Source of the DNA: an uncultured Thermoleophilia bacterium
Lineage (GTDB): Bacteria; Actinomycetota; Thermoleophilia; Solirubrobacterales; 70-9
Length of the DNA stretch: 64,000 bases
Direction: 5' to 3'
Assembly: GCA_963838095.1 (NCBI GenBank)
Contig: CAWIPO010000010.1
Span: forward strand, 25,423 to 89,422
Positions 1-64,000 of the stretch are shown one piece after another (within the stretch, counting starts at the first letter, position 1; every line of letters starts with the position of its first letter). The notes under the pieces are model-generated. The model did no database searches, was not told the DNA's origin, and was given only the letters and a program-made list of their open reading frames with translations. The translations under genes and the position numbers were made by a program.

Positions 1-441
1 ATCGACCGGATCGCTCAGCTCCAGCACCGCGTCGAGAATCGGCGGCCGCTCGCGCAGGCTGAGCGGGTTGCCGATCAGCACCAATCCGCTCACGCGGTGC
101 GGAAAGTCGAGCGCGAAGCGCTGCGCGACATAGCCGCCGCTGGAGCTGCCCACGATCACGGCCGCGTCGAGTCCGACCGCGTCCATGAATTCGGCCACGT
201 CGGCGCTCAGCTGCTCCAGCTCGTACCCGGAGTCGGGCCGGTCCGCATCGCCATGCCCGCGCTGGTCGGGGGCGAAGGCGTGGATCGAGGGCGGCAGATG
301 TGGCAGCACCAGCTCGAAGGTGCGCCACGAGTCCACGTAGGCGTGCAGCAACACGACCGCGGTGCCGCCCTTCTCTCCCTGCTCCACGTAGGGAAGCCGC
401 AGCCCGCTCGCCAGCTGCGCGGACTTGAATTCGGGTGTCAT
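1..441 (-). CDS. alpha/beta hydrolase (N-terminal part; the gene runs off the left edge of the window)
   Basis: Manual reverse translation from ATG 441..439 gives MTPEFKSAQLASGLRLPYVEQGEKGGTAVVLLHAYVDSW...IVGSSSGGYVAQRF. It has a GxSxG nucleophile elbow (GSSSG). It is absent from the ORF track because no stop lies inside the window. Confidence 0.8.
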   Translation of the reverse strand, partial: MTPEFKSAQLASGLRLPYVEQGEKGGTAVVLLHAYVDSWRTFELVLPHLPPSIHAFAPDQRGHGDADRPDSGYELEQLSADVAEFMDAVGLDAAVIVGSSSGGYVAQRFALDFPHRVSGLVLIGNPLSLRERPPILDAVLELSDPVD

Positions 442-458
442 CCCGCCATCGGGGCCGG

Positions 459-1825
459 CTACCGGGTCAGCAGCGCGACGAAATCATTGATGTCATCGAA
501 GCGCTCCAGACGGTCGATCGCGCGAATGATCGCGGTCTGACGGCGACTGGTGCGGATGCCGTCGGTCCCGATCCGGATTTTCTCGGCCGTGTCGAAGTTC
601 TCGATGCACTCCTGCGTGCTGGTGAAGGTCTGCCCGTCGGCGAGCTCGATCAGCGCCTCGGCGCCGAAGACGCCGAGACTGATGTCGGGGACGAGCTCGA
701 TCTTGTCGATCATCGCCTGGACGACGGGGTCGAAGATCGCCTTCTTCGAGTACTCGCGCCAGGTTAGGCGGCGGTTGACGAGCGCCGCCGCGAGCGGGTA
801 GGAGCCGTCGAAGAGCAGCGCCGTGTAGGTCCAGTCGGGCTGGGTGCGGATGCGCTCGTAGATCTCCTTCGTCCCCTTCGAGAACATCGTCGCCGAGGCG
901 CCCATCACCAGAGGCACCCGCACCTGCACGCGCTTGACCAGCGCCGGGAGCTGGCCTTTCGGCGTCGAGGCGAAGACCTGCTTCGCCTGCACGTTGACGA
1001 TGTCTAGGATCGCCTGCACGCTGGTGAGCTGGAAGCCGTCGGTGGGGAAGCGCTTGCTGTAGAGCTCGTTGCGGGCGCTGTCGAAGCGCCAGGTCTCGCC
1101 GAGGCCGTCGACGAGCTGCTCGAGCACCACCGGGCGAGGCGATGTCGAGACCCGGTAGCAGTAGCCGTCGGGGCTCTCGAGGATGTCGCGGCGGCCGCTG
1201 ATCCCGGCCTTCGCGTACTGCGCCGACTCGATCCCGCTCATCACCGGCCAGCCGGCGAGCAGCCCCTTCGCCTCGGCCGTCCACGAGACGATCGAGGTCA
1301 CCTGTGGCTGCGTGCAGCAGATCCCGAGCGCGTCCTGGAGCGGTGGCGCCGAGGCCGAGCAGCTGCCGCGACAGCGGGGTCTCGATCTGGTGGGTGGGGA
1401 CCGCCTGGCCGGTGTGGAGGACGTCGGTCAGCACCCCCGAGCGGGCGAGGATCTCGTCCCGGCGACGATCGCCGTCAGCACCTCCTGCCGGAGGCGCCGG
1501 CGAGCTCGCCGACGGCGAGCGCGGTGGGGACGATCGCCGAGCCGGAGGAGCGATGAAGGTCCAGCCTCCCACCGAGCAGCTGCGCGTGGACGGAGCAGCA
1601 GCGCCGCGTGGCGGGCCGAGGTGCGGACCGGTCGCTGGCCGATCACCGTCGCCCGTCGCGGTCCTCGAAGCCGCGCACGGGCGGGCGAACGCGCGCCGGC
1701 GGCACCGCGAGCCGGCGAAGATCGTCCCGATGATGCTCTCAGCTGCTCCGGCGGAGACGATCGTCCCCCGGCAGGCTCTCGTAGCTGAGGCCGGCGACGA
1801 AGTCGGAAGAGCTCGTCGCCGGCAC
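459..1825 (-). pseudogene. MmgE/PrpD family dehydratase (2-methylcitrate dehydratase-like), multiply frameshifted
   Basis: ORF 459..1301 encodes the C-terminal 280 aa of a PrpD-type protein (ALGICCTQ...SGIESAQYAKAGISG). N-terminal pieces of the same protein sit in other frames: VPATSSSDFVAGLSYESLPGDD (GTG 1825..1823), IVSAGAAESIIGTIFAGS, GSAIVPTALAVGELAGASG, EVLTAIVAG, DEILARSGVLTDVLHTGQ. There are at least 4 frame changes between 1300 and 1760, and the 1367-nt length is not a multiple of 3. Confidence 0.75.
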
Positions 1826-2245
1826 ACGCTCGCGGAGGGAGCGTGTGCCGAGCTCCGGCAGCGGCTCGCGCTGGATGCGGTCGAACCCTCGAGCCACCGG
1901 CTCGCCCTCGCAGCTCGGCAGCCCGCCGCGGGCGATGCCCCAGGACCCGGGCGGCAGCTCGGGGTCGATCTGGCGTCCAGGGGGCAGGTGGGCGAAGACG
2001 TACATCACCGTCCAGGAGCGCGACCGGGCGCCGTCGCGGCTGGGGAAGCGCGCCACAGCGGCGCGAAGCCGGTGAGCGCCGAAGAGCAGACCAGCCAGCG
2101 GCCCGGGCACACCTGTCGGCGTGGCGGAAGGGGTCGATGCCGGCGCAGCCGCGCCGGCGCCCCAGCCGCAGAACGTAGGAACGCGGCGGTCGGAGAGGCG
2201 GCAGGAAGACCGCGGAGATGAACGGCCGAAGCGGGTGAGGGCGGA

Positions 2246-2764
2246 TCACCGGCCGGCGGCGCCACTGGCGAGCAGCCCGGGGAGCCCGCCCGACGTCGCG
2301 CCGCGACCGGAACTCACCGGGAAGCTGTCGAACGAGGCCGGACCGCCGAGCGGCAAGCGCCGTGGCGCGCGCGGGGAGAACTGGCGCGGAAGGTGACGAC
2401 GGGCGGAACGAGAGGGGAGAGGGGGGGGGGATCGGGTGGAAGCCAGTGAACCCAGCCGCCGCTCCATCAGGATGTTGAACTGGAGCTCGCTCCTGATCCG
2501 GCGGCGGCGCAGGTCCGCCAGCTCGGACTCGTCGTCGGTGTTCGCGATCAGGCGGTCGAGGCGGTAGATCTCGCGGCGGGACTCCATCTCCGGGGGCAGG
2601 ATCTCGGCGTTTCGCAGCACCTTGTAGGCGAGCCGCAGGTGGGGCGGGATGCCGGCGTCTTTTTCGAGCTCGAGCGGGCGGCCGCTGCCGGGGAGGTCGT
2701 CGAACTCGCCGCGCTCGATCGCATCCCGGATTTTCGCCTCGGCGATTCTGCTGATCGCGTCCAC
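2246..2764 (-). CDS. DUF1992 (YhdN / DnaJC28-like) domain protein; 3' end uncertain
   Basis: ORF 2246..2764. The first ~105 aa ([36 protein letters not shown]...[16 protein letters not shown]) match the DUF1992 pattern. The last third is low-complexity and crosses a C10 run on the coding strand, so the true stop may differ. Confidence 0.7.
2421..2430. repeat. G10 homopolymer (C10 on the coding strand of the DUF1992 gene) within a G-rich stretch GAGGGGAGA-G10-ATCGGG
   Basis: Read directly from the sequence at 2411-2436. Confidence 0.9.
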
Positions 2765-2910
2765 GTCGGTTTGAGCTTACGCCCGCACGGACACTAGAGG
2801 AAAACAATGGCGGAGTTGGTGATCAGGATGATTCAGTGCCGGCAGCGATTAGTTTCACCGCGCCCGGGTGTCTCAATTACAGGACCTGTTTCCGAGGAAT
2901 GGAGTTACTC

Positions 2911-3366
2911 ATGTTCGAGAGCACAGAGGCCTACAGCGGCTTTGCCGCCGACGACCTCCAGAAGGCGCGGGAGTTCTACAGCGAGACGCTCGGGCTGAAT
3001 GTCTCGGAGTTGGAATCGGACGCGCCGCTGATAACGCTGCACCTCGCCGGCGGCCGGGACACGCTGATCTACCTGAAGCCGGACTTCGTCCCGGCGACCT
3101 ACACGATCCTGAACTTCCCGGTCGACGACGTCGAGAAGGCGGTCGACGAGCTCAGCGCGCGCGGCGTCAGCGTCGAGCGCTACGAAGGCTTCGAGCAGGA
3201 CGAGAAGGGGATCGCGCGCGGGCCCGAAGGTCCCGACATCGCCTGGTTCAAGGACCCGGCGGGCAACATCCTCGCGGTGCACGAGAAACCTAGGCGGAGG
3301 GCGGCGCCCCCACGGGGAAAAACGACACCCCCATCGGGGGTGAGAAATTACAGACTCGTTGCATAG
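2911..3366 (+). CDS. VOC / glyoxalase-bleomycin resistance family protein
   Basis: Within ORF 2836..3366. ATG 2911 is preceded by GGAG. The sequence [31 protein letters not shown]...[15 protein letters not shown] is typical of a VOC fold. The 26-aa tail after AVHEK is probably read-through. Confidence 0.8.
3306..3342. other. two tandem palindromic boxes CCCCCA(C/T)CGGGG separated by an A-rich spacer; the second forms a 7-bp stem CACCCCC-ATC-GGGGGTG
   Basis: Read directly: gcgCCCCCACGGGGaaaaacgaCACCCCCATCGGGGGTG. It lies about 45 nt upstream of the GGDEF/HD-GYP start codon. Confidence 0.4.
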
Positions 3367-3382
3367 CGCCGATAGGGGTGCA

Positions 3383-5077
3383 ATGGGCGCGTCCGACCAC
3401 GGCTTCCGCGATCGCATGCGCAGCCTGACAGGCACGGTTGCAGCCGCGCTCCCCGAGGGCGGGTCGCTGCCGGTCGAGGAGTGGAACCGCCGCCACCGCG
3501 CCCTGCTGATCGTTCTGTGGCTGAACGTGCTGATCCTCCCGATCTACGGGTTTGCGACGGCGAGCTACAACGTCTGGCACACGGTGCTGCACGTGGGGCC
3601 GCTGTGCGCGCTGGCGGCGCTGGCGACCAGCAGCTACTTCAGCCGCCAGCTGCGCTCTGTTTTCGTCTCGCTGGGCTTGCTTACGGCCGCGGCGATGCTC
3701 GTCCACCTGACCGGCGGGCTGATCGAGGCGCACTTCTACTTCTTCGTCGTCATCGTCGCGCTGACGCTGTACGAGGACTGGGTCCCGTTCCTGCTCGCCG
3801 TGGGGTATGTCCTCTTCCACCACGGGGTGGTGGGGACGATCGAGCCGCACGAGGTCTTCAACCGTCCCGACGCGTGGGCGAACCCGTGGGCGTGGGCCGG
3901 CGTGCACGCCTTCTTCGTCGCCCTCGCCGGCGTCGCCGGGGTCGCCGCCTGGCGCCTGAACGAGGGCGTCCGCGACCGCATGCGCGCGGTGCAGCGCGAG
4001 CTGGCGGTGCTGTCGGAGACGGATGCGCTCACCGAACTCGGGAACCGCCGCAAGGCGATGGCCGACCTGGAGGCGCTGTTCGCGACGGACCCCGAGCCGA
4101 CGGTGCTGGTGCTGCTCGACCTCGACGGCTTCAAGTCCTACAACGACACCTTCGGTCATCCGGCGGGCGATTCCCTGCTGGCCAGGCTGGGGCACCGCCT
4201 GAGCGAGACCGTGGGAGAGCGAGCGCGGGCATACCGGATCGGAGGCGACGAGTTCTGCGTCATCGCCCCCGGCTCTCACGTCGAGCGAGCGGAGCTGGAG
4301 GCGAGCGCCGTCGCCGCCCTCAGCGAGCACGGTCAGGCGTTCCACGTCGGCGCTTCCCCCGGGTCGGTGCTGATTCCCATGGAGGCCCACAACGCATCCG
4401 ACGCAATGCGCCTTGCCGACCAGCGGATGTATTCGGCCAAGTACTCGCTGCGGACGTCCCCCGGCCACCAGAGCAAGGACGTGCTGCTGCAGGTGCTGGT
4501 CGAACGCCAGCCCGAGATCGGCGATCACCTGAACAACGTGCGCGCGCTGGTGGAGCCACTCGCGGTAGAGCTGGAGGTCCCCGCGACGGAGGTGGGTCCC
4601 CTGCTGCATGCGGCGGAGTTGCACGACATCGGCAAGGTCGCGATTCCGGACACGATCCTGAGCAAGCCCGGCCCGCTCGACGAGGAGGAGTGGGAGTTCA
4701 TGCGCCGGCACACGATCATCGGGCAGCGAATCGTCTGTGCGGCCCCGGCTCTCGCCGGCGTCGGCGAGATCATTCGAGCCTCGCACGAGCGCTGGGACGG
4801 CAACGGCTACCCCGACGGCCTCACCGCGAGGGAGATCCCACTCGCCGCTCGGATCATCGCGGTCTGCGACGCCTACGACGCGATGACTTCCGATCGTCCA
4901 TACCGGCGCGCGCTCGCGTCCGAGATGGCGCTCGCCGAGCTGCGGCGCTGCGCGGGCAGCCAGTTCGATGTGCGCGCGGTCGAGGCGTTCGAGGCCGTTC
5001 GCGCTCGGCCCCAGCCGAAGCTGGCCTCGGTCCCGACCGCGGCCACCCCGGCGAAAACTTCCGCTCTGCGCGCCTGA
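3383..5077 (+). CDS. membrane-anchored diguanylate cyclase (GGDEF) fused to an HD-GYP phosphodiesterase domain
   Basis: Within ORF 3359..5077. ATG 3383 follows AGGGG. There are about 5 hydrophobic helices, then RIGGDEF, then HDIGK and HERWDGNGYP (HD-GYP signature). The reading frame is intact. Confidence 0.85.
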   Translation: MGASDHGFRDRMRSLTGTVAAALPEGGSLPVEEWNRRHRALLIVLWLNVLILPIYGFATASYNVWHTVLHVGPLCALAALATSSYFSRQLRSVFVSLGLLTAAAMLVHLTGGLIEAHFYFFVVIVALTLYEDWVPFLLAVGYVLFHHGVVGTIEPHEVFNRPDAWANPWAWAGVHAFFVALAGVAGVAAWRLNEGVRDRMRAVQRELAVLSETDALTELGNRRKAMADLEALFATDPEPTVLVLLDLDGFKSYNDTFGHPAGDSLLARLGHRLSETVGERARAYRIGGDEFCVIAPGSHVERAELEASAVAALSEHGQAFHVGASPGSVLIPMEAHNASDAMRLADQRMYSAKYSLRTSPGHQSKDVLLQVLVERQPEIGDHLNNVRALVEPLAVELEVPATEVGPLLHAAELHDIGKVAIPDTILSKPGPLDEEEWEFMRRHTIIGQRIVCAAPALAGVGEIIRASHERWDGNGYPDGLTAREIPLAARIIAVCDAYDAMTSDRPYRRALASEMALAELRRCAGSQFDVRAVEAFEAVRARPQPKLASVPTAATPAKTSALRA

Positions 5078-5116
5078 CCCGGGGGTGGATCGCGTTCGAT
5101 CGGGTAAGAAGACCCG

Positions 5117-6025
5117 ATGCCGTCCCAACCCCTTCCTCTCCGGCTCGCCTCGCGGGCGTTCACGCGCGTGTTCATGCAGCCCGGCGGCGGGCCCGGCGAT
5201 GAGAAGCTGCGGGAGGCGGTCGAGGGCAAGGTAGTGCTGGTCACTGGCGCCTCTTTCGGGATCGGTGAGGCGAGCGCGCTGGAGCTGGGAGAGGCCGGCG
5301 CGCGCGTGCTGCTCGTCGCCCGGACGGCGAAGCGACTGGAGGTGCTGGCAGAGCGGATCTCCGAGCTGGGCGGCAGAGCATACGTTCACACCTGCGACGT
5401 CGGACAGCCCGACGCGGTCGAGGAGCTCGCGGCCGAGGTGCTCGAGGAGTACGGGCACATCGACGTGCTCGTCAGCAACGCCGGGAAGTCGTCCGGCCTC
5501 GATCGACTCTCCTCACCTTCCCACTTCGGCGCCATCGACATCAATACCTCGGACCGTGCATGTCTGGCCTCTCCTCTGCGCGAGCGGGAGGCTCGTCTCG
5601 ACGCTCGGCGTGCGGATGCCGCCGACCCCGCGCTGGGCGGCCTACCAGGCCTCGAAGGCAGCCTTCGACACCTGGCTGCGAAGCGCCGCCCCGGAGTTGC
5701 GGCGCGACGGCGTCAGCTGCACCTCGATCTACCTGGCGCTGGTGCACACGCGGATGAGCGCGCCCACCCCGAGCCTGCGCAACATGCCTGGACTGAGCCC
5801 GGAGCAGGCGGCCGACCTGGTCTGCGCGCGGTCGTCGAGCGCCCGCGCGAGATCCAACCGTGGTGGGTGAGCCTGGCCGCTCCCAGCTTCGAGTTCGCGC
5901 GCGGACCGTGGGAGCGGGTCAACGAGCTCGCTTACCGTCTCACCGCAGACTCGAGCGCAAGCTCGAAGGCAGCGCGGAACACCCCTGAACCGAACGAACG
6001 CGCGCGAGCGGCGCAAGCGTCCTGA
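5117..6025 (+). pseudogene. short-chain dehydrogenase/reductase, multiply frameshifted
   Basis: The N-terminal part is in the frame of ORF 5117..6025 (VLVTGASFGIGEA...LVSNAGKS). The catalytic part is in the frame of ORF 5265..5870 (VSTLGVRMPPTPRWAAYQASKAAFD...LVHTRMSAPTP...LSPEQAADLV). The tail returns to the first frame (AVVERPREIQPWWVSLAAP). Several frame switches fall within 5480-5830. Confidence 0.7.
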
Positions 6026-6050
6026 GAGGGCTGCCGGCGCCTGGGCTAGT

Positions 6051-6072
6051 CACGAACGGCAGCGGCGCCCTC
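6051..6072 (-). repeat. copy of the intergenic motif (reverse orientation): CACGAACGGCAGCGGCGCCCTC
   Basis: Matches the reverse complement of the consensus CCCTCGGTGCTGCCGTTCGTC. It lies between the convergent SDR and acetolactate decarboxylase stops. Confidence 0.6.
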
Positions 6073-6852
6073 AGCCCGAGTGCTCTACCCCCGCCAACGC
6101 GTCGTGGGTTGCCTGGCTGAGGTCGGGGGCGGCGAGGTCGATTCCCGCGGGGAGCTCGATGTGGAGGTCTGCCGAGAGGTCGAGCCTGAACGCGAGCCCT
6201 TGCTCGGGCTTGCCTCCAGGACGTGGCCGCCTCGGGTGCGATCGGGGTGACGAAGTGGAGGTGGTAGCCGCCGACCTCGAGGCCCTGGCTGTAGTCGGGG
6301 AAGCGAAAGCCGACCACGGTGCCCTCGGCGCCGGAGAGCTCGAACACTCGCTGCTCGGCGACCACCTCGGTCAGCGGCCGGTATGGCGGAGACTGGCGGG
6401 GGACCGAGCGCAGCTTCAGATGCTCGAACTCGCCGTCGAGCCGCAGCGCACAGGCGACGACGTCGCCGGCAGGTGGCGATCGACCTCCGCGAGGAGCTCG
6501 TCGTATCCCAGCGGTGAGCCGAGTCGAACTCGAGGGTGGGGGAGAAGTTGATCACGACGGCAAACGGGGTCCGTGTCGAGGCGTCGATCTCGGTCACGGC
6601 GCCGTCGACGTCGGCGCGCAGGAAGCGGCCGTCGAGGGCGATCATCTCGCCGTCGAGGGCGTTCAGCGTTCCGAGGCCGAGGTCGCCGTGCTCGGCCAGC
6701 TCGGCGAAGCTGACGTCGCCCTCATACGCGCCCTCGAGCAGGGCGCCGATCGTCGAGGCCTGAAAGAGCACGTGGGGCTCGCGCTCGGCGTGGAGGTCGT
6801 GGTGGCGCATCGCCTCGACGTGAAGCGAGCGGATCATCAGCTCGTCGAGCAC
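6071..6852 (-). pseudogene. budA: alpha-acetolactate decarboxylase, multiply frameshifted
   Basis: ORF 6085..6852 gives the N-terminal part (LFQASTIGALLEGAYEGDVSFAELAEHGDLGLGTLNALDGEMIALDG). C-terminal pieces sit in two other frames: VFELSGAEGTVVGFRFPDYSQGLEVGGYHLHFVT, DRTRGGHVLE, and LHIELPAGIDLAAPDLSQATHDALAGVEHSG, which ends at stop 6071..6073. Confidence 0.75.
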
Positions 6853-7445
6853 TCAGCGCTCTTGGTAGTAGCTGATCGCGCCCGTCTCGATCAGGTCGCC
6901 CTCGTGGATCGCCTCCACGTCCAGCTTCAGATAGATCTCGTTCGAGGCGACGACGCCGCCGCCCGGCAGCTCGTCCTGCCAGGAGACGCCGTAGTCGTGG
7001 CGGTTCAGCCGGGTCGTCGCCTTCCATCCGATCCGGCGCATCTCGCCGCGGTTGACGTCGCCGTCCCACCACGGGGTCCGCCACTGACCAAGGTAGGTGA
7101 TGTCGAGCGGGACTCGCCCGTCTGTGCCGCGGATCGTCAGGTCGGCCTCGCCCTTGAACGTCGTATCGCCTGTGCGCTCGAGGAAGCGGCCCGAAAAGGG
7201 AATCCTGGGATGGTTCTCGACGTCGAGGAAGTCGGCGCTCCTCAGATGCTCGTCTCGAGCGGGCTCGCCCGACCACAACTGCGTCGTGTCGATCTCGCCC
7301 TCGAAATGGTCTCGAGACAGCTGTCCCAGTCGAACTCCATGGAGCCGTGGATGTCCTTGAAGGCGCCCGTGACCCAGGTGACCATCATGTGCATGGCGCG
7401 GAACGTCGCCGCCGTGTGCCCGGGCTCGAACATCCACTTCGTCAT
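6853..7445 (-). pseudogene. YceI family protein, frameshifted
   Basis: MTKWMFEPGHTAATFRAMHMMVTWVTGAFKDIHGSMEFDWDS starts at ATG 7445 with RBS GGAAAGG, in the frame of ORF 7242..7700. The protein continues in ORF 6853..7437 (EIDTTQLWSGEPARDEHLRSADFLDVENHP...). The 593-nt length is not a multiple of 3. Its stop abuts the budA GTG (TGAGTG). Confidence 0.7.
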
Positions 7446-7536
7446 CTGAGTGGCCTTTCCATGCCTTCGGAGCCTACGGATCGGCGTCGCTCGGCAATCG
7501 CGCTCAAGTCGGCGGGCCCGAATGTCGATGCGGTGA

Positions 7537-9648
7537 TTGATGGTGGGTCCCGCACCAGAGTCGTCCGCGATCGCTGACCCCGTCGACGACACGCAGCAGG
7601 TCCTGGAGGAGCTGCGGGCCACCCGCGATCGCCTCGAGGAGGCGCAGCGGCTCGCCCGGCTGGGGAGCTGGGAGTGGAACATCGCCGACAACGTCGTCAC
7701 CTGGTCGGACGAGCTGTTCCGGATCTACGGCCTCGAGCCGGGGAGACCGAGCCGAGCTACGAGGAGTTCCTCAGCCGCGTGCACCCCGACGATCGCGAGT
7801 CGGTCGACGCGCGCAACCACAAGGCCTTCGCCGACCATCAGCCGTTCGAGGACATCAAGCGCTGCCTGAAGCCCGACGGCTCGGAGTTCCTGATGCACAC
7901 CCAGGGCGAGGTGATCACCGACGCCGACGGGAGCCCGATCAGGATGGTCGGGATCTGCGAGGACGTGACGGTCGAGAAGCGGGCCGAGGCCGTGCAGGCG
8001 GAGCTGGCTGCGATCGTCCTCTCCACTGACGACGCGATCGTCGTGCTGTCGCCCGACGGCGAGATTCGCGGTTGGAACCCCGCCGCGGAGCGGCCTGTAC
8101 GGATACGCGGCCGAGGAAGTCGTCGGGAGAGCCGATCGAGATCCTGATCCCGCACGACCCGGCGCGGCCGAGGAGAGCGAGAACCTCGCTCGGGTCGCGC
8201 TCGGCGAGCGCATCTCGGCCTACGAGTCCCGGCGGCTGTGCAAGGACGGCTCGGCGATCGACGTCTCGCTGACCCTTTCCGCGGTCCGCGACCCCGACGG
8301 AGAGGTGCTCAGCGTCGCCTCGATCGAGCGCGACATCACCGAGCGCAGGCAGTTCGAGGCCGAGCTCACCTATCTCGCCAACCACGACCCGCTCACCGGC
8401 CTCGCCAACCGCCGCCGCTTCGAGGAGGAGCTTGCATCCCGCGTCGCGCTGAGCCACCGATACGGCGGGGGCGGAGGAGTGCTGCTGCTCGACATCGACA
8501 ACTTCAAGTACGTCAACGACGCCTTCGGGCACCGCTCCGGGGACGAGGTGCTGCGGGCCATCGCTCAGTTGCTGAAGCGGACCGTGCGCGTGACCGACAT
8601 GGTCGCCCGCCTCGGCGGCGACGAGTTCGCGGTCCTGATCCCCGAGCCCGATGCCGACCAGGCCCAGCAGATGGCCGATCGGCTGCTGGAGAGGATCCGC
8701 GACCTCGTCGCCCAGGTCGAGGGGCGGCCGCTGAAGGTGACGGCCAGCATCGGGGTGTCCACGTTCAGCGACGCCGATCGCGACAGCGACGAGGTCATCC
8801 ACGCGGTCGATCAGGCGATGTATCAGGCGAAGGACGACGGTCGCGACCGGGCGGCGTTCCAGTCCGAGACCACCCTCGGGCGGGCCCTGCAACACGTGCC
8901 CGTAGGTTGGGAGCACCGAATCCGCGACGCGCTCGAGAACGGCCTCTTCGAGCTTCAGAGCCAGCCGATCCTCGACCTGCGCCGCAACCAGGTCTCCCAG
9001 CACGAGCTGCTGTTGCGGATGCGGGGCGAGGAGGGGCTGATCCTCCCGGGCTCGTTCCTCGGCGTGGCCGAGCGCTTCGGGCTGATCCATGAGATCGATC
9101 GCTGGGTGGTGACGCAGGCGATCCGGATGCTTGCGCAGAAGCCCGACATCCGGCTCGAGGTCAACCTCTCGGCGCGCTCGGTCGGCGACAAGCAGCTGAT
9201 GGAGCTGATCGCGAAGGAGCTCGCCGAACAGGGGGTCGACCCGACGCGGCTGATCCTGGAGATCACCGAGACGGCCGCGATCTCCAGCATCGACGAGGCG
9301 CGGCGGTTCGCGCTCGAGCTCTCCGACGTCGGCTGCCGCTTCGCGCTCGACGACTTCGGGGCCGGGTTCGGGTCCTTCTACTACCTGAAGCACATGCCGG
9401 CCGACTACCTGAAGATCGACGGCGACTTCGTTCGCAGCCCGCGATCGCCGACCGACGAGCTGGTGATCGAGTCGATCGTCCGCATCGCCCGCGGTCTCGG
9501 GAAGCGGACGATCGCGGAGTTCGTCGAGGACGCCGCGACGCTGGAGGTCGTGCGCGCGCACGGCGTCGATTTCGCCCAGGGCTACGAGATCGGGCGCCCG
9601 GCGCCCGTCGCCGAGATGCTGGGCGTTCCGGTCGCGGCCGGCGGCTGA
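7537..9648 (+). pseudogene. PAS-PAS-GGDEF-EAL c-di-GMP protein; N-terminal third frameshifted, 8305..9648 intact
   Basis: PAS1 (LGSWEWNIADNVVTWSDELFRIYGLEPG) is in the frame of ORF 7537. SYEEFLSRVHPDDRESV...MVGICEDVTVEKRAE and PAS2 (AIVLSTDDAIVVLSPDGEIRGWNPAAE) are in the frame of ORF 7674. GEPIEILIPHDPA is in the frame of ORF 8072. ORF 8305..9648 then carries RLGGDEF and an EAL-type domain (QHELLLR, LILEITE). Confidence 0.75.
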
Positions 9649-9674
9649 GCTGCCGCGCTCGCTAATCTCGAAGC

Positions 9675-9947
9675 ATGTGTCGAAACATTCGCACCCTGCA
9701 CAACTTCGAGCCGTCGGCGACCGAGGAGGAGATCCAGGCGTCGGCGCTCCAATACGTCCGCAAGATCAGCGGATCGACGAAGCCCTCGCTGGCGAACGCC
9801 GAGGCCTTCGATCGCGCCGTCGATCGAGTCGCGCTCGCGACCCGGGAGCTGCTGTCCGAGCTCGTCACCTCGGCGCCGCCGAAGGATCGCGAGGTCGAGG
9901 CGGCGAAGCGGCGCGCCCGCGCCGAGCAGCGCTTCGCCGCTGTCTAG
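9675..9947 (+). CDS. DUF2277 family protein
   Basis: ORF 9675..9947. MCRNIRTLHNFEPSATEEEIQASALQYVRKISGSTKPS matches the conserved DUF2277 N-terminus. Confidence 0.85.
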   Translation: MCRNIRTLHNFEPSATEEEIQASALQYVRKISGSTKPSLANAEAFDRAVDRVALATRELLSELVTSAPPKDREVEAAKRRARAEQRFAAV

Positions 9948-9959
9948 CCCAGGCCGGCG

Positions 9960-11717
9960 CTAGCCCGTCTGCGGATCGGGCCCGTTCGAGCACAGCTCGC
10001 TGAGCGGAGCGAGCGAGTCGATGCAGCCGGTCTTCGGCCGCCACTTCTCGATCAGGTCCGAGATCTCGTCGTAGTCGGACGGTTCGTACCCGTTCGTCAG
10101 CATGTCGACCGCGGGTGAACCCTGCCCGTAGAGCATCTCCGCGGTCAGCCGCACCTCGGTGTCGTACTCGATTCCGGCCGCTTCGTAGCCGACGCTCTCC
10201 AGGTTGGTCAGCTCCTGTGCGTAGGTGGAGTCGGTCTGCTGCTCGGTGGCGAGCTCGTCTTCCGTGAACGTGATCGCCCCCTCCTCGGCCTCGCCCCGGA
10301 ACCAGCGGTTGAGGATCAGCTCGTCGAGCGCCTGCCCATCCGCGGCTTCTCCGACGGCGTCGCCGCGCAGCTCGACGAGCTCGGTGCGGCGCTCGAACCC
10401 CGGCGTTGCCTCGATCCCGCCGCCCTCGCCGGCCAGCCCTTCGACGAAGGCGACGTAGTCCGAGGGCACGGTGACGGCCGAGGTCGTGGTGCCGGTGGTG
10501 TCTCCGCCTCCGCTCGTGTCGGTGGTGTTGGTGGTGTTGGCCGCTGTGGTGCCCGTATCGGTGCTGCCGCCGTCATCGTCGCCGCCGAAGACGACGAGCC
10601 CGATCACCGCCGCCATCGCGACCGCGGCGATCCCGAGCCCGAGTGCGGCGAGCGGCCAGCGCTTCCTCGGCTTCTCCCCGGCCGGAGGTGGCGGTGTCGG
10701 GGGCGGTGGCGGGCTGCCGGCCAACGGTACTGTCGCCTCCTCGGCGGGCTCGACCCCTGTGGGGGTGTGGGGAACCGTTCCGGCTGCGCCCGCGGCGGCG
10801 CCGACCGCCGCGGCGCCCGCCTGCGATGCCTCGGGCTTTCGCAGCGCGCCGGCAACGGTCGCCTCGGAGCCGGCAGCGGGGCCGTTGACGGTGGCGTCGA
10901 CAGCTCGGCCGAGCTCGCCGGCGCTCTGATAGCGCTGGTCGGGGTCGACCGCCATCCCCTTCTGAACGATCCGGTCGAGCTCCTCTGGAAGGTCCGGCGC
11001 GACCGTGCGGATCGACGGCCGCTCCTTGCGGGTGTGCGCGAAGAGCTTCGCCGGCGGGGTGGTGTCCGGGAAGGGGACGCTGCCGGTCAGCGCCTCGTAC
11101 AGCACGCAGCCGAGCGCGTAGACGTCGGTGCGGGCGTCGAGCGTCGAGTTCTCGATCTGCTCGGGCGCCATGTAGTCGAGCGTCCCGATCACGGCTCCGG
11201 TGGCGGTGAAGCGGGTGGCCGACGCGACCTGGCGCATCAACCCGAAGTCGGTGAGGAATATCTCCGAGCCCTGGGCGCTCTGCTCGATCAGCACGTTCGC
11301 GGGCTTCACGTCGCGGTGGACGAGGCCCCGCCCGTGAGCCGCGTCGAGCGCCGTCCCGACCGCGACGGCGATCTTCGCCACGAGGTCGAGCGGCTGGCGG
11401 CCCGACTGCACGATCAGCCTCGCGAGGTCGGTGCCCTCGACGAACGGCATCGTCACATAGGCGGCTCCGCCCTCCTCGCCGGCGGAGAAGATCTGGATCA
11501 CGTTCGGGTGCCGGATCGAGGCCGCGAGCTCGCACTCGCGCTCGAAGCGCTCCTGGAAGTGGGGGTCGGCGGCCAGCGCGGGGGTGATCACCTTCAGCGC
11601 CACCTCGCGTTTCAGCCGCAGGTCCGTCGCCTTGTAGACGATGCCCATTCCGCCGCGACCGGCGATTCCCTCGATTCGATGTCCGGCGAACACCGCGCCG
11701 GGCTCGAGCTCGATCAT
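9960..11717 (-). CDS. transmembrane Ser/Thr protein kinase with an uncharacterised extracellular C-terminal domain
   Basis: ORF 9960..11717. It has GRGGMGIVYKA, HRDVKPANVL, DFGL and APE kinase motifs, a Pro-rich linker, a TM helix (WPLAALGLGIAAVAMAAVIGLVVF), a Thr-rich linker and a ~190-aa ectodomain. Confidence 0.9.
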   Translation of the reverse strand: MIELEPGAVFAGHRIEGIAGRGGMGIVYKATDLRLKREVALKVITPALAADPHFQERFERECELAASIRHPNVIQIFSAGEEGGAAYVTMPFVEGTDLARLIVQSGRQPLDLVAKIAVAVGTALDAAHGRGLVHRDVKPANVLIEQSAQGSEIFLTDFGLMRQVASATRFTATGAVIGTLDYMAPEQIENSTLDARTDVYALGCVLYEALTGSVPFPDTTPPAKLFAHTRKERPSIRTVAPDLPEELDRIVQKGMAVDPDQRYQSAGELGRAVDATVNGPAAGSEATVAGALRKPEASQAGAAAVGAAAGAAGTVPHTPTGVEPAEEATVPLAGSPPPPPTPPPPAGEKPRKRWPLAALGLGIAAVAMAAVIGLVVFGGDDDGGSTDTGTTAANTTNTTDTSGGGDTTGTTTSAVTVPSDYVAFVEGLAGEGGGIEATPGFERRTELVELRGDAVGEAADGQALDELILNRWFRGEAEEGAITFTEDELATEQQTDSTYAQELTNLESVGYEAAGIEYDTEVRLTAEMLYGQGSPAVDMLTNGYEPSDYDEISDLIEKWRPKTGCIDSLAPLSELCSNGPDPQTG

Positions 11718-11750
11718 CGGTATTCCGGCCCCGTTCTCACGGGCCGCAAT

Positions 11751-12129
11751 CTACTCGGGTGCGATCCCCTGGAAGGCCTCGGCCCGGTCGTAGATCTTGT
11801 AGAGGCGGAACCCGGCCGTGTATCCCCGGGAGCAGGCGCTCTCGAAGAGCTCGTACGCCTGCTCGTCGGTCAGGCTCGTCTCCCCGGTCGTGCGCCCGCG
11901 GATGTCGGCGATCGTCGCCATCCGCTCCTCCTCGGTGCCTTCGTTCCAGTCGCGGCACTGCGCCAGCGCCGCCGATGAGCCTGCCTTGAGCTGGCCGACG
12001 CCCTGAGCGGTGGTGCTGGTCGTGCCGTCGTCGGCGTCATCGCCGCAGCCGGCTGCGGCCGACCAGCGACAACGATCAGAGCAGCGAACGTCGGAAGCCG
12101 GGTATAGCGGCGGTGCAGGATGCGGCCAC
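11751..12129 (-). CDS. small lipoprotein; signal-peptide region probably frameshifted, start uncertain
   Basis: The C-terminal part of ORF 11751..12188 reads AAAGCGDDADDGTTSTTAQG...DEQAYELFESACSRGYTAGF. The hydrophobic h-region (RLPTFAALIVVAG) is in a neighbouring frame just upstream of the lipobox Cys. Confidence 0.45.
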
Positions 12130-12139
12130 CGATCGGCCG

Positions 12140-14200
12140 CTACGGCCGATCGACAAAGGCGCTCAGGTCGGCGAAGCGCTCGGCCCACGCGTCGGCCTCC
12201 TCGCTCGAGAGGAACTCGGCCGACATCCGTGCGTAACGGCGCTGGGCGGCTTCGGCGGCGGCGCTTCCCGGCTGCGCAGGCGGGCGGAACCAGTCGCAGG
12301 CCGGGTGGTCGTCAGGTGTGTTCCCCCTGCTCCACATTGAGCAGTCAACGAGTACGGCCTCCTTGACGGGGTCGCCGGCGCCGACGCTGCTACCGCAGTC
12401 CTCGGGGAGCATCCCCGGGATCGAGGTGCCGGCGGACGGGGCAATCGGCGGATCGGAGGTGATGCTGGAGCGTGTGCCGTCGATCCCCGTGTTGTCGAAC
12501 CAGCAGTTGCCGGTGTTGCCGGGGAACTCGTCCCACCAGAAGTCGGTGCCGTTCGGCACCCCTGAGCCCGAGCCGGCGTGCGGAACGCCGAGGCGCTTCA
12601 GCACCGGCGGTGGCTCGTATCCCCGCGGCGCCTCGCCCATGTGGTTGCCGAAGTAGCGGTTGCCGCACGAGGTCGTGACCTCGGGGTTCTCGCACGCGAC
12701 CCCTGGGTTAACGTTCCCCTCCGGCGTGACGAGGAAGTCGGGGACCGCCAGAAGCATCGTCCCGCGGCGCCAGTTGTCGAAGATGTAGTTGTCGTGGATC
12801 TGGCCGCTGTTCACGCCGGCCCACAGCACCCCGACTCCGATCGGCACCCCGATCGTCGGCTCCACGAGCGGGTCGGCGTTGTAGAGGTCGAGGTTGTTGG
12901 CGTAGATCCAGTTGTGGTCGATCTCGGGGCTGTCCGCGGGATAGCCGGGGTGACCGCCGGCGGAGATCGTGTCGGTGGCGATTCCGGTGGTGTTGCCGTA
13001 GATGTGGTTCTGAGTGATACGGACTGCGTTGCCCATCGAGCCCGAATAGGCGAGCGCCGAGCCGCGCATGTCGCATTTCTTGACGACGGTGTTGATCCGA
13101 GGAGCATCGGGATAGAAGGAGGGGTCGGCCTGCTCGCCGGTTTCCGGCGCCGCACCGGGGTAGACGACCGAGTCGCCCGAGCCGAAGCCGTCGCAGTTCT
13201 TGTACAGGCCGTGGTCGGAGGTGAAGGTGAGGTTGCCGTAGTCGGCCGCCCAGAAGAACTTCGTCCGGTCGAGCAGATAGCCGTCGGTCTCCTCGATGTA
13301 GATCCCGTGCTCGGCGGCACCGCGGGCGAGAAGGTTGCGGACGACGAAGCCGTCGGCGCGATCGACGCGCAGGACAACGTCCTTGGCGTAGCCGCCGGGC
13401 CTCGCCTCGGGGCCGCGGCCCTTGTACTTGGTGCCGCCGTCGAGGAGCACGTCCTCGGGCTTCACTCCCGAGCCTTCGATCTGTAGGTTGCAGCGCACGC
13501 ACGGGCCCTCGTCGGGGATCCCCTGGCGGTTCTCGAGCGGCGGGCTGGGCGGCGGCTCGTCCGGCACCTCGCGGCCCTGGACGTAGATCAGGTTCTGATC
13601 GTTGGGGCAAGTGACCTGGTAGCGGTAGGAGGGCGACGGCGTGCCGCTGGAATCGAGCTGGGTGAGGTCGGCGCAGGCGGGGTCGTTGATCGGGTGGGAG
13701 CGCGACTCGGGCTCGGTGTAGCGGCCGGGCATGATCACGACGCGGTCGTTGTTGCCGGAGTCGAAAACCGCCTCCTGGATCGAGTGGTAGTCGCACTGCT
13801 TGGCGAGCTCGACGTTTTGCTTCAGCAGGCGCTTGGCCTGCTTCTTGGTCAGGAAGGTCTTGTCCTGGCTCGGGCGCAGGCGGTAGCCCTTGGTGACCGC
13901 GCTGGCCACCGAGCGGGAAAGAATCCGCAACGAATCCTCGCCACCGTCGCCCTTGCAGACCACGCGCACATCGCCCGGGCCCGCGCCGGTAACCGCGGAC
14001 TGAAGCGAGCGCGCTTTCGGCACCTTCCCGCCGGCGGCGGGAGCGATCGAGCGGTCCGGAGCGGGGTCGGGCCAGTAGGAGGGTCGCTCCTTGTGCGCGA
14101 GCGCCAGCGTAGGCAGCGAAAACACGATTGCGGCGGTGAGCACGCCGCCCAGCAGCGCAAACCTCCGCGCCGACTCCGAGTTGCTCTCCCTCTTCCCCAT
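12140..14200 (-). CDS. secreted right-handed beta-helix repeat protein (pectin-lyase-fold / NosD-like)
   Basis: Within ORF 12140..14269. ATG 14200 gives the signal peptide MGKRESNSESARRFALLGGVLTAAIVFSLPTLALA. Repeated NxxIxxN/G-type beta-helix turns are present (ITQNHIYGNTTGIATD, IDHNWIYANN, IHDNYIFDNW). The 686-aa frame is intact. Confidence 0.8.
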   Translation of the reverse strand: MGKRESNSESARRFALLGGVLTAAIVFSLPTLALAHKERPSYWPDPAPDRSIAPAAGGKVPKARSLQSAVTGAGPGDVRVVCKGDGGEDSLRILSRSVASAVTKGYRLRPSQDKTFLTKKQAKRLLKQNVELAKQCDYHSIQEAVFDSGNNDRVVIMPGRYTEPESRSHPINDPACADLTQLDSSGTPSPSYRYQVTCPNDQNLIYVQGREVPDEPPPSPPLENRQGIPDEGPCVRCNLQIEGSGVKPEDVLLDGGTKYKGRGPEARPGGYAKDVVLRVDRADGFVVRNLLARGAAEHGIYIEETDGYLLDRTKFFWAADYGNLTFTSDHGLYKNCDGFGSGDSVVYPGAAPETGEQADPSFYPDAPRINTVVKKCDMRGSALAYSGSMGNAVRITQNHIYGNTTGIATDTISAGGHPGYPADSPEIDHNWIYANNLDLYNADPLVEPTIGVPIGVGVLWAGVNSGQIHDNYIFDNWRRGTMLLAVPDFLVTPEGNVNPGVACENPEVTTSCGNRYFGNHMGEAPRGYEPPPVLKRLGVPHAGSGSGVPNGTDFWWDEFPGNTGNCWFDNTGIDGTRSSITSDPPIAPSAGTSIPGMLPEDCGSSVGAGDPVKEAVLVDCSMWSRGNTPDDHPACDWFRPPAQPGSAAAEAAQRRYARMSAEFLSSEEADAWAERFADLSAFVDRP

Positions 14201-14273
14201 TTCGATTGCCCCCGAGTGCGGCCACAAGCGCACCCGGAAGCGCACGCAGTCTAGCGGCGACGGCGCCATTTCT

Positions 14274-15050
14274 GTGCAGGCCTATCATCACCGCATTCCC
14301 GCGAACGGCCGAAGCGTCCTCTGGGGCGAGGATTACGTCGAGTACCGCGAGATCGGGGTTGAGGCGGTCGGCCAGGGGGTCGGGCTGGCGATCAGCATCG
14401 GCGCCTACCCGAAGCCGTACTGGTCGCTGGACCCGAACGAGGACGCGGTTGCGGCGGTGATCGGCGAGCGGGCGACGCTGCTGGTCTGCGCGGACGGGCA
14501 CAACGGCTTCGACTCGGTCCGCCCCGCGGTGGAGAGCATCCTCGCCCAACTCGGTGAGGATCCGCCGCCGCCGGGGAGCGTCGACCCGGTCGCCGTTTAC
14601 GTGCGGGCGAATGCCGAGACGCTGGCGGTCACGCAGGAGTTCGAGGACGCCCGCTCTCAGAGCCGGACGACGCTGGCGTTCGCGCTGATCGCCGGCAACA
14701 GGGTGCAATGGGGGGCGATGGGCGATGCGCCCGTCTACCTCGCCGAGCCCAACCGCGTCCGGACCAAGATTCGCGACGAGCACTACTTCGTCGGCTACAG
14801 GATGGAGGACCGAACGGTCGAGGCGCGGATGCACCACGGGCTGGAGGAGCTGTCCGGAGGCTCCTGGGTCGTGCTCGCGAGCGACGGCTTCAGCGACTAC
14901 GCGGGCAAGGCACGGGGAGCGGTCGCCGTCGCCGACGCGGTGACGGAGGCGACCGAACCGGCAGAACTCGCCGAGACGCTGATCCAGCGGGCATTCGACG
15001 GTCACGCCGGCGACAACGTCGCGGTCGCCGTGGGTCGGGTGGGCGCTTAG
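14274..15050 (+). CDS. PP2C-like Ser/Thr phosphatase
   Basis: C-terminal 258 aa of ORF 14091..15050, starting at GTG 14274. LLVCADGHNGFDS, GAMGDAPVYL and VVLASDGFSDY resemble PP2C metal-binding motifs. It is divergent from the beta-helix gene. Confidence 0.65.
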   Translation: MQAYHHRIPANGRSVLWGEDYVEYREIGVEAVGQGVGLAISIGAYPKPYWSLDPNEDAVAAVIGERATLLVCADGHNGFDSVRPAVESILAQLGEDPPPPGSVDPVAVYVRANAETLAVTQEFEDARSQSRTTLAFALIAGNRVQWGAMGDAPVYLAEPNRVRTKIRDEHYFVGYRMEDRTVEARMHHGLEELSGGSWVVLASDGFSDYAGKARGAVAVADAVTEATEPAELAETLIQRAFDGHAGDNVAVAVGRVGA

Positions 15051-15544
15051 GCCCCTACGCAGCCCGTGAAGGCGCTCAGCTCCTCCTCGGACGGGGTGAG
15101 GGTGGCGTCCTCGGGGAGGTAGGCGATCACGGTCTGGCCGACGGCCTCGGCCTGACGGTTTGAGCCGGTGGCCTCGAACTCCTCGACATCGGCAACGCCG
15201 GCCTTTGCGTCGGCCTCGTTCTCGTAGACGTAGACGACACCGACCTGACCGCCGTTGACGACGAGCAGCAATTCGGCCTTGCCGAGATCGCTGGGGCCCT
15301 CGGTCACCGCCATGTTGGCTTCCTGGATCAGGCACTTCTCGATCTCCGCGGCGACATCCTTTGCGCTGCCGGTGGGTGCGGTTCCGCTCCCGGTCCCAGT
15401 CCCGGTCTCGCCGTCCTCGCCGGTCGCGCCGGTGGTCGTGGCCGGCGGAGCGGTGGTGGCGGGGGTCGTCGTGGTCTCGTCCTCACCACACGCCGCCAGG
15501 GTCAGCCCGGCGAGGACGAGCAGCAGAGCAAGAGCGCGCACCAT
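15047..15544 (-). CDS. lipoprotein (paralog A)
   Basis: ORF 15047..15544. It has the lipobox LTLAAC, a Thr/Pro/Gly-rich linker and a ~100-aa domain with a conserved Cys pair (EKCL...TGCVGA). Confidence 0.8.
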   Translation of the reverse strand: MVRALALLLVLAGLTLAACGEDETTTTPATTAPPATTTGATGEDGETGTGTGSGTAPTGSAKDVAAEIEKCLIQEANMAVTEGPSDLGKAELLLVVNGGQVGVVYVYENEADAKAGVADVEEFEATGSNRQAEAVGQTVIAYLPEDATLTPSEEELSAFTGCVGA

Positions 15545-15578
15545 CAGGAGCGGGAGCGTAGCGACCTCGAGCTGGCGC

Positions 15579-16064
15579 TCAGCCGCCGACGCAGGCCTTC
15601 AGGTCGGCCACCTCCTCCGCCGAGGGAGCCAGGGTCTGGCCCTCGGGGAGGTATGCGATCACCGACTGGCCGATGACCTCGGTCTCCCTGCCGATATCGC
15701 CTTCATCCTTCTCGACTGCCGCAATCCCGTCCTCAGCCTCGGCCTCCGAGTCGAAGATGTAGACGATGCCGACGCCGCCTGCGTTGACCACCAGCTGCAG
15801 CTTCGACTTCCCGACGCTGCTCGGGTTCTCGAGCACGTTCATGCCGGCTTCCTCCAGGCAGGCGGTGATGTCGGCCGACACCTCCTCGGGGCTTCCGGTG
15901 GGAGCGGTCCCCGTCCCGCCTTCCTGGCCGGTCGGGCCGGTGGCCGACGTCGGGGTTGTGGTGGGCGTGGTGGTGGTCTCATCGTCGCCTCCGCACGCGA
16001 CCAGGCCGAAGCTCGCCGCGGCGACGGCGAAGACGATCAGTTGTCTGAGTAGACGTTCTGGCAT
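15579..16064 (-). CDS. lipoprotein (paralog B)
   Basis: Within ORF 15579..16097. ATG 16064 gives MPERLLRQLIVFAVAAASFGLVAC. It is roughly 50% identical by eye to paralog A, with the same Cys pair (ITACL...KACVGG). Confidence 0.8.
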   Translation of the reverse strand: MPERLLRQLIVFAVAAASFGLVACGGDDETTTTPTTTPTSATGPTGQEGGTGTAPTGSPEEVSADITACLEEAGMNVLENPSSVGKSKLQLVVNAGGVGIVYIFDSEAEAEDGIAAVEKDEGDIGRETEVIGQSVIAYLPEGQTLAPSAEEVADLKACVGG

Positions 16065-16093
16065 GAACGCGGTACTACCCGGCTCCGGGCGCT

Positions 16094-16366
16094 TCAATCG
16101 CTACGAGCGCCCGCGCCGCCGAACCAGGAGCCGAGGTCGAAGAAGAACGCGAGGACGACGATGAACCACTCGAAGCCATCGACGCCGTTGGTGCCCGTGG
16201 TCCACATGAACGCGTAGGCGAGCGTCGTCCAGGGAAGCAGGAAGAAGCCGAGCAGGGGCACGATCCAGTCTTCGTATGCAAGCTCGAGCCAGTCGCTGAA
16301 AAGCCAGACGACGAACAGCGCCAGCCGGGGGGAGATGAGCGCGAGCAGCGCCGCGAAACAGCCCAT
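16094..16366 (-). CDS. small integral membrane protein (3 hydrophobic helices), unknown function
   Basis: ORF 16094..16366: MGCFAALLALISPRLALFVVWLF...LLGFFLLPWTTLAYAFMW...WFIVVLAFFFDLGSWF. Confidence 0.6.
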   Translation of the reverse strand: MGCFAALLALISPRLALFVVWLFSDWLELAYEDWIVPLLGFFLLPWTTLAYAFMWTTGTNGVDGFEWFIVVLAFFFDLGSWFGGAGARSD

Positions 16367-16413
16367 GTCCTAGACCCTATCCGCCGGGGTGATCGCACGC
16401 CCGCGGGGGCGCG

Positions 16414-17145
16414 TCACGCGGCCCAGCGGACGTGCTCGGTGCACTCCTCGCGCGTGTGGTCGTCATCCTTTACGCAGGCCTCGCTGACGATCTGGACGTC
16501 GTAGTCGTAGTGGTAGTAGCGGAGGTTGTCCGGGATCGTGCTGGAGAGAAACGTCTTCCCCTTTCCGCTGAGCGTTGCGTCGCCGGCGACGGCCCTCCAC
16601 TTGCAGCGCACCGCGAGCTTCGATTCGCGGCGACACCGCAGCCGCTTGAGGTTGAACTTGCGAGGGATCCGGTACTTGATCGCATCGCGGCTGTAGGCGA
16701 TCGCCTTTCGGTTAGAGAGCGTGTTCAGGATCACGATGGTGGAGCTGCGCCCGTACACCTCCGCGCCGTCGCGCGAGATGCTGGAGACGTGCCAGTAGTA
16801 ACGGTTGGCGTGCCGTAGTCCGACCCGCTCCTTGGTCTGGTTGCGGTTCAGCTTCTCGCGCCGGACGACGTGCCTGAACGAGCCGTTGCGGTCGGTTCCC
16901 GGCAATTTCGAGAACTCGATGTGACCGGCCGACTCGCCTTTGGGGATGAACCAGCGGAACTCGACCACCGTGGGGTTGCGCTCGAAGTACTTGGAGCCCG
17001 ACTTCGGCTTCAGCGGTTTGGCGCGGTTGGTCTCCGCGCCGGCGGGTGGGCCGAGGGGCACCGTCAGCGCGGCGAGGGTCGCCAATCCGGCCGTTGCGAG
17101 CGCTGCGCAGAGGCGCGCCGCAGTGCGCTTTCCCCGCACGAGCAT
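16414..17145 (-). CDS. secreted basic hypothetical protein
   Basis: ORF 16414..17145. It has a signal peptide (MLVRGKRTAARLCAALATAGLATLAALTVPLGPPAGA) and a Lys/Arg/Asn/Tyr-rich mature part with 6 Cys. I recognise no family. Confidence 0.7.
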   Translation of the reverse strand: MLVRGKRTAARLCAALATAGLATLAALTVPLGPPAGAETNRAKPLKPKSGSKYFERNPTVVEFRWFIPKGESAGHIEFSKLPGTDRNGSFRHVVRREKLNRNQTKERVGLRHANRYYWHVSSISRDGAEVYGRSSTIVILNTLSNRKAIAYSRDAIKYRIPRKFNLKRLRCRRESKLAVRCKWRAVAGDATLSGKGKTFLSSTIPDNLRYYHYDYDVQIVSEACVKDDDHTREECTEHVRWAA

Positions 17146-17157
17146 CGCGTGATTTTC

Positions 17158-17796
17158 TCAGAGCCCCCGAACCGCTTCCGCAACCGACGTGTCGCCGCTG
17201 ATCAGATCGAAGGCCTTGGCGATCGTCGACGCGGTGTCGAGAGCGGCGAGCAGGGCGGCGGCGACATCCTCCCGGGGGATCGTCCCGGAGTGGGTCAACT
17301 CCAATGCCGCCTCGAGCAGCCCGGTTCCGGGGTCGTCGGTGAGCAATCCCGGGCGGACGATGGTGTAGTCGAGGCCGCTGGCTTCGAGCTCGCTGTCGGC
17401 GTCAGCCTTCGCCTGGTAGTAGGGGGTCATCTGCTCGGACCAGCGCTCCGGGTGGCGAACGCCCATCGCCGAGACCATCAGGTAGCGGGAGATGCCCTGG
17501 GCCCTTGCCGCCTCGATCAGCTTCACGGCGCCGCCGTAGTCAACGGTGCGCTTTCGCTCCGTTCCGCTGCCGGGGCCGGCGCCGGCGGCGAACACCACCG
17601 CGTCGGCGCCCGCCACCGCGTCGGTCAGCTCCTCGCGCTCGATGTCGCACAGAATCGGCTCGGCCCCGATCGCCTCCAGGTCGGCCGCGTGGTCGGGATT
17701 GCGGATCACCGCTCGGGCGCGATCGCCGCGCCCGGCGAGCATCCGCAGCAGATGCCGCGCGACCGTTCCGTGTCCTCCGACTACGACGACGTCCAC
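17158..17796 (-). CDS. NAD(P)H-binding protein (atypical SDR / NmrA-like)
   Basis: C-terminal 212 aa of ORF 17158..18192, starting at GTG 17796: VDVVVVGGHGTVARHLLRML...YYQAKADADSEL...YTIVRPG. Confidence 0.8.
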   Translation of the reverse strand: MDVVVVGGHGTVARHLLRMLAGRGDRARAVIRNPDHAADLEAIGAEPILCDIEREELTDAVAGADAVVFAAGAGPGSGTERKRTVDYGGAVKLIEAARAQGISRYLMVSAMGVRHPERWSEQMTPYYQAKADADSELEASGLDYTIVRPGLLTDDPGTGLLEAALELTHSGTIPREDVAAALLAALDTASTIAKAFDLISGDTSVAEAVRGL

Positions 17797-17857
17797 AGCT
17801 CTACGAGTTATAGACGCTGGTGCCGGCTTGGCAAGCGGAGGCGCTAGCGTCGCCGAA

Positions 17858-18448
17858 ATGACCGTCCGCCTGGCCACCGACTCCGACCTCCCAGGCGTCG
17901 CCGAGGCGCTGGCGGGGGCGTTTGCCGAGGATCCGCCGATGCACTGGTTCCTGGCCGGCTCGCCGAAGCGGGTGGAGCTGCTGCGGCGCTTCTTCGGGGT
18001 GATGCTGCCACGCCTGTACGCGCCGCACGGACGAGTGTGGGTCTCCGAGGATCCGCTCGGCGGAGCGGCGTGGCTAAAGCCGGGAACGTGGCCGCTGCCG
18101 CTGCGGCCCCGGCTCTCGGTGATCCCCGTGCAGCTCCGAACCTTCGGAGCGCACCCGATCCGCGCGATCGCCGGCCAGGCGGAGATCGACAAGGGGCACC
18201 CGCACGCGCCTCACTGGTTTCTCGACTTCATCGGCGTGGCGCCGGGCTCGCACGGACGAGGAGCGGGCTCGGCGCTGCTCGCCGCGATGCTCGAGCAGAT
18301 CGATCTCGAGGGCGTCCCCGCTGCGCTGAACGCCGGCTCTCCCCGCAGCCGCGAGCTCTACCGCCGGCACGGCTTCGAGGTCATCGAGGAGTTCCGCCTC
18401 CCCTTCGACGGCCCGCCGCTGTGGCGGATGTGGCGCGAGCCGGGCTAA
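17858..18448 (+). CDS. GNAT family N-acetyltransferase
   Basis: Within ORF 17546..18448, starting at ATG 17858: MTVRLATDSDLPGVAEALAGAF...IGVAPGSHGRGAGSALLAAML...YRRHGFEV. Confidence 0.8.
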   Translation: MTVRLATDSDLPGVAEALAGAFAEDPPMHWFLAGSPKRVELLRRFFGVMLPRLYAPHGRVWVSEDPLGGAAWLKPGTWPLPLRPRLSVIPVQLRTFGAHPIRAIAGQAEIDKGHPHAPHWFLDFIGVAPGSHGRGAGSALLAAMLEQIDLEGVPAALNAGSPRSRELYRRHGFEVIEEFRLPFDGPPLWRMWREPG

Positions 18449-18455
18449 CTGCGTG

Positions 18456-18478
18456 GACGAACAGCAGCATTAAGGGAG
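18456..18478 (-). repeat. intergenic motif copy (reverse orientation): GACGAACAGCAGCATTAAGGGAG
   Basis: Left arm of an inverted pair with 18516-18536. It lies 8 nt after the GNAT stop. Confidence 0.6.
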
Positions 18479-18515
18479 TGGATCCGGCGTCGCCATTCGC
18501 CGAGCGATAACGCTG

Positions 18516-18536
18516 CCCTCGGTGCTGCCGTTCGTC
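18516..18536 (+). repeat. intergenic motif copy (forward orientation): CCCTCGGTGCTGCCGTTCGTC
   Basis: Right arm of the inverted pair. 17 of 21 positions are complementary to 18456-18476, and all 4 mismatches are transitions. Confidence 0.65.
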
Positions 18537-18554
18537 AGTCAGTTCCTTGTCGGG

Positions 18555-18899
18555 CTAGCTCTTCTTGCCCGCGATTGCGCTTGCGAGCTGGCGCTTGCTC
18601 ATCTTTGAGCGGCCGTCGATGCCGAGCTTCTTCGCCTCGTTGTAGAGCTGGTCTCGAGTGCGGCCGCGGGGGCCCGGCTTGCCCGAGCGCTGACCGCCGC
18701 GGCGGCCCGACGAGATGTCCTTGGTCGAGGTCCGGGAGCTCTGCCGCGACTCTCCGGAGCGCGCTCTCTCCTTGTTCACCGTCCGGGCTGCGACCTCCTC
18801 GGCCTTCGACTCCGAGGCGCCGCGCCGGCGCTGGCTCTTCTTCACGTGCTCGTACTGTCGGGCGCGCTTCGTGCCTTTCTTCACGCCTCGTGGGGGCAT
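18555..18899 (-). CDS. small basic protein with a C-terminal Rho_N/SAP-like helix-hairpin
   Basis: ORF 18555..18899, with RBS GGAGGTG. It is highly basic and ends in TRDQLYNEAKKLGIDGRSKMSKRQLASAI, which resembles a Rho termination factor N-terminal-like motif. Confidence 0.75.
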   Translation of the reverse strand: MPPRGVKKGTKRARQYEHVKKSQRRRGASESKAEEVAARTVNKERARSGESRQSSRTSTKDISSGRRGGQRSGKPGPRGRTRDQLYNEAKKLGIDGRSKMSKRQLASAIAGKKS

Positions 18900-18959
18900 C
18901 TGGCACCTCCATTCCTGGTCGTTTGCGCCTCAACATTTCGTTACCCACGGTCGCTGCCG

Positions 18960-19442
18960 CTAACCGGCGACGTTCAGCTCGATCGCCTCGATCTGGCGCT
19001 GGCCGTAGGAGCCCGTGTAGACGGGGCCGGCGGCGCTGATCTGCTGGCCGAATTCCGGCAGGGGATGGGGGCGAAGGTCGGCGGGAACGTCGATCACGGA
19101 GAGGCCCGTGGCGGTGATCCCCTCCTCGCTGGAGAGCACGAAATGGGCGTCGCCGTCGCCGTCGGGGTCGACTCGCTCTATATAGATGATCGTCCCGGAG
19201 GCGGTGGCGCAGTTCTCGAGCTCGGGCGGGCAGTGGGCGGGGGGCGGCTTCGGCCCAGAGGGCTCCGGGGGCGGGCTGCCCGTGGTGATCGTTTGCTCAC
19301 CCGAGGCTGTGGCAGTGGTTGTGGTGTTGGTGGCGGCGACGGAGCCCTGCTCGGGGTCTTCCTCACCGCAACCCGAAGCAATTGAAACCGCGATCGCGAC
19401 AACAGCGAGACCACCGACTTTGCGTCCAATGGGCCCTGGCAT
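18960..19442 (-). CDS. lipoprotein
   Basis: ORF 18960..19442, with lipobox SIASGC and a Thr-rich linker. Confidence 0.75.
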   Translation of the reverse strand: MPGPIGRKVGGLAVVAIAVSIASGCGEEDPEQGSVAATNTTTTATASGEQTITTGSPPPEPSGPKPPPAHCPPELENCATASGTIIYIERVDPDGDGDAHFVLSSEEGITATGLSVIDVPADLRPHPLPEFGQQISAAGPVYTGSYGQRQIEAIELNVAG

Positions 19443-19467
19443 CGCTCCCAGGATCTACGATCATGGA

Positions 19468-21919
19468 GTGAGTTTGCGGAGAGGGCGAGCTTTTGTGGGG
19501 TGTGTCTGTGCGTGCGCGGTCGTTGTTTCGACCGGCGCCGATCCCGCCGTGGCGCAGGACGAAGTGACCCGATACTCGCTCGCCGGCGGCTGCTACGCGC
19601 TTCGCTCCGCAGACAATGGGCTGCTCGTGGCCAAGGCCGGTGACGGCTACAGCGCGTCTGCGAACGCCACCGCCGGCGCCGAGCGCTTCCGGATGCAGGC
19701 GACGGACCTCGGCAGCTACCTGCTCTACGGGACCGGGAAGGACTTCCTCGCGCTCGACAGCCAGCAGATCGCTCCGGCCGATGAGCCCAGCAACTCCGCC
19801 GACTGGGTCGTGCAGCCGGCCGCGGGCGCCTTCACGCTGAAGCTGCAGGGAGGCGCGGGCGCGCTCGCGGTCGCCGACAACGGCACGCTCGTGCCGGCGA
19901 CCGGCGCCAGCTCGGAGGAATCGCAGCGGTTCAGCTTCGAGGCCGCGAACGGCTGCGCGCACTACCCGGAGGTGGAGGTGAACGCAGTCGGCAAGCCGTT
20001 CACCGGGGAGACCGGCTACAGCGAGGTCTCCGGGTTCCTCGACATGCACGTGCATCCGATGTTCTTCGAGGCGCTCGGTGGGGAGATCCACTGCGGCCAG
20101 CCCTGGCACCGCTACGGCGTCCCCTTCGCGCTTCCCGACTGCGCCGAAACCGAAGGCCCGGCGGGGGGCGCGACGTCCCCCGTGCAGAACTTCCTCAACT
20201 GGGGTACCCCCGTCCATTCGCACGACACCGTCGGGTGGCCGACCTTCAACGACTGGCCGAACTACCACTCCCTCACCTACGAGCAGATCTACTACAAGTG
20301 GATCGAGCGGGCGTGGCGAGGCGGCCTGCGGCTGATGACTCCGCTCTCGGTCGACAACGCCGTCCTGTGCGAGCTGTATCCGCGCAAGAAGCACAACTGC
20401 AACGAGATGGACGCCGTGCGCCGCCAGCTGCACGACTGGTACGAGCTCGAGGACTACATCGACGCTCAGGAGGGCGGCCCGGGCGAGGGCTGGCTGGAGA
20501 TCGTGACGACGCCGTTCGAGGCGCGGCGGGTGATCAACTCGGGCAAGCTCGCGATCGTGCAGGGGATCGAGACCTCGAAGCTCTTCGACTGCGGGATCCA
20601 GAACGGGACTCCCGGAGTGCGACGAGCAGGACATCGACCGCGGCCTCGACGAGGTCTACGGGCTCGGCGTCCGCCAGATGGAGCTGATCAACAAGTTCGA
20701 CACCGCGTTCGGCGGGGTCGCGGGTGACGGCGGCGTGATCGGCCCGGTGATCAACGCCGGGAACTTCTATGAGACGGGCAGCTTCCTGCGGATGGGAACC
20801 TGCGAGGGTGAGGCGCACGACAACTCCCAGGAGGCGGTGCGCACCGACATCGGCTACGGGCTCGTGGCGGTGCTTCCGCCGGGCTCGGTCCCGGTCTATC
20901 CCGAGGGGCCGCAGTGCAACATGTTCGGGTTCACCGAGCTTGGCGACCACCTGGTGCGGGGGATGGCGGACCGGGGGATGCTGATCGACCCCGACCACCT
21001 CAGCGTGCGCGCGCGCGACGCGGCGATGGACCTGATCGAGCGCCTGCGCTACCCGGGCGTGATCTCCTCGCATTCGTGGTCGGATGAGCTCACCTACCCG
21101 CGCGTCTACGACTCGGGCGGCATGCTGACGCCCTACGCGGGCTCCTCCACGGGGTTCGTCGATGCGTGGAAGCAGATGAAGCGGCTGCGAGAACGCCGCT
21201 TCTTCTTCGGCTTCGGCTACGGATCGGACATGAACGGGTTCGGCTCGCAGGGCGGGCCGCGGACCCCGACCGAGGACGCGCCAAGGGTTCGCTATCCGTA
21301 CCGGACCTTCGACGGCGGCACGCTGATGTATCGCCAGCAGAGCGGCGAGCAGACCTTCGACATCAACACCGACGGCGTCGCCCACTACGGCCTCTACCCC
21401 GACTGGATCGAGGACCTGCGCCTTCTCGGCGGGAACAAGATCGTCGAGGACATGGCGCGCGGAGCCGAGGGCTACCTGCAGACGTGGGAGCGAGCGATCG
21501 GGATCGCGCCCGAGCGCTGCCGGCGTGCTCGCGGCCGCTTCACCCCCCGCGGCGTCGGCCCGCTGCGGTTGCGGCTCAGCCCCGAGCGGCTGCTGCGCCG
21601 GGGCGGCCAGCCGTCCCAGCGGGTCGGGGACCGCTACGTCTATTGCGTGCGTGGCAAGGGGAAGGCGCGCGCAAAGCGAAAGAGCAAGGCCACGATCGTG
21701 GTCCGCTTCACCTCCGCCGAGAAGGTCGGGTCGGTGACGACGACCGCACGCGGCTACCGCGCCCTCGGGGTCAAGGTCGGCGCCCCGGTGTCGGCGCTGA
21801 AGGGCAAGGCGAAAAAGGTCGGGCCGAGGCGGTGGGTGAAGAAGACCGGCAGGGGAACCCGTTTCGTGTACGTCGTTCGCCGCGGCAAGGTCAGCAAGAT
21901 CGGCGTCGCAGCTCGCTAG
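19468..21919 (+). pseudogene. secreted multidomain protein: N-terminal beta-trefoil-like region, peptidase M19-like (membrane dipeptidase fold) core, basic C-terminal domain; one frameshift near 20614
   Basis: ORFs 19186..20727 and 20678..21919 join at CGIQNGTP/ECDEQDIDRGLDEVYGLGVRQMELINKFD, where an extra G sits in cccgGagtgc. The signal peptide is MSLRRGRAFVGCVCACAVVVSTGADPAVA from GTG 19468. M19-like motifs are present (FLDMHVHP, LIDPDHLS, VISSHSW). Confidence 0.65.
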
Positions 21920-21920
21920 C

Positions 21921-21938
21921 CGTCCACTGACGTTTTTT
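21921..21938 (+). terminator. weak hairpin CGTC-CACT-GACG followed by T6
   Basis: It starts 2 nt after the stop at 21919. A T6 run is rare in this GC-rich window, but the stem is only 4 bp. Confidence 0.35.
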
Positions 21939-21986
21939 GGACCCTATGGGCTACACAAAACGTCAATCCCTGTCGATGAGGCCCCA

Positions 21987-23211
21987 ATGGCCCGGAAGAC
22001 GACGAGGCTCCCTCTCGGTGCTGCCGTTGGTTTCGTCCTGCTTGTAGGCCTCGCCGTCGGCTGCGGTAACGATGACGACGGCGGTTCCGAGAATCTCCAG
22101 GTCGAAGCCGTCGCGCCTCCAACCGGCGACCCGGCGCTCGACCAGGGGAGCGGAACCCACGTTTACGACCGCGTTGCGGTCACCCCTCAGGGGCGGCCGG
22201 CCGCCGTCTACGCGCTGAAGATCAAGGACCTGAAGCCGGGCACCTGGGTGGGCGGGCGTTCGTCGCTGACGGTGACCAAGTGCGCGCACACCGACTACGA
22301 CCCGACGGCGCGTGCCGCCACCGGCTGCGTCGGAACCAAGCGCTACACGTACGACCCGGTGACCGTGACGACGCAGCTGAAGCTGGTCCCCGACAAGGGC
22401 GGGAAGCCCGACGTGACGGCGAGCGGGGTCGCGCTTCAGAGCCCGCAGACGATGCAGTGCACGACCGCGCTTCATCACTGCGTTCCCGCGAACGAGGCCG
22501 GCACCGAGCTGAGCTCGAGCGACGTCTCGGACTCGGGCACCGACATGTGGCTGATCCTCAGCGTCGAGGCCACCAGTTCGAAGGCCGCTCCCTGTGCCGC
22601 CAACGCGAAGCCGTCGCAGTGCAACGTGCTCGCAGTCGAGACCCAGAAGTACACGGCGATGTACGGAGCCAGCGGCCGACGGGGTTCCGAGCCCGGATCA
22701 GACGCTGACCGACTCCAGCGTCGGCGTGACGAAGCTGCCGACCGTTGACGACAACGACCCCCGCGGCGCCTCACGCCAGGTCGTCTACAGCGTCGAGCTG
22801 GCGAGCGAATCCGATGCCAAGGGGTTGCTCGGCGATGTGCTTCGCATCTCGGGGACGCTGGTGGTGAACGAGTCCGAGCAGCTCGCGCCGCTGGTCTCGA
22901 GCTATCTCGTCCTCGCGAAGAGCCCGACCGCCACTGATGGCCGCTTCCTTTCGAGCGACACATACGACCAGCAGCGCATGGGCGACACCGGTGAGAACTG
23001 CACCGGCAACTGCAGCTTCGAGAAACCCGCCGCGGCAACGGTGATCGCCAAGTGCGACGTCGACGCCGGGCGCCGCTACGTCAATCTCGTCGCCGACTCG
23101 GTCCGCGACGCCGCGAAGCCGGGAGAGAGCGTCGAGGTCGTCTCGAGCGGCGGCTCGCTGGAGGTGGAGGTCTTCGTCGGTGAGGGGCAGCCGCAGCGCG
23201 ACGACTGCTGA
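21987..23211 (+). pseudogene. lipoprotein of about 408 aa, one frameshift near 22665
   Basis: ORF 21987..22748 carries the lipobox LAVGC. It continues in ORF 22594..23211 at ...QKYTAMYG/EPAADGVPSPDQTLTDSS. Confidence 0.65.
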
Positions 23212-23241
23212 AGCCGTCGCGCCGCTGGCCGGCCGTCTTGC

Positions 23242-23487
23242 CTAACGCGAGACCTTCGCGGCGCCCGCCTTCACGCGGCTGGCCTCGGCCTGCGCGCGCT
23301 TGTGGGCGCTCTTGACCGCCTTCGTGGCGGTGCTGCGAACCGAGCCCGCCGCGGACCCGACGCGATCGCCGGTCGCCTTCACGGAGCTCTTCAGCTCCGA
23401 CTCGCTCTTGCGAGCGCTGTTCCGCTTGCGTGTCGCCGCCGCCTTCTTGGCGGCGGCCGAGCGCTGTGCCTTCGTCTGCTTAGCCAT
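23242..23487 (-). CDS. small Lys/Ala-rich basic protein (histone H1-like composition)
   Basis: ORF 23242..23487, with RBS GAGGAG: MAKQTKAQRSAAAKKAAATRKRNSARK... Confidence 0.7.
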   Translation of the reverse strand: MAKQTKAQRSAAAKKAAATRKRNSARKSESELKSSVKATGDRVGSAAGSVRSTATKAVKSAHKRAQAEASRVKAGAAKVSR

Positions 23488-23600
23488 GTTCAGCTCCTCG
23501 TATTCGGGAATGGGTGAGACACCGGCCTCACGCGAGCGCCGGCTTCAATCGCCGGCGTCAAGATGGCCGGCTTCACACTTCGTACCCGGCGTACAGCGAG

Positions 23601-24623
23601 CTAATCGAACGGGCTCGGCTCACGCGGGCGGCGATGGGTGCGGGGGGCGATCACCGTGCCCCAATCCGCGTCGTCGATCCGCCCCGGCTCGGTGGTGTCG
23701 AGCCAGTCAAGGAGGATCGCCGCCAGGCCTGCGGGGTCTTCGAGGTGGGGGAAGTGGGCGGCGCGGGGAAGGGTCTCGAAGCGGGCGCCCTCGATCGCCG
23801 CTTGCGCCTCGCGGCCGTGGTCGATCGGAATCGTGTTGTCGCGCTCGCCCCAGACGATCAGCGTCGGAAAGCCGTCGAGCAGATAGAGACGGTCGCGGGC
23901 GCTGACGCGCTGGCCGCGGATGTCGATCACCGATCGCAAGGTCCGCAGGAACGCCTCCCGGCCTCCCGCAGTCTCAAGCGGGCGCATCGCGCGGACGATC
24001 GCCTGCAGGTACACGGCCTTCGCCCAGCCGCGATCGCGCAGCCGCCGGCCGGCGCCCTCCAGGGCTTCGAGGAGGTGCGGATTGGCGGCGGCGCGCAGCA
24101 GCGCGTTGGCGCCGGGGAGCGCGGCGCCGCGAAGCAGCGGGCTCACCTCCTGCCCGAGTCCGCCGCTGGAGATCAGCGCCATTCGCTCGACCCGCTGGGG
24201 GAACTGGTAGAAGAACTGCATCGCGACGCCGCCGCCGAGCGAGTGGCCGACGATCGTCGCGCGCTCGATCCCGACGACGGAGAGCAGGTCGCGGATGCTG
24301 GCGGCGTGGGCGCCGAGCGAGTAGTCGCCGCGCGGGGTGGCCGAGTCGCCATGGCCGATCAGGTCGGGTGCGATCACGGTGTAGCGGTCGGCGAGTCGCA
24401 GGGCGACCTGCTCCCAGTGGCGGGAGGAGTTGACCATCCCGTGGATCAGGACCACCGGCGGGCCCGAGCCCGCGGCGCGATACACGCCCCGGTGGCCGTG
24501 CAGGTGGATGTCCCAGGCGTCGAAGATGGCGGCAGGCTGAGTCTCTGAGGGTGGCCGGGAGGGCGGCGTGCGTATTTCTCCCCGTTCAGGGAAACTACAG
24601 CCCATGTCCACCGGAGCCATCAT
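23601..24623 (-). CDS. alpha/beta hydrolase; start uncertain
   Basis: ORF 23601..24623, with PPVVLIHGMVNSS and the GHSLGG nucleophile elbow. The first ~18 codons have low third-position GC, so the real start is probably near 24570. Confidence 0.85.
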   Translation of the reverse strand: MMAPVDMGCSFPERGEIRTPPSRPPSETQPAAIFDAWDIHLHGHRGVYRAAGSGPPVVLIHGMVNSSRHWEQVALRLADRYTVIAPDLIGHGDSATPRGDYSLGAHAASIRDLLSVVGIERATIVGHSLGGGVAMQFFYQFPQRVERMALISSGGLGQEVSPLLRGAALPGANALLRAAANPHLLEALEGAGRRLRDRGWAKAVYLQAIVRAMRPLETAGGREAFLRTLRSVIDIRGQRVSARDRLYLLDGFPTLIVWGERDNTIPIDHGREAQAAIEGARFETLPRAAHFPHLEDPAGLAAILLDWLDTTEPGRIDDADWGTVIAPRTHRRPREPSPFD

Positions 24624-25053
24624 CGCGATCGTCGTGGGCGTCGTGATTCTGGTTGTGATCGTGGCGATGATCGCCAGCAGCCGAAGCCGCAGCAGCGGCG
24701 CCGCAGGTGCCGGTGGCGGCGGTGGCGGAGGGGGCGGCGGCCAGGGCGGCCGCGATCGTGGCGGGCGTGATCGGCAGGGCGCCGGCGGCGGCGGCGAAGG
24801 TCGACAACAGGGTGGGGGTCGAGATCAGGCCGGGAAGGATCAGGCGGGTAAGGGCGAGCGCGAGGTCGAATCGGCGGGTGAGCAGCGCCCGAGCGGGGAC
24901 GCGGCCGCGGAGGCCAAACAGCAGGCGCCGGGCGGGGGACAGGGCGAGGGGCGCGGAGGTCGGGGCGGCGGCGGACAGGGTGGCGGAGGCCAAGGGGGCG
25001 GCGGACAGGGCAGCGGCGGCGGTCGCGGCGGCGGCGGGCGACGCAACGCCTGA
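24604..25053 (+). CDS. single-TM protein with a Gly/Arg/Gln-rich low-complexity tail (uncertain)
   Basis: Within ORF 24568..25053, starting at ATG 24604. MSTGAIIAIVVGVVILVVIVAMIASS is followed by GGGGGGGGGGQGGRDRGG... It is in the same frame as the downstream cyclase ORF and is separated from it by a single TGA. Confidence 0.4.
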   Translation: MSTGAIIAIVVGVVILVVIVAMIASSRSRSSGAAGAGGGGGGGGGGQGGRDRGGRDRQGAGGGGEGRQQGGGRDQAGKDQAGKGEREVESAGEQRPSGDAAAEAKQQAPGGGQGEGRGGRGGGGQGGGGQGGGGQGSGGGRGGGGRRNA

Positions 25054-25056
25054 GAG

Positions 25057-25869
25057 TTGCCCGAGCCCGAAGTCTCCGAGCCCCCGGCCGAGTCCGGTGC
25101 GTGGAAGAAGTTCACTGACGGCATCCGGCGCCTGAACCGGAACCCGAAGTGGGTCGAGGCCGCGCGGAGGACCCGCGAGCGGCTGCCGGGCGACGACCGC
25201 GTTGGTGATCGGCTCTCCACCGCGCAGGGTCGTCCGACCGACCTCGCGGTTCGTCAGCTCGCCGAGCTGCGGGCGGAGCAGCCCGGGGTTGCGGGCGAGG
25301 TCGGGTTGACGGCGGTGCAGCTGTGGCAGGCGTTCGCCGAGTCCCAGGGCCGCGGCCGCGGGGAGGTGGACGTGGCGGTGCTGTTCACCGACCTGGTCGG
25401 GTTCTCCAACTGGGCGCTCGAGGCCGGCGACGACGCCGCGATCGAGCTGCTGCGCGCAGTCGGCGAGGCGATCGAGCCGCCGATCAGCGCCAACCGCGGC
25501 GAGGTCGTGAAGCGGCTCGGCGACGGGCTGATGGCGGCCTTCTACGACGCGCCGAGTGCGGTCACGGCGGCGTTGGATGCTCGTGAGCGGGCGGCGGCGA
25601 TCGAAGTTGACGGCCACCGGCCGCAGCTTCGGACCGGTATCCATGTCGGCCGGCCGCGAAAGGTCGGAGGCGACTACTTCGGGGTCGACGTCAACATCGC
25701 CGCCCGCCTCTGCGAGGCGGCGGGCGCGGACGAGATCCTCGTCTCCGACGACACGCTTCCCTCGCTCGAGGGGTCCGAGGTGAAGCTGAAGAAGCGCCGC
25801 TTCAGCGCCAAGGGGGCGCCGAAGGACCTCAGCGCGCACCGCGTCGAGCGAGCCGCCCCGCAGGGATAG
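25057..25869 (+). CDS. class III adenylate/guanylate cyclase
   Basis: ORF 25057..25869 (TTG start), with VLFTDLVGFS, RLGDGLMAAF, RTGIHVG and GVDVNIAARL. Confidence 0.85.
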   Translation: MPEPEVSEPPAESGAWKKFTDGIRRLNRNPKWVEAARRTRERLPGDDRVGDRLSTAQGRPTDLAVRQLAELRAEQPGVAGEVGLTAVQLWQAFAESQGRGRGEVDVAVLFTDLVGFSNWALEAGDDAAIELLRAVGEAIEPPISANRGEVVKRLGDGLMAAFYDAPSAVTAALDARERAAAIEVDGHRPQLRTGIHVGRPRKVGGDYFGVDVNIAARLCEAAGADEILVSDDTLPSLEGSEVKLKKRRFSAKGAPKDLSAHRVERAAPQG

Positions 25870-25883
25870 GCTGCGGCCCGGCG

Positions 25884-26900
25884 ATGCACCTCCGACTCGA
25901 GCCTGCCGACGAGTACACGCACCCGCTCGAAGACGACCCGCGCTTCAACGAGTCGATGTACTTCAACGTCTACGACCCCGCGGCGGGCGTCGGTGGCTTC
26001 TTCCGCGTTGGTAACCGGGCGAACGAGGGTTACGCGGAAATGACGGTCTGCCTGTACCTGCCCGGCGGAGAGGTCGGGTTCATGTTCGGGCGCCCGCAGA
26101 TCTCCTCCAACGAGGGCTTCCACGCCGGCGGGCTTCGCTTCGAGGTGATCGAGCCGTTCCAGGCGCTGCGCGTGAGCTACGAGGGCAAGCTGGCGCTGCT
26201 CGAGGACCCGCTGGCGATGCGCGACCCGAAGGCGGCGTTCATGGCCGCGGAGCAGGTGGACTGCTCGGTCTCGCTCGACTACCGCGGACTCTCGCCGATG
26301 TTGGGTGGGGAGGCGGTCGATGGCGGCGATGGAAGCTCGGGCGAGGCCGGGAGCCCGTTCGAGGGCAGCGAGATGCTTTCGATGTTCGCGCGCGGGCACT
26401 ACGAGCAGCACGTCGGCGCCCGCGGCCGCTTTGCCTGCGGCGATCGCGAGTGGGAGATCGACGGCTTCGGCCTCCGCGACCACTCGTGGGGGCCGCGGCT
26501 GTGGCAGGCGCCGCACTGGTACCGGTGGCTGACCTGCAACGCCGGCGCGGACGACGGCTTCATGGTCTCGATCATCGCCACTCGCGACGGCTCGGTCCGC
26601 CGTTCCGGCGTCGTCTTCGAGGGCGGGGCGTACACGCCGATCACGGACGCAGAGCTCGAGACCTCATGGAGCGGCGAGGACGCCCATCAGCAGACGCTCC
26701 GCTGCCTCGCGAGGACGGCCGAGCGCGAGATCGAGATCAGCGGCGAGGTGATGTCGCTGATCCCGCTGCGAAACCGCCGCGAGGGTCAGGTGACCAGAAT
26801 CGGGGAGGGCCTGACGAGGTACTCATGGGAGGGGAAGACCGGCTACGGGCTCTCGGAGTACCTCGACCAGATCGAGGACGGTCGCCCGGCGGGGGTGTAG
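25884..26900 (+). CDS. conserved hypothetical protein (possibly AttH/CrtC-like beta-barrel family; function unknown)
   Basis: ORF 25884..26900. The 338-aa frame is intact and protein-like (FNESMYFNVYDP...GFGLRDHSWGPR...). The family assignment is tentative. Confidence 0.7.
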   Translation: MHLRLEPADEYTHPLEDDPRFNESMYFNVYDPAAGVGGFFRVGNRANEGYAEMTVCLYLPGGEVGFMFGRPQISSNEGFHAGGLRFEVIEPFQALRVSYEGKLALLEDPLAMRDPKAAFMAAEQVDCSVSLDYRGLSPMLGGEAVDGGDGSSGEAGSPFEGSEMLSMFARGHYEQHVGARGRFACGDREWEIDGFGLRDHSWGPRLWQAPHWYRWLTCNAGADDGFMVSIIATRDGSVRRSGVVFEGGAYTPITDAELETSWSGEDAHQQTLRCLARTAEREIEISGEVMSLIPLRNRREGQVTRIGEGLTRYSWEGKTGYGLSEYLDQIEDGRPAGV

Positions 26901-26945
26901 GTAGGCTTTCGCTTCGCTGTCCCAGACGACCAAGGAGAGGTGGGA

Positions 26946-27299
26946 ATGAAGCGGAAGGTATTTGTTGTGGCGGGCGCTGCCGCGACGATCGCGGTGCTGG
27001 GGGTGCTGCCCTCGGGTGTGTCGGCGGCCTCGGACTACAAGGAGTGCGACCCGGTCGCCGGCGAGACCGACGGCGTCGAGTGGGGCGGGACCGTCGAGGC
27101 GAAGAACATCAAATGCGGCAACGCCGAGCGCGTGGTCAAGGACTGCATCAAGAAAGGGGAGCTGAAGCAGACCTGGACCGTCGCCATCAACGACAAGGGC
27201 GTGCTCAAGTTCCGCAAGAGCGACAAGCGCATCAAGTCACAGCTCGCGGGCGGCGAGCCTCCCGGACTGAAGTCCTGCTTCGCGCCGCCTCCCGAATAG
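26946..27299 (+). CDS. small secreted protein with 4 Cys
   Basis: Within ORF 26940..27299. ATG 26946 follows AAGGAGAG. The signal peptide is MKRKVFVVAGAAATIAVLGVLPSGVSA. Confidence 0.7.
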   Translation: MKRKVFVVAGAAATIAVLGVLPSGVSAASDYKECDPVAGETDGVEWGGTVEAKNIKCGNAERVVKDCIKKGELKQTWTVAINDKGVLKFRKSDKRIKSQLAGGEPPGLKSCFAPPPE

Positions 27300-27305
27300 C
27301 TCAAA

Positions 27306-27322
27306 ATACCCCCTAGGGGTAT
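27306..27322. promoter_or_regulatory. CsoR-type operator: perfect inverted repeat ATACCCC-CTA-GGGGTAT
   Basis: Read directly. It overlaps the first possible start of the DUF4396 gene and lies 600 nt upstream of csoR in the same operon. GC-rich ATACCC/GGGTAT-type palindromes are the known CsoR operator type. Confidence 0.6.
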
Positions 27323-27920
27323 GGTAGGATCGCTGGCGATGGAAGCCCACGCCGGCGCACACGACCACGCGCATCACGAGATGCCTGCCGAGGGAGGCGC
27401 GCTCACCGCGGTTGCGGTCAGCGCGACGCTGCACTGCCTCACCGGCTGCGCAATCGGCGAGGTGACGGGGATGATGATCGGGACCGCGGTCGGGCTCTCA
27501 AACGGGGCCACCGTCGCGCTCGCGGTCGCGCTCGCGTTCCTGTTCGGCTACACGCTCACCAGCATTCCCCTTCTCCGGTCGGGATTGGCGCTTGCTGCCG
27601 TGATCCCGATCGCTCTCGCCTCCGACACCTTCAGCATCGCGACGATGGAGGTCGTCGACAACGTGATCATGCTCGCGATCCCCGGGGCGATGGAGGGCGG
27701 CATCGACTCCCTCCTCTTCTGGGGCAGCCTGGCGACGGCGCTGGCGATCGCTTTCGTCGCTGCGGTTCCGGTCAACCGCTGGCTGATCGCGCGCGGGAAG
27801 GGCCACTGCGCCGTCCACGAAACGGGGATCCACGGCGGGCCGCCGGTGCGAGTGGTCGCTGCCGCCACCGTCCTCATGGGCGTCTTCGGCGCCGCCGTGC
27901 TGGTCGCGGAGGTGATCTGA
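27321..27920 (+). CDS. DUF4396 membrane protein (copper-associated); alternative start at 27339
   Basis: ORF 27321..27920. It has a His-rich N-terminus ([11 protein letters not shown]), [11 protein letters not shown] and 4-5 TM helices. Confidence 0.8.
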
Positions 27921-27921
27921 G

Positions 27922-28218
27922 ATGGCCGAGGTGACCGCCGAGGTTCGCGGGTACACCGCGGACAAGGAAGCCGTCCAGCGCAGGCTGCGCCGGATCGAGG
28001 GCCAGGTCCGGGGCGTCCAGGGGATGGTTGAAGACGAGCGCTACTGCATCGACGTCCTCACCCAGATCACCGCGATCCAGGCCGCGCTCGACAAGGTTGC
28101 GCTGGAGCTGCTGGAGGGCCACACCGAGACCTGCGTCGTCGGCGCCGAGCCCGAGCTCCAGGAGGAGCGCACCCAGGAGCTGATGGGCGCGGTCAGGCGC
28201 CTGCTGCGTGCGGGCTAG
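27922..28218 (+). CDS. csoR: CsoR/RcnR family metal-sensing repressor (copper-type C-H-C ligands)
   Basis: ORF 27922..28218: [28 protein letters not shown]...LLEGHTETC. Confidence 0.85.
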
Positions 28219-28219
28219 C

Positions 28220-29074
28220 TCAACCCCGCAGCGCCCGGGCGACGAGCCAGTCCATCGTCCGGTCGGGAACCCGCTTCGCGATCGCCCAGCGTGCCTTCGC
28301 CTCGCGCCCGATCATGTAGCGGGTCTTCGGACTTGGCGCGGTCAGCGCGTCGGCGATCCGATCGGCGACCTCCTCCGGGGGAACGCCGCTCTCGGCGAGC
28401 TTGGTGATTTCGCCGCGGACCGCGCGCAGGAAGACGCCGTAGTTCTCGTGCGCCTCGGGCGGCAGCCCGGCCTCCATCTCGTCGGCGTCCACCAGCGCCT
28501 TGTCCCAGATCGGAGTCTTCACCGCACCGGGCTCGATCAGCGAGACGGAGACCCCCTGCGGGCGCAGCTCGCGGCGAAGCGAATCCGACAGCCCCTCGAG
28601 CGCGAACTTCGATGCGGTGTAGGGGCCGTTCAGGGGGATCGCAACCCGGCCGCCGATCGAGCTCAGGTTGACGATCCGGCCGCGTGCCCGTCTAAGCATC
28701 GGCAGGAAGGCCTGGATCATCGCGAACTGGCCGACCAGGTTCACCTCCAGCATCTGGCGGAAGCGCTCGACCTTCACATGTTCGACCGGGCCCCCGAAAC
28801 CGATCCCCGCGTTGTTGACGAGCCCGGCGAGCTTGCCGCCGCTTGCCTCGTCGATGCGCTCGACGGCGGCGAAGATCGTGTCCTCGTCGGTGACGTCGAC
28901 GATCAGCGGCTGCAGGCGGTCGGAGGCCCCGGCCTGAAGCGGTTCGCCGTCGGCGGGATTCCGCACCCCGGCGAAGACAGTGAAGCCGATCTGGTCGAGC
29001 TTCAGCGCGGTCGCCCGGCCGATCCCGGTCGAGCTGCCGGTGACGAGAACGGTTCCGAGGGCTGCGTCAGCCAT
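28220..29074 (-). CDS. short-chain dehydrogenase/reductase
   Basis: Within ORF 28220..29146, starting at ATG 29074, with VLVTGSSTGIGRA, NNAG and YTASKFAL. Confidence 0.85.
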   Translation of the reverse strand: MADAALGTVLVTGSSTGIGRATALKLDQIGFTVFAGVRNPADGEPLQAGASDRLQPLIVDVTDEDTIFAAVERIDEASGGKLAGLVNNAGIGFGGPVEHVKVERFRQMLEVNLVGQFAMIQAFLPMLRRARGRIVNLSSIGGRVAIPLNGPYTASKFALEGLSDSLRRELRPQGVSVSLIEPGAVKTPIWDKALVDADEMEAGLPPEAHENYGVFLRAVRGEITKLAESGVPPEEVADRIADALTAPSPKTRYMIGREAKARWAIAKRVPDRTMDWLVARALRG

Positions 29075-29100
29075 CGCGTTGCAATCTATTTGACCGGCGC

Positions 29101-30153
29101 TCAGCGCCAGGCGTTCCAATAGCCGTGCACACGGCGCTCGAAGCACTTTGGCGGCTCGGCGTAGAGATGATCGCCGAGCGCCAGTGCGCGCTTGATCAGC
29201 TTCTGCTGGCGGGCGGCGATCGCCTCTCGAAGCTCTTCACGGTCGGTGTCGGTCAGCGGCACCGCGGGGTCGCGAAGGTCCTCGCCCAGGACGGCGAGAT
29301 CGTGGTGGTCGCCCAGATGGTCGGCGAGCGCGTGCGCCTGGTCGCCCGTCTCGGCGAGCACGGGCTTCCAGGCGTTGCGGACGATCCGGAGTTGGTACCA
29401 GTGATCCTTGACGCGCTTTCGAAGCTCGTGGACGTTCTCCGCGCTCGGGTCGTCGCGGACCTCCTCGAAGCGATTGCGGCCGCGCCGGTAGGAGCGGACC
29501 AGGCCTTCGGCGACCAGTCCCCAGCCGTTCGTCTTCAGCTTCCAGTCTTCGAGCGCCTCCATCCCGGCCTCGATCTCCGAGGCGGTGCTTTCGGCCGCGG
29601 CGGTGAGCGCGTCGCCGGCTAACAGGTTGCGCTCCGACTCCAGCCTGCCGACGAGCGCGTCGAGCTCGGCGCCTCCCAGCTCCTCCTCGAAACGCTGCTG
29701 AAGCGAATTCAAGGTTGCGAGCTTCACCTCCGCGTCGCGTGCGCCTGAAAGCATCCGCCCGGCGTCGCGAAATCGCGTGTTCTCGCGCTGGTAGGCCTCC
29801 TCGCCGACCTCGTCGCGGACCAGGCGGAGCACCGATCTCAGCTTCTTCAGGTCCTTGCGTGCCTCGTGGACGGCCTTATCAGCGCTTTCGCCATCCGGTT
29901 GCTCGCGCAGGTGCTCCACCGCCGACTCCATCCGCCCGAGAGCAATCCGGCGCACTCCTTCGGTTGGGGACTCGCTGCCTCTAAGCCGGTACTTGCGGGC
30001 GCGACGGAGATCGTTGTCGCGGCCGTCAGCCGCGCGACGGATCGCGACCGCGCCGGCGGCCGCCGTTCCCGCCACCGCGGTGGCGGCGGCGATTTCCTTC
30101 GCTTTCGGGATTGCCATGAAGCGCGAAGCTTTCGTTCGAATAGGCGCTGTCAC
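29101..30153 (-). CDS. CHAD domain protein (possibly the C-terminal part of a CYTH-CHAD fusion)
   Basis: ORF 29101..30153, with VHEARKDLKKLRSVLRL and VHELRKRVKDHWYQLRI helices typical of CHAD. Confidence 0.8.
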   Translation of the reverse strand: MTAPIRTKASRFMAIPKAKEIAAATAVAGTAAAGAVAIRRAADGRDNDLRRARKYRLRGSESPTEGVRRIALGRMESAVEHLREQPDGESADKAVHEARKDLKKLRSVLRLVRDEVGEEAYQRENTRFRDAGRMLSGARDAEVKLATLNSLQQRFEEELGGAELDALVGRLESERNLLAGDALTAAAESTASEIEAGMEALEDWKLKTNGWGLVAEGLVRSYRRGRNRFEEVRDDPSAENVHELRKRVKDHWYQLRIVRNAWKPVLAETGDQAHALADHLGDHHDLAVLGEDLRDPAVPLTDTDREELREAIAARQQKLIKRALALGDHLYAEPPKCFERRVHGYWNAWR

Positions 30154-30568
30154 CGGTCACCTCCTGCCCGAACCAGTCCGGCGGCTCGAATGCTTGGCTA
30201 TCGCCCTCGGAGTCGAACTCGACCTCCACAGTGATCATTCCCTCCAACTCGCCTTCGTACACATCGGCCTCGAACGTGAGCTCGTCCTGATCGACGAAGT
30301 AACGGCGCTTGGCCACCCGCCGGCCCTCGGTCAGCGGCCAGAGGGCGTCGAACTGATCCTCTCCGAGCTCGATCTCGATCTCCTCCCGGGTCTCACCCGA
30401 CCCGCGCTTGACGGTGAGGCGAAGCGAGTCGCCGATCTGCCGCAGGCGCACCTCCTCCACGCCCTCGCTGATCGCGAGGTAGCCCTGGTCGATGTGCTCC
30501 GAGCGCTGTTCCGGCAGCCAGGGCGGGGCCTCTGGCGGCCGGAACTTGCGCTCGATCTCGAGGCTCAG
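30026..30568 (-). CDS. CYTH domain protein (triphosphate tunnel metalloenzyme); start uncertain
   Basis: Within ORF 30026..30634, with the EIERKF (ExExK) signature and EVEF. The last ~30 codons overlap the CHAD ORF and have poor third-position GC. A possible CTG start overlaps the SnoaL stop (CTGA). Confidence 0.7.
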   Translation of the reverse strand: MSLEIERKFRPPEAPPWLPEQRSEHIDQGYLAISEGVEEVRLRQIGDSLRLTVKRGSGETREEIEIELGEDQFDALWPLTEGRRVAKRRYFVDQDELTFEADVYEGELEGMITVEVEFDSEGDSQAFEPPDWFGQEVTGDSAYSNESFALHGNPESEGNRRRHRGGGNGGRRRGRDPSRG

Positions 30569-30999
30569 GTTGCCGCGGCTGCTTCCTGCTCGGGAATCGC
30601 GCCGATGTTCTGCATGAACTTGAGCACGTTCCACTGGCCCCAGGTCTCGGCGATCTTGCCGTCCTCGAAGCGGTCGATCGAGATTCCCTCGACCGGCTCA
30701 CCACGATCGCCCGTTGGCGCGAGCCCCATGAACTCGTTCTCCATCGTCCCGTTCGCCGACCAGCGGGCAACGACCTTGTCGCCTGCGGCGAAGATGTCGA
30801 GGATGGTGATCTCGAGATCGGGGAACGCGGCCCGGTAGCTCGCGATCGCCGCCTTGGCGGCCTCACGGTCGCGCTCGCCCTCGAGCGGGTCGTGGTCTAC
30901 GAAGTCATCGGTGGTTGTCTCGTCGATGACGTCCAGGTTTCCGTTGCTCCAGGCCTCTTCGAATGCGCGCCTGGCTGTGGCGATGTTCTCCTCGCTCAT
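30565..30999 (-). CDS. SnoaL-like / ester cyclase family protein
   Basis: Within ORF 30565..31029. ATG 30999 follows AAGGAGG: MSEENIATARRAFEEAWSNGNLDVIDE... Confidence 0.85.
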   Translation of the reverse strand: MSEENIATARRAFEEAWSNGNLDVIDETTTDDFVDHDPLEGERDREAAKAAIASYRAAFPDLEITILDIFAAGDKVVARWSANGTMENEFMGLAPTGDRGEPVEGISIDRFEDGKIAETWGQWNVLKFMQNIGAIPEQEAAAAT

Positions 31000-31095
31000 A
31001 CGGCCTCCTTGCGGATAGTGGGACTGCATCCGACCCTATACCCGCGGGCTCACCGGAACAAGGCGATTTCGTGAAGGGGCCGAGAAGCCGCCGGA

Positions 31096-31695
31096 TCAGT
31101 CGGGCAGCGGTGTCGCGCCCGGCGCGCGCAACCCGTCGATCGCCAGCGCGAGCAGGCGATCGAGGCGGAAGTACGGAAGCGACTGGCCGATGTGGTCGGT
31201 GCGTCCGAGGCTGCAGACGATCATCGGGATGTCCTCGCCGCGAAGGTCCTTGCGCAGGCGGCCTGCAGCCTGAGCGCGGGCGACCAGCTCGTCGTTCAGC
31301 TCCCACATTCCGGCGCGCCCCGCGGCATCCCTCATCAGCTCGGGACGGGACGCCATCACCTCTGAAAGCGCCTGGTCATCGGCCTGTATCTGGGCGCAGT
31401 AGCGGATGAAGTCGACGAACGCCTCCCAGGGGTCGTCGGCCTCGATCCCCTCTCGAGCGCGCTCGGCGACTCGCTCGAAGCGCTCGTCCATCAAAGCCTC
31501 GAGCAGGTCCTCCTTGTTGGGGAAGTGTCGGTAGACGGTGCCGACGCCGACGCCGGCGGCGCGGGCGATGTCGTCGATCTGCGCCTCGAGCCCGTGCTTG
31601 GCGAACAGCTTGTGCGCGGCGTCGATGACGAGCTTGTGGTTGCGTCTCGCATCGGCTCGGAGGGGGCGCTCGGCGATTTCGATCGTGGGGTTCAT
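31096..31695 (-). CDS. TetR family transcriptional regulator
   Basis: ORF 31096..31695, with the HTH region IDDIARAAGVGVGTVYRHFPNKEDLL. Confidence 0.9.
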   Translation of the reverse strand: MNPTIEIAERPLRADARRNHKLVIDAAHKLFAKHGLEAQIDDIARAAGVGVGTVYRHFPNKEDLLEALMDERFERVAERAREGIEADDPWEAFVDFIRYCAQIQADDQALSEVMASRPELMRDAAGRAGMWELNDELVARAQAAGRLRKDLRGEDIPMIVCSLGRTDHIGQSLPYFRLDRLLALAIDGLRAPGATPLPD

Positions 31696-31709
31696 CGGCG
31701 GAATGCAAA

Positions 31710-31725
31710 CGGAACTTCGATTCCG
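31710..31725. promoter_or_regulatory. candidate TetR operator box 1: CGGAA-CTTCGA-TTCCG
   Basis: A 5-6-5 inverted repeat 15 nt upstream of the TetR ATG. It is nearly identical to box 2. Confidence 0.45.
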
Positions 31726-31743
31726 TATAGTGGTAACCGAAAC

Positions 31744-31759
31744 CGGAACTCGACTTCCG
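31744..31759. promoter_or_regulatory. candidate TetR operator box 2: CGGAA-CTCGAC-TTCCG
   Basis: A second copy 34 nt from box 1, in the TetR/MFS divergent intergenic region. Confidence 0.45.
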
Positions 31760-31859
31760 ATTATGACAGAGATTGCGGACCGATGTCGATTCCGGAGTAC
31801 CCGTTCGTCTCACAGATGAGAGCCGGACAAGAAGGAACAACGAGCACGAAGGAGAGACG

Positions 31860-33335
31860 ATGACCACAGCACAGGAGTTCACACAGAGGCGTTGGCAGGC
31901 ACTGATCCTGCTGTGCGCGGCGCAGTTCATCGTCGTCCTCGATGCGTCGATTGTCAACGTCGCGCTTCCCTCGATAGGGATCGCGCTCGACTTCTCCCAG
32001 GAGAACCTCGCCTGGGTGGTGAACGCTTACGTGCTCACCTTCGGCGGCTTCCTGCTGCTCGGCGGCCGGATGGCCGACCTGCTCGGCCGCCGGCGGGTGT
32101 TCATCGCCGGGCTGCTGCTCGTCGCCGCGGCCTCGCTCGCTGCCGGCTTCGCCACAAATGAGGGGCAGCTGATCGCCGCTCGCGCAGCTCAGGGACTGGG
32201 CGCCGCGATCGTTTCGCCCGCGGCGCTATCGATCATCATGACCACGTTCCGCGACGGCTCCGAACGCAACAAGGCGCTGGGAGCGTGGGGTGCGGTCGCG
32301 GGAGCGGGCGGCGCTGCCGGCGTCCTCCTCGGCGGCATCCTCACCGACGGGCTCGGCTGGGAATGGGTGCTGTGGGTGAACGTGCCCGTGGCGCTGTTCG
32401 CCGCCGCGCTCGCTCCGCGGTTGATCGCCGAGAGCCGCTCCGAGTCCGCCAGCCGTCACTTCGATGCGGTTGGAGCGGTGACCGTCACCGCTGGCCTGTC
32501 CGTGCTCGTCTACGCGCTGGTCGACGCCACCAGCGCCGGCTGGGGATCGGCGCAGACGATCGGGCTGCTGGCGCTGTCGGCCGCACTGCTCGCGGGCTTC
32601 GTCGTCAACGAGCTGCGCTCGGAGGCGCCCCTGGTGCCGTTCCGGATCTTCCGGCTGCGGACGCTGACCGGGGCGAACATCGTCGGCCTCCTTGTCGGCG
32701 CGTCGCTGTTCTCGATGTTCTTCTTCATCACCCTGTACATGCAGCAGGTGCTCGGCTACAGCCCGATCGAAGCCGGGCTCGCCTACCTGCCGCTTGCGGT
32801 GGCGATCTTCGTCTCGTCCGGCATCGCGGCGGCGCTGGTGACCCGGGTCGGCTTCAAGCCGGTGCTCGCTACGGGGATGCTGTCCATCGCCACCGGGCTG
32901 CTTTGGTTCTCTCAGGTGTCCGTCGGCGGCAGCTTCACCAGCGACATCCTCGGCCCGTCGCTGCTGGCGGCGGTCGGCCTCGGCTTCGCCTTCGTGTCGA
33001 CCACGATCGCCGCGGTCTCCGGCGTCCGCGAGCAGGAGTCGGGACTGGCCAGCGGGCTGATCAACACCTCGCAACAGATCGGCGGCGCGCTCGGCCTCGC
33101 CGTGCTGGCGACGATCGCCACCACGCAGACCGACGACGCGATGCTGTCGGCCGGAGGCAACCCCGCGGAGCTGCCGAACGCGCTCACCGAGGGCTTTCAG
33201 GCTGCCTTCTTCGGCGGCGCGGTGATCGCGATGCTCGGATTCGTGCTCACGCTGGTGCTGATCCGGACCCGAGACAGCCGCGCGCATACGGAGCTGGGTG
33301 CGGCCGGCGGGCCGATCCCCGAGGGCGCCGGCTAG
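31860..33335 (+). CDS. MFS transporter, DHA2 (EmrB/QacA, 14-TMS) type
   Basis: Within ORF 31773..33335. ATG 31860 follows GAAGGAGAG: LDASIVNVALPSI...GGRMADLLGRRRVF. Confidence 0.9.
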   Translation: MTTAQEFTQRRWQALILLCAAQFIVVLDASIVNVALPSIGIALDFSQENLAWVVNAYVLTFGGFLLLGGRMADLLGRRRVFIAGLLLVAAASLAAGFATNEGQLIAARAAQGLGAAIVSPAALSIIMTTFRDGSERNKALGAWGAVAGAGGAAGVLLGGILTDGLGWEWVLWVNVPVALFAAALAPRLIAESRSESASRHFDAVGAVTVTAGLSVLVYALVDATSAGWGSAQTIGLLALSAALLAGFVVNELRSEAPLVPFRIFRLRTLTGANIVGLLVGASLFSMFFFITLYMQQVLGYSPIEAGLAYLPLAVAIFVSSGIAAALVTRVGFKPVLATGMLSIATGLLWFSQVSVGGSFTSDILGPSLLAAVGLGFAFVSTTIAAVSGVREQESGLASGLINTSQQIGGALGLAVLATIATTQTDDAMLSAGGNPAELPNALTEGFQAAFFGGAVIAMLGFVLTLVLIRTRDSRAHTELGAAGGPIPEGAG

Positions 33336-33336
33336 G

Positions 33337-33356
33337 GACGAACGGCAGCACCTCGG
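33337..33356 (-). repeat. intergenic motif copy (reverse orientation): GACGAACGGCAGCACCTCGG
   Basis: It starts 2 nt after the MFS stop. Confidence 0.6.
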
Positions 33357-33403
33357 CCGGAACCGCCGCGCCGTTGGCGGCGGCGCCGTAACTTACCGCC
33401 CTG

Positions 33404-35197
33404 ATGAGCACCGCTACCGACACTCCGGCGGCCGAGGCGGGCGCCGAGATCGCGCGCAGCGAGGTCCGCAGCGGCGAGGTGACGATCGCGGTCGAGGAGC
33501 GGGGTGATCCCTCGGCAACGTCGATCGTCCTCGTCCACGGGTATCCCGACACGCAGGCGATGTGGAGGCTCGTCGCCGAGCGCCTGGCCGATCGCTTCCA
33601 CGTGGTCACCTACGACGTCCGCGGCGCAGGCGACTCCACTGCTCCCGCGGGGTGGGCCGGATATTCATTCCGGCATCTGATCGAGGACGCCGGCGAGGTG
33701 ATCAGAGCCGTCGCGCCCGGCAAGCGGGTGCACCTGGTCGGCCACGACTGGGGAGCGATCCAGGGGTGGGAGGTCCTGGCCGACGATGCAACCGGGGAGC
33801 GAATCGCGTCGTTCACCTCGATCTCGGGCCCCCCGCTCGACCACATGGGCGACTGGGTCCGCCGCCGGCTCAGGCACCCGACGCTGAAGGGGCTGGCGCA
33901 GCTCGGCGGCCAGCTCCGGCGCTCGTGGTATCTGCTCCCGATCAGCGTGCCCGGGGTCCCCGAGCGGATGTGGCGCAGGGTGGGCGCGAGGCGCTGGCCG
34001 GAGGTGCTGTCGCGGATCGAGCACGCTCGAGTCGACGCCTCCTTTCCGGCGCCGACCCTGGCCACGGACGGCGGCCAGGGCGCTGGCCTGTACAGGCGGA
34101 ACATGGCTCCGCACCTGACGCGACGAAAGCGCCGGGCGCCGATCGAGACGCCGGTGCAGATCATCACCCCGAGCGGCGATCGCTTCGTCTCGCCGCACGC
34201 GCACGAAGGGCTCGAGGAGCGGATCCCCAACATCACCCACCGAAGAGTTGCCGGTGGGCACTGGGCGCCGCGCACCCACCCGGACCTGGTAGCCGGATGG
34301 GTCGCAGGCTTCGTCGACGACGTCGAGAGCGGCACTGCACCACGCACCCGGCGCCCGTTTGACACCGGTGGCGCGCGGCCGCTGGCCGGGCAGGTCGCAC
34401 TCGTCACCGGCGCCGGCAGCGGGATCGGCCGCGCCACCGCGCAGTCGCTCGCCCGCGCGGGAGCGGAGCTGATCGCGGTCGACATCAACCTGGACTCCGC
34501 GCGGGCGACGGCGGAGCTGCTGGCGGCGCACGGGGGCTCGGTCGAAGCCGCCCGTGCCGACGTCGGCGACCTGGATTCGATGCAGGCGCTGGCCGATTCG
34601 GTCGCCGCCGAGCACGGAGCCGTCGACATCCTCGTCAACAACGCCGGGATCGGGGTTGCCGGCCCGTTCCTGGATACGACCGTCGACGACTGGGAGCGCG
34701 TGCTCGAGGTCAACCTCTGGGGCGTGATCCACGGCTGTCGGCTGTTCGGGCGCCAGATGGTCGAGCGCGGGCAGGGCGGCCAGATCGTCAACATCGCCTC
34801 CATGTCCGCCTTCCAGCCATCGAAGGAGACGTCCGCATACTCGACCTCGAAGGCCGCGGTGCTGATGCTCAGCGAGTGCCTGCGCGCGGACCTCGCCGGG
34901 TACGGGATCGGGGTGTGCGCGATCTGCCCCGGATTCATCGCGACGCCGATCACCCGCGCCGCTCACTTCGTCGGCCGAAGTGACGAAGAGCAGGCAGAGC
35001 TTCGCCGGCGCGTCACCACTCTCTACGCGCGGCGCAACTTCAGCCCCGATCGGGTGGGCGAGGAGATCCTCGAGGCGGTGCTTCGCAACGACGCCGTCCG
35101 GTCGGTGGCGCCGGAAGCAAAGCTGATCCGCGGCCTCTCCCGCCTCAGCCCCGGGCTGCTGCGCGCCCTCGCCCGCGTCGACGCGATTCCCGGATGA
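33404..35197 (+). CDS. bifunctional alpha/beta (epoxide) hydrolase plus SDR fusion, EphD-like
   Basis: ORF 33404..35197. It has VHGYPD and VGHDWG (epoxide-hydrolase-type Asp nucleophile), then VTGAGSGIGRA, NNAG and YSTSKAAV. Confidence 0.85.
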   Translation: MSTATDTPAAEAGAEIARSEVRSGEVTIAVEERGDPSATSIVLVHGYPDTQAMWRLVAERLADRFHVVTYDVRGAGDSTAPAGWAGYSFRHLIEDAGEVIRAVAPGKRVHLVGHDWGAIQGWEVLADDATGERIASFTSISGPPLDHMGDWVRRRLRHPTLKGLAQLGGQLRRSWYLLPISVPGVPERMWRRVGARRWPEVLSRIEHARVDASFPAPTLATDGGQGAGLYRRNMAPHLTRRKRRAPIETPVQIITPSGDRFVSPHAHEGLEERIPNITHRRVAGGHWAPRTHPDLVAGWVAGFVDDVESGTAPRTRRPFDTGGARPLAGQVALVTGAGSGIGRATAQSLARAGAELIAVDINLDSARATAELLAAHGGSVEAARADVGDLDSMQALADSVAAEHGAVDILVNNAGIGVAGPFLDTTVDDWERVLEVNLWGVIHGCRLFGRQMVERGQGGQIVNIASMSAFQPSKETSAYSTSKAAVLMLSECLRADLAGYGIGVCAICPGFIATPITRAAHFVGRSDEEQAELRRRVTTLYARRNFSPDRVGEEILEAVLRNDAVRSVAPEAKLIRGLSRLSPGLLRALARVDAIPG

Positions 35198-36689
35198 CGC
35201 TGCCCGACCACACGCGCGTGGCGATCATCGGCGCAGGCTTCTCCGGGCTCTGCATGGCGATCCGCCTGATGCAGGAAGGAATCGACGACTTCGTCGTCCT
35301 CGAGCGCGGCGAGGAGGTCGGCGGCACCTGGCGCGACAACACCTACCCCGGCTGCCAGTGCGACATCCCCTCGGCGCTGTACTCGCTGTCGTTCGCGCCG
35401 AACCCGGACTGGACCCGGCTCTACCCGCTTCAGGAGGAGATCCGTGACTACCTGCAGGGAGTCGCCGCCGACTTCGGCGTGATGCCATACATCCGGCTCG
35501 GGCACGCGGCCACCGATGCAGCGTGGGACGACGACGCAAATCGATGGCAATTACAGACGTCCGAGGGCGACCTGACCGCGGACGTTCTCGTCGGCGGGAT
35601 GGGCGGGCTGACCGAGCCCTCGATCCCCGAAATTCCCGGGCTCGAGAGCTTCGAGGGGACGTTGTTCCACTCCGCCCGCTGGAACCACGACCACGACCTC
35701 AGCGGCGAGCGGGTCGCGGCGATCGGCACCGGGGCGTCGGCGATCCAGTTCGTGCCGATGATCCAGCCGCAGGTCGGAAAGCTGCACCTGTTCCAGCGCA
35801 CGCCGTCGTGGGTGATGCCGGACGCCGACCGCAGCTTGAGCGCATTCGAGCGGCGCATGTTTCGCCGCGTCCCGGCGACCCAGCGGATGCTGCGCGCGGG
35901 CCTCTACCTCCTGCACGAGATGACCGTGTTCGGGACGATCGTCGACCGGCGGCTGTCGAAGGGTCTGCAGATGATCGCCCGCCGGCACCTCGAGAAACAG
36001 GTCGAGGACCCGGAGCTGCGCGAGAAGCTGATGCCCGACTACATCATCGGCTGCAAGCGGATCACGATGTCCAACACCTATTACCCGGCGCTGACCCAGC
36101 CGAACGCCGAAGTCGTCACCGAGCCGATCCGCGAGATTCGCGCACACTCGATCGTGACCGAGGACGGGGTCGAGCGCGAGCTCGACACGATCATTCTCGC
36201 CACCGGCTTCCACGTCCACGACAACCCCGGGATGTCGCGAATCCGCGGCCGCGACGGGCGCTCGATGGCGCGAGACCTGGGAGGGGAGCCCGCGCGCCTA
36301 CATGGGCTCGACGGTCGCCGGCTTCCCGAACCTGTTCCTGCTCGTCGGCCCGAACAGCGCCGGCGGCTACAACTCGATCATCTTCACCATCGAGGCGCAC
36401 GTCAACTACGCCGTCGAGGCGATCAAGGCGATGGACCGGGAGGAACTGGGCGCGGTGGAGGTCCGTCCCGAGGTCTACGACGAGTTCAACCGCAAGGCCG
36501 AGAAGACGCTCACCGGAAGCGTCTGGAACGACGGCGGCTGCTCGAGCTGGTACCTCGACTCCAACGGCCGCAACGGGGTCTGGTGGCCCGGGTTCACATG
36601 GCGGCTGTGGCAGCGGACGCGGCGCTTCGAGCTCGGGGACTACGAGGTGCAGCGCGGCCGCGGCCGAGGCTCGGGCGCCCGTGGCGTAG
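35194..36689 (+). pseudogene. Baeyer-Villiger / flavin-containing monooxygenase (EthA-like); frameshift near 36275, 3' end uncertain
   Basis: ORF 35194.. carries IIGAGFSGL, the BVMO fingerprint FEGTLFHSARWNHD and IGTGASAIQ. It continues in ORF 36302.. at WEGSPRAYMGSTVAGFPNLFLLVGPN...FTWRLWQRTRRFELGDYEV. Its start overlaps the EphD-like stop (ATGA). Confidence 0.75.
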
Positions 36690-36754
36690 GTCCTCTTTCA
36701 GCGGCGATTCGATCTGCGATCATCCAAGTGCAGTGGGAGGGCGTTCGCAGGGAC

Positions 36755-38290
36755 ATGGACGTTCGTGCCTCGTGCCGCTGGCGTTGCTGGCTGCGCTGGC
36801 GCTGCCGAGCGCCGCGGCCGCCTATCCAGCCGTTGGCGTGACCGACCTCGCCGGCGACTCACTCGTCAGCCTCGACACCGCCAACCCGGCGTCGTTCACC
36901 AGCGTGCGGCCGATATCGGGCCTTGCGGCGGGGGAGCGGATCGTCGGGATCGATTACCGGAACGCGCCGGACCCGGTGAACGCCCCGGGAGCCACCCCGC
37001 GGTTGTTCGCGCTCGCGGTCGACGGCAACGGCACCGGGACGAATGCGCGCCTGTACACGGTCGACCCGGGTACGGGAGCAGCGACCGCCGTCGGTGCAGG
37101 TGCTTTCTCGTTCTCCACCGCCTCACCCGCACACGCTTTCGGGTTCGACTTCAACCCCAGGGTGGATCGGATCAGAGCGGTCAACGCCAGCGACGAGAAC
37201 ATGCGGGCCAACCCCAACAACGGCGGCCGCGCCGATTTCCCGGCTAACGACACCGACCTCAACCCCGCCGGGCAGCAGGTGAGCGCGATCGCGTACGACC
37301 GCGTTTCGGAGACCTTCTTGGGAGTACCGAACACCTCGACCGTGTACGGGATCAACCCGGTCACCGACATGCTGGTCACCGTCGGCGGAATCAACGGGAG
37401 TCCGAGCCCGAACGGCGGCGGCGTCTTCGGCATCGGCGGGCTGACCGTGAACGCCGCTTCGGGGGCGAGCATCAACCTCGATATCGCGCTCGACGGGACC
37501 GCCTACGCGACGATGACCGTCGGCGGCAACAGCGGCCTCTACACCGTCAACCTCACGTCCGGGGCGGCGACCCTGATCGCGAACATGGCGAATCCTCTGC
37601 GGGCGTTCGCCGTAGTGCCCGACTCGAGCGTGCAGTTCTCCGCCGAGGCGTTGACGCAGGCCGAGGGCGGCACCGCGACGGTGACGGTGACCCGCACCGG
37701 CTCGCTCGCCTCGACACAAACCGTCGGCTACGAGACCACGGCCGGTACAGCATCCGGCGACAACGACTTCACGCCGGTCTCGGGCAGGCTCAGCTTCGCC
37801 CCCGACGAGGCCGAGAAGAGCTTCGAGCTGCCGACCACGGCCGACTCCGTCGACGAGCCCGACGAGACGGTCGGCGTGCAGCTCACCTCACCCGACGCCC
37901 TGATCTCCGCTCGGCTCGCCCTCCAGCGCCACCTTGACCATCACCGATGGCGACACGACAGCCCCGAGGGTGAAGCTGAGGGGGTTCAGGAAGAAACTGA
38001 CGCTCGACGAGTTCCTGAAGGGGCTGAAGCTGAGGCTGACCCCCGATGAGGAGGCGGCGTTCAGGCTGACGCTGATCCGGGTGGGCGGCGGAGGCGGGAA
38101 ACGGGCGATGGCGGTGCTGGTGTCGCGGTCGCTGAAGCTCGCGTCCGGGACCCGCCGGGTGACCCTGAAGCCGAAGCCGGGGCGCGTCGGCGAGCCGAAG
38201 CAGGCGTTCAAGGTGAGGCTGAAGATCGGCGCCACCGACGCCGCCGGCAACAAGACCCTGATCCGGCGGAAGATCAGGGTCGCCCCATAG
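36755..38290 (+). pseudogene. secreted DUF4394 domain protein with a C-terminal Calx-beta domain; frameshifts near 36758 and 37910
   Basis: ATG 36755 follows GGGAGGG. The signal peptide (G)RSCLVPLALLAALALPSAAAA is one base out of frame with the ATG. DUF4394-like sequence follows (IVGIDYRNA...GFDFNPRVDRIRAV...). The Calx-beta part is FSAEALTQAEGGTATVTVTRTG...DNDFTPVSGRLSFAPDE..., and its tail SATLTITDGD continues in ORF 37934..38290. Confidence 0.7.
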
Positions 38291-39527
38291 CCAGCACCTG
38301 CTCGGCGGCGGCGCGGCCGCTGCGGATCGCGCCCTCCATCAAGCCGTTGAACGGGCCTCCCATGTGCTCGCCGGCGAAGAGGAGCGGGCCGACCGGCTCG
38401 GCGAGTGCGGCGAGGCGGCCGGGCTCCGGCGAGATCGAGTAGGCGGCGCCGACCCACGGGTCGTCGTCCCACGTGGAGAGCACCGCGCGCTCAGGCTCGA
38501 GCGCGAGGTCGGGGCGCAGGCGGGCGAGCGAGCCGAGCCAGGTCTCCGGTCCCTCGGCCACCCGCAGGTTTCCGAGCGCCGCCGGCGAGCCGCTGAAGCA
38601 GCTCACCACCGGCATCGGCGCCCCGCCGGGACCCGTCGCCGTCCAGCACCAGTAGCGCTCGGGGACGCTCATCACCGCGCCCACCGGCACCGGTTCCGCC
38701 AGCGGCACGAACAGCTTCGCCGCGTGGCCGTAGCGGACCGAGGCGAGCGCGTCGGTCTTCGCCGCCGGCAGCGGCGGGTCGAAGGCGATCCGACCGGTAA
38801 CCGCGGCGGGAACCGCGACCACGCAGGCATCGGCGAGGAGCTCGTCGCCGCGCTCCGGAGCGACCCGTACCCGCGGCCCCGATGCACGCTCGCCCTCACC
38901 GCCCCAGCCGATCGCGGTCACCGGGCTCGAAAGCAGGACGGCATCACCGAGCCCCGCCGCCAGCCCCAGCGACAGTCCCTGGTTTCCGCCGGCGACGCCC
39001 GGCGCGGGCGTGGTGTCGATGTGCGCGATGCCGGTGAAGTCGGTGGCGGGGATGTCGTCGGCCGAGCTGGCGGAGGAGATCTCCGCGCGGGCGAGGATCG
39101 CCTCGCGGGCGCCGGGGTCGAGCTCGAGCGAGTCGAGCAGCTCCCGGATCGAGGGGCGTCCGTCGAGACCGGCGGCGATCGCGCGATCGACGACGCGAAC
39201 GGCGCCGGCGAGCGCTTCGGCGCTCGTCCCGATCCCGCCTCGAGGCTCGCGCTCGCCGTAGCGCATGCCCTTGTCCCAGAGCCTGAGCCCGAGGTCCGCG
39301 GCCAGCTCGCGCACGGCGGTGTTGCCGGCGAGGATGAACTCGGCCCCCATCTCGACCACCGATCCGTTGGCGAGCTCCCGAGACCATGTTCGCCCGCCCA
39401 CGCGATCGCGGGCCTCGAGCACCGCTACTTCGATCCCGGCAGCGGCGAGCGCGTCCGCCGCCGACAGCCCGGCGAGTCCGGCGCCGACGACGACCGCCCG
39501 CTCCACCTTCGAGCCCGTCGCCGGCAT
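38274..39527 (-). CDS. flavin-containing amine oxidase (no signal peptide)
   Basis: ORF 38274..39527: VVVGAGLAGLSAADALAAAGIEVAVLEARDRVGGR...FAGEH. The frame is intact. Confidence 0.85.
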   Translation of the reverse strand: MPATGSKVERAVVVGAGLAGLSAADALAAAGIEVAVLEARDRVGGRTWSRELANGSVVEMGAEFILAGNTAVRELAADLGLRLWDKGMRYGEREPRGGIGTSAEALAGAVRVVDRAIAAGLDGRPSIRELLDSLELDPGAREAILARAEISSASSADDIPATDFTGIAHIDTTPAPGVAGGNQGLSLGLAAGLGDAVLLSSPVTAIGWGGEGERASGPRVRVAPERGDELLADACVVAVPAAVTGRIAFDPPLPAAKTDALASVRYGHAAKLFVPLAEPVPVGAVMSVPERYWCWTATGPGGAPMPVVSCFSGSPAALGNLRVAEGPETWLGSLARLRPDLALEPERAVLSTWDDDPWVGAAYSISPEPGRLAALAEPVGPLLFAGEHMGGPFNGLMEGAIRSGRAAAEQVLAMGRP

Positions 39528-39534
39528 CGCTTTC

Positions 39535-40638
39535 CTACGCGAGCGACTGCAGGAAGATGATCGCGACGCCGGCGAAGTAGAGCCCGGTCAGCCACGCGAG
39601 GCCGCGGCGGTCGGCGCGGACGGCGCTGGTGATGTCGCCGGTCGCGTCGACCCACGAGTTGCGCACGATCACCGCCATCGTCAAGACGACGAACCCGTAG
39701 CTGAGGATGTAGAGCTTGTCGAGCAGGATCAGGTAGTCGACCTCGGGCAGGCTGGAGTTACTGGTCAGCTGCAGGGCGACCAGCGTCAGCAGCGCGGTGA
39801 TCCCGATCCCGATCCGGCCCTCGACGAACTGCGGATGTACCAACAGCGACAGCGTCGCGGTCAGCGCGACGAGCAGCATCGGCAGCAGCAGCTTCAACGC
39901 GTACGTGCCCTTCGGCCGGCTGACGGGAAGGTCGAAGACGGCGCGCGAGTACGTCGCCCCGCCCGCGAATCGGGGGTCGCCGAAATCGGTGTCGTAGGTG
40001 TTGTCGACCACGGTCAGGGTCGGATCGCCGATGTCCCAGCCCGGGATGGTGAGGCTGTCGGTGAGCGAGATCGGATCGTTGTCCGGCTCGAACACAGTCC
40101 CGCTGACGTCGGCGGTCGTGTCCTCGATCTCGACCCGCAGGTGCTGGGTGTCGAACGGGTACTGCTCGAGTGGGAGCTTGGTGTTGAACTTGCCCTGGAT
40201 GCGGAGTACCTGGTAGAGCGTGCCGTCGTCGAGCACCTCCGGCTTCGATGTCTCGTAGCTGAGGATGTGACCCCAGAGCTCGAACGCGTTCATGAACTCG
40301 AACGAGCGCGCGGGGTCGATGTCCGGGTTGGTCCACTTGAACCAGATGTACATGTCGACGTTGTAGGAATGCGACTGCAGATCGAGCTGCTGAATGTCGT
40401 TGATCAGCCCGCCGATGCGGACGACGTCGGGCGCGTCGGCGGCGGGGTCGGCGCCATCGGCGCCTTCTGAGCGCTCGGGGCTGAGGCGGTCGCTGTTATC
40501 CGCGGCGCCCTGGGGCGGGCCGCTGTCGCCGCCCCCGTCCTGCCCGGTGGCATCGCCGGTGAACGAGGGGATCGCGACTGCCGCCGCGATCGCACAGGCG
40601 AAGACAACAGCTAGCAGCCGCGCAGCCCGTCGTCCCAT
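39535..40638 (-). CDS. prokaryotic pentameric ligand-gated ion channel (Cys-loop receptor superfamily homolog)
   Basis: C-terminal 367 aa of ORF 39535..41118. ATG 40638 follows GGGAGA. It has a signal peptide, an acidic linker, an ectodomain (YNVDMYIWFKWTNPDID, LEQYPFDTQHLRVEIE), then M1 to M3 (YALKLLLPMLLVALTATLSLL, RIGIGITALLTLVALQLTS, LILLDKLYILSYGFVVLTMAVIV), a short loop and M4. Confidence 0.8.
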   Translation of the reverse strand: MGRRAARLLAVVFACAIAAAVAIPSFTGDATGQDGGGDSGPPQGAADNSDRLSPERSEGADGADPAADAPDVVRIGGLINDIQQLDLQSHSYNVDMYIWFKWTNPDIDPARSFEFMNAFELWGHILSYETSKPEVLDDGTLYQVLRIQGKFNTKLPLEQYPFDTQHLRVEIEDTTADVSGTVFEPDNDPISLTDSLTIPGWDIGDPTLTVVDNTYDTDFGDPRFAGGATYSRAVFDLPVSRPKGTYALKLLLPMLLVALTATLSLLVHPQFVEGRIGIGITALLTLVALQLTSNSSLPEVDYLILLDKLYILSYGFVVLTMAVIVRNSWVDATGDITSAVRADRRGLAWLTGLYFAGVAIIFLQSLA

Positions 40639-40682
40639 CGCGTCAGTCTCCCACTTCGGGGAGAGGTCGCCAGGTGTGGGGG

Positions 40683-41642
40683 TCAGGACCCGGAGTAGCC
40701 GACCGCCCCGATACCCGGGAGCACCGGCACGCACGGTGGGTCCGGTGCGCGCTTCGGGTCGAGGGCGCGGTGGATGAACCCGGCGGTGACCGGGTCCGCC
40801 GCCACGGCGAGGTGCTCGGCGAGGTCCTGCTCGCAGTAGTCCTGCAGGACTACGTTTGTGATCCCGGGGCCGGGCTCCATCAGCCCGCTCGTGTACGGGA
40901 TCACGAGCTGGTCGTAGCGGGTGACGATGTTGGTGTAGGTGACGCCCGCCGCCGCGACGCCGCCCTCGTTCATCTTCTCGAGGAAGTTCGAGCCATGGAC
41001 GAACTGCGGGCAGGAGCGGCAGTAGTCCTGGAACAGCGGGTAGGCGTTCTCGTCGATCCCGAACGCCCGCGCGAGCTCGGCGAGGACGAATGCGCCACCG
41101 AGCTGGGTGCCGTCCCACAGCGTTGTCAGCCCGACGTAGTCGTCGATCTTGCGGGCGCCGTCGAGGAACTTGACGTAGTAGTTCGGCATCAGGCTGCCCT
41201 CGGAATGGCCGACGATGTCTACCTCCTCGGCGCCGGTCGCCCGCAGCACTTTGTTGACGAAGCGCTTCAGCTCCCTGGAGCTGCGCTCCATTCGCTCCAG
41301 CCCGCCGGGCCGGTAGTACTTGCCTGGGGCCTCGACGCCCTCGATGCGGCCATAGGTGAGAGAGAACACGCAGTAGCCGCGATTGAAGAGGAAGGGCGAG
41401 ATCGTCTGCCAGTTGACCGTCTGGTTGGCGACCAGGCCGTGCGTGAGGATGACCGGGTCGGGATGGCGCTTGCGCGGCTTGCAGTCGAAGTCGTTCGAGC
41501 CGGGCGGGGAGAGATCGGGGTTCTCCTCCGAGGTCGGCGGCGCGGTGAAGGTCCAGGGCACGGGCAGCTTCTCCTTTGCCGCCGCACCGGCGGCAAGGGC
41601 GAGGGCGGCGGTGAGCGAGATCAGGCAGGCGAGGGTCTTCAC
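40683..41642 (-). CDS. secreted lipase/esterase (alpha/beta hydrolase, GHSEG)
   Basis: C-terminal 319 aa of ORF 40683..42608. GTG 41642 overlaps the upstream stop (GTGA). The signal peptide is VKTLACLISLTAALALAAGAAA, and DIVGHSEGS is present. Confidence 0.8.
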   Translation of the reverse strand: MKTLACLISLTAALALAAGAAAKEKLPVPWTFTAPPTSEENPDLSPPGSNDFDCKPRKRHPDPVILTHGLVANQTVNWQTISPFLFNRGYCVFSLTYGRIEGVEAPGKYYRPGGLERMERSSRELKRFVNKVLRATGAEEVDIVGHSEGSLMPNYYVKFLDGARKIDDYVGLTTLWDGTQLGGAFVLAELARAFGIDENAYPLFQDYCRSCPQFVHGSNFLEKMNEGGVAAAGVTYTNIVTRYDQLVIPYTSGLMEPGPGITNVVLQDYCEQDLAEHLAVAADPVTAGFIHRALDPKRAPDPPCVPVLPGIGAVGYSGS

Positions 41643-43123
41643 AACTCGGAGGTCACCTCTTCGACGACGCGCTCGCCGGAGCGCACGGCACCGTCCATGT
41701 AGCCGTTCCAGTAGGTCGAGGTCTCGGTGCCGGCCCAGTGGATGCGGCCGGACGGCTTTCGCAGCGCGGCGCCGTATTGGGTGTAGACGCCGGGAGCGGC
41801 GATTGCGGTGGGGCCGCCGCGCGTCCAGCGCTCGCGGGTCCAGTTGGACTCGAAGTAGATGTTCGGTTTCGCCGCCTTCGGCCCGAACCCGGCGACGAGG
41901 TCCGCCAGCGCTGCGCGGCGGCGCTCTGACTTGGGCATGGTGTTGAAGAGGCGCGCCTTGTCGCCTCCGGCGAAGCCGAAGATGATCCCGGGATTGCCGT
42001 CTGGCGGAGAGTCGTCGACGGTGTAGTTGATCATCCCGTCCATGTTCACCATCTGGCCGTTGAGCCCGTCCTCGCGCCAGAACGGGGTGTCGTAGACGAC
42101 CCCGACCTTGTTCAGCGCTCCCTGAGGCAGGCGCTGCATCAGCATGTCGCGTCCGACGGGCAGCCCGGGGCGGTAGTCGATCCTGCCGGCCAGGGTGGGT
42201 GGGATGGCGACGATCACCCGCTTTGCGCGCACCACACCGCGGTCGTGGTGGACGACGACTCCGCCGCCGTCCTGGACGATCCGGCGCACCGGCGCTCGCA
42301 GCATCACGCGGTCGCCGAGCTGGGCGGCGACGCGCAGCGGGATCAGGAACGAGCCGCCGTGGAAGCGCGACTCCTGGGCGCCGCCGCGGACGTTGAAGTT
42401 GCGTTCGAACGTGCCCACGTTCTCCTCGTTGCCGGAGGCGGCGATGTAGAAGAGCACGAACAGCAACGAGAGCTCGGCGGGCTCGGCGCCGAAGATCGGC
42501 CGCGTGGCCACCGGCACGATCTTGCGAAAGCGCGGGCTGGCGCTGTTGTCCCGGATCCAGGTCTCGAAGGTCTGGTTGTCGTACTCGATCGCGTTCGGCG
42601 CCGCCCACGGCTCGTCGACGCCGACCTCGATCGACATCTCGTTCAGCCGGGTGACTACGAGCGCCAGGTCGGGGAGGATCTGCGGATCCGGCGGCGCGGT
42701 GCCGGTGACGCCGGTGTCGCTGTATGTAGTGCGCGAGCCCTCCGCGATGTACACGTTCTCGCCCGGCACCGAGGTCTCGAAGGTGCGCACGCGCATCGCC
42801 TTGGCGAGCGCCATCAGGCGGTCCTGTGTGGGGCCGACGAACGTGCCGCCCGCCTCGGAGATGTTGCCGCCCGGAAGCTCGTGGTTCAAGACGCGCCCGC
42901 CGACCCGGTCTCGTGCTTCGAGCACGGCGACCGAATGGCCCGCGCGAACGAGGCCCCGGGCCGCTGTCAGGCCCGCGAGCCCGGCGCCGACGATTGCGAC
43001 ATCGACGGCGCGATCGCGCCGGCGCCTGGATCCGAGCGCACGCCCGCCGGGTCCCAGCAGCGTCACGGCGCCGGCGGCGCCGGCACCGATCAGCGTCCGC
43101 CGCGTCATCCCCCGTTTGCTCAT
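41639..43123 (-). CDS. flavin-containing amine oxidase with a twin-arginine (Tat) signal
   Basis: C-terminal 494 aa of ORF 41639..43606, starting at ATG 43123: MSKRGMTRRTLIGAGAAGAVTLLGPGG, then VAIVGAGLAGLTAARGL...LEARDRVGGR. Confidence 0.85.
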   Translation of the reverse strand: MSKRGMTRRTLIGAGAAGAVTLLGPGGRALGSRRRRDRAVDVAIVGAGLAGLTAARGLVRAGHSVAVLEARDRVGGRVLNHELPGGNISEAGGTFVGPTQDRLMALAKAMRVRTFETSVPGENVYIAEGSRTTYSDTGVTGTAPPDPQILPDLALVVTRLNEMSIEVGVDEPWAAPNAIEYDNQTFETWIRDNSASPRFRKIVPVATRPIFGAEPAELSLLFVLFYIAASGNEENVGTFERNFNVRGGAQESRFHGGSFLIPLRVAAQLGDRVMLRAPVRRIVQDGGGVVVHHDRGVVRAKRVIVAIPPTLAGRIDYRPGLPVGRDMLMQRLPQGALNKVGVVYDTPFWREDGLNGQMVNMDGMINYTVDDSPPDGNPGIIFGFAGGDKARLFNTMPKSERRRAALADLVAGFGPKAAKPNIYFESNWTRERWTRGGPTAIAAPGVYTQYGAALRKPSGRIHWAGTETSTYWNGYMDGAVRSGERVVEEVTSEL

Positions 43124-43147
43124 CGTTGGAATTATGGTCTGCCGAGC

Positions 43148-43816
43148 ATGTTCGAGCGCCAGCGGGAGGAGGTTGCAGATGCCGCGCGCCGGCTGGCCGC
43201 CGAAGGCCTGCTTGTCGGCACGGCCGGGAACGTGAGCGCGCGCGTGGGCGAGTCGATAGCGGTCACGCCCACCGGCGCGGTTCTCGGCGAGCTCGAGCCG
43301 AGCCAGGTGACGGTCGTCGATCCGTCGGGCGCGGTGGTCGAGGGAGAGCTCGAGGCGACGTCCGAGCTCGACCTGCACCTGGGGATCTACTCCCGTTACG
43401 ACGCCGGCGCAGTGGTGCACACGCACGCGCCGATCGCAACGGCGCTCTCGTGCGTCATCGACGAGCTGCCCTGCATCCACTACCAGATGCTCTTGCTCGG
43501 CGGGGACGTTCGCGTCGCGCGCTACGAGACGTTCGGGACCCCGGAGCTGGCGCAGTCGGTGCTGGATGCGCTCGAGGGGAGAACCGCCGCGCTGATGGCG
43601 AACCACGGCGCGATTGCGTTCGGCTCCGATCTCGGGGAGGCCGTGGAGCGAACGCTGCTGCTCGAATGGGCGTGCTCGGTGTATCTGAGAGCGGCGGCGC
43701 TGGGGACGCCGCGGGTCCTCGACGCGGAGCAGCAGCAGGCGGTGGTGGAGGCGGCGATCGCGCGCGGGTATGGATCGACGAGGAAGATCGACGAGGGGAA
43801 GGGCGCGGGAGCTTGA
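43148..43816 (+). CDS. class II aldolase/adducin family protein
   Basis: C-terminal 222 aa of ORF 42245..43816, starting at ATG 43148: GTAGNVSARV...AVVHTHAP...MANHGAIAFG. Confidence 0.85.
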   Translation: MFERQREEVADAARRLAAEGLLVGTAGNVSARVGESIAVTPTGAVLGELEPSQVTVVDPSGAVVEGELEATSELDLHLGIYSRYDAGAVVHTHAPIATALSCVIDELPCIHYQMLLLGGDVRVARYETFGTPELAQSVLDALEGRTAALMANHGAIAFGSDLGEAVERTLLLEWACSVYLRAAALGTPRVLDAEQQQAVVEAAIARGYGSTRKIDEGKGAGA

Positions 43817-44757
43817 AGGCGATCGCGATGGGGGTGCACGTGCTCGACGTCCTGGTGCGGCCGGTCGAGCGGATCCCCGAGGGGCAGGGCGGCCAGCTCG
43901 TCGACGAGATCCGGGTCACCGCCGCGGGGTCGGCTGGTGGAACGGCGATCGTGCTCGCGAAGCTGGGCGCCGAGGTGCGAAGCGCGGGCGCGATCGGCAC
44001 CGATGCGGTTGGCGAGATGCTGCTCGGCCTGCTCGCGCGCGAAGGGATCGACACGGCGCTGCTCGTGCGCCGCACCGACGTCCAGACCTCGGCCAGCGTG
44101 CTCCCGATCCGGCCCAGCGGCGAGCGGCCCGCGTTTCACGTGATCGGCGCCAACGGCACCTACGGTCCGGCGGACGTGCCCCTGGATCAGCTCGAAAGCG
44201 CCAGCCACCTGCACCTCGGCGGGCCCGAGTTCATGGGAGGCGAGGCGGCGGCGCGGATCCTCACCCACGCCCGCGAGCACGGCGTGACCACGTCCGCCGA
44301 CATCCTCGCGCCGGGAGAGCAGGCGGCCGAAATCCTCGACTGGATCGCGCCCGCCTTCGAGCACCTCGACTACCTGCTGCCGAACGACGATCAGGTGTTG
44401 GGGCTGACGGGCGCCGGCGATCTGGAGGCGGGCTGCAGGGCGCTGCTCGAGCGCGGGGTGGGGTGCGTGGCGGCGACGTGCGGCGCGGACGGCGCGGTAG
44501 TCGTTAGCACCGAGGGGGTGGAGCGGGTGCCGGCGTTCGAAATCGATGTGGTTGACACGACCGGCTGCGGCGACGCGTTCTCCGCCGGGTTCCTGCGTGG
44601 GCTCAGCCTCGGCCGGACCCGGCGCGAGGCCGCGGTGCTGGGCTGCGCGGTGGCGGCGATCGTCGCGCAGGGGCTCGGCAGCGACCACGGTGAGTTCGAT
44701 CTCGCGGCGGTGGATGACTTTGCGGGCTCGACGCCTGTGCGAGGCACGAACGGATAG
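43813..44757 (+). CDS. PfkB family carbohydrate kinase
   Basis: C-terminal part of ORF 42826..44757. A TTG at 43813 overlaps the aldolase stop; an alternative ATG is at 43828. The motif VVDTTGCGDAFSAGFL is present. Confidence 0.85.
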   Translation: MKAIAMGVHVLDVLVRPVERIPEGQGGQLVDEIRVTAAGSAGGTAIVLAKLGAEVRSAGAIGTDAVGEMLLGLLAREGIDTALLVRRTDVQTSASVLPIRPSGERPAFHVIGANGTYGPADVPLDQLESASHLHLGGPEFMGGEAAARILTHAREHGVTTSADILAPGEQAAEILDWIAPAFEHLDYLLPNDDQVLGLTGAGDLEAGCRALLERGVGCVAATCGADGAVVVSTEGVERVPAFEIDVVDTTGCGDAFSAGFLRGLSLGRTRREAAVLGCAVAAIVAQGLGSDHGEFDLAAVDDFAGSTPVRGTNG

Positions 44758-44766
44758 CACCCAGGG
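44745..44766 (-). repeat. intergenic motif copy (reverse orientation, degenerate): CACGAACGGATAGCACCCAGGG
   Basis: It contains the PfkB TAG stop and forms the left arm of an inverted pair with 44850-44868. Confidence 0.5.
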
Positions 44767-44849
44767 AAGGGGCTCGAGCGGGCACCGGCCAGCATCGGCG
44801 ACTTCTCTTCGGTATGCGGAGACAACTCGCCAATCCTCCGAATTTACCC

Positions 44850-44868
44850 CCCTCGGTGCTGCCGTTCG
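44850..44868 (+). repeat. intergenic motif copy (forward orientation): CCCTCGGTGCTGCCGTTCG
   Basis: It ends 4 nt before the FGGY kinase stop (44873). Confidence 0.65.
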
Positions 44869-44872
44869 GGAG

Positions 44873-46315
44873 TCAGAGTTCGATGGCTCGAGCGACGAAC
44901 TCCCGCCACTCGGCGTGGGCGGCGTCGCGCCACTCGGCGTCGCGGGTCGGCTCCACGCGCTCGCCCGCCGGAATCCGCTCCCCGATCTCCCGGGTCCCCG
45001 ACCAGATCCCCGCTCCGACGGCGGCCAGCGCCGCCGCTCCCGCCACGGTTGCGTCCACGGCGCCGCGCTGAACGGAGACTCCCGCGGCGTCGGCTTGGAG
45101 TTGGAGCAGCGTCGGGTCGCGGGTGAGGCCGCCGTCCACCCGTAGCACTTCGACCGGGACCGACTGCCGCGTGGCCTCGACGACGTCGGCCACCCGCCAC
45201 GCGATCGCCTCAAGCGCCGCCCGGGCTATGTGGGCGGGACGGGTGGCCGAGGTGAGCCCGGCGATCACGGCGCGCGCCTCGGGTCGCCACCATGGCGCCC
45301 CGACCCCGGCGAGGGCGGGGAGGACGCGGACGCCACCTGCGTCATCGACCTCGGCGGCGGAAGCCGCGAGAGCCGCTGGATCGGCGGCGAGGCCGAGATC
45401 GCGCGTCAGCCACTCGAGCAGCTCGCCGGCGGTGAAGACGCCGCCGTCGATCGCCCACTCGACCTCCCCGTTGACCCGCCAGGCGACGGTGGGGAGGAGG
45501 CCGCCGGCCGGCTCCGGGCGCTCGGAGCCCCCGTGCGCGAGCACGAAGACGCCGGTTCCGTACGTCGCCTTCACCCGGCCGGGCTCGGTGCAGCCGGCGC
45601 CGGCGAGCGCCGCCTGCTGGTCGGGGCAGCGGGCGCGGAGCGGGAGCTCGCCGGGCCACGAGTCGTGATGGAGCATGCCGAGATCGCCTGCTGTGTCGGC
45701 GATCTCCGGAAGCGCGTCCCGCGGAACGCCGAAGATCTCCAGCAGCACCGGGTCGAAGTCCGGAGCTCCTAGCTGGGTGCGCGAGGCGGTCGCCGGGTCG
45801 GTGGCAAACCCGGCCCCGAGCCGGTCGCAGAGGAACGAGTCCACGGTCCCCATTCGGGCGGTTCCGGCGGCGACCGCGGCCGCGACCTCTGCGTCGTTCT
45901 CCAGCAGCCAGGCCAGCTTCCCTGCCGAGAAGTACGGGTCGAGGGGCAATCCGCTGCGCTCGCGGATCTCCTCCGCTTGCCCTTCCGAGTCCAGTCGGTC
46001 CAGCACCTCCTGGGAGCGCTTGTCCTGCCAGGTGACGATCGGCGTCAGCGCGCGGCCGGACTCGGCATCCCAAGCAAGCACCGACTCCCCCTGATGGTCG
46101 AGCCCGCAGGCGTCGACATCGGCGCCATCCTGGAGCAGTTCCGACACGGCGTCGACGACACACGTGACAACTTCCTCGCCATCCTGCTCCACCCACCCAG
46201 GGCGGGGGTGGTGGAGGCGTTTCTCACGACGCGCTTCGGCGACCGGTCGCAGGTCGGCGTCGAACAGGACCGCCTTCACGGCCGACGTTCCTTCGTCGAT
46301 CCCGAGCAGCATCAA
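44873..46315 (-). CDS. FGGY family carbohydrate kinase (glycerol kinase-like)
   Basis: ORF 44873..46315: LLGIDEGTSAVKAVLFD...ATYGTGVFVL...RVDGGLTRD. Confidence 0.85.
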   Translation of the reverse strand: MMLLGIDEGTSAVKAVLFDADLRPVAEARREKRLHHPRPGWVEQDGEEVVTCVVDAVSELLQDGADVDACGLDHQGESVLAWDAESGRALTPIVTWQDKRSQEVLDRLDSEGQAEEIRERSGLPLDPYFSAGKLAWLLENDAEVAAAVAAGTARMGTVDSFLCDRLGAGFATDPATASRTQLGAPDFDPVLLEIFGVPRDALPEIADTAGDLGMLHHDSWPGELPLRARCPDQQAALAGAGCTEPGRVKATYGTGVFVLAHGGSERPEPAGGLLPTVAWRVNGEVEWAIDGGVFTAGELLEWLTRDLGLAADPAALAASAAEVDDAGGVRVLPALAGVGAPWWRPEARAVIAGLTSATRPAHIARAALEAIAWRVADVVEATRQSVPVEVLRVDGGLTRDPTLLQLQADAAGVSVQRGAVDATVAGAAALAAVGAGIWSGTREIGERIPAGERVEPTRDAEWRDAAHAEWREFVARAIEL

Positions 46316-46354
46316 CCCGGCAGGCTAATCGCTGGCTTCGCCAGGGGGAAGGCA

Positions 46355-46377
46355 GACGAACGGCAGCATCGAGGGAG
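46355..46377 (-). repeat. intergenic motif copy (reverse orientation): GACGAACGGCAGCATCGAGGGAG
   Basis: A solo copy in the 110-nt gap between the FAD oxidase stop and the FGGY kinase start. Confidence 0.6.
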
Positions 46378-46394
46378 CCGGCAATCCATTCTGA

Positions 46395-46429
46395 GTGAAT
46401 CTGGGCCCGGTTTCCGGGCCTGGATTCAC
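46395..46429 (+). other. 16-bp hairpin GTGAATCTGGGCCCGG-TTT-CCGGGCCTGGATTCAC
   Basis: On the plus strand there are 14 Watson-Crick pairs plus two adjacent G-U pairs. On the minus strand those two positions become A-C mismatches. The right arm covers the stop codon of the minus-strand gene 46426..47550. Confidence 0.55.
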
Positions 46430-47550
46430 GCGTGTAAGTCGGCCGTGCGGCGCCACCAGCCGGCTTCGGCCGGCGCCGGCGGGCCGGCCTCGAGCGGTGT
46501 CTCTTCGGCCAGCTCCACCCCGAGCTCGGCGACCAGCGTGCAGACGTACTCGGCGATCCCCAGGGACGCCGTCAACCCCGTGGAGCGGATCGCTGCGACG
46601 TTGATCAGCCGTGGCGCCGCCTCCGAATGCCCGATCAGGTAGTTGACCCCGCGGCCGGCGGGGCGCAGGCCCGCGTAGGCAAAGATCGGCTCGGACCCCT
46701 CAAGCGCCGGCAGCATCGCCACCACCTTGGGAACGATCTCCTCGCGCGCTTCCGGCCGCACCGACCAGTCGCGCTTGTCGGTGCCGTCGACCGCCGTCGG
46801 TCCGGCGATCACGCGCCCATCGACAGTGGGGAAGACCAGCACGCCCTTGGTGCTCTCGCTGGGAACGGGGAGCAGAATGCGATCGAGCGGATCGCCACCC
46901 GGCGGGTCGAAGACCAGGAACTCGCCCTTGCGCGGATAGATCTCGAACGAGTCGTCGCCGGCCTCCCGCGCGACTTCGTCGGCGTAAAGGCCGGCGCAGT
47001 TGACCAGCACCCGGCAGCCCACAGCGTCACCGCCGTTCGAGCGCACAGAGAAGCGCTCGCCGCTGCGATCGACGCTGGCGACGCGAAAGCGCGTGCGCAG
47101 CTCGGCCCTGTGGCGCTGCGCGGCGGCGGCGAGCCCCAGCGTGTAGGCAACAGGATCGCACACGAACTCGCCCGGCACCTCGAGCGAGCCGTCGTCCGCG
47201 AGCCGCGTCTCGATCCCGTTCGCCTCGGCGTTCCGGGCCAGTTCCGCGATCGGCTCACGCTGCGCGGGCTCGAGCGCGCGCATCACCGCGCCGCATCTGA
47301 CCGTCGGAACGCCGAGCATCTCCAGTACTCCGGCGCGCAGCTCCGCCGAGCGCAGGATCAGCTCGGTCTCGAGCTCGCCCGGCACGGAGTCGAACCCGGT
47401 GTGGACGATGCCCGAGTTGGTGCCGCTGGCTCCCAGCCCCGGCTCGGGCTCGGCTTCGAGCAGCGCAACGTCGACCCCGCGCCGCGCGAGCGCGAGCGCG
47501 CACGCCGAGCCGACCACTCCGGCTCCGGCGATCGCCACCTCGATGTCCAT
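46426..47550 (-). CDS. FAD-dependent oxidoreductase (DAO family; glycerol-3-phosphate or 2-hydroxyglutarate oxidase-like)
   Basis: ORF 46426..47550: VAIAGAGVVGSACALALARRG...GLRP. Confidence 0.8.
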   Translation of the reverse strand: MDIEVAIAGAGVVGSACALALARRGVDVALLEAEPEPGLGASGTNSGIVHTGFDSVPGELETELILRSAELRAGVLEMLGVPTVRCGAVMRALEPAQREPIAELARNAEANGIETRLADDGSLEVPGEFVCDPVAYTLGLAAAAQRHRAELRTRFRVASVDRSGERFSVRSNGGDAVGCRVLVNCAGLYADEVAREAGDDSFEIYPRKGEFLVFDPPGGDPLDRILLPVPSESTKGVLVFPTVDGRVIAGPTAVDGTDKRDWSVRPEAREEIVPKVVAMLPALEGSEPIFAYAGLRPAGRGVNYLIGHSEAAPRLINVAAIRSTGLTASLGIAEYVCTLVAELGVELAEETPLEAGPPAPAEAGWWRRTADLHA

Positions 47551-47583
47551 TAGGCGCCGCTCCTCTCCTCCACAGGTCGGACG

Positions 47584-48252
47584 CTAACCCTTGCCGGTGG
47601 ACAGGCGAGCGAGCGAGCCCACCGTCTGCGGAGCGCTGCGTTGAAGGTGGCTCGCGAGCGCGAGGAACAGCTGAGCCGTCGTCAGGGCGTCACCCTCTGC
47701 GACGTGGGGGCGGTGCACCGGCATCCCGAGCTTGCGGGCCGCGACGGAGAGAGCCACGCGTTCGGGCACGAAGTCGCCTGGCCGGCTGAGAACGTGGTGA
47801 GCGAGGACTGCGGTGTCGAGCACCGGCTCACTCACGCGAACGCCCATGTCTTTGAAGGCGGCATCGAGAAACTCACGCTCGACCCACGCCACATGCGCGA
47901 CGAGCACGCTGCCGGTCAGCGCCTCGAGAATCGAATCGAGCACCTCGGCGAGCGCCGGCGCCTCGGCGAGGTCGACCGGCCGCAGGCCGTGGATGCGAAT
48001 CGTCTCCGGCTGCGGCATCTGCTGCGGCCGGATCGTCAGGGCACGAGCCTCACGGGCGACCACGCGTCCCTCCATCACCGGGACCGACGCGAACGAGATG
48101 ATCTCGTCGCGTCTCGGGTCGAGCCCGGTCAATTCCAGGTCGACGACGGCGTAGCACGCCTCGCGCCACGGCGTGTCGGCTGTCGGCGGCTTCGCCCGGG
48201 CGTACGCCTTCGCAGCGATGGAGCGGCGCCGGCGCCGCGGGAGCAGGGTCAC
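47584..48252 (-). CDS. DEDDh 3'-5' exonuclease (DnaQ / Pol III epsilon-like)
   Basis: ORF 47584..48252. Its GTG overlaps the upstream stop (GTGA). It has VVDLELTGLD (Exo I), AHVAWVEREFL (Exo II-like) and HRPHVAEGDALTTAQLF (Exo III, H-x4-D). Confidence 0.8.
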   Translation of the reverse strand: MTLLPRRRRRSIAAKAYARAKPPTADTPWREACYAVVDLELTGLDPRRDEIISFASVPVMEGRVVAREARALTIRPQQMPQPETIRIHGLRPVDLAEAPALAEVLDSILEALTGSVLVAHVAWVEREFLDAAFKDMGVRVSEPVLDTAVLAHHVLSRPGDFVPERVALSVAARKLGMPVHRPHVAEGDALTTAQLFLALASHLQRSAPQTVGSLARLSTGKG

Positions 48253-50051
48253 GGCGGCAGCGCCAGCTCGTTGCGGAGCGAGCGCTGCACCGCGCGCACG
48301 GCGTGAAACGCCTCGCGAACGTACCCCCGCGTCACCGGATTCAGGGCATCGGGATCGATCTGGTTGTCGGGCTCGCCGCCCTCCCGCATCTGGACCACCT
48401 GGTGCTCGAGCCGCAGGCGCCAGAAGAGGTCGAACGCCTCAACCAGCATCCGCACCTTGGCCCCGTCCAGCGTGCCCGCCGTTGCCGCGTAGTCCAGACG
48501 CTCCTGTGTGGATGTGAGCCGGACACCCGCCGCGAGGCTCGCATACCGGGCGATGTCGACGATCGGGTGCAGCCCGCTCTCCTTGATGTCGAAAGCGCCC
48601 TTGCGCAATCCTCGCGGCGGGCTGTGCGCCAGGGCGAGGCGCAGCATCAACCGCAACACGCTGCGCCGGTGCCACGCGTGGCGCACCTCCTCGAGCGGGT
48701 CGCGGGCGTCCCCGATCTCGAAGACCCGCCGGGCATCGCAGAGAAGCGAGATGTAGATCAATGCCTTGTCCGGGTAGTGCTCGGCGTTCTCGATCGTGCT
48801 GCGGATGAGGCTGCGGTACGAGTCGAATGAGTCGTCAAACAGCGGTCCCGCCGCGGTGGCCCCGTGGGGGTCGGCGGCAAAGCCGATCGCGGCCAGCTCG
48901 CCGACCACCCGTCGGCCGAGCTCGCGCATGTACCGCTGAGTCTCGTCTCCCGCTCCGTCCCATACGAGTGCGGAATCGACGTCCGACGATGGCACCACCT
49001 CGCGGCGTCCGAGGCTTCCGAGCGCCAGCCAAGTCAACGGGCAAGGCACGGTCCCCAGCTCGTCAACCGTCAGCTCGATCAGCCGGCGGGTGAGGGCGTC
49101 GACGACGACGGTGATGATCGAGGCGATCCGCGCGGGCGGGACCCCGGCGTCGTGCAGGGCGATCACCTCGGGCTGCAGCCTGGCTGCCGTCCGCCGCAGC
49201 GCACCGACGTCGTGGGCGTCGGCGATCGTTTGCCGCAGCAGGAACGGCCCTCGCGCCTCGGCGGCGAGAAGGTCCCCGGTGTGGAGGATGCCGAGCACCT
49301 TGCCGTCGGGCCAGACGACCGGCACGTGGTGGATGCCCCGATCGAGCATCTCGAGCATCACCTCGGCCCCGAGCCGCGCCGGAGTGACGGTGAACACGGG
49401 CACACTCATCACTGCGGTGACGGGCGCATCCGCTGCGACGCCGGCGGCGACGACGCGATCGCGCAGGTCGCGGTCGGTGACGATCCCGAGCTCGCTGTCC
49501 GGCAGCCGGATCAGCGCTGCGCTCGCCTCGGCCTCGGCCATGCGCTGGGCCACCTCACGCGCAGTCGAGTCCGGATTGCAGATGATCGGCTGCCGGTGGA
49601 CGAGCTGAGCGACCGGCCGGGCGGCGGGGTCGAGCGCCGCTGCCGGTGCCGCCGCGTCCGGTCGTGGACGATCGAGAAGGCTGCGTGCGACGTAGCGAAG
49701 CCCCGCCGGGCGGGCCAGGAGCGGAACGACGGCGTCCGCCGGAAGCCGGTAGCAGAGGCTGTCCTCGGCGGCCCGGGTCTCGAATCCGGCCGGTAGCCCG
49801 GAGAGCATGGAGGGGTGCCCGAAGAGCTCACCCTCGCCGAGAAGGTCGAGCACACGGCCGCCGTCCACCAACTCGACGACTCCCCGGCGGACCATGCGAA
49901 CGTGCTTCATCGGTCCCTCGCCCTGGCGGAAGATGGTGGTGCCGGCTACGAAGTACTCGACCTCGGCGGACCGGGAAAGCTCCTCGAGCGCTTCATCGGC
50001 GAGGTCGTCGAACGGTGCGTGCCGGTGAAGGAACTCGGCGATGTCATGCAC
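48249..50051 (-). CDS. cNMP-binding, tandem CBS, DUF294 nucleotidyltransferase and DUF294_C signal protein
   Basis: Within ORF 48249..50204. GTG 50051 follows GGGGGAG and overlaps the upstream stop by 8 nt. It has a cNMP-binding region (FRQGEGPMKHVRMVRRGVVEL), CBS pairs, then LALGSLGRREVVPSSDVDSALV (nucleotidyltransferase G-S...D-x-D). Confidence 0.85.
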   Translation of the reverse strand: MHDIAEFLHRHAPFDDLADEALEELSRSAEVEYFVAGTTIFRQGEGPMKHVRMVRRGVVELVDGGRVLDLLGEGELFGHPSMLSGLPAGFETRAAEDSLCYRLPADAVVPLLARPAGLRYVARSLLDRPRPDAAAPAAALDPAARPVAQLVHRQPIICNPDSTAREVAQRMAEAEASAALIRLPDSELGIVTDRDLRDRVVAAGVAADAPVTAVMSVPVFTVTPARLGAEVMLEMLDRGIHHVPVVWPDGKVLGILHTGDLLAAEARGPFLLRQTIADAHDVGALRRTAARLQPEVIALHDAGVPPARIASIITVVVDALTRRLIELTVDELGTVPCPLTWLALGSLGRREVVPSSDVDSALVWDGAGDETQRYMRELGRRVVGELAAIGFAADPHGATAAGPLFDDSFDSYRSLIRSTIENAEHYPDKALIYISLLCDARRVFEIGDARDPLEEVRHAWHRRSVLRLMLRLALAHSPPRGLRKGAFDIKESGLHPIVDIARYASLAAGVRLTSTQERLDYAATAGTLDGAKVRMLVEAFDLFWRLRLEHQVVQMREGGEPDNQIDPDALNPVTRGYVREAFHAVRAVQRSLRNELALPP

Positions 50052-52512
50052 GAATCCGCTCCCCCTTCGGATCGAAGAGCGGCTCGCTCGCAACCTCCCC
50101 CTCGACCCAGCGACCGAAGATCTCCACCGCCACCGGTGTGCCGGGCTCGGCCTGCTCGGGAGGCAGGTACGCGTAGGCGATCGAACGGCCGACGGTGTAT
50201 CCATAGCCGCCGGTTGTCACACGGCCGCGGATCTCGTCGCCGATCCGCACGGGCTCGTTGCCGAGCGCGACCGAGCGCGGGTCCTCGAGCGTCAAGCAGC
50301 GCAGGCGCCGCCGCGGGCCGCGCTCCTTCGCCTCGGCCAGCGCGTCGCGGCCGATGAAGCCGCCCTCCTTGTCGAGCTTGACGCAGAAGCCAACCCCGCC
50401 CTCGTACGGCGTCTCGTCGGGCGTGATGTCGGCGCCCCACACCCGGTAGCCCTTCTCGAGCCGCATCGAGTCGATCGCCCGGTAGCCGCCGGCGACGATG
50501 CCGTGCGGGCGGCCGGACTCCCAAAGCGCCTTCCACAGCCCCAATCCGTATTCGGTCGGGCAGTAGAGCTCCCAGCCCAGCTCGCCGACGTAGGTGACCC
50601 GCAGCGCCCGCGTGGGGACGTCGCCGACCGTGGTCTCGCGCACGCTCATGTATGGGAACGCCTCGTTGCTCAGGTCCTGGGGCGTCAGCGGACCCAGCAC
50701 GTCGCGCGCCCGCGGGCCCCAGATCCCGATGCAGCTCCATTGCGCGGTCGTGTCGTGCACCTGCACCTGCATGCCCTCGGGGATCTGCTTGCGGATCCAC
50801 TCGCGGTCGTGGTTGCCGAACGCCGTGCCCGTGACGATCGAGAAGCGATCCTCGGCCAGCCGCGAGACCGTGAAGTCGCACTCGATCCCGCCGCGGCGGT
50901 TGAGCATCTGGGTGTAGGTGATGCACCCGACGTCGCGCGCGACCTCGTTGTCGCAGAGCGATTCGATGAAGCGCGCCGCGTCGGCGCCCTCGATCTCCAT
51001 CTTCGCGAACGAGGACTCGTCGAACAGCGCGACGGCCTCACGGGTGGCGGCGTGCTCGGCTCCGATCGCCGGCGACCAGTGCTGCCCCGCCCAGCCGCGC
51101 GGGCGCAGGCTCTCGTCACCCGCGGGGGCGTTGGACTCGTACCAGTTGACCCGCTCCCAGCCCGACTTCTCGCCGAAGGAGGCGGCGTGCTCGGCGTGCC
51201 ACGCGTAGGCCGCCGGCACGCGCAGCGGCCGCCCCGCGCTGCGCTCGTGGTTGGGGTAGCGGATGTCGTAGTAGGTCTCGTAGGTCTCCCGGATTCGCGC
51301 GTGGGTGTAGGAGGGCGAGCGGTACTGGGCCCCGAAGCGGCGGATGTCCATCTCCCACAGGTCCACGCTGGGCTCGCCCTCGGCGATCCACTCGGCGACG
51401 ACCTTCCCGATCCCGCCCGCGCCGGCGAGCCCGTGGGCGCAGAACCCGGCGGCGACGAAGAGGCCCCGCACCTCGGTCTCGCCGAGGCAGAACTCGTTGT
51501 CGGGTGTGAACGCCTCCGGCCCGTTGATCATCCGCGTCACCTTGATCTCGTCCATCACCGGAACCCGCCGCTTCGAGTTCTCGGTGATCTCCTCGAAGCG
51601 GTCCCAGTCGTCCTCGAGCAGGCGGCCGTTGAAGTCCGGCGGGATCCGGTCGAGTCCGCCGGTGCCGTCCGGCAGGAAGGCAGGCTTCGACTGGCGCTCG
51701 TACCCGCCCATCACCAGCCCGCCGCCCTCCTCGCGGAAGTAGATCAGCAGGTCGGGGTCACGCAGGGTCGGCATGTGCGAGTCGCCGCGCTCGCGGAACG
51801 GCTGGGTGACGAGGTACTGGTGCGACATCGGGATCACGGGTATCCGCACCCCCGCCATGCGGCCGATCTCCGCCGCGTACATCCCTGCCGCGATCACCAC
51901 AACCTCCGCCGCGACGTCGCCGCGCTCGGTCCGCACGCGCGTCACCCGCCCGTTCGCGACCTCGAGGCCCGTCACCCGGGTCGAGGTGAACACCGTGCAG
52001 CCCCCGCGCCGCGCGCCGTCGGCGAGCGCGTGGGTGAGCTGCGCTGGGTCGAGGTAGCCGTCGGTCGGCAGCCAGGCGGCGCCGAGCACGCCGTCGGTGG
52101 ACATCAGCGGGAACATCTCCCGCGCCTCGTCGGCCGAGATCATCTCCAGCGGCAGGCCGAAGGTCTTCGCCCAGCCCTCCTGGCGACGCAGCTCCTCCAT
52201 CCGCTCCTCGCTCGAGGCGAGGCGCAGCGAGCCGCACTCGACCCACCCGGGATCGAACTCCGACTCCTCGCCCAGCCGGCGGTAGAGCTCGACCGAGTAC
52301 ATCATCATCGTCGTCAGCGAGACCGAACCGCGCAGCTGGCCGACGAGCCCCGCGGAGTGGAATGTGGAGCCGGACGTGAGCTGGTCGCGCTCGAGCAGGA
52401 CCACGTCATCCCAGCCCTGCTTCGCGAGGTGATAAGCGACGGACGTGCCGCCGACGCCGCCGCCGATGATCACGCAGCGGGCGCGGTCCGGCAGCTCAAC
52501 CCTGCGCGCCAC
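50044..52512 (-). CDS. FAD-dependent oxidoreductase fused to a GcvT aminomethyltransferase domain (dimethylglycine/sarcosine dehydrogenase family)
   Basis: ORF 50044..52512, an intact 822-aa frame. It has VIIGGGVGGTSVAYHLA and a C-terminal folate-binding GcvT-like half. Confidence 0.9.
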   Translation of the reverse strand: MARRVELPDRARCVIIGGGVGGTSVAYHLAKQGWDDVVLLERDQLTSGSTFHSAGLVGQLRGSVSLTTMMMYSVELYRRLGEESEFDPGWVECGSLRLASSEERMEELRRQEGWAKTFGLPLEMISADEAREMFPLMSTDGVLGAAWLPTDGYLDPAQLTHALADGARRGGCTVFTSTRVTGLEVANGRVTRVRTERGDVAAEVVVIAAGMYAAEIGRMAGVRIPVIPMSHQYLVTQPFRERGDSHMPTLRDPDLLIYFREEGGGLVMGGYERQSKPAFLPDGTGGLDRIPPDFNGRLLEDDWDRFEEITENSKRRVPVMDEIKVTRMINGPEAFTPDNEFCLGETEVRGLFVAAGFCAHGLAGAGGIGKVVAEWIAEGEPSVDLWEMDIRRFGAQYRSPSYTHARIRETYETYYDIRYPNHERSAGRPLRVPAAYAWHAEHAASFGEKSGWERVNWYESNAPAGDESLRPRGWAGQHWSPAIGAEHAATREAVALFDESSFAKMEIEGADAARFIESLCDNEVARDVGCITYTQMLNRRGGIECDFTVSRLAEDRFSIVTGTAFGNHDREWIRKQIPEGMQVQVHDTTAQWSCIGIWGPRARDVLGPLTPQDLSNEAFPYMSVRETTVGDVPTRALRVTYVGELGWELYCPTEYGLGLWKALWESGRPHGIVAGGYRAIDSMRLEKGYRVWGADITPDETPYEGGVGFCVKLDKEGGFIGRDALAEAKERGPRRRLRCLTLEDPRSVALGNEPVRIGDEIRGRVTTGGYGYTVGRSIAYAYLPPEQAEPGTPVAVEIFGRWVEGEVASEPLFDPKGERIRA

Positions 52513-53413
52513 GCGCTTCCTCGAGCCAGCCCGGGAAGCGCGGGTCCGCGGCTGAGGAGCGCAGCCGCGCGAAGTGCTTCGCGGCGTAGTCGTGGAAGTC
52601 GAAGTCGAGCTCGGAGATGGCCGTCTGCACCACTCCCCACATCGCCTCGCGGAAGTCGGACATGTAGCGCATCAGCGACAGGGTGGCGAGGTGCCGCTCG
52701 CTCGGGGGTTCTCCCCAGTACGCCTCGAGCAGCGAAGCGCGGGCATCGTCGTCGAGCTCGTTGTTGACCGAGAAGTTGCCGAGGTCGAAGTAGCGATCGC
52801 CCATCCCCGCGTACTCCCAATCGACGATCCAGATCCGCTCGGCGTCGCGCAGGAAGTTCGCCGCCAGCAGGTCGTTGTGGCAGGGTGCCGGATCGTGCTC
52901 CGGACCGCTGAGGACGCTCTCGATCTCTCCGGCGTGCGCCAGCGCCTCTTCGTAGTCGGCCGGAACTTCCGCTCCGTGCTCGGAGGCCGTTGCGGCGTAG
53001 GTCTCGACGACGCGGAAGGAGTCGAACTGCGTCGGCAGGACGGTGCCCGAGTCGTGCATCTTGCGCAGCGACGCGGCGACTTCAGCCATCGCCTGCGGCT
53101 CGCGCAGCTCTTCGGGGCCCATTTCGCTCGCCTCGACGAAAAGCGTCACCAGCGCCTGAGGCTCGTCGAGCTGCGCGGCGACCCGTGGGGCGATCTCCAG
53201 CCCCGCCGCGAACTCGTTCGCCTCGCGCTCGGCTGAGCGGTCGATTTCGAGCAGAGAGGTGTCCTTGCCGGGCACGCGGATCACGTACTCGACGCCGCCC
53301 AGCCGTGCACGAAAGTTGTGGTTCGTTATCCCGCCGCCGAGGGGCTGGGGCGTGCCTTCCGCTGCGCCCAAAAGCTGGACAAGCTTTTCGACGATTTGTA
53401 CAAGTTCATCCAT
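52496..53413 (-). CDS. choline/ethanolamine kinase family phosphotransferase
   Basis: Within ORF 52496..53452. ATG 53413 gives MDELVQIVEKL. It has the Brenner motif CHNDLLAANFL and the choline-kinase motif IVDWEYAGMGDRYFDLGN. It overlaps the downstream gene by 17 nt. Confidence 0.8.
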   Translation of the reverse strand: MDELVQIVEKLVQLLGAAEGTPQPLGGGITNHNFRARLGGVEYVIRVPGKDTSLLEIDRSAEREANEFAAGLEIAPRVAAQLDEPQALVTLFVEASEMGPEELREPQAMAEVAASLRKMHDSGTVLPTQFDSFRVVETYAATASEHGAEVPADYEEALAHAGEIESVLSGPEHDPAPCHNDLLAANFLRDAERIWIVDWEYAGMGDRYFDLGNFSVNNELDDDARASLLEAYWGEPPSERHLATLSLMRYMSDFREAMWGVVQTAISELDFDFHDYAAKHFARLRSSAADPRFPGWLEEARGAQG

Positions 53414-53536
53414 CTGCCCTTGACTCCAGTCCGTCCGTGGCAATAGGCTCAAGCGGTTCTACAGGGCTCATAGCCGTCCATAGCTGTCCCGGACACTTTT
53501 ACCTGAACGGCGCAGCTAAGAGGAGAGAGGTGAAGC

Positions 53537-55207
53537 ATGGAGGCCCACCGACCGGTTGACAGCGACGAAGCGAGGCTCGCCGAGCTCGGTTACGAGCAGG
53601 AGCTCGACCGCGGCTGGACGAGATTCACCAACTTCGCGATCTCGTTCTCGATCATCTCGGTCCTGGCCGGCTGCTTCACGGTCTTCTACGTGGGGTGGAA
53701 CAACGGCGGGCCGATCGTCATCTCGATCGGCTGGCCGGTGATCGCGCTGATCATCCTCACGGTGGCGGTCAGCATGTCCGAGCTCGCCTCGGCCTTCCCG
53801 ACCGCCGGCGGCCCGTACTGGTGGGCCCATCGGCTCGCCGGTGCTGGCTGGTCGTGGTTCACCGGGTGGTTCAACATGCTCGGGCTGATCGGGATCGTCG
53901 CCTCGGTCGACTACGTCCTCGCGGTCTTCGCGACAACGCTGCTCGGCCTCTGGGGCTGGGATCTGGGCTTCATCAACTTCGGCGACGACGCTCACATCAT
54001 CCAGGAGATCTTCTGGGTGTACGCGGTGATCCTCGCGCTTCACGCCCTGATCAACATCTACTCCCACCGATTGATTGCGGTGTTCACCAGCGTCTCGGTT
54101 TGGTGGCACGTGCTCGGGACGCTGATCATCCTCGGGATCCTCATCTTCGTTCCCGACAGCCATCAGAGCGCCGACTTCGTCTTCACCGAGAGGATCAACA
54201 ACTCCGGTTTCAACGAGGGCTTGACCACCGGAGGCTTGTACTGGTTCCTGGTCCTGCCGGTCGGCTTCCTGCTGACGATGTACACGATCACCGGCTACGA
54301 CGCCTCGGCGCATATGGCCGAGGAGACGGTGGGTGCCGAGCAGGCTGCGGCGAAGGGCATCTGGCAGTCGGTCGCGCTCTCAGCGATGATCGGGTGGTTC
54401 TTGCTGCTCGCGTTCCTCTTCGCCGCCACCCACCCAATGCCGTAACCAACGGCGCCGGCACCCCCTCACCGGCAGCTCGATCGCCGTGTTCACTCTCCGC
54501 CGACATGGATCAGAACTGGGCCGAGGCGATCATCTTGATTGCCTGCATCGGCCAGTTCTTCTGCGGCATGGCGTGCATGACGAGCTGCTCGCGCACGTTC
54601 TTCGCGTTCTCGCGTGACCGCGCCGTTCCGGGCCGCACGCTGTGGAGCCGGGTCAGCGGGACCAGGGTCCCGCGATGGCGGTGCTCGGCAGCGTCGCGCT
54701 CGCCTTCCTGATCGTGCTTCCGGCGTTTTCGCGCCCGACCCCACGACCGAGGGCGGATTCGTGCCGCCGGTCGCCTTCTTCGCCGTCACCGCAATCGGCA
54801 CAGTCGGGCTCTACATCGCCTACGTCGCGCCGGTCTTCCTGCGCTGGCGCGCGGGGGACTCGTTCGAGACCCGCTCCTGGACGCTGGGCCCCCGGTACAA
54901 GTGGATCAACACGATCGCGGTGGTGTTCGTGATCCTCATGGTCATCATCCTCTGCCTGCCCGCGTACAGCGCGGGTGTTCCGTGGGAGGACGACTTCGAC
55001 TGGAAGCTCTTCAACTACACGCCGCTTGTCGTCGGCATCGTCCTGCTCGGCACGGGCCTCGCCTGGGTGCTCGGCATGAACAAGCGCTACACGGGCCCGA
55101 TCCGCCAGATCGAGGTGGACGAGGGCATGGGCATCGTCGAGGAGAAGCCGGCCGCCGAGGGGCCATCGCCACCCGCGGCAGGCGGCCCGACGCCACCCGC
55201 CGAGTAG
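53537..55207 (+). pseudogene. APC superfamily amino acid/amine permease, at least 3 frameshifts within 54420-54740
   Basis: ORF 53537..54445 (FAISFSIISVLAGCF...MSELASAFPTAGGPYWW) continues as DQNWAEAIILIACIGQFFCGMACMTSCSRTFFAFSRDRAVPG (frame of ORF 53695), then AMAVLGSVALAFLIVLPAF (frame of ORF 54642), then FFAVTAIGTVGLYIAYVAPVFLRW... (ORF 54614..55207). Confidence 0.75.
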
Positions 55208-55216
55208 CTCGCCGGC

Positions 55217-56623
55217 GTGAGCGCGAACGCCAAGAACGGCGCCCCGCGTCCCGGAGGACCCGGCGGGGATCGCGGGATGCTGTCCGTCGACGACCTCCGC
55301 AAGGAGGCCGAGGAGGGGACGATCGACACGGTCGTCACCGCCTTCACCGACATGCAGGGGCGGCTGTTCGGCAAGCGGATCAACACCGAGTACTTCCTCG
55401 ACGAGGTGACCGAGCACGGCGTCGAGGGCTGCAACTACCTGCTCGCGCTTGACATGGAGATGGACCCGCTCCCGGGCTATGAGATGGCCAACTGGGAGAG
55501 CGGATACGGCGACTTCGGGATCGTGCCCGACATGGCGACGCTACGGAGGGTGCCGTGGCTCGACCGCACCGCGCTTGTCCTCTGCGACGTCGTCAACCAC
55601 GACGGCAGCCCCGTTGTCGCCTCTCCCCGCCAGGTCCTGATCGCGCAGTACGAGCGCGCGGCGGAGAAGGGCTATACCCCTTACTGCGCGTCCGAGCTCG
55701 AGTTCTACCTCTACAAGGAAAGCTACGCCGAGGCGTGGGAGAAGGGCTTCAACGACCTCACCCCGACGATCCCCTACATCCTCGACTACCACATCCTCGC
55801 GACCACGATGGACGAGCAGTACCTGGGCCCGATCCGCCGCGGGATGCACGAGGCCGGGATCCCGATCGAGTTCTCCAAGGGCGAGGCCTGGTACGGCCAG
55901 CACGAGGTCAACACGCGCTACGCCGACGCCGTCACCGCCGCCGACCGCCATACGATCTACAAGAACGGCGCCAAGGAGATCGCGTTCCTGAACGGGATCT
56001 CCGCGAGCTTCATGGCGAAGCCCTCCGAGAAGGACATCGGCAGCTCGTGCCACATCCACACCAGCCTCGTCGGCGAAGACGGCAAGAGCGTCTTCGTCGA
56101 CGGCGATGAAGAGACCGACGCGTTCCGCCACTACCTCGGCGGCTGTCGTGCCCACGTGAGGGAGGTGGCCCTGTTCCTCGCTCCGTCGATCAACTCCTAC
56201 AAGCGTTATGCGGCCGAGAGCTGGGCGCCGACCTCGGTCTCATGGGGCCGTGACAATCGCACCTGTGGCTTTCGCATCGTCGGCCACGGCGAGTCGCGCA
56301 GGGTCGAGTGCCGGATCCCGGGGGCCGACGCCAACCCCTACCTCACAATGGCGGCGTTGCTCGCCGCCGGCCTCGACGGGATCGAGAACGCAACCGATCC
56401 CGGCCCTGAGCTGAAGGGCAACGCCTACGAGGCGGGCGAGGCCGAGCCATTCCCGTCGAGCCTGCGCGAAGCGGTGGACCTGTGGGAGGGAAGCGAGTTC
56501 GCGAAGGCGGCTTTCGGCGAGGCGGTCCACAAGCACTACCTCAACTACGGCCGGCTCGAGCAGAAGCTCTTCGACCAGGTCGTCACCGACTACGAGCGCC
56601 GGCGCATGTTCGAACGCGGCTGA
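55217..56623 (+). CDS. glutamine synthetase family enzyme (gamma-glutamyl-amine synthetase type, GlnA2/3/4 or PuuA-like)
   Basis: ORF 55217..56623, an intact 468-aa frame: CASELEFYLY...SSCHIHTSL...NRTCGFRIV...ECRIPGADANPY. Confidence 0.85.
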   Translation: MSANAKNGAPRPGGPGGDRGMLSVDDLRKEAEEGTIDTVVTAFTDMQGRLFGKRINTEYFLDEVTEHGVEGCNYLLALDMEMDPLPGYEMANWESGYGDFGIVPDMATLRRVPWLDRTALVLCDVVNHDGSPVVASPRQVLIAQYERAAEKGYTPYCASELEFYLYKESYAEAWEKGFNDLTPTIPYILDYHILATTMDEQYLGPIRRGMHEAGIPIEFSKGEAWYGQHEVNTRYADAVTAADRHTIYKNGAKEIAFLNGISASFMAKPSEKDIGSSCHIHTSLVGEDGKSVFVDGDEETDAFRHYLGGCRAHVREVALFLAPSINSYKRYAAESWAPTSVSWGRDNRTCGFRIVGHGESRRVECRIPGADANPYLTMAALLAAGLDGIENATDPGPELKGNAYEAGEAEPFPSSLREAVDLWEGSEFAKAAFGEAVHKHYLNYGRLEQKLFDQVVTDYERRRMFERG

Positions 56624-56655
56624 GCCGCCACCGGCGGTGGCGTCATGATGAAGTC

Positions 56656-57381
56656 GTGAGTCGGCCGACGATCGGGATCACCGCCGCGACGGACCGCGCG
56701 CGGTGGGCGGTGTGGGATGTCGATGCGAACGTCTCCCAGCGCTCGTATTCGCGGGCGGTCGTCGATGCCGGCGGACTGCCGGTCATCCTGCCTTCCCACG
56801 ACGCGCTCGCTGACAGCCCTGACGAAGTCCTCGACCTGCTCTCAGGGCTCGTGCTCGCCGGTGGGGCAGACCTCGATCCCGCCGCGTACGGCGCTCAGCC
56901 CGACCCGCGCACCGGTCCGACGTTTCCGGAGCGTGATGCGTTCGAGCTCGCGCTGGCGCGCCGTGCGCTCGAGCGGACCCTGCCCGTGCTCGGCATCTGC
57001 CGCGGGATGCAGATGCTGAACGTGGCCTGCGGAGGGACGATTGACCAGCATCTGCCCACCGCCGAGCTGCACCTTCAGACCCCCGGCACCTTCTCCGAGC
57101 ACGAGGTCGCGCTCGAGCCCAACTCGCTGGCGGCGCGGGCGGTCGGCGGCGAGCGACTCTCGGTCCGCTCCCACCACCACCAGGGAATAGACGCGCTCGG
57201 CGACGGGCTTATGGCGAGCGGCCACTCGCTGCCCGACGGGATCATCGAGGCGATCGAGGTGGCCGATCCGCGCTTTGCGCTCGGGCTGATGTGGCACGCC
57301 GAGGAAGAGGAGGTGGAGCGGCATCGGGGGCACGCGTTCGCGTCGCTGCTCGAGGCCGCGCGCCAGGCGGTGCGGGCGTGA
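56656..57381 (+). CDS. gamma-glutamyl-gamma-aminobutyrate hydrolase family (peptidase C26, PuuD-like)
   Basis: Within ORF 56482..57381, starting at GTG 56656, with GICRGMQMLNV and SHHHQG. Confidence 0.85.
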   Translation: MSRPTIGITAATDRARWAVWDVDANVSQRSYSRAVVDAGGLPVILPSHDALADSPDEVLDLLSGLVLAGGADLDPAAYGAQPDPRTGPTFPERDAFELALARRALERTLPVLGICRGMQMLNVACGGTIDQHLPTAELHLQTPGTFSEHEVALEPNSLAARAVGGERLSVRSHHHQGIDALGDGLMASGHSLPDGIIEAIEVADPRFALGLMWHAEEEEVERHRGHAFASLLEAARQAVRA

Positions 57382-58739
57382 TCGAGGTCGTCGAGCCGGC
57401 AACCGAGCAGGTGATGGCCGAGGTGCCGCGGGCGACTGCCGAGGACGTCGACGCGGCGGTCGAGCGTGCGAAGCGAGCCTTTCCCGCCTGGCGGGCGCTG
57501 GCGCCGGCCGATCGTGCGCGGGCGCTCCACTCGCTCACCGACGCGCTCGCGGAGAGCATGGAGGAGCTGGCGGTGCTGGAAGCGCGAAACGCCGGCAAGC
57601 CGATCTCCGATGCGCGCGGGGAGATCGGGATGGTCGTCGACACCTTCCGCTACTACGCCGGAGCGCCGGAACGGCTGCTCGGCGACACGATTCCGGTCGC
57701 CGGCGGGGTCGACATGACGTTCCGCGAGCCGCTCGGCGTCGTCGGGCTGATCACGCCGTGGAACTTCCCGCTCACGATCGCATCCTGGAAGCTCGCGCCC
57801 GCGCTCGCGGCCGGGAACTGCGTCGTGCTGAAGCCGGCCGAGCTGACACCGCTCACGGCCCTGGAGTTCGAGCGCATCGCGCTCGCGGCCGGGATCCCAG
57901 AGGGCGTCGTCAACGTCGTCGCGGGGCCGGGCTCCGTCTGCGGGCAGCGGCTGGTCGAGCACCCGGATGTCGCAAAGGTCGCCTTCACGGGCTCGACCGA
58001 GGTCGGGCGCGGAATCGCCGCCGCCGCGGCGCAGTCGATCAAACGGGTGACGCTGGAGCTGGGAGGCAAGTCGGCGAACGTGGTCTTCGCCGACGCCGAC
58101 CTCGATCGCGCGGCCACGGCCGCTCCGATGGCGGTTTTCGGAAACGCTGGCCAGGACTGCTGCGCGCGCTCGCGGATCCTCGTCGAGCGATCGGCGATGG
58201 ACCGGTTCATGGATGCGCTGGAGGGCGCCGTCGAGGCGCTGCGGGTGGGGGACCCGCTCTCCGAGGAGACGCAGATGGGGCCGCTGATCTCGGCCGGGCA
58301 GCGCGAGACGGTCGGCTCATACGTCCCCGACGACGCGCCGATCGCGATCCGGGGGTCGGCCCCCGACGGCCCGGGCTTCTGGTTTGCGCCCACTGTGCTG
58401 GCGCCGGTCTCGAACGCCGACCGCGCCGCCCGCGAGGAGATCTTCGGCCCCGTCGCCTGCGTGATCCCGTTCGCGGACGAGCGCGAGGCGATCGAGATCG
58501 CCAACGACAGCGTCTACGGCCTCTCGGGGTCGGTGTGGACGCGCGACGGCGCGAAGGCGCTGCGCGTGGCGCGGGCGCTCGAGACCGGCGTGATCTCGAT
58601 CAACTCGAACAACTCGGTCCGCGTGGCGACGCCGTTCGGCGGCTTCAAGCAGTCGGGAGTGGGGAGGGAGCTGGGCCCGCACGCGCTCGAGGCCTACAGC
58701 GAGCTGAAGAACGTGTACTACGCGACGGAGGAGGGGTGA
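57378..58739 (+). CDS. NAD-dependent aldehyde dehydrogenase
   Basis: Within ORF 57291..58739. GTG 57378 overlaps the upstream stop (GTGA). It has ITPWNFP, ELGGKS and GQDCCARSR. Confidence 0.9.
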   Translation: MIEVVEPATEQVMAEVPRATAEDVDAAVERAKRAFPAWRALAPADRARALHSLTDALAESMEELAVLEARNAGKPISDARGEIGMVVDTFRYYAGAPERLLGDTIPVAGGVDMTFREPLGVVGLITPWNFPLTIASWKLAPALAAGNCVVLKPAELTPLTALEFERIALAAGIPEGVVNVVAGPGSVCGQRLVEHPDVAKVAFTGSTEVGRGIAAAAAQSIKRVTLELGGKSANVVFADADLDRAATAAPMAVFGNAGQDCCARSRILVERSAMDRFMDALEGAVEALRVGDPLSEETQMGPLISAGQRETVGSYVPDDAPIAIRGSAPDGPGFWFAPTVLAPVSNADRAAREEIFGPVACVIPFADEREAIEIANDSVYGLSGSVWTRDGAKALRVARALETGVISINSNNSVRVATPFGGFKQSGVGRELGPHALEAYSELKNVYYATEEG

Positions 58740-59485
58740 TGGCCGGACGGCTGGACGGCAAGGTGTGCGTGATCACGGGGGCGGCGAGCGGGATCGGCGC
58801 CGAAACCGCTCGCTTGTTCAGCACCGAGGGCGCGAGGGTCGTGGGCGTCGACTTGGCCGCTGGGGCGGCGGGGGAGCTGGCGCTGCAGGCCGACGTCAGC
58901 GACGAGGGGCAGGTAAGGGGGGTTTACGACAGGGTTGCCGAGGAGCTTGGGCGCGTCGACGTGCTGTTCAACAACGCCGGGATCTCGCCCGACGACGACG
59001 TCTCGGTGCTCGACACATCGCTCGAGGCCTGGCAGGGGGTCCAGGATGTGAACCTGAAGTCGGTCTTCCTCTGCTGCAAGTACGGGATCCCGCACCTGCT
59101 GGAGGCCGGCGGCGGCTCGGTGATCAACACCGCCTCCTTCGTTGCCGTAATGGGTGCCGCCACCTCGCAGATCTCCTACACGGCATCGAAGGGGGGAGTG
59201 CTGGCGCTGTCGCGAGAGCTGGGGGTGGAGTTCGCGCGACAGGGTGTGCGCGTGAACGCCCTCTGCCCCGGCCCGGTGGACACACCGCTGCTGCAGGAGC
59301 TGTTCGCCAAGGACCCGGAGAAGGCCCAGCGCCGCCTGATTCACCTGCCGATGGGACGGTTCGCGAAGGTCGGGGAGATCGCAAACGCGGCGCTGTTTTT
59401 GGCGAGTGACGAGTCGAGCTACGTCAATGCCTCGACGTTCCTGGTCGACGGCGGGCTCTCGGCTGCGTACGTCACTCCCGAATAG
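58739..59485 (+). CDS. short-chain dehydrogenase/reductase
   Basis: C-terminal 248 aa of ORF 57758..59485. ATG 58739 overlaps the ALDH stop (TGATG). It has VITGAASGIGAE, NNAG and YTASKGGV. Confidence 0.9.
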   Translation: MAGRLDGKVCVITGAASGIGAETARLFSTEGARVVGVDLAAGAAGELALQADVSDEGQVRGVYDRVAEELGRVDVLFNNAGISPDDDVSVLDTSLEAWQGVQDVNLKSVFLCCKYGIPHLLEAGGGSVINTASFVAVMGAATSQISYTASKGGVLALSRELGVEFARQGVRVNALCPGPVDTPLLQELFAKDPEKAQRRLIHLPMGRFAKVGEIANAALFLASDESSYVNASTFLVDGGLSAAYVTPE

Positions 59486-59512
59486 CACCGAGAGAGGGCG
59501 CTCGGCCGCGTA

Positions 59513-59551
59513 TTTGCGACTTGTTGCCGCTATGCGGCAATAACTCGCAAG
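59513..59551 (+). terminator. long hairpin TTTGCGACTTGTTGCCGC-TAT-GCGGCAATAACTCGCAAG between convergent genes
   Basis: The 18-bp stem has one C-C mismatch and G-U pairs on the plus strand. It is unusually AT-rich for this window and has no U-tract. It lies 27 nt after the SDR stop and 10 nt before the GATase stop. Confidence 0.5.
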
Positions 59552-59561
59552 TCACGGCCGA

Positions 59562-60266
59562 TTAGCTGGAAATCGCGTCGAAGAAGCGACTGCACACACC
59601 CCTACCCAGCTCGTTCCAGCCCGCCATCCGCTCCCGAGTCTCGTCCCTCAGAGCCTCGGCATCAACCCCGACCTTCACCGCGTCCTCATCCTCCCGCGTC
59701 TCGCTGATCCACTTCTCGGCGTCGGCAAGCGTCACCTCGGCGTGGAACTGGATTCCCCAGGCGGCATCGCCGACGCGATAGGCCTGCACGCACACGGGAG
59801 ATTGCGCCAGGACCGTGGCGCCCGCGGGCGGCACCCCCTCGTAGCTGTGCCACTGGAACGCCTCGAAGCTCGGCGCCAGCGCCCCGATCACCGGGTCATC
59901 GGTGCCGTCGTTCGTCACATCCACACGATGCCACCCGATCTCCGGCTGCGCCGCCCGCTGCGCCGTTCCGCCCGCCGCCACCGCCAGCAGCTGGCTGCCG
60001 AGGCAGACCGCCAGCAGCGGCACCCCGCGCTCCAGCAACTCCGCGAGCAGCAGCTTCTCCTTGCGCAGCCAAGGGTGGCGATCCTCGTGATCGGCGTGCA
60101 TCGCGCCGCCGAAAGTGAGGACGGCGTCGTACTCCGCCGGACGCCCCGGCGGCGAGTCGGTCTCGGCCCGCAGCCAGGTGTCGAGCTCGACCTGCCGCGA
60201 GCGCGCCGCGTCGGCGAACACCCCCGCGCCCGCGTCGCGCTGGTGGACGATCGCGAGCGCGCGCAC
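59562..60266 (-). CDS. class I glutamine amidotransferase-like protein
   Basis: ORF 59562..60266: LLAVCLGSQLL...GIQFHAE. Confidence 0.85.
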   Translation of the reverse strand: MRALAIVHQRDAGAGVFADAARSRQVELDTWLRAETDSPPGRPAEYDAVLTFGGAMHADHEDRHPWLRKEKLLLAELLERGVPLLAVCLGSQLLAVAAGGTAQRAAQPEIGWHRVDVTNDGTDDPVIGALAPSFEAFQWHSYEGVPPAGATVLAQSPVCVQAYRVGDAAWGIQFHAEVTLADAEKWISETREDEDAVKVGVDAEALRDETRERMAGWNELGRGVCSRFFDAISS

Positions 60267-60275
60267 CCTTACGTC

Positions 60276-61094
60276 TCAGGCGGTGCCGGTGAACTGCTCG
60301 AGCTGCACGTGGTCGTGCGAGCAGACGATGGTGACCTCGTCGCCGTGATCGCGCTTCAGCTCCTGCAGCCGCTGCTGATTTCGCTTCCGGGTCCCGTTGT
60401 CCATCGACATGATGGTCTGGAAGGCGCGCAGGCCGGGCGGGCAGCTGGGCGGCGTCTCCACCTCGCCGCGGTTAAAGAAGGCGTCTCCGCAGTGAAGCAG
60501 CCAGCCCGCGTCGGTCTGTATGGCGACGGCCGTGTGGCCGCGGGTGTGGCCGGGGAGGGGGACCAGCGCGATGTCGGCGCCGGCGCCCGGAAGCACGCGC
60601 ACGCTCTCGAACCCGAACCAGTCATCGCCGGAGACCTCGTGCTCGACGAATCGCGCGCCGTGGGTGAAGTGGGCCTTGCGGTAGCGCTCCCTGTGCCGAA
60701 ACCCCGGGTTCTCCATCGACGCGCGCTCCGCGGCGAACAGGTGAACCTCGGCATCCGGGAAGTCGGGCAGCCCGCCGGCGTGATCGAGGTCCAGGTGGGT
60801 GACGACCACGTTGCGGACATCGCTTGGATCCAGGCCGAGGCTGCGGATCTGCTCGATCGCCGGCTCAGCCGGATCGGGCTTCGGCAGCAGCAGGAAGCGC
60901 GCCGCCCCGAGCCGTCGCTGGTCGGCGACGTCCTCGGTTCCATAACCGGTGTCGACGAGCACGAGCTGGTCGCCGGCTTCGATCAGCAGGCAGTGGCAGA
61001 CGATCTTGTACGTCGTCAGCAGCCTGCCCTCGCCGGTGAAGAGCGAGCCCCCGAACGGGCACATCGTGCCGCAGTTGAGATGGTGGACCTTCAA
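60276..61094 (-). CDS. MBL-fold metallo-hydrolase
   Basis: ORF 60276..61094 (TTG start): VVTHLDLDHAGGL...LPGHTRGH. Confidence 0.85.
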   Translation of the reverse strand: MKVHHLNCGTMCPFGGSLFTGEGRLLTTYKIVCHCLLIEAGDQLVLVDTGYGTEDVADQRRLGAARFLLLPKPDPAEPAIEQIRSLGLDPSDVRNVVVTHLDLDHAGGLPDFPDAEVHLFAAERASMENPGFRHRERYRKAHFTHGARFVEHEVSGDDWFGFESVRVLPGAGADIALVPLPGHTRGHTAVAIQTDAGWLLHCGDAFFNRGEVETPPSCPPGLRAFQTIMSMDNGTRKRNQQRLQELKRDHGDEVTIVCSHDHVQLEQFTGTA

Positions 61095-61887
61095 GTCGAG
61101 CGCGAAACCTAGGAGCGCTTATCGCCGCTTGCTGCGGCGACGACTTGCCGCGCCCGCCCGAGCGGCGCCGCCGGTAGGCGACAGTGCTCCCGAAGCCGAG
61201 CGTCGCGAGCGCCGCCGCGATCACGCCGGGATGGGTGAGCAGCCGGCCGTGCTCGGCCTCCACCTGCGGCCACAGGCGCCCGCTGACCAGCTCGCCGGCG
61301 CTCTCCGGCGTCGGCGGCAGGTCGTCCACGGCGATCGGCTCGGAGAAGGCGAGGCGGACGCGGCGGGGGATCGGGAACGGGCCGAGGAACAGGCGCTCGG
61401 TGTTGACGATCGCCGCCGGCACGATCACGGCGCCGGTGTCCAAAGCGAGGCGCCCGACGCCGCGCCGGGGATCGCCGAGCTGCTCGGGGTCGCGGACGCG
61501 GGTGCCCTCGGGGAACATCGCCAGCAGTCCGCCCTGGCGCAGGATCGTGAGCGCGGTCTCGATCGCTTCGGTGTCCGATTCGCCGCGGCGGACCGGAAAC
61601 GCTCCCAGCCTCAGCAGCAGCCCTGCCGCCGGACCCTTGAACAGCTCGCTCTTGCCGATGAAGCGGACGTGGCGGCGTGTGGCCGCGGCGACGAAGAACG
61701 CGTCCCAGAAGCTCTTGTGGTTCGGCGCCACGATCGCCGGCCCGTCCGGGGGGATGTGCTCGGCGCCGGATATCCGCAGCCCCCACCAGACGCGCATGAA
61801 CGGAACGATCAGCGCCCGCACCAGCCAGTAGACGAAGCGCGAGGGCCCGCGCTCGCGGGCGATCCGATGTGCCTCCTCGACGGTCAT
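60865..61887 (-). CDS. 1-acyl-sn-glycerol-3-phosphate acyltransferase family (PlsC-like); 3' end doubtful
   Basis: Within ORF 60865..61929, starting at ATG 61887, with NHKSFWD (HX4D) and FPEGTR. The last ~230 nt overlap the MBL gene out of frame and are Arg/Pro-rich, so the true stop is probably near 61125 (TAA in an adjacent frame). Confidence 0.75.
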   Translation of the reverse strand: MTVEEAHRIARERGPSRFVYWLVRALIVPFMRVWWGLRISGAEHIPPDGPAIVAPNHKSFWDAFFVAAATRRHVRFIGKSELFKGPAAGLLLRLGAFPVRRGESDTEAIETALTILRQGGLLAMFPEGTRVRDPEQLGDPRRGVGRLALDTGAVIVPAAIVNTERLFLGPFPIPRRVRLAFSEPIAVDDLPPTPESAGELVSGRLWPQVEAEHGRLLTHPGVIAAALATLGFGSTVAYRRRRSGGRGKSSPQQAAISAPRFRARLEGPPSQLRHDVPVRGLALHRRGQAADDVQDRLPLPADRSRRPARARRHRLWNRGRRRPATARGGALPAAAEARSG

Positions 61888-61981
61888 TGGCCCCGACGCG
61901 AGCTTAGACGCGCGCCCGGCCTGGTCCAAAACTCCCCGGGCCGGCCTCGCGCATCGCTATCGTGCAGGCTGGACTGTTTGT

Positions 61982-62602
61982 ATGGAGGCAGCGAGCAAGA
62001 CAAAGAAGAACGGGAATCGCCGCACCCAGGCCGAGCGCCGGGCGACGACCCGCGCCGCGCTGCTGGACGCGACCATCGACTGCCTGGTCGAGTACGGGTA
62101 CGCGGGGACGACGACGATGAGGATCGTCGAGCGCGCGGGCGTTTCCCGCGGCGCCCAGGTGCACCACTACCCGACGAAGGCGGAGCTTGTGGCCGAGGCG
62201 GTTCGCCACCTCGCCGTCAAGCGCTCGAGCGAGTTCCTGGAGGAATTCAACTCGCTCCCCGAAGGCAGGAAGCGCTTCGAGGTCCTGCTCGACACCCTGT
62301 GGACGCTCCACACCAGCCCCCTGTTTGCGGCCTCGATGGAGCTGATCATCGCCTCGCGAACCGATCCGGAGCTGCGGAAGCGGATGATCGAGGTCGAACG
62401 AGAGATCGGGGAGCAGATCGACTCGAACATGCGCGACCTGTTCCCAGGAGAAGCTCGCAGTCAGGAATTCCGCGCCGGCGTGGACACCGTCCTCTCGGCG
62501 ATGCGCGGCCTCGCGATGCTCAGCTTCGCCGACTCGAAGGCGGAGGTCGAGCGCCGCTGGCAGGCGATGCGCGAGCGCCTGCTCGCGACAATGGCCCCGT
62601 GA
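61982..62602 (+). CDS. TetR family transcriptional regulator
   Basis: ORF 61982..62602: TMRIVERAGVSRGAQVHHYPTKAELV. Confidence 0.9.
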   Translation: MEAASKTKKNGNRRTQAERRATTRAALLDATIDCLVEYGYAGTTTMRIVERAGVSRGAQVHHYPTKAELVAEAVRHLAVKRSSEFLEEFNSLPEGRKRFEVLLDTLWTLHTSPLFAASMELIIASRTDPELRKRMIEVEREIGEQIDSNMRDLFPGEARSQEFRAGVDTVLSAMRGLAMLSFADSKAEVERRWQAMRERLLATMAP

Positions 62603-63852
62603 GCACTGCCACGGAGGCTGCTCTCGCAGCGGTCGAGGGCCTGTTCGACAACCCGTCGGCCTGGGACGGGGGAACGCTCGAGGCGCTCGAGGCGCAGGGC
62701 AGCCCGCTCCAGGCGCTTGCCCGCGGCTTCCTTCCTCCGCGGCCGCTGAGCCGGGTGGACGAGGACGGCGACGAGGAGCCCTCAATCGCCGCCCGGGTCC
62801 TGTCGCCGCCGCTTCGTGCGGTCGACTTCGCGGTCGAAGCCGCGGCAAACCTGTTCGACCTCACGATCGGCGATTCGAGCACCGACCCGCGACCGAAGCC
62901 GTTCAGCGTCATCGACGACGGCCCGCAGCGGACCGTGCGCCGCTACGAGCCCCGCAGCCGCCCGGTGAGAGGGTCGATCCTGCTGCTGCCGCCGCTCGCC
63001 GGCCCCGCGAGCTGCTTCGACCTCCGTCCCGGGGTCAGCATGGTGGAGTACTTCACCTGGCTCGGCTACCGGACGTACGTCGTCGACTACGGTCCGATCG
63101 GGTTTTCCGACCGCGAGCTCGGGCTCGAGCACTGGGTCGACGACGTGATCCCGAAGGCCCTTCACGCCAGCGCGAAGGACGCCGGCGAGCCGGTGCACAC
63201 TGCGGGGTGGTGCCTGGGAGGGATCATGGGCCTGCTCTCGCTGGCCTCGGACCCGGAGCTCCCGGCCTCGTCGATGTCGCTGGTCGCGAGCCCGTTCGAC
63301 TTCGAGAAGGTCGGACTGCTGAAGCCGATCCGCCAGCTCGGAGAGCTGACCGGCGGAGCGATCGTCACCAACATCTACAAGGCGATGGGCGGAATCCCGG
63401 CGCCGCTGGTCTCAGCCGGCTTTCGCCTGACCGCGATCGACCGCTACCTCACTCGCCCGCTGTTCGTCGCCCGCAACCTCGACAACCGCGAGGCGCTGGT
63501 GCAGATGCGAGCCGTCGACCGCTACATGGCCAAGATGCTCGCCTACCCCGGGCGCTCGATCGGGCAGCTTTACCACCAGTTCTTCTTCGAGGGCGAGCTG
63601 ACGCGGGGCGTCGTCGAGCTCGAGGGACGGACGATCGAGCTGGCCGAGGTGAGGGCTCCGGTGCTCGCCGTAGGTGGCAAGAGCGACGTCCTCGCCCCGG
63701 TGGAGTCGGTTCATCACGTGGAGGAGCTGCTCCCCGGAGCACCGACGGTGAGGCTCGAAGAGGCTCCCGGCGGTCATCTCGGCGTGCTCACCGGGATGGG
63801 CGCACGCAGGTCGACCTGGTCCTACATCCGCGAGTTCATCTCTTCGAACTGA
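62599..63852 (+). CDS. PHA synthase (PhaC)-like alpha/beta hydrolase with a Cys nucleophile box
   Basis: C-terminal 417 aa of ORF 60949..63852. GTG 62599 overlaps the TetR stop (GTGA). It carries GWCLGG, the G-x-C-x-G-G box of PhaC-type enzymes. Confidence 0.8.
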   Translation: MSTATEAALAAVEGLFDNPSAWDGGTLEALEAQGSPLQALARGFLPPRPLSRVDEDGDEEPSIAARVLSPPLRAVDFAVEAAANLFDLTIGDSSTDPRPKPFSVIDDGPQRTVRRYEPRSRPVRGSILLLPPLAGPASCFDLRPGVSMVEYFTWLGYRTYVVDYGPIGFSDRELGLEHWVDDVIPKALHASAKDAGEPVHTAGWCLGGIMGLLSLASDPELPASSMSLVASPFDFEKVGLLKPIRQLGELTGGAIVTNIYKAMGGIPAPLVSAGFRLTAIDRYLTRPLFVARNLDNREALVQMRAVDRYMAKMLAYPGRSIGQLYHQFFFEGELTRGVVELEGRTIELAEVRAPVLAVGGKSDVLAPVESVHHVEELLPGAPTVRLEEAPGGHLGVLTGMGARRSTWSYIREFISSN

Positions 63853-64000
63853 GGTTCGGGCGCTTCGCGCGGACGGGCGCAACCCGGTCCGCGAACCCCG
63901 TCAAAACCTCCGCCACCCGCTGCGGCACCTCGACCTGGGCGCAGTGGCCGACGCGCTCGAGGGTGACCAGCTCGGCATTGGGGAGGGCGTCGAAGACGTG
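63836..64000 (-). CDS. alpha/beta hydrolase, C-terminal fragment (the gene starts beyond the right edge of the window)
   Basis: Manual reverse translation gives HVFDALPNAELVTLERVGHCAQVEVPQRVAEVLTGFADRV..., the typical catalytic-His region. The stop is tentatively placed at 63836..63838. Confidence 0.5.
   Translation of the reverse strand, partial: HVFDALPNAELVTLERVGHCAQVEVPQRVAEVLTGFADRVAPVRAKRPNLSSKR

What the first reader, a model, noticed from the sequence alone, without database searches (positions are those of the whole stretch)
38274..43123. Pentameric ligand-gated ion channel embedded in an operon with two flavin amine oxidases and a secreted lipase
Four co-directional minus-strand genes are tightly packed, with a GTGA overlap at 41639-41642 and gaps of 44 nt and 7 nt. 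In order they are: (1) a Tat-signal amine oxidase (MSKRGMTRRTLIGAGAAG); (2) a secreted GHSEG lipase/esterase; (3) a 367-aa protein with a signal peptide, a ~45-aa acidic linker, a beta-rich ectodomain and four TM helices; (4) a second amine oxidase with no signal peptide. The ectodomain of gene 3 carries the Cys-loop-family signature without the cysteines (LEQYPFDTQHLRVEIE). Its TM region has an M2-like pore helix (RIGIGITALLTLVALQLTS) and a short M3-M4 loop. Together these are the architecture of a bacterial pLGIC. The characterised bacterial pLGICs are gated by protons (GLIC) or by small primary amines (ELIC). A channel placed between an exported and a cytoplasmic amine oxidase therefore suggests an amine-gated channel coupled to amine oxidation, possibly acting on amines released by the lipase/esterase. 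I know of no described operon with this composition. The same window also encodes an ethanolamine/polyamine-type gamma-glutamylation pathway.
Basis: partly seen in the sequence, partly recalled or inferred. Interest (0 to 1): 0.8.

Follow-up and report, generated by a model that had tools for sequence, protein, structure and literature searches.

The report
Bacterial pLGIC in one-off amine-oxidase cluster
The gene is a genuine bacterial relative of neurotransmitter-gated ion channels, tightly packed with two amine oxidases and a lipase, but this packing occurs only in this genome, so it says little about what opens the channel.

Summary
Four intact minus-strand genes lie at 38274-43123, with a GTGA overlap and 44-nt and 7-nt spacers, and no terminator at any junction.

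[quoted passage not shown] It matches GLIC and ELIC in PDB sequence searches (E 1e-11 to 1e-17), and its AlphaFold model matches GLIC, GlyR and GABA-A receptors (Foldseek E about 1e-17). The Pro-loop YPFD, the pre-M1 Arg, and E-2'/T6'/L9' in M2 are all present.
- AO1 is MAO-like and AO2 resembles 4-methylaminobutanoate oxidase. The lipase is of the Streptomyces secreted type.

The functional reading, an amine-gated channel coupled to amine oxidation, rests on gene context, and that context is not conserved.

- None of 94 loci carrying a channel homolog has an amine oxidase or lipase nearby.
- AO2 orthologs sit behind a PotABCD-like importer in every locus where upstream genes could be read.
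- The closest lipase homolog sits alone between the same flanking genes as in the window.

Independently of context, the whole channel subfamily keeps ELIC's ammonium-binding loop-B Glu and three pocket aromatics, so an amine or amino-acid agonist is plausible.

Verdict: a new member of a known kind in a lineage-specific, probably co-transcribed cluster. Interest is moderate to low.

The parts
41639..43123 (-). AO1: MAO-family flavin amine oxidase, 494 aa, with an N-terminal RR-motif extension (putative Tat signal)
   Evidence: Pfam PF01593 at 5.7e-70 over residues 49-490. PDB matches: bacterial monoamine oxidase 8p84 at 2.5e-99, cyclohexylamine oxidase, human MAO-A/B and putrescine oxidase. 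The Tat signal rests on the motif only; Pfam and NCBIfam gave no hit on the N-terminal 41 aa.
40683..41642 (-). Secreted class-2 lipase/esterase, 319 aa, GTG start, GHSEG nucleophile elbow
   Evidence: Pfam Lipase_2 at 4.4e-17, 62.8 bits against a 20.3 cutoff. PDB match to Streptomyces putative secreted lipase 5h6b/5h6g at 1e-59. The closest homolog, P0242 (71% identity), stands alone between the same flanking genes.
41639..41642 (-). GTGA overlap of the AO1 stop and the lipase start
   Evidence: Read directly from the sequence: GAG TTG TGA overlapping GTG AAG ACC.
40639..40682 (-). 44-nt lipase-channel spacer with a GGGAGA Shine-Dalgarno at 40647-40652, 8 nt before the ATG
   Evidence: Sequence read. 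No terminator-like site falls here.
39535..40638 (-). pLGIC subunit, 367 aa: signal peptide (residues 1-25, 40564-40638), acidic low-complexity linker (26-70, 40429-40563), beta-sandwich ectodomain (71-243, 39910-40428), four TM helices (244-367, 39538-39909)
   Evidence: NCBIfam TIGR00860 at 1.3e-16 and NF033918 at 1.7e-13. PDB phmmer matches GLIC and ELIC constructs at 1e-11 to 1e-17 over residues 64-326. AlphaFold model has pLDDT 75.5 with helices 245-266, 272-296, 300-332 and 336-366. Foldseek top hits are GLIC, GlyR and GABA-A receptors at E about 1e-17, TM about 0.7.
40150..40161 (-). Pro-loop (Cys-loop equivalent) YPFD, residues 160-163
   Evidence: Invariant in a 38-sequence family alignment. 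P161 and D163 are kept in 88/88 homologs.
39751..39825 (-). M2 pore helix, residues 272-296, with E273 (-2'), R275 (0'), T281 (6') and L284 (9')
   Evidence: Register fixed by alignment to the GLIC-GlyR and ELIC-GABA-A chimeras. E or D at -2', and R0', T6' and L9', are conserved in 88/88 homologs.
39528..39534 (-). 7-nt channel-AO2 spacer, with a Shine-Dalgarno-like AGGAAAG spanning the channel stop codon
   Evidence: Sequence read. This fits translational coupling, which is an inference.
38274..39527 (-). AO2: cytoplasmic flavin amine oxidase, 417 aa, of the 4-methylaminobutanoate oxidase (MABO)-like subfamily
   Evidence: Pfam PF01593 at 1.7e-52. PDB match to 7rt0 at 1.9e-70 over the full length. 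Orthologs (67-74% identity) are the last gene of PotABCD-like importer operons.
43124..43147 (.). 24-nt divergent intergenic region between the AO1 start and the class II aldolase start
   Evidence: Sequence read. A CATAAT hexamer lies 7 nt before the AO1 ATG, which hints at a leaderless transcript (inference). The sigma-70 consensus scan found nothing.

Best explanation
[quoted passage not shown] It belongs to a strongly conserved subfamily that is common in Solirubrobacterales and other Thermoleophilia and extends, at 39-57% identity, to other metagenomic lineages.

By analogy with solved relatives, it most likely forms a homopentamer that sits in the membrane with the beta-sandwich domain outside. 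Binding of a small protonated amine or amino acid at the subunit interface would open a cation-selective pore. The pocket includes a loop-B Glu and three aromatic residues shared with ELIC. Cation selectivity is inferred from Glu at -2', as in GLIC.

In this genome the channel gene is probably co-transcribed with an MAO-like oxidase that looks exported, a secreted lipase and a MABO-like cytoplasmic oxidase. That arrangement is a lineage-specific assemblage at a locus where the nearest lipase homolog stands alone, not a conserved functional module. The lipase sits alone between the same flanks in the closest syntenic contig. AO2's relatives normally follow a polyamine-type ABC importer. Channel orthologs elsewhere have unrelated, varied neighbours. 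The channel is therefore best seen as a stand-alone chemosensory channel. Its co-expression with amine oxidases here is either incidental or a young, local coupling.

Shown: homology, fold, motif conservation, gene spacing and lack of synteny. Inferred: pentamer, ion selectivity, agonist class and co-transcription.
For: Channel identity:
- Profile and sequence hits.
- hhalign to the ELIC-GABA-A receptor chimera (ELIC ectodomain, GABA-A pore): probability 98.7%, E 1.9e-16.
- AlphaFold model plus Foldseek.
- Invariant YPFD, pre-M1 Arg, M1 Pro, M2-M3 Pro, and E-2'/R0'/T6'/L9'.

Family size: 480 hits among 8000 scored candidates, the 120 listed at 60-76% identity. In the all-against-library search, 197 cluster representatives score at E<=1e-30.

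Pocket: ELIC E131, Y38, Y175 and F188 map to E172, Y97, Y215 and Y230, and these are conserved in 88/88 homologs. The roles of the ELIC residues are taken from PMC3119659.

Operon-like spacing with no terminators.

Non-conservation of the cluster:
- 0 of 94 channel loci has an AO or lipase relative.
- The closest channel homolog (75% identity) is flanked by NicO/FUR/hyp genes and an enoyl-CoA hydratase.
- A relative's contig holds both orthologs about 186 kb apart.
- AO2 orthologs sit in SBP-permease-permease-PotA-AO operons; a PotA-type ATPase passes the TIGR01187 cutoff.
- Lipase homolog P0242 (71% identity) stands alone between DUF4394/Calx-beta and Aldolase_II, with TetR_C_43 and MFS nearby, as in the window.
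- Other lipase homologs lie in unrelated contexts.
Against: - Within this genome the packing is very tight, with a 7-nt gap and a Shine-Dalgarno-like stretch over the stop codon. Co-expression of the channel and AO2 is therefore likely, and co-expression can reflect real function even in a young operon.
- No genus-level relative was available (best channel homolog 75-76%, best AO2 78%, best lipase 71%), so conservation over short evolutionary distances is untested.
- The best AO2 homolog (P0122, 78%) lies on a 3.3-kb contig whose upstream gene is cut and unidentified.
- AO1's relatives and their contexts could not be examined.
- The ELIC-like pocket fits an amine agonist, which is what the coupling hypothesis needs.
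- The window does hold other amine-catabolic genes 7-16 kb away.
- Which arrangement is ancestral at the lipase locus cannot be polarised for AO1 and the channel.
Confidence: 0.6

Rival explanations
1. The four genes form a young but genuine functional module. An extracellular amine, possibly released or exposed by the secreted lipase/esterase, opens the channel. The exported AO1 removes that amine outside the cell and so terminates or tunes the signal. AO2 oxidises the same or a related amine inside the cell.
For: - Tight co-directional packing, a Shine-Dalgarno site before each downstream gene, and no terminators.
- The pocket keeps ELIC's ammonium-contacting loop-B Glu and three aromatics.
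- AO2 resembles an oxidase of N-methyl-GABA, and GABA-like amines open ELIC (PMC3119659).
- ELIC itself lies next to an amine-producing decarboxylase (PMC3119659).
- FAO enzymes with a Tat signal and no adjacent cytochrome c behave as extracytoplasmic oxidases (PMC12224317).
Against: - The module is absent from all 94 other channel loci, all 5 readable AO2 loci and all 4 lipase loci.
- The window's channel is a typical family member with no pocket changes relative to homologs lacking oxidase neighbours, so nothing marks it as specialised.
- The lipase is closest to a Streptomyces secreted lipase and lies near GlpK- and GlpO-like genes. That points to lipid and glycerol use rather than amine release.
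Confidence: 0.25
2. The channel acts as an uptake route. In relatives AO2 follows a PotABCD-type importer; here the importer's place is taken by a cation-selective pLGIC. When opened, its wide pore would let small protonated amines flow in down the membrane potential to be oxidised by AO2.
For: - The AO2 position is conserved directly behind a membrane transport system (gaps of 1-10 nt) in 5 loci, against 7 nt behind the channel here.
- The pore is predicted to be cationic, with E at -2'.
- That cationic pLGIC pores pass small organic amines is textbook knowledge, not tested here.
Against: - No bacterial pLGIC is known to serve in nutrient uptake.
- An open non-selective cation pore would dissipate the membrane potential.
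- The same channel family occurs in many genomes with no oxidase nearby.
- The replacement could simply be the by-product of a rearrangement.
Confidence: 0.07
3. The juxtaposition is an assembly artefact of a metagenome-assembled genome: a chimeric join or collapsed region.
For: The source is evidently a MAG contig. The identical proteins come from a single 116-kb contig and their relatives are all MAGs. The window shows three apparent frameshifts in other genes, which suggests indel errors.
Against: - All four genes are intact and share the same GC3 (0.90-0.93).
- The junctions are exact gene boundaries with a Shine-Dalgarno site or a start/stop overlap, which a random chimeric join would not produce three times.
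- The outer flanks (TetR, MFS, DUF4394/Calx-beta, lipase, aldolase) are syntenic with an independent JGI contig.
- No repeats that could mediate misassembly were found.
Confidence: 0.03

Closest known systems
ELIC (Erwinia/Dickeya chrysanthemi ligand-gated ion channel)
   Same: Same superfamily and architecture: no Cys-loop cysteines and a very short M3-M4 loop. hhalign to the ELIC-GABA-A receptor chimera gives probability 98.7%. The pocket residues E131, Y38, Y175 and F188 have conserved counterparts. ELIC is opened by small primary amines including GABA, and its gene lies next to a putative amino-acid decarboxylase (PMC3119659), so an amine-metabolic neighbourhood has a precedent.
   Different: About 25% identity in the profile alignment to the ELIC-GABA-A chimera. 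ELIC F133, N103 and R91 are not conserved (T174, V144, E134). This protein has a 45-residue acidic linker after the signal peptide. Its neighbours are oxidases and a lipase rather than a decarboxylase, and they are not conserved.
GLIC (Gloeobacter violaceus proton-gated channel)
   Same: Best PDB sequence and fold matches are GLIC ectodomain chimeras and GLIC itself. Glu at pore position -2', which I recall as GLIC's selectivity-filter position; the register was fixed on the chimera alignments, not on a GLIC pore alignment.
   Different: About 18-20% identity. In the alignment GLIC lacks the loop-B Glu and the loop-C Tyr that this family shares with ELIC, so proton gating is not the default expectation.
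Prokaryotic ART-LGIC/pLGIC inventories (Tasneem et al. 2005, PMC549065; Jaiteh et al. 2016, PMC4795631)
   Same: This is a simple ligand-binding domain plus 4-TM bacterial form, as described there. Tasneem et al. predicted that such proteins act as chemoreceptors for small solutes.
   Different: Tasneem et al. reported conserved neighbours of PBP-II or Cache proteins and a Na+/H+ transporter, not oxidases. Neither paper mentions Actinobacteria, Solirubrobacter or Conexibacter. This Thermoleophilia clade is listed as 'hypothetical protein' or left unnamed.
4-methylaminobutanoate oxidase MABO (PDB 7rt0), and the PotABCD-like importer plus oxidase operons of Solirubrobacterales relatives
   Same: AO2 aligns with 7rt0 over its full length at E 1.9e-70. 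AO2 is 67-74% identical to the oxidases that end those importer operons.
   Different: In the window AO2 follows a pLGIC instead of the ABC ATPase. The BetI-like TetR, Rieske oxygenase and CN-hydrolase neighbours seen in relatives are absent.
Bacterial and human monoamine oxidases, cyclohexylamine oxidase and putrescine oxidase (8p84, 4i58, 2bxr, 2yg3)
   Same: AO1 matches all of these over its full length at E 1e-75 to 1e-99.
   Different: AO1 carries an N-terminal RR-motif extension that suggests export. No cytochrome c gene is adjacent, which in the FAO superfamily goes with true oxidase chemistry (PMC12224317). Its substrate is unknown.
Streptomyces putative secreted lipase (PDB 5h6b/5h6g)
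   Same: E 1e-59 over residues 44-308, the class-2 lipase fold and a GHSxG elbow.
   Different: Here the start codon overlaps an upstream oxidase gene. The substrate is untested.

Membership tests
Pentameric ligand-gated ion channel (pLGIC / Pro-loop receptor) superfamily | N-terminal extracellular beta-sandwich followed by four transmembrane helices | tested here: met
   The AlphaFold model (pLDDT 75.5) has about 10 strands in residues 71-240 and helices 245-266, 272-296, 300-332 and 336-366. Foldseek finds 1108 PDB matches at E<=0.001, and every one of the 50 listed is a pLGIC (GLIC and its chimeras, GlyR, GABA-A, GluCl).
Pentameric ligand-gated ion channel (pLGIC / Pro-loop receptor) superfamily | Significant sequence homology to known members | tested here: met
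   PDB phmmer E 1.4e-17 to 1e-10 against GLIC and ELIC constructs over residues 64-326. TIGR00860 at 1.3e-16 and NF033918 at 1.7e-13. hhalign to the ELIC-GABA-A chimera gives 98.7%.
Pentameric ligand-gated ion channel (pLGIC / Pro-loop receptor) superfamily | Passes the curated Pfam or NCBIfam thresholds (PF02931, PF02932, TIGR00860, NF033918) | tested here: not met
   PF02931 16.7 bits against 26. PF02932 16.5 against 28.1. TIGR00860 60.4 against 280. NF033918 50.7 against 500. This is a divergent member, which explains why the homologs are listed as hypothetical or unnamed.
Pentameric ligand-gated ion channel (pLGIC / Pro-loop receptor) superfamily | Pro-loop/Cys-loop motif (aromatic-Pro-x-Asp) and a pre-M1 Arg partner | tested here: met
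   Y160-P161-F162-D163 and R241 are invariant in 38 family members. P161, D163 and R241 are kept in 88/88 homologs.
Pentameric ligand-gated ion channel (pLGIC / Pro-loop receptor) superfamily | M2 pore pattern (charged ring at -1'/-2', polar 6', Leu 9') and conserved M1 and M2-M3 prolines | tested here: met
   E273 (-2'), R275 (0'), T281 (6'), L284 (9'), P253 and P298 are conserved in 88/88 homologs, with E or D at -2' and P298 in 87/88.
Pentameric ligand-gated ion channel (pLGIC / Pro-loop receptor) superfamily | Assembly into a pentamer with a central ion pore, and gating by a ligand | not testable with these tools
   Only a monomer could be modelled. No multimer prediction or experiment was available.
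ELIC-type amine-gated channels | Agonist pocket residues of ELIC: E77, I79, E131, F133, Y175, F188 (principal side) and Y38, N103, R91 (complementary side) | tested here: inconclusive
   Conserved: E131->E172, Y38->Y97, Y175->Y215 and F188->Y230 (88/88). E77->E120 holds only in the clade with at least 58% identity. Not conserved: F133->T174, N103->V144, R91->E134, I79->W122 (ELIC residues from PMC3119659). This fits a cationic amine or amino-acid agonist but does not prove one.
Conserved operon / functional gene module (pLGIC plus flavin amine oxidases plus lipase) | The same gene neighbourhood recurs in related genomes | tested here: not met
   0 of 94 channel loci (about 640 kb of flanks) has an AO1, AO2 or lipase relative at E<=1e-3. 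AO2 orthologs lie in ABC-importer operons. Lipase homologs have no oxidase or channel nearby. One contig holds both orthologs 186 kb apart.
Flavin-containing amine oxidoreductases (PF01593), AO1 and AO2 | Full-length match above the Pfam threshold with the N-terminal GxGxxG FAD-binding fold | tested here: met
   AO1 scores 237 bits and AO2 180 bits against a cutoff of 19.8. Both match NAD_binding_8 and have full-length PDB relatives.
Tat-exported proteins (AO1) | Twin-arginine signal peptide | tested here: inconclusive
   The T-R-R-T-L-I-G motif is followed by a hydrophobic stretch and lies in an N-terminal extension absent from cytosolic homologs. Pfam and NCBIfam gave no hit on the N-terminal 41 aa. 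No dedicated signal-peptide predictor was available.
Class 2 lipases (PF01674) | Profile match above threshold and a GxSxG nucleophile elbow | tested here: met
   62.8 bits against 20.3. The GHSEG motif is in the translation. PDB match to 5h6b at 1e-59.

The most novel reading that the evidence does not exclude
In this one lineage, an ELIC-like amine-sensing cation channel has been recruited into a young operon and translationally coupled to a MABO-like oxidase that in relatives follows a polyamine-type ABC importer. The channel would then act as the sensor for, or even the entry route of, the amine that the two oxidases consume outside and inside the cell. That would be the first physiological role and natural ligand class assigned to a bacterial pLGIC from its native genetic context.
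Probability: 0.15. Interest if true: 0.7.

Novelty: new member of a known kind. Interest (0 to 1): 0.33.

Why it matters
The physiological role and natural ligands of bacterial pLGICs remain largely unknown, even though GLIC and ELIC are the main structural models for neurotransmitter receptors. A channel reliably embedded in an amine-catabolic operon would have made that question testable. The comparative evidence shows that the embedding is not reliable.

What remains useful:
- A large, strongly conserved and essentially unannotated pLGIC subfamily in Thermoleophilia and other soil and sediment bacteria. Its ELIC-like pocket core makes it a reasonable target for an amine or amino-acid agonist screen.
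- One natural case of channel-oxidase co-expression that could be tested cheaply.
- The observation that MABO-like oxidases in these bacteria normally end PotABCD-type importer operons.

Tried and rejected
- Looking up the window's own channel protein (P0001) to get its annotated contig returned nothing on record, so the source genome and its other loci could not be read. The cluster look-up gave no accession or organism name either.
- Two AO2 contigs and the key lipase contig had gene tables but no DNA. The breakpoints at the lipase locus and the cut gene upstream of the 78%-identical AO2 homolog could therefore not be examined.
- Library scans (Pfam, NCBIfam) of AO1's N-terminal 41 aa found nothing, Tat signal profiles included.
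- The promoter consensus scan found no sigma-70-like site, and the terminator scan found only chance-level sites inside coding sequence.
- The Rfam scan of 36-46 kb found no riboswitch or other RNA.
- The repeat search at 37.5-43.8 kb found only short GC-rich chance matches and the shared FAD-motif DNA of the two oxidases. There were no insertion-element ends or target duplications.
- Clustering the neighbours of channel homologs found conserved partners only in the distant (under 58% identity) branch: a secreted protein immediately downstream, and P450-, DedA-like and thioredoxin-like genes by my reading of the printed sequences (not scanned against any library). None was found in the Solirubrobacterales clade and none was amine-related.
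- The literature search for pLGIC plus operon plus amine oxidase returned no paper containing 'pLGIC' among the 15 listed.
- A pentamer model was not possible with the tools.

Full report
**1. The observation**

The window is about 70% GC throughout. Four minus-strand ORFs lie at the stated coordinates:
- AO1, 41639-43123, 494 aa
- lipase, 40683-41642, 319 aa, GTG start
- channel, 39535-40638, 367 aa
- AO2, 38274-39527, 417 aa

Each has third-position GC of 0.90-0.93, and the sliding frame plot switches frame exactly at the predicted boundaries.

The junctions are as described:
- The AO1 stop and the lipase GTG start share GTGA.
- A 44-nt spacer carries GGGAGA 8 nt before the channel ATG.
- Only 7 nt separate the channel stop from the AO2 ATG, and an AGGAAAG stretch spans the stop codon.

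No terminator-like hairpin lies in any junction. The two sites reported are inside genes and at chance level, 2 found against 1.4 expected. No Rfam family matches between 36 and 46 kb.

Opposite-strand genes bound the cluster. A DUF4394/Calx-beta gene converges on AO2 and overlaps its end. A class II aldolase starts 24 nt from the AO1 start and runs the other way. The four genes therefore form a self-contained co-directional unit, and co-transcription is the natural reading, though it is untested.

**2. The four proteins**

*Channel.* Pfam gives only sub-threshold hits to Neur_chan_LBD and Neur_chan_memb, but all other evidence is decisive:
- NCBIfam TIGR00860 at 1.3e-16 and LGIC_1 at 1.7e-13.
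- phmmer against PDB sequences gives 251 matches at E<=1. All 60 listed are pLGICs: GLIC, ELIC, a GABA-A subunit and chimeras, at E 1e-17 to 1e-10 over residues 64-326.
- A 38-sequence family profile aligns to the ELIC-GABA-A receptor chimera (ELIC ectodomain, GABA-A pore) with 98.7% probability.
- An AlphaFold model built on that alignment (pLDDT 75.5) has a beta-sandwich, four helices and a three-residue M3-M4 loop.
- Foldseek returns GLIC, GlyR, GABA-A and GluCl chains at E about 1e-17 and TM about 0.6-0.7.

The family-defining residues are invariant: YPFD of the Pro-loop, the pre-M1 Arg241, the M1 and M2-M3 prolines, and a pore register of E-2', G-1', R0', T6', L9'. The single cysteine is in the signal peptide, so there is no Cys-loop disulfide, as in GLIC and ELIC. 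After the signal peptide comes a 45-residue Gly/Ala/Asp-rich linker that the model leaves disordered. It varies freely among homologs.

*AO1.* A full-length MAO-family enzyme. PDB matches are the bacterial MAO 8p84 at 2.5e-99, cyclohexylamine oxidase, human MAO-A/B and putrescine oxidase. It has a roughly 35-40-residue N-terminal extension carrying TRRTLIG and a hydrophobic stretch. Pfam and NCBIfam gave no hit on that stretch, so export is likely but not shown. In this superfamily, Tat-signal enzymes without an adjacent cytochrome c gene behaved as true oxidases (PMC12224317).

*Lipase.* Class 2, with a GHSEG elbow. It is closest to a Streptomyces putative secreted lipase, 5h6b at 1e-59.

*AO2.* It has no signal peptide and aligns end to end with 4-methylaminobutanoate oxidase, 7rt0 at 1.9e-70.

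**3. Is the neighbourhood conserved?**

I collected loci around channel homologs from three sources:
- 12 species-representative genomes, all MAGs (seven titled Solirubrobacterales; the rest Thermoleophilia, Conexibacter, Actinomycetota or unclassified), with 6-kb flanks.
- 80 metagenome contigs.
- Two further MAG contigs.

Of the first 93 loci, 64 have at least 1.3 kb downstream and 59 have at least 1.3 kb upstream of the channel gene. A tblastn search with AO1, AO2 and the lipase finds nothing in any of the 94 loci, about 640 kb of flanking DNA, even at E<=1e-3. The same search readily detects AO2 orthologs and, at 28% identity, AO1-to-AO2 cross-matches in control loci.

Further points:
- The closest channel homolog (75% identity) lies between NicO/FUR/hyp genes and an enoyl-CoA hydratase.
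- Another (63% identity) overlaps a glyoxalase gene.
- No neighbour is conserved within the Solirubrobacterales clade. Only the distant branch has recurrent partners, and none is amine-related.

**4. Where the other three genes live in relatives**

*AO2.* Its homologs at 67-74% identity were read in five loci from four look-ups. In four loci the oxidase is the last gene of a binding protein-permease-permease-ATPase operon, 1-10 nt behind the ATPase. In the fifth only a TOBE-domain fragment of the ATPase is called upstream. A convergent CN-hydrolase lies downstream, directly or after one or two intervening genes. In the operon scanned against NCBIfam (L017), the binding protein is PotD/PotF-like, the ATPase passes the TIGR01187 polyamine-transporter cutoff, and a BetI-like TetR regulator lies just upstream. 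The best AO2 homolog (78%) lies on a 3.3-kb contig whose upstream gene is cut and unidentifiable.

One MAG contig of 328,566 bp carries both an AO2 ortholog, in its importer operon at about 116 kb, and a channel ortholog at about 303 kb. The two are about 186 kb apart.

*Lipase.* The closest homolog (71% identity) lies on a 14-kb contig that is syntenic with the window:
- Relative: TetR_C_43 regulator, MFS transporter, then, beyond three other genes, DUF4394/Calx-beta, lipase, class II aldolase.
- Window: TetR at 31096-31695, MFS at 31860-33335, DUF4394/Calx-beta at 36772-38290, and the aldolase at 43148-43816.

On that contig the lipase stands alone between the convergent DUF4394 gene and the divergent aldolase. 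There is no AO1, no channel and no AO2. Three other loci of lipase homologs are unrelated in context.

The four-gene cluster is therefore specific to this lineage. For AO2 the derived state is clear, because its relatives share a different, conserved home. For AO1 and the channel the direction of change, gain here or loss there, cannot be fixed. I found no repeats or mobile-element traces.

**5. What the channel sequence says about its ligand**

ELIC's agonist-pocket residues are listed in PMC3119659: Glu131 and Phe133 in loop B, Tyr175 and Phe188 in loop C, Tyr38 in loop D, Asn103, and Glu77 and Arg91 near the ligand. Pairwise and profile alignments agree on how they map:

| ELIC residue | Window residue | Conservation |
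|---|---|---|
| E131 | E172 | 88/88 homologs |
| Y38 | Y97 | 88/88 homologs |
| Y175 | Y215 | 88/88 homologs |
| F188 | Y230 | Tyr in 86, Phe in 2 of 88 homologs |
| E77 | E120 | only in the clade with at least 58% identity |
| F133 | T174 | not conserved |
| N103 | V144 | not conserved |
| R91 | E134 | not conserved |

The conservation figures come from 88 homologs down to 39% identity.

In the alignment GLIC lacks the loop-B Glu and the loop-C Tyr. The subfamily as a whole thus looks built to hold a protonated amino group, as in ELIC. This holds regardless of genomic context, and the window's protein shows no pocket change that would tie it to its unusual neighbours. Cation selectivity is inferred from Glu at -2', which I recall as GLIC's selectivity-filter position.

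**6. Context in the window**

Amine catabolism is represented nearby but not adjacent:
- a dimethylglycine/sarcosine-dehydrogenase-like enzyme at 50044-52512
- a choline/ethanolamine kinase at 52496-53371
- an amino-acid permease at 53537-55207
- a glutamine-synthetase-like ligase at 55217-56623
- a peptidase C26 amidohydrolase at 56656-57381
- an aldehyde dehydrogenase at 57378-58739
- an SDR at 58736-59485

Closer to the lipase are a GlpK-like kinase and a glycerol-3-phosphate-oxidase-like gene at 44873-47550. These fit a lipid and glycerol role for the lipase.

**7. Comparison with what is known**

- Bacterial pLGICs were predicted to be chemoreceptors, with PBP-II, Cache or Na+/H+ transporter neighbours (PMC549065).
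- ELIC's amine agonists were linked to an adjacent putative amino-acid decarboxylase (PMC3119659). A pLGIC next to amine metabolism is therefore not new in concept. Oxidases and a lipase as neighbours are new, but only in this genome.
- Neither inventory paper mentions Actinobacteria.
- The full-text search, which asked for at least three of the terms pLGIC, bacterial, operon and amine oxidase, listed no paper containing 'pLGIC' among the 15 shown.
- The subfamily is large, with 197 cluster representatives at E<=1e-30 and 4837 for the superfamily at E<=1e-3. Its members are listed as 'hypothetical protein' or left unnamed.

**8. Verdict**

The identification of a bacterial pLGIC flanked by two flavin amine oxidases and a secreted lipase is correct, and co-transcription is likely. 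It survives only as a lineage-specific possibility.

This is a new member of a known kind. Interest is moderate to low. The main residual value is a well-conserved, unannotated channel subfamily whose pocket core resembles ELIC's, and one natural co-expression case that is cheap to test.

Noticed in passing
window 35194-36841 (+): A Baeyer-Villiger/FMO-like monooxygenase appears split by a frameshift near 36250-36300. The N-terminal part matches FMO-like profile positions 3-331 of 532. A second ORF in another frame (36302-36841) has high GC3 and reads like the missing C-terminal part. This is either a pseudogene or an indel error in the assembly.
   Followed up: partly
window 36772-38290 (+): The DUF4394 plus Calx-beta secreted protein seems to continue in another frame at 37934-38290, where GC3 is 0.94. 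The homolog on the syntenic JGI contig is a single 518-aa protein. This is a second apparent frameshift. Its end overlaps the AO2 stop by 17 nt in convergent orientation.
   Followed up: partly
window 53537-55207 (+): An amino-acid permease is split. Residues from 53537-54445 cover AA_permease_2 profile positions 4-246, and 54761-55207 weakly covers 347-426. Three broken genes in 64 kb suggest indel errors typical of long-read MAGs, so frame-dependent claims elsewhere in the window need care.
   Followed up: partly
L014, L015, L016, L017 (gene at 8001-9215 or equivalent) and the P0123 contig: In Solirubrobacterales relatives the MABO-like oxidase is the last gene of a PotABCD-like ABC importer operon. 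Near it lie a BetI-like TetR, a GbcA-like Rieske oxygenase, a convergent CN-hydrolase and a second PotD-like binding protein plus importer. This looks like a conserved catabolic island for an unidentified amine or quaternary amine.
   Followed up: partly
window 43124-43147: Only 24 nt separate the divergent starts of AO1 and the class II aldolase. On the syntenic contig the lipase and aldolase starts even overlap by 2 nt. A CATAAT hexamer lies 7 nt before the AO1 ATG. Both points hint at leaderless transcripts or at promoters inside the neighbouring coding sequence.
   Followed up: no
L030-L097, distant branch (39-47% identity): In 22 loci the channel homolog is followed about 120 nt downstream, on the same strand, by a conserved secreted protein of roughly 400-500 aa. 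P450-, DedA-like and thioredoxin-like genes (my reading of the printed sequences, not scanned against any library) recur nearby. This is a conserved neighbourhood for that branch, unrelated to amine oxidases.
   Followed up: no
window 47584-50051 (-): A cNMP-binding/CBS/DUF294 nucleotidyltransferase is paired with an RNase T-type exonuclease. The pair sits between the glycerol genes and the dimethylglycine-dehydrogenase-like gene. It was not examined further.
   Followed up: no
window 44873-47550 (-): A GlpK-like kinase (TIGR01311 at 6.8e-127, below its cutoff) and a type-2 glycerol-3-phosphate-oxidase-like gene lie 1.7 kb from the cluster. This suggests the resident lipase belongs functionally with glycerol utilisation.
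   Followed up: partly
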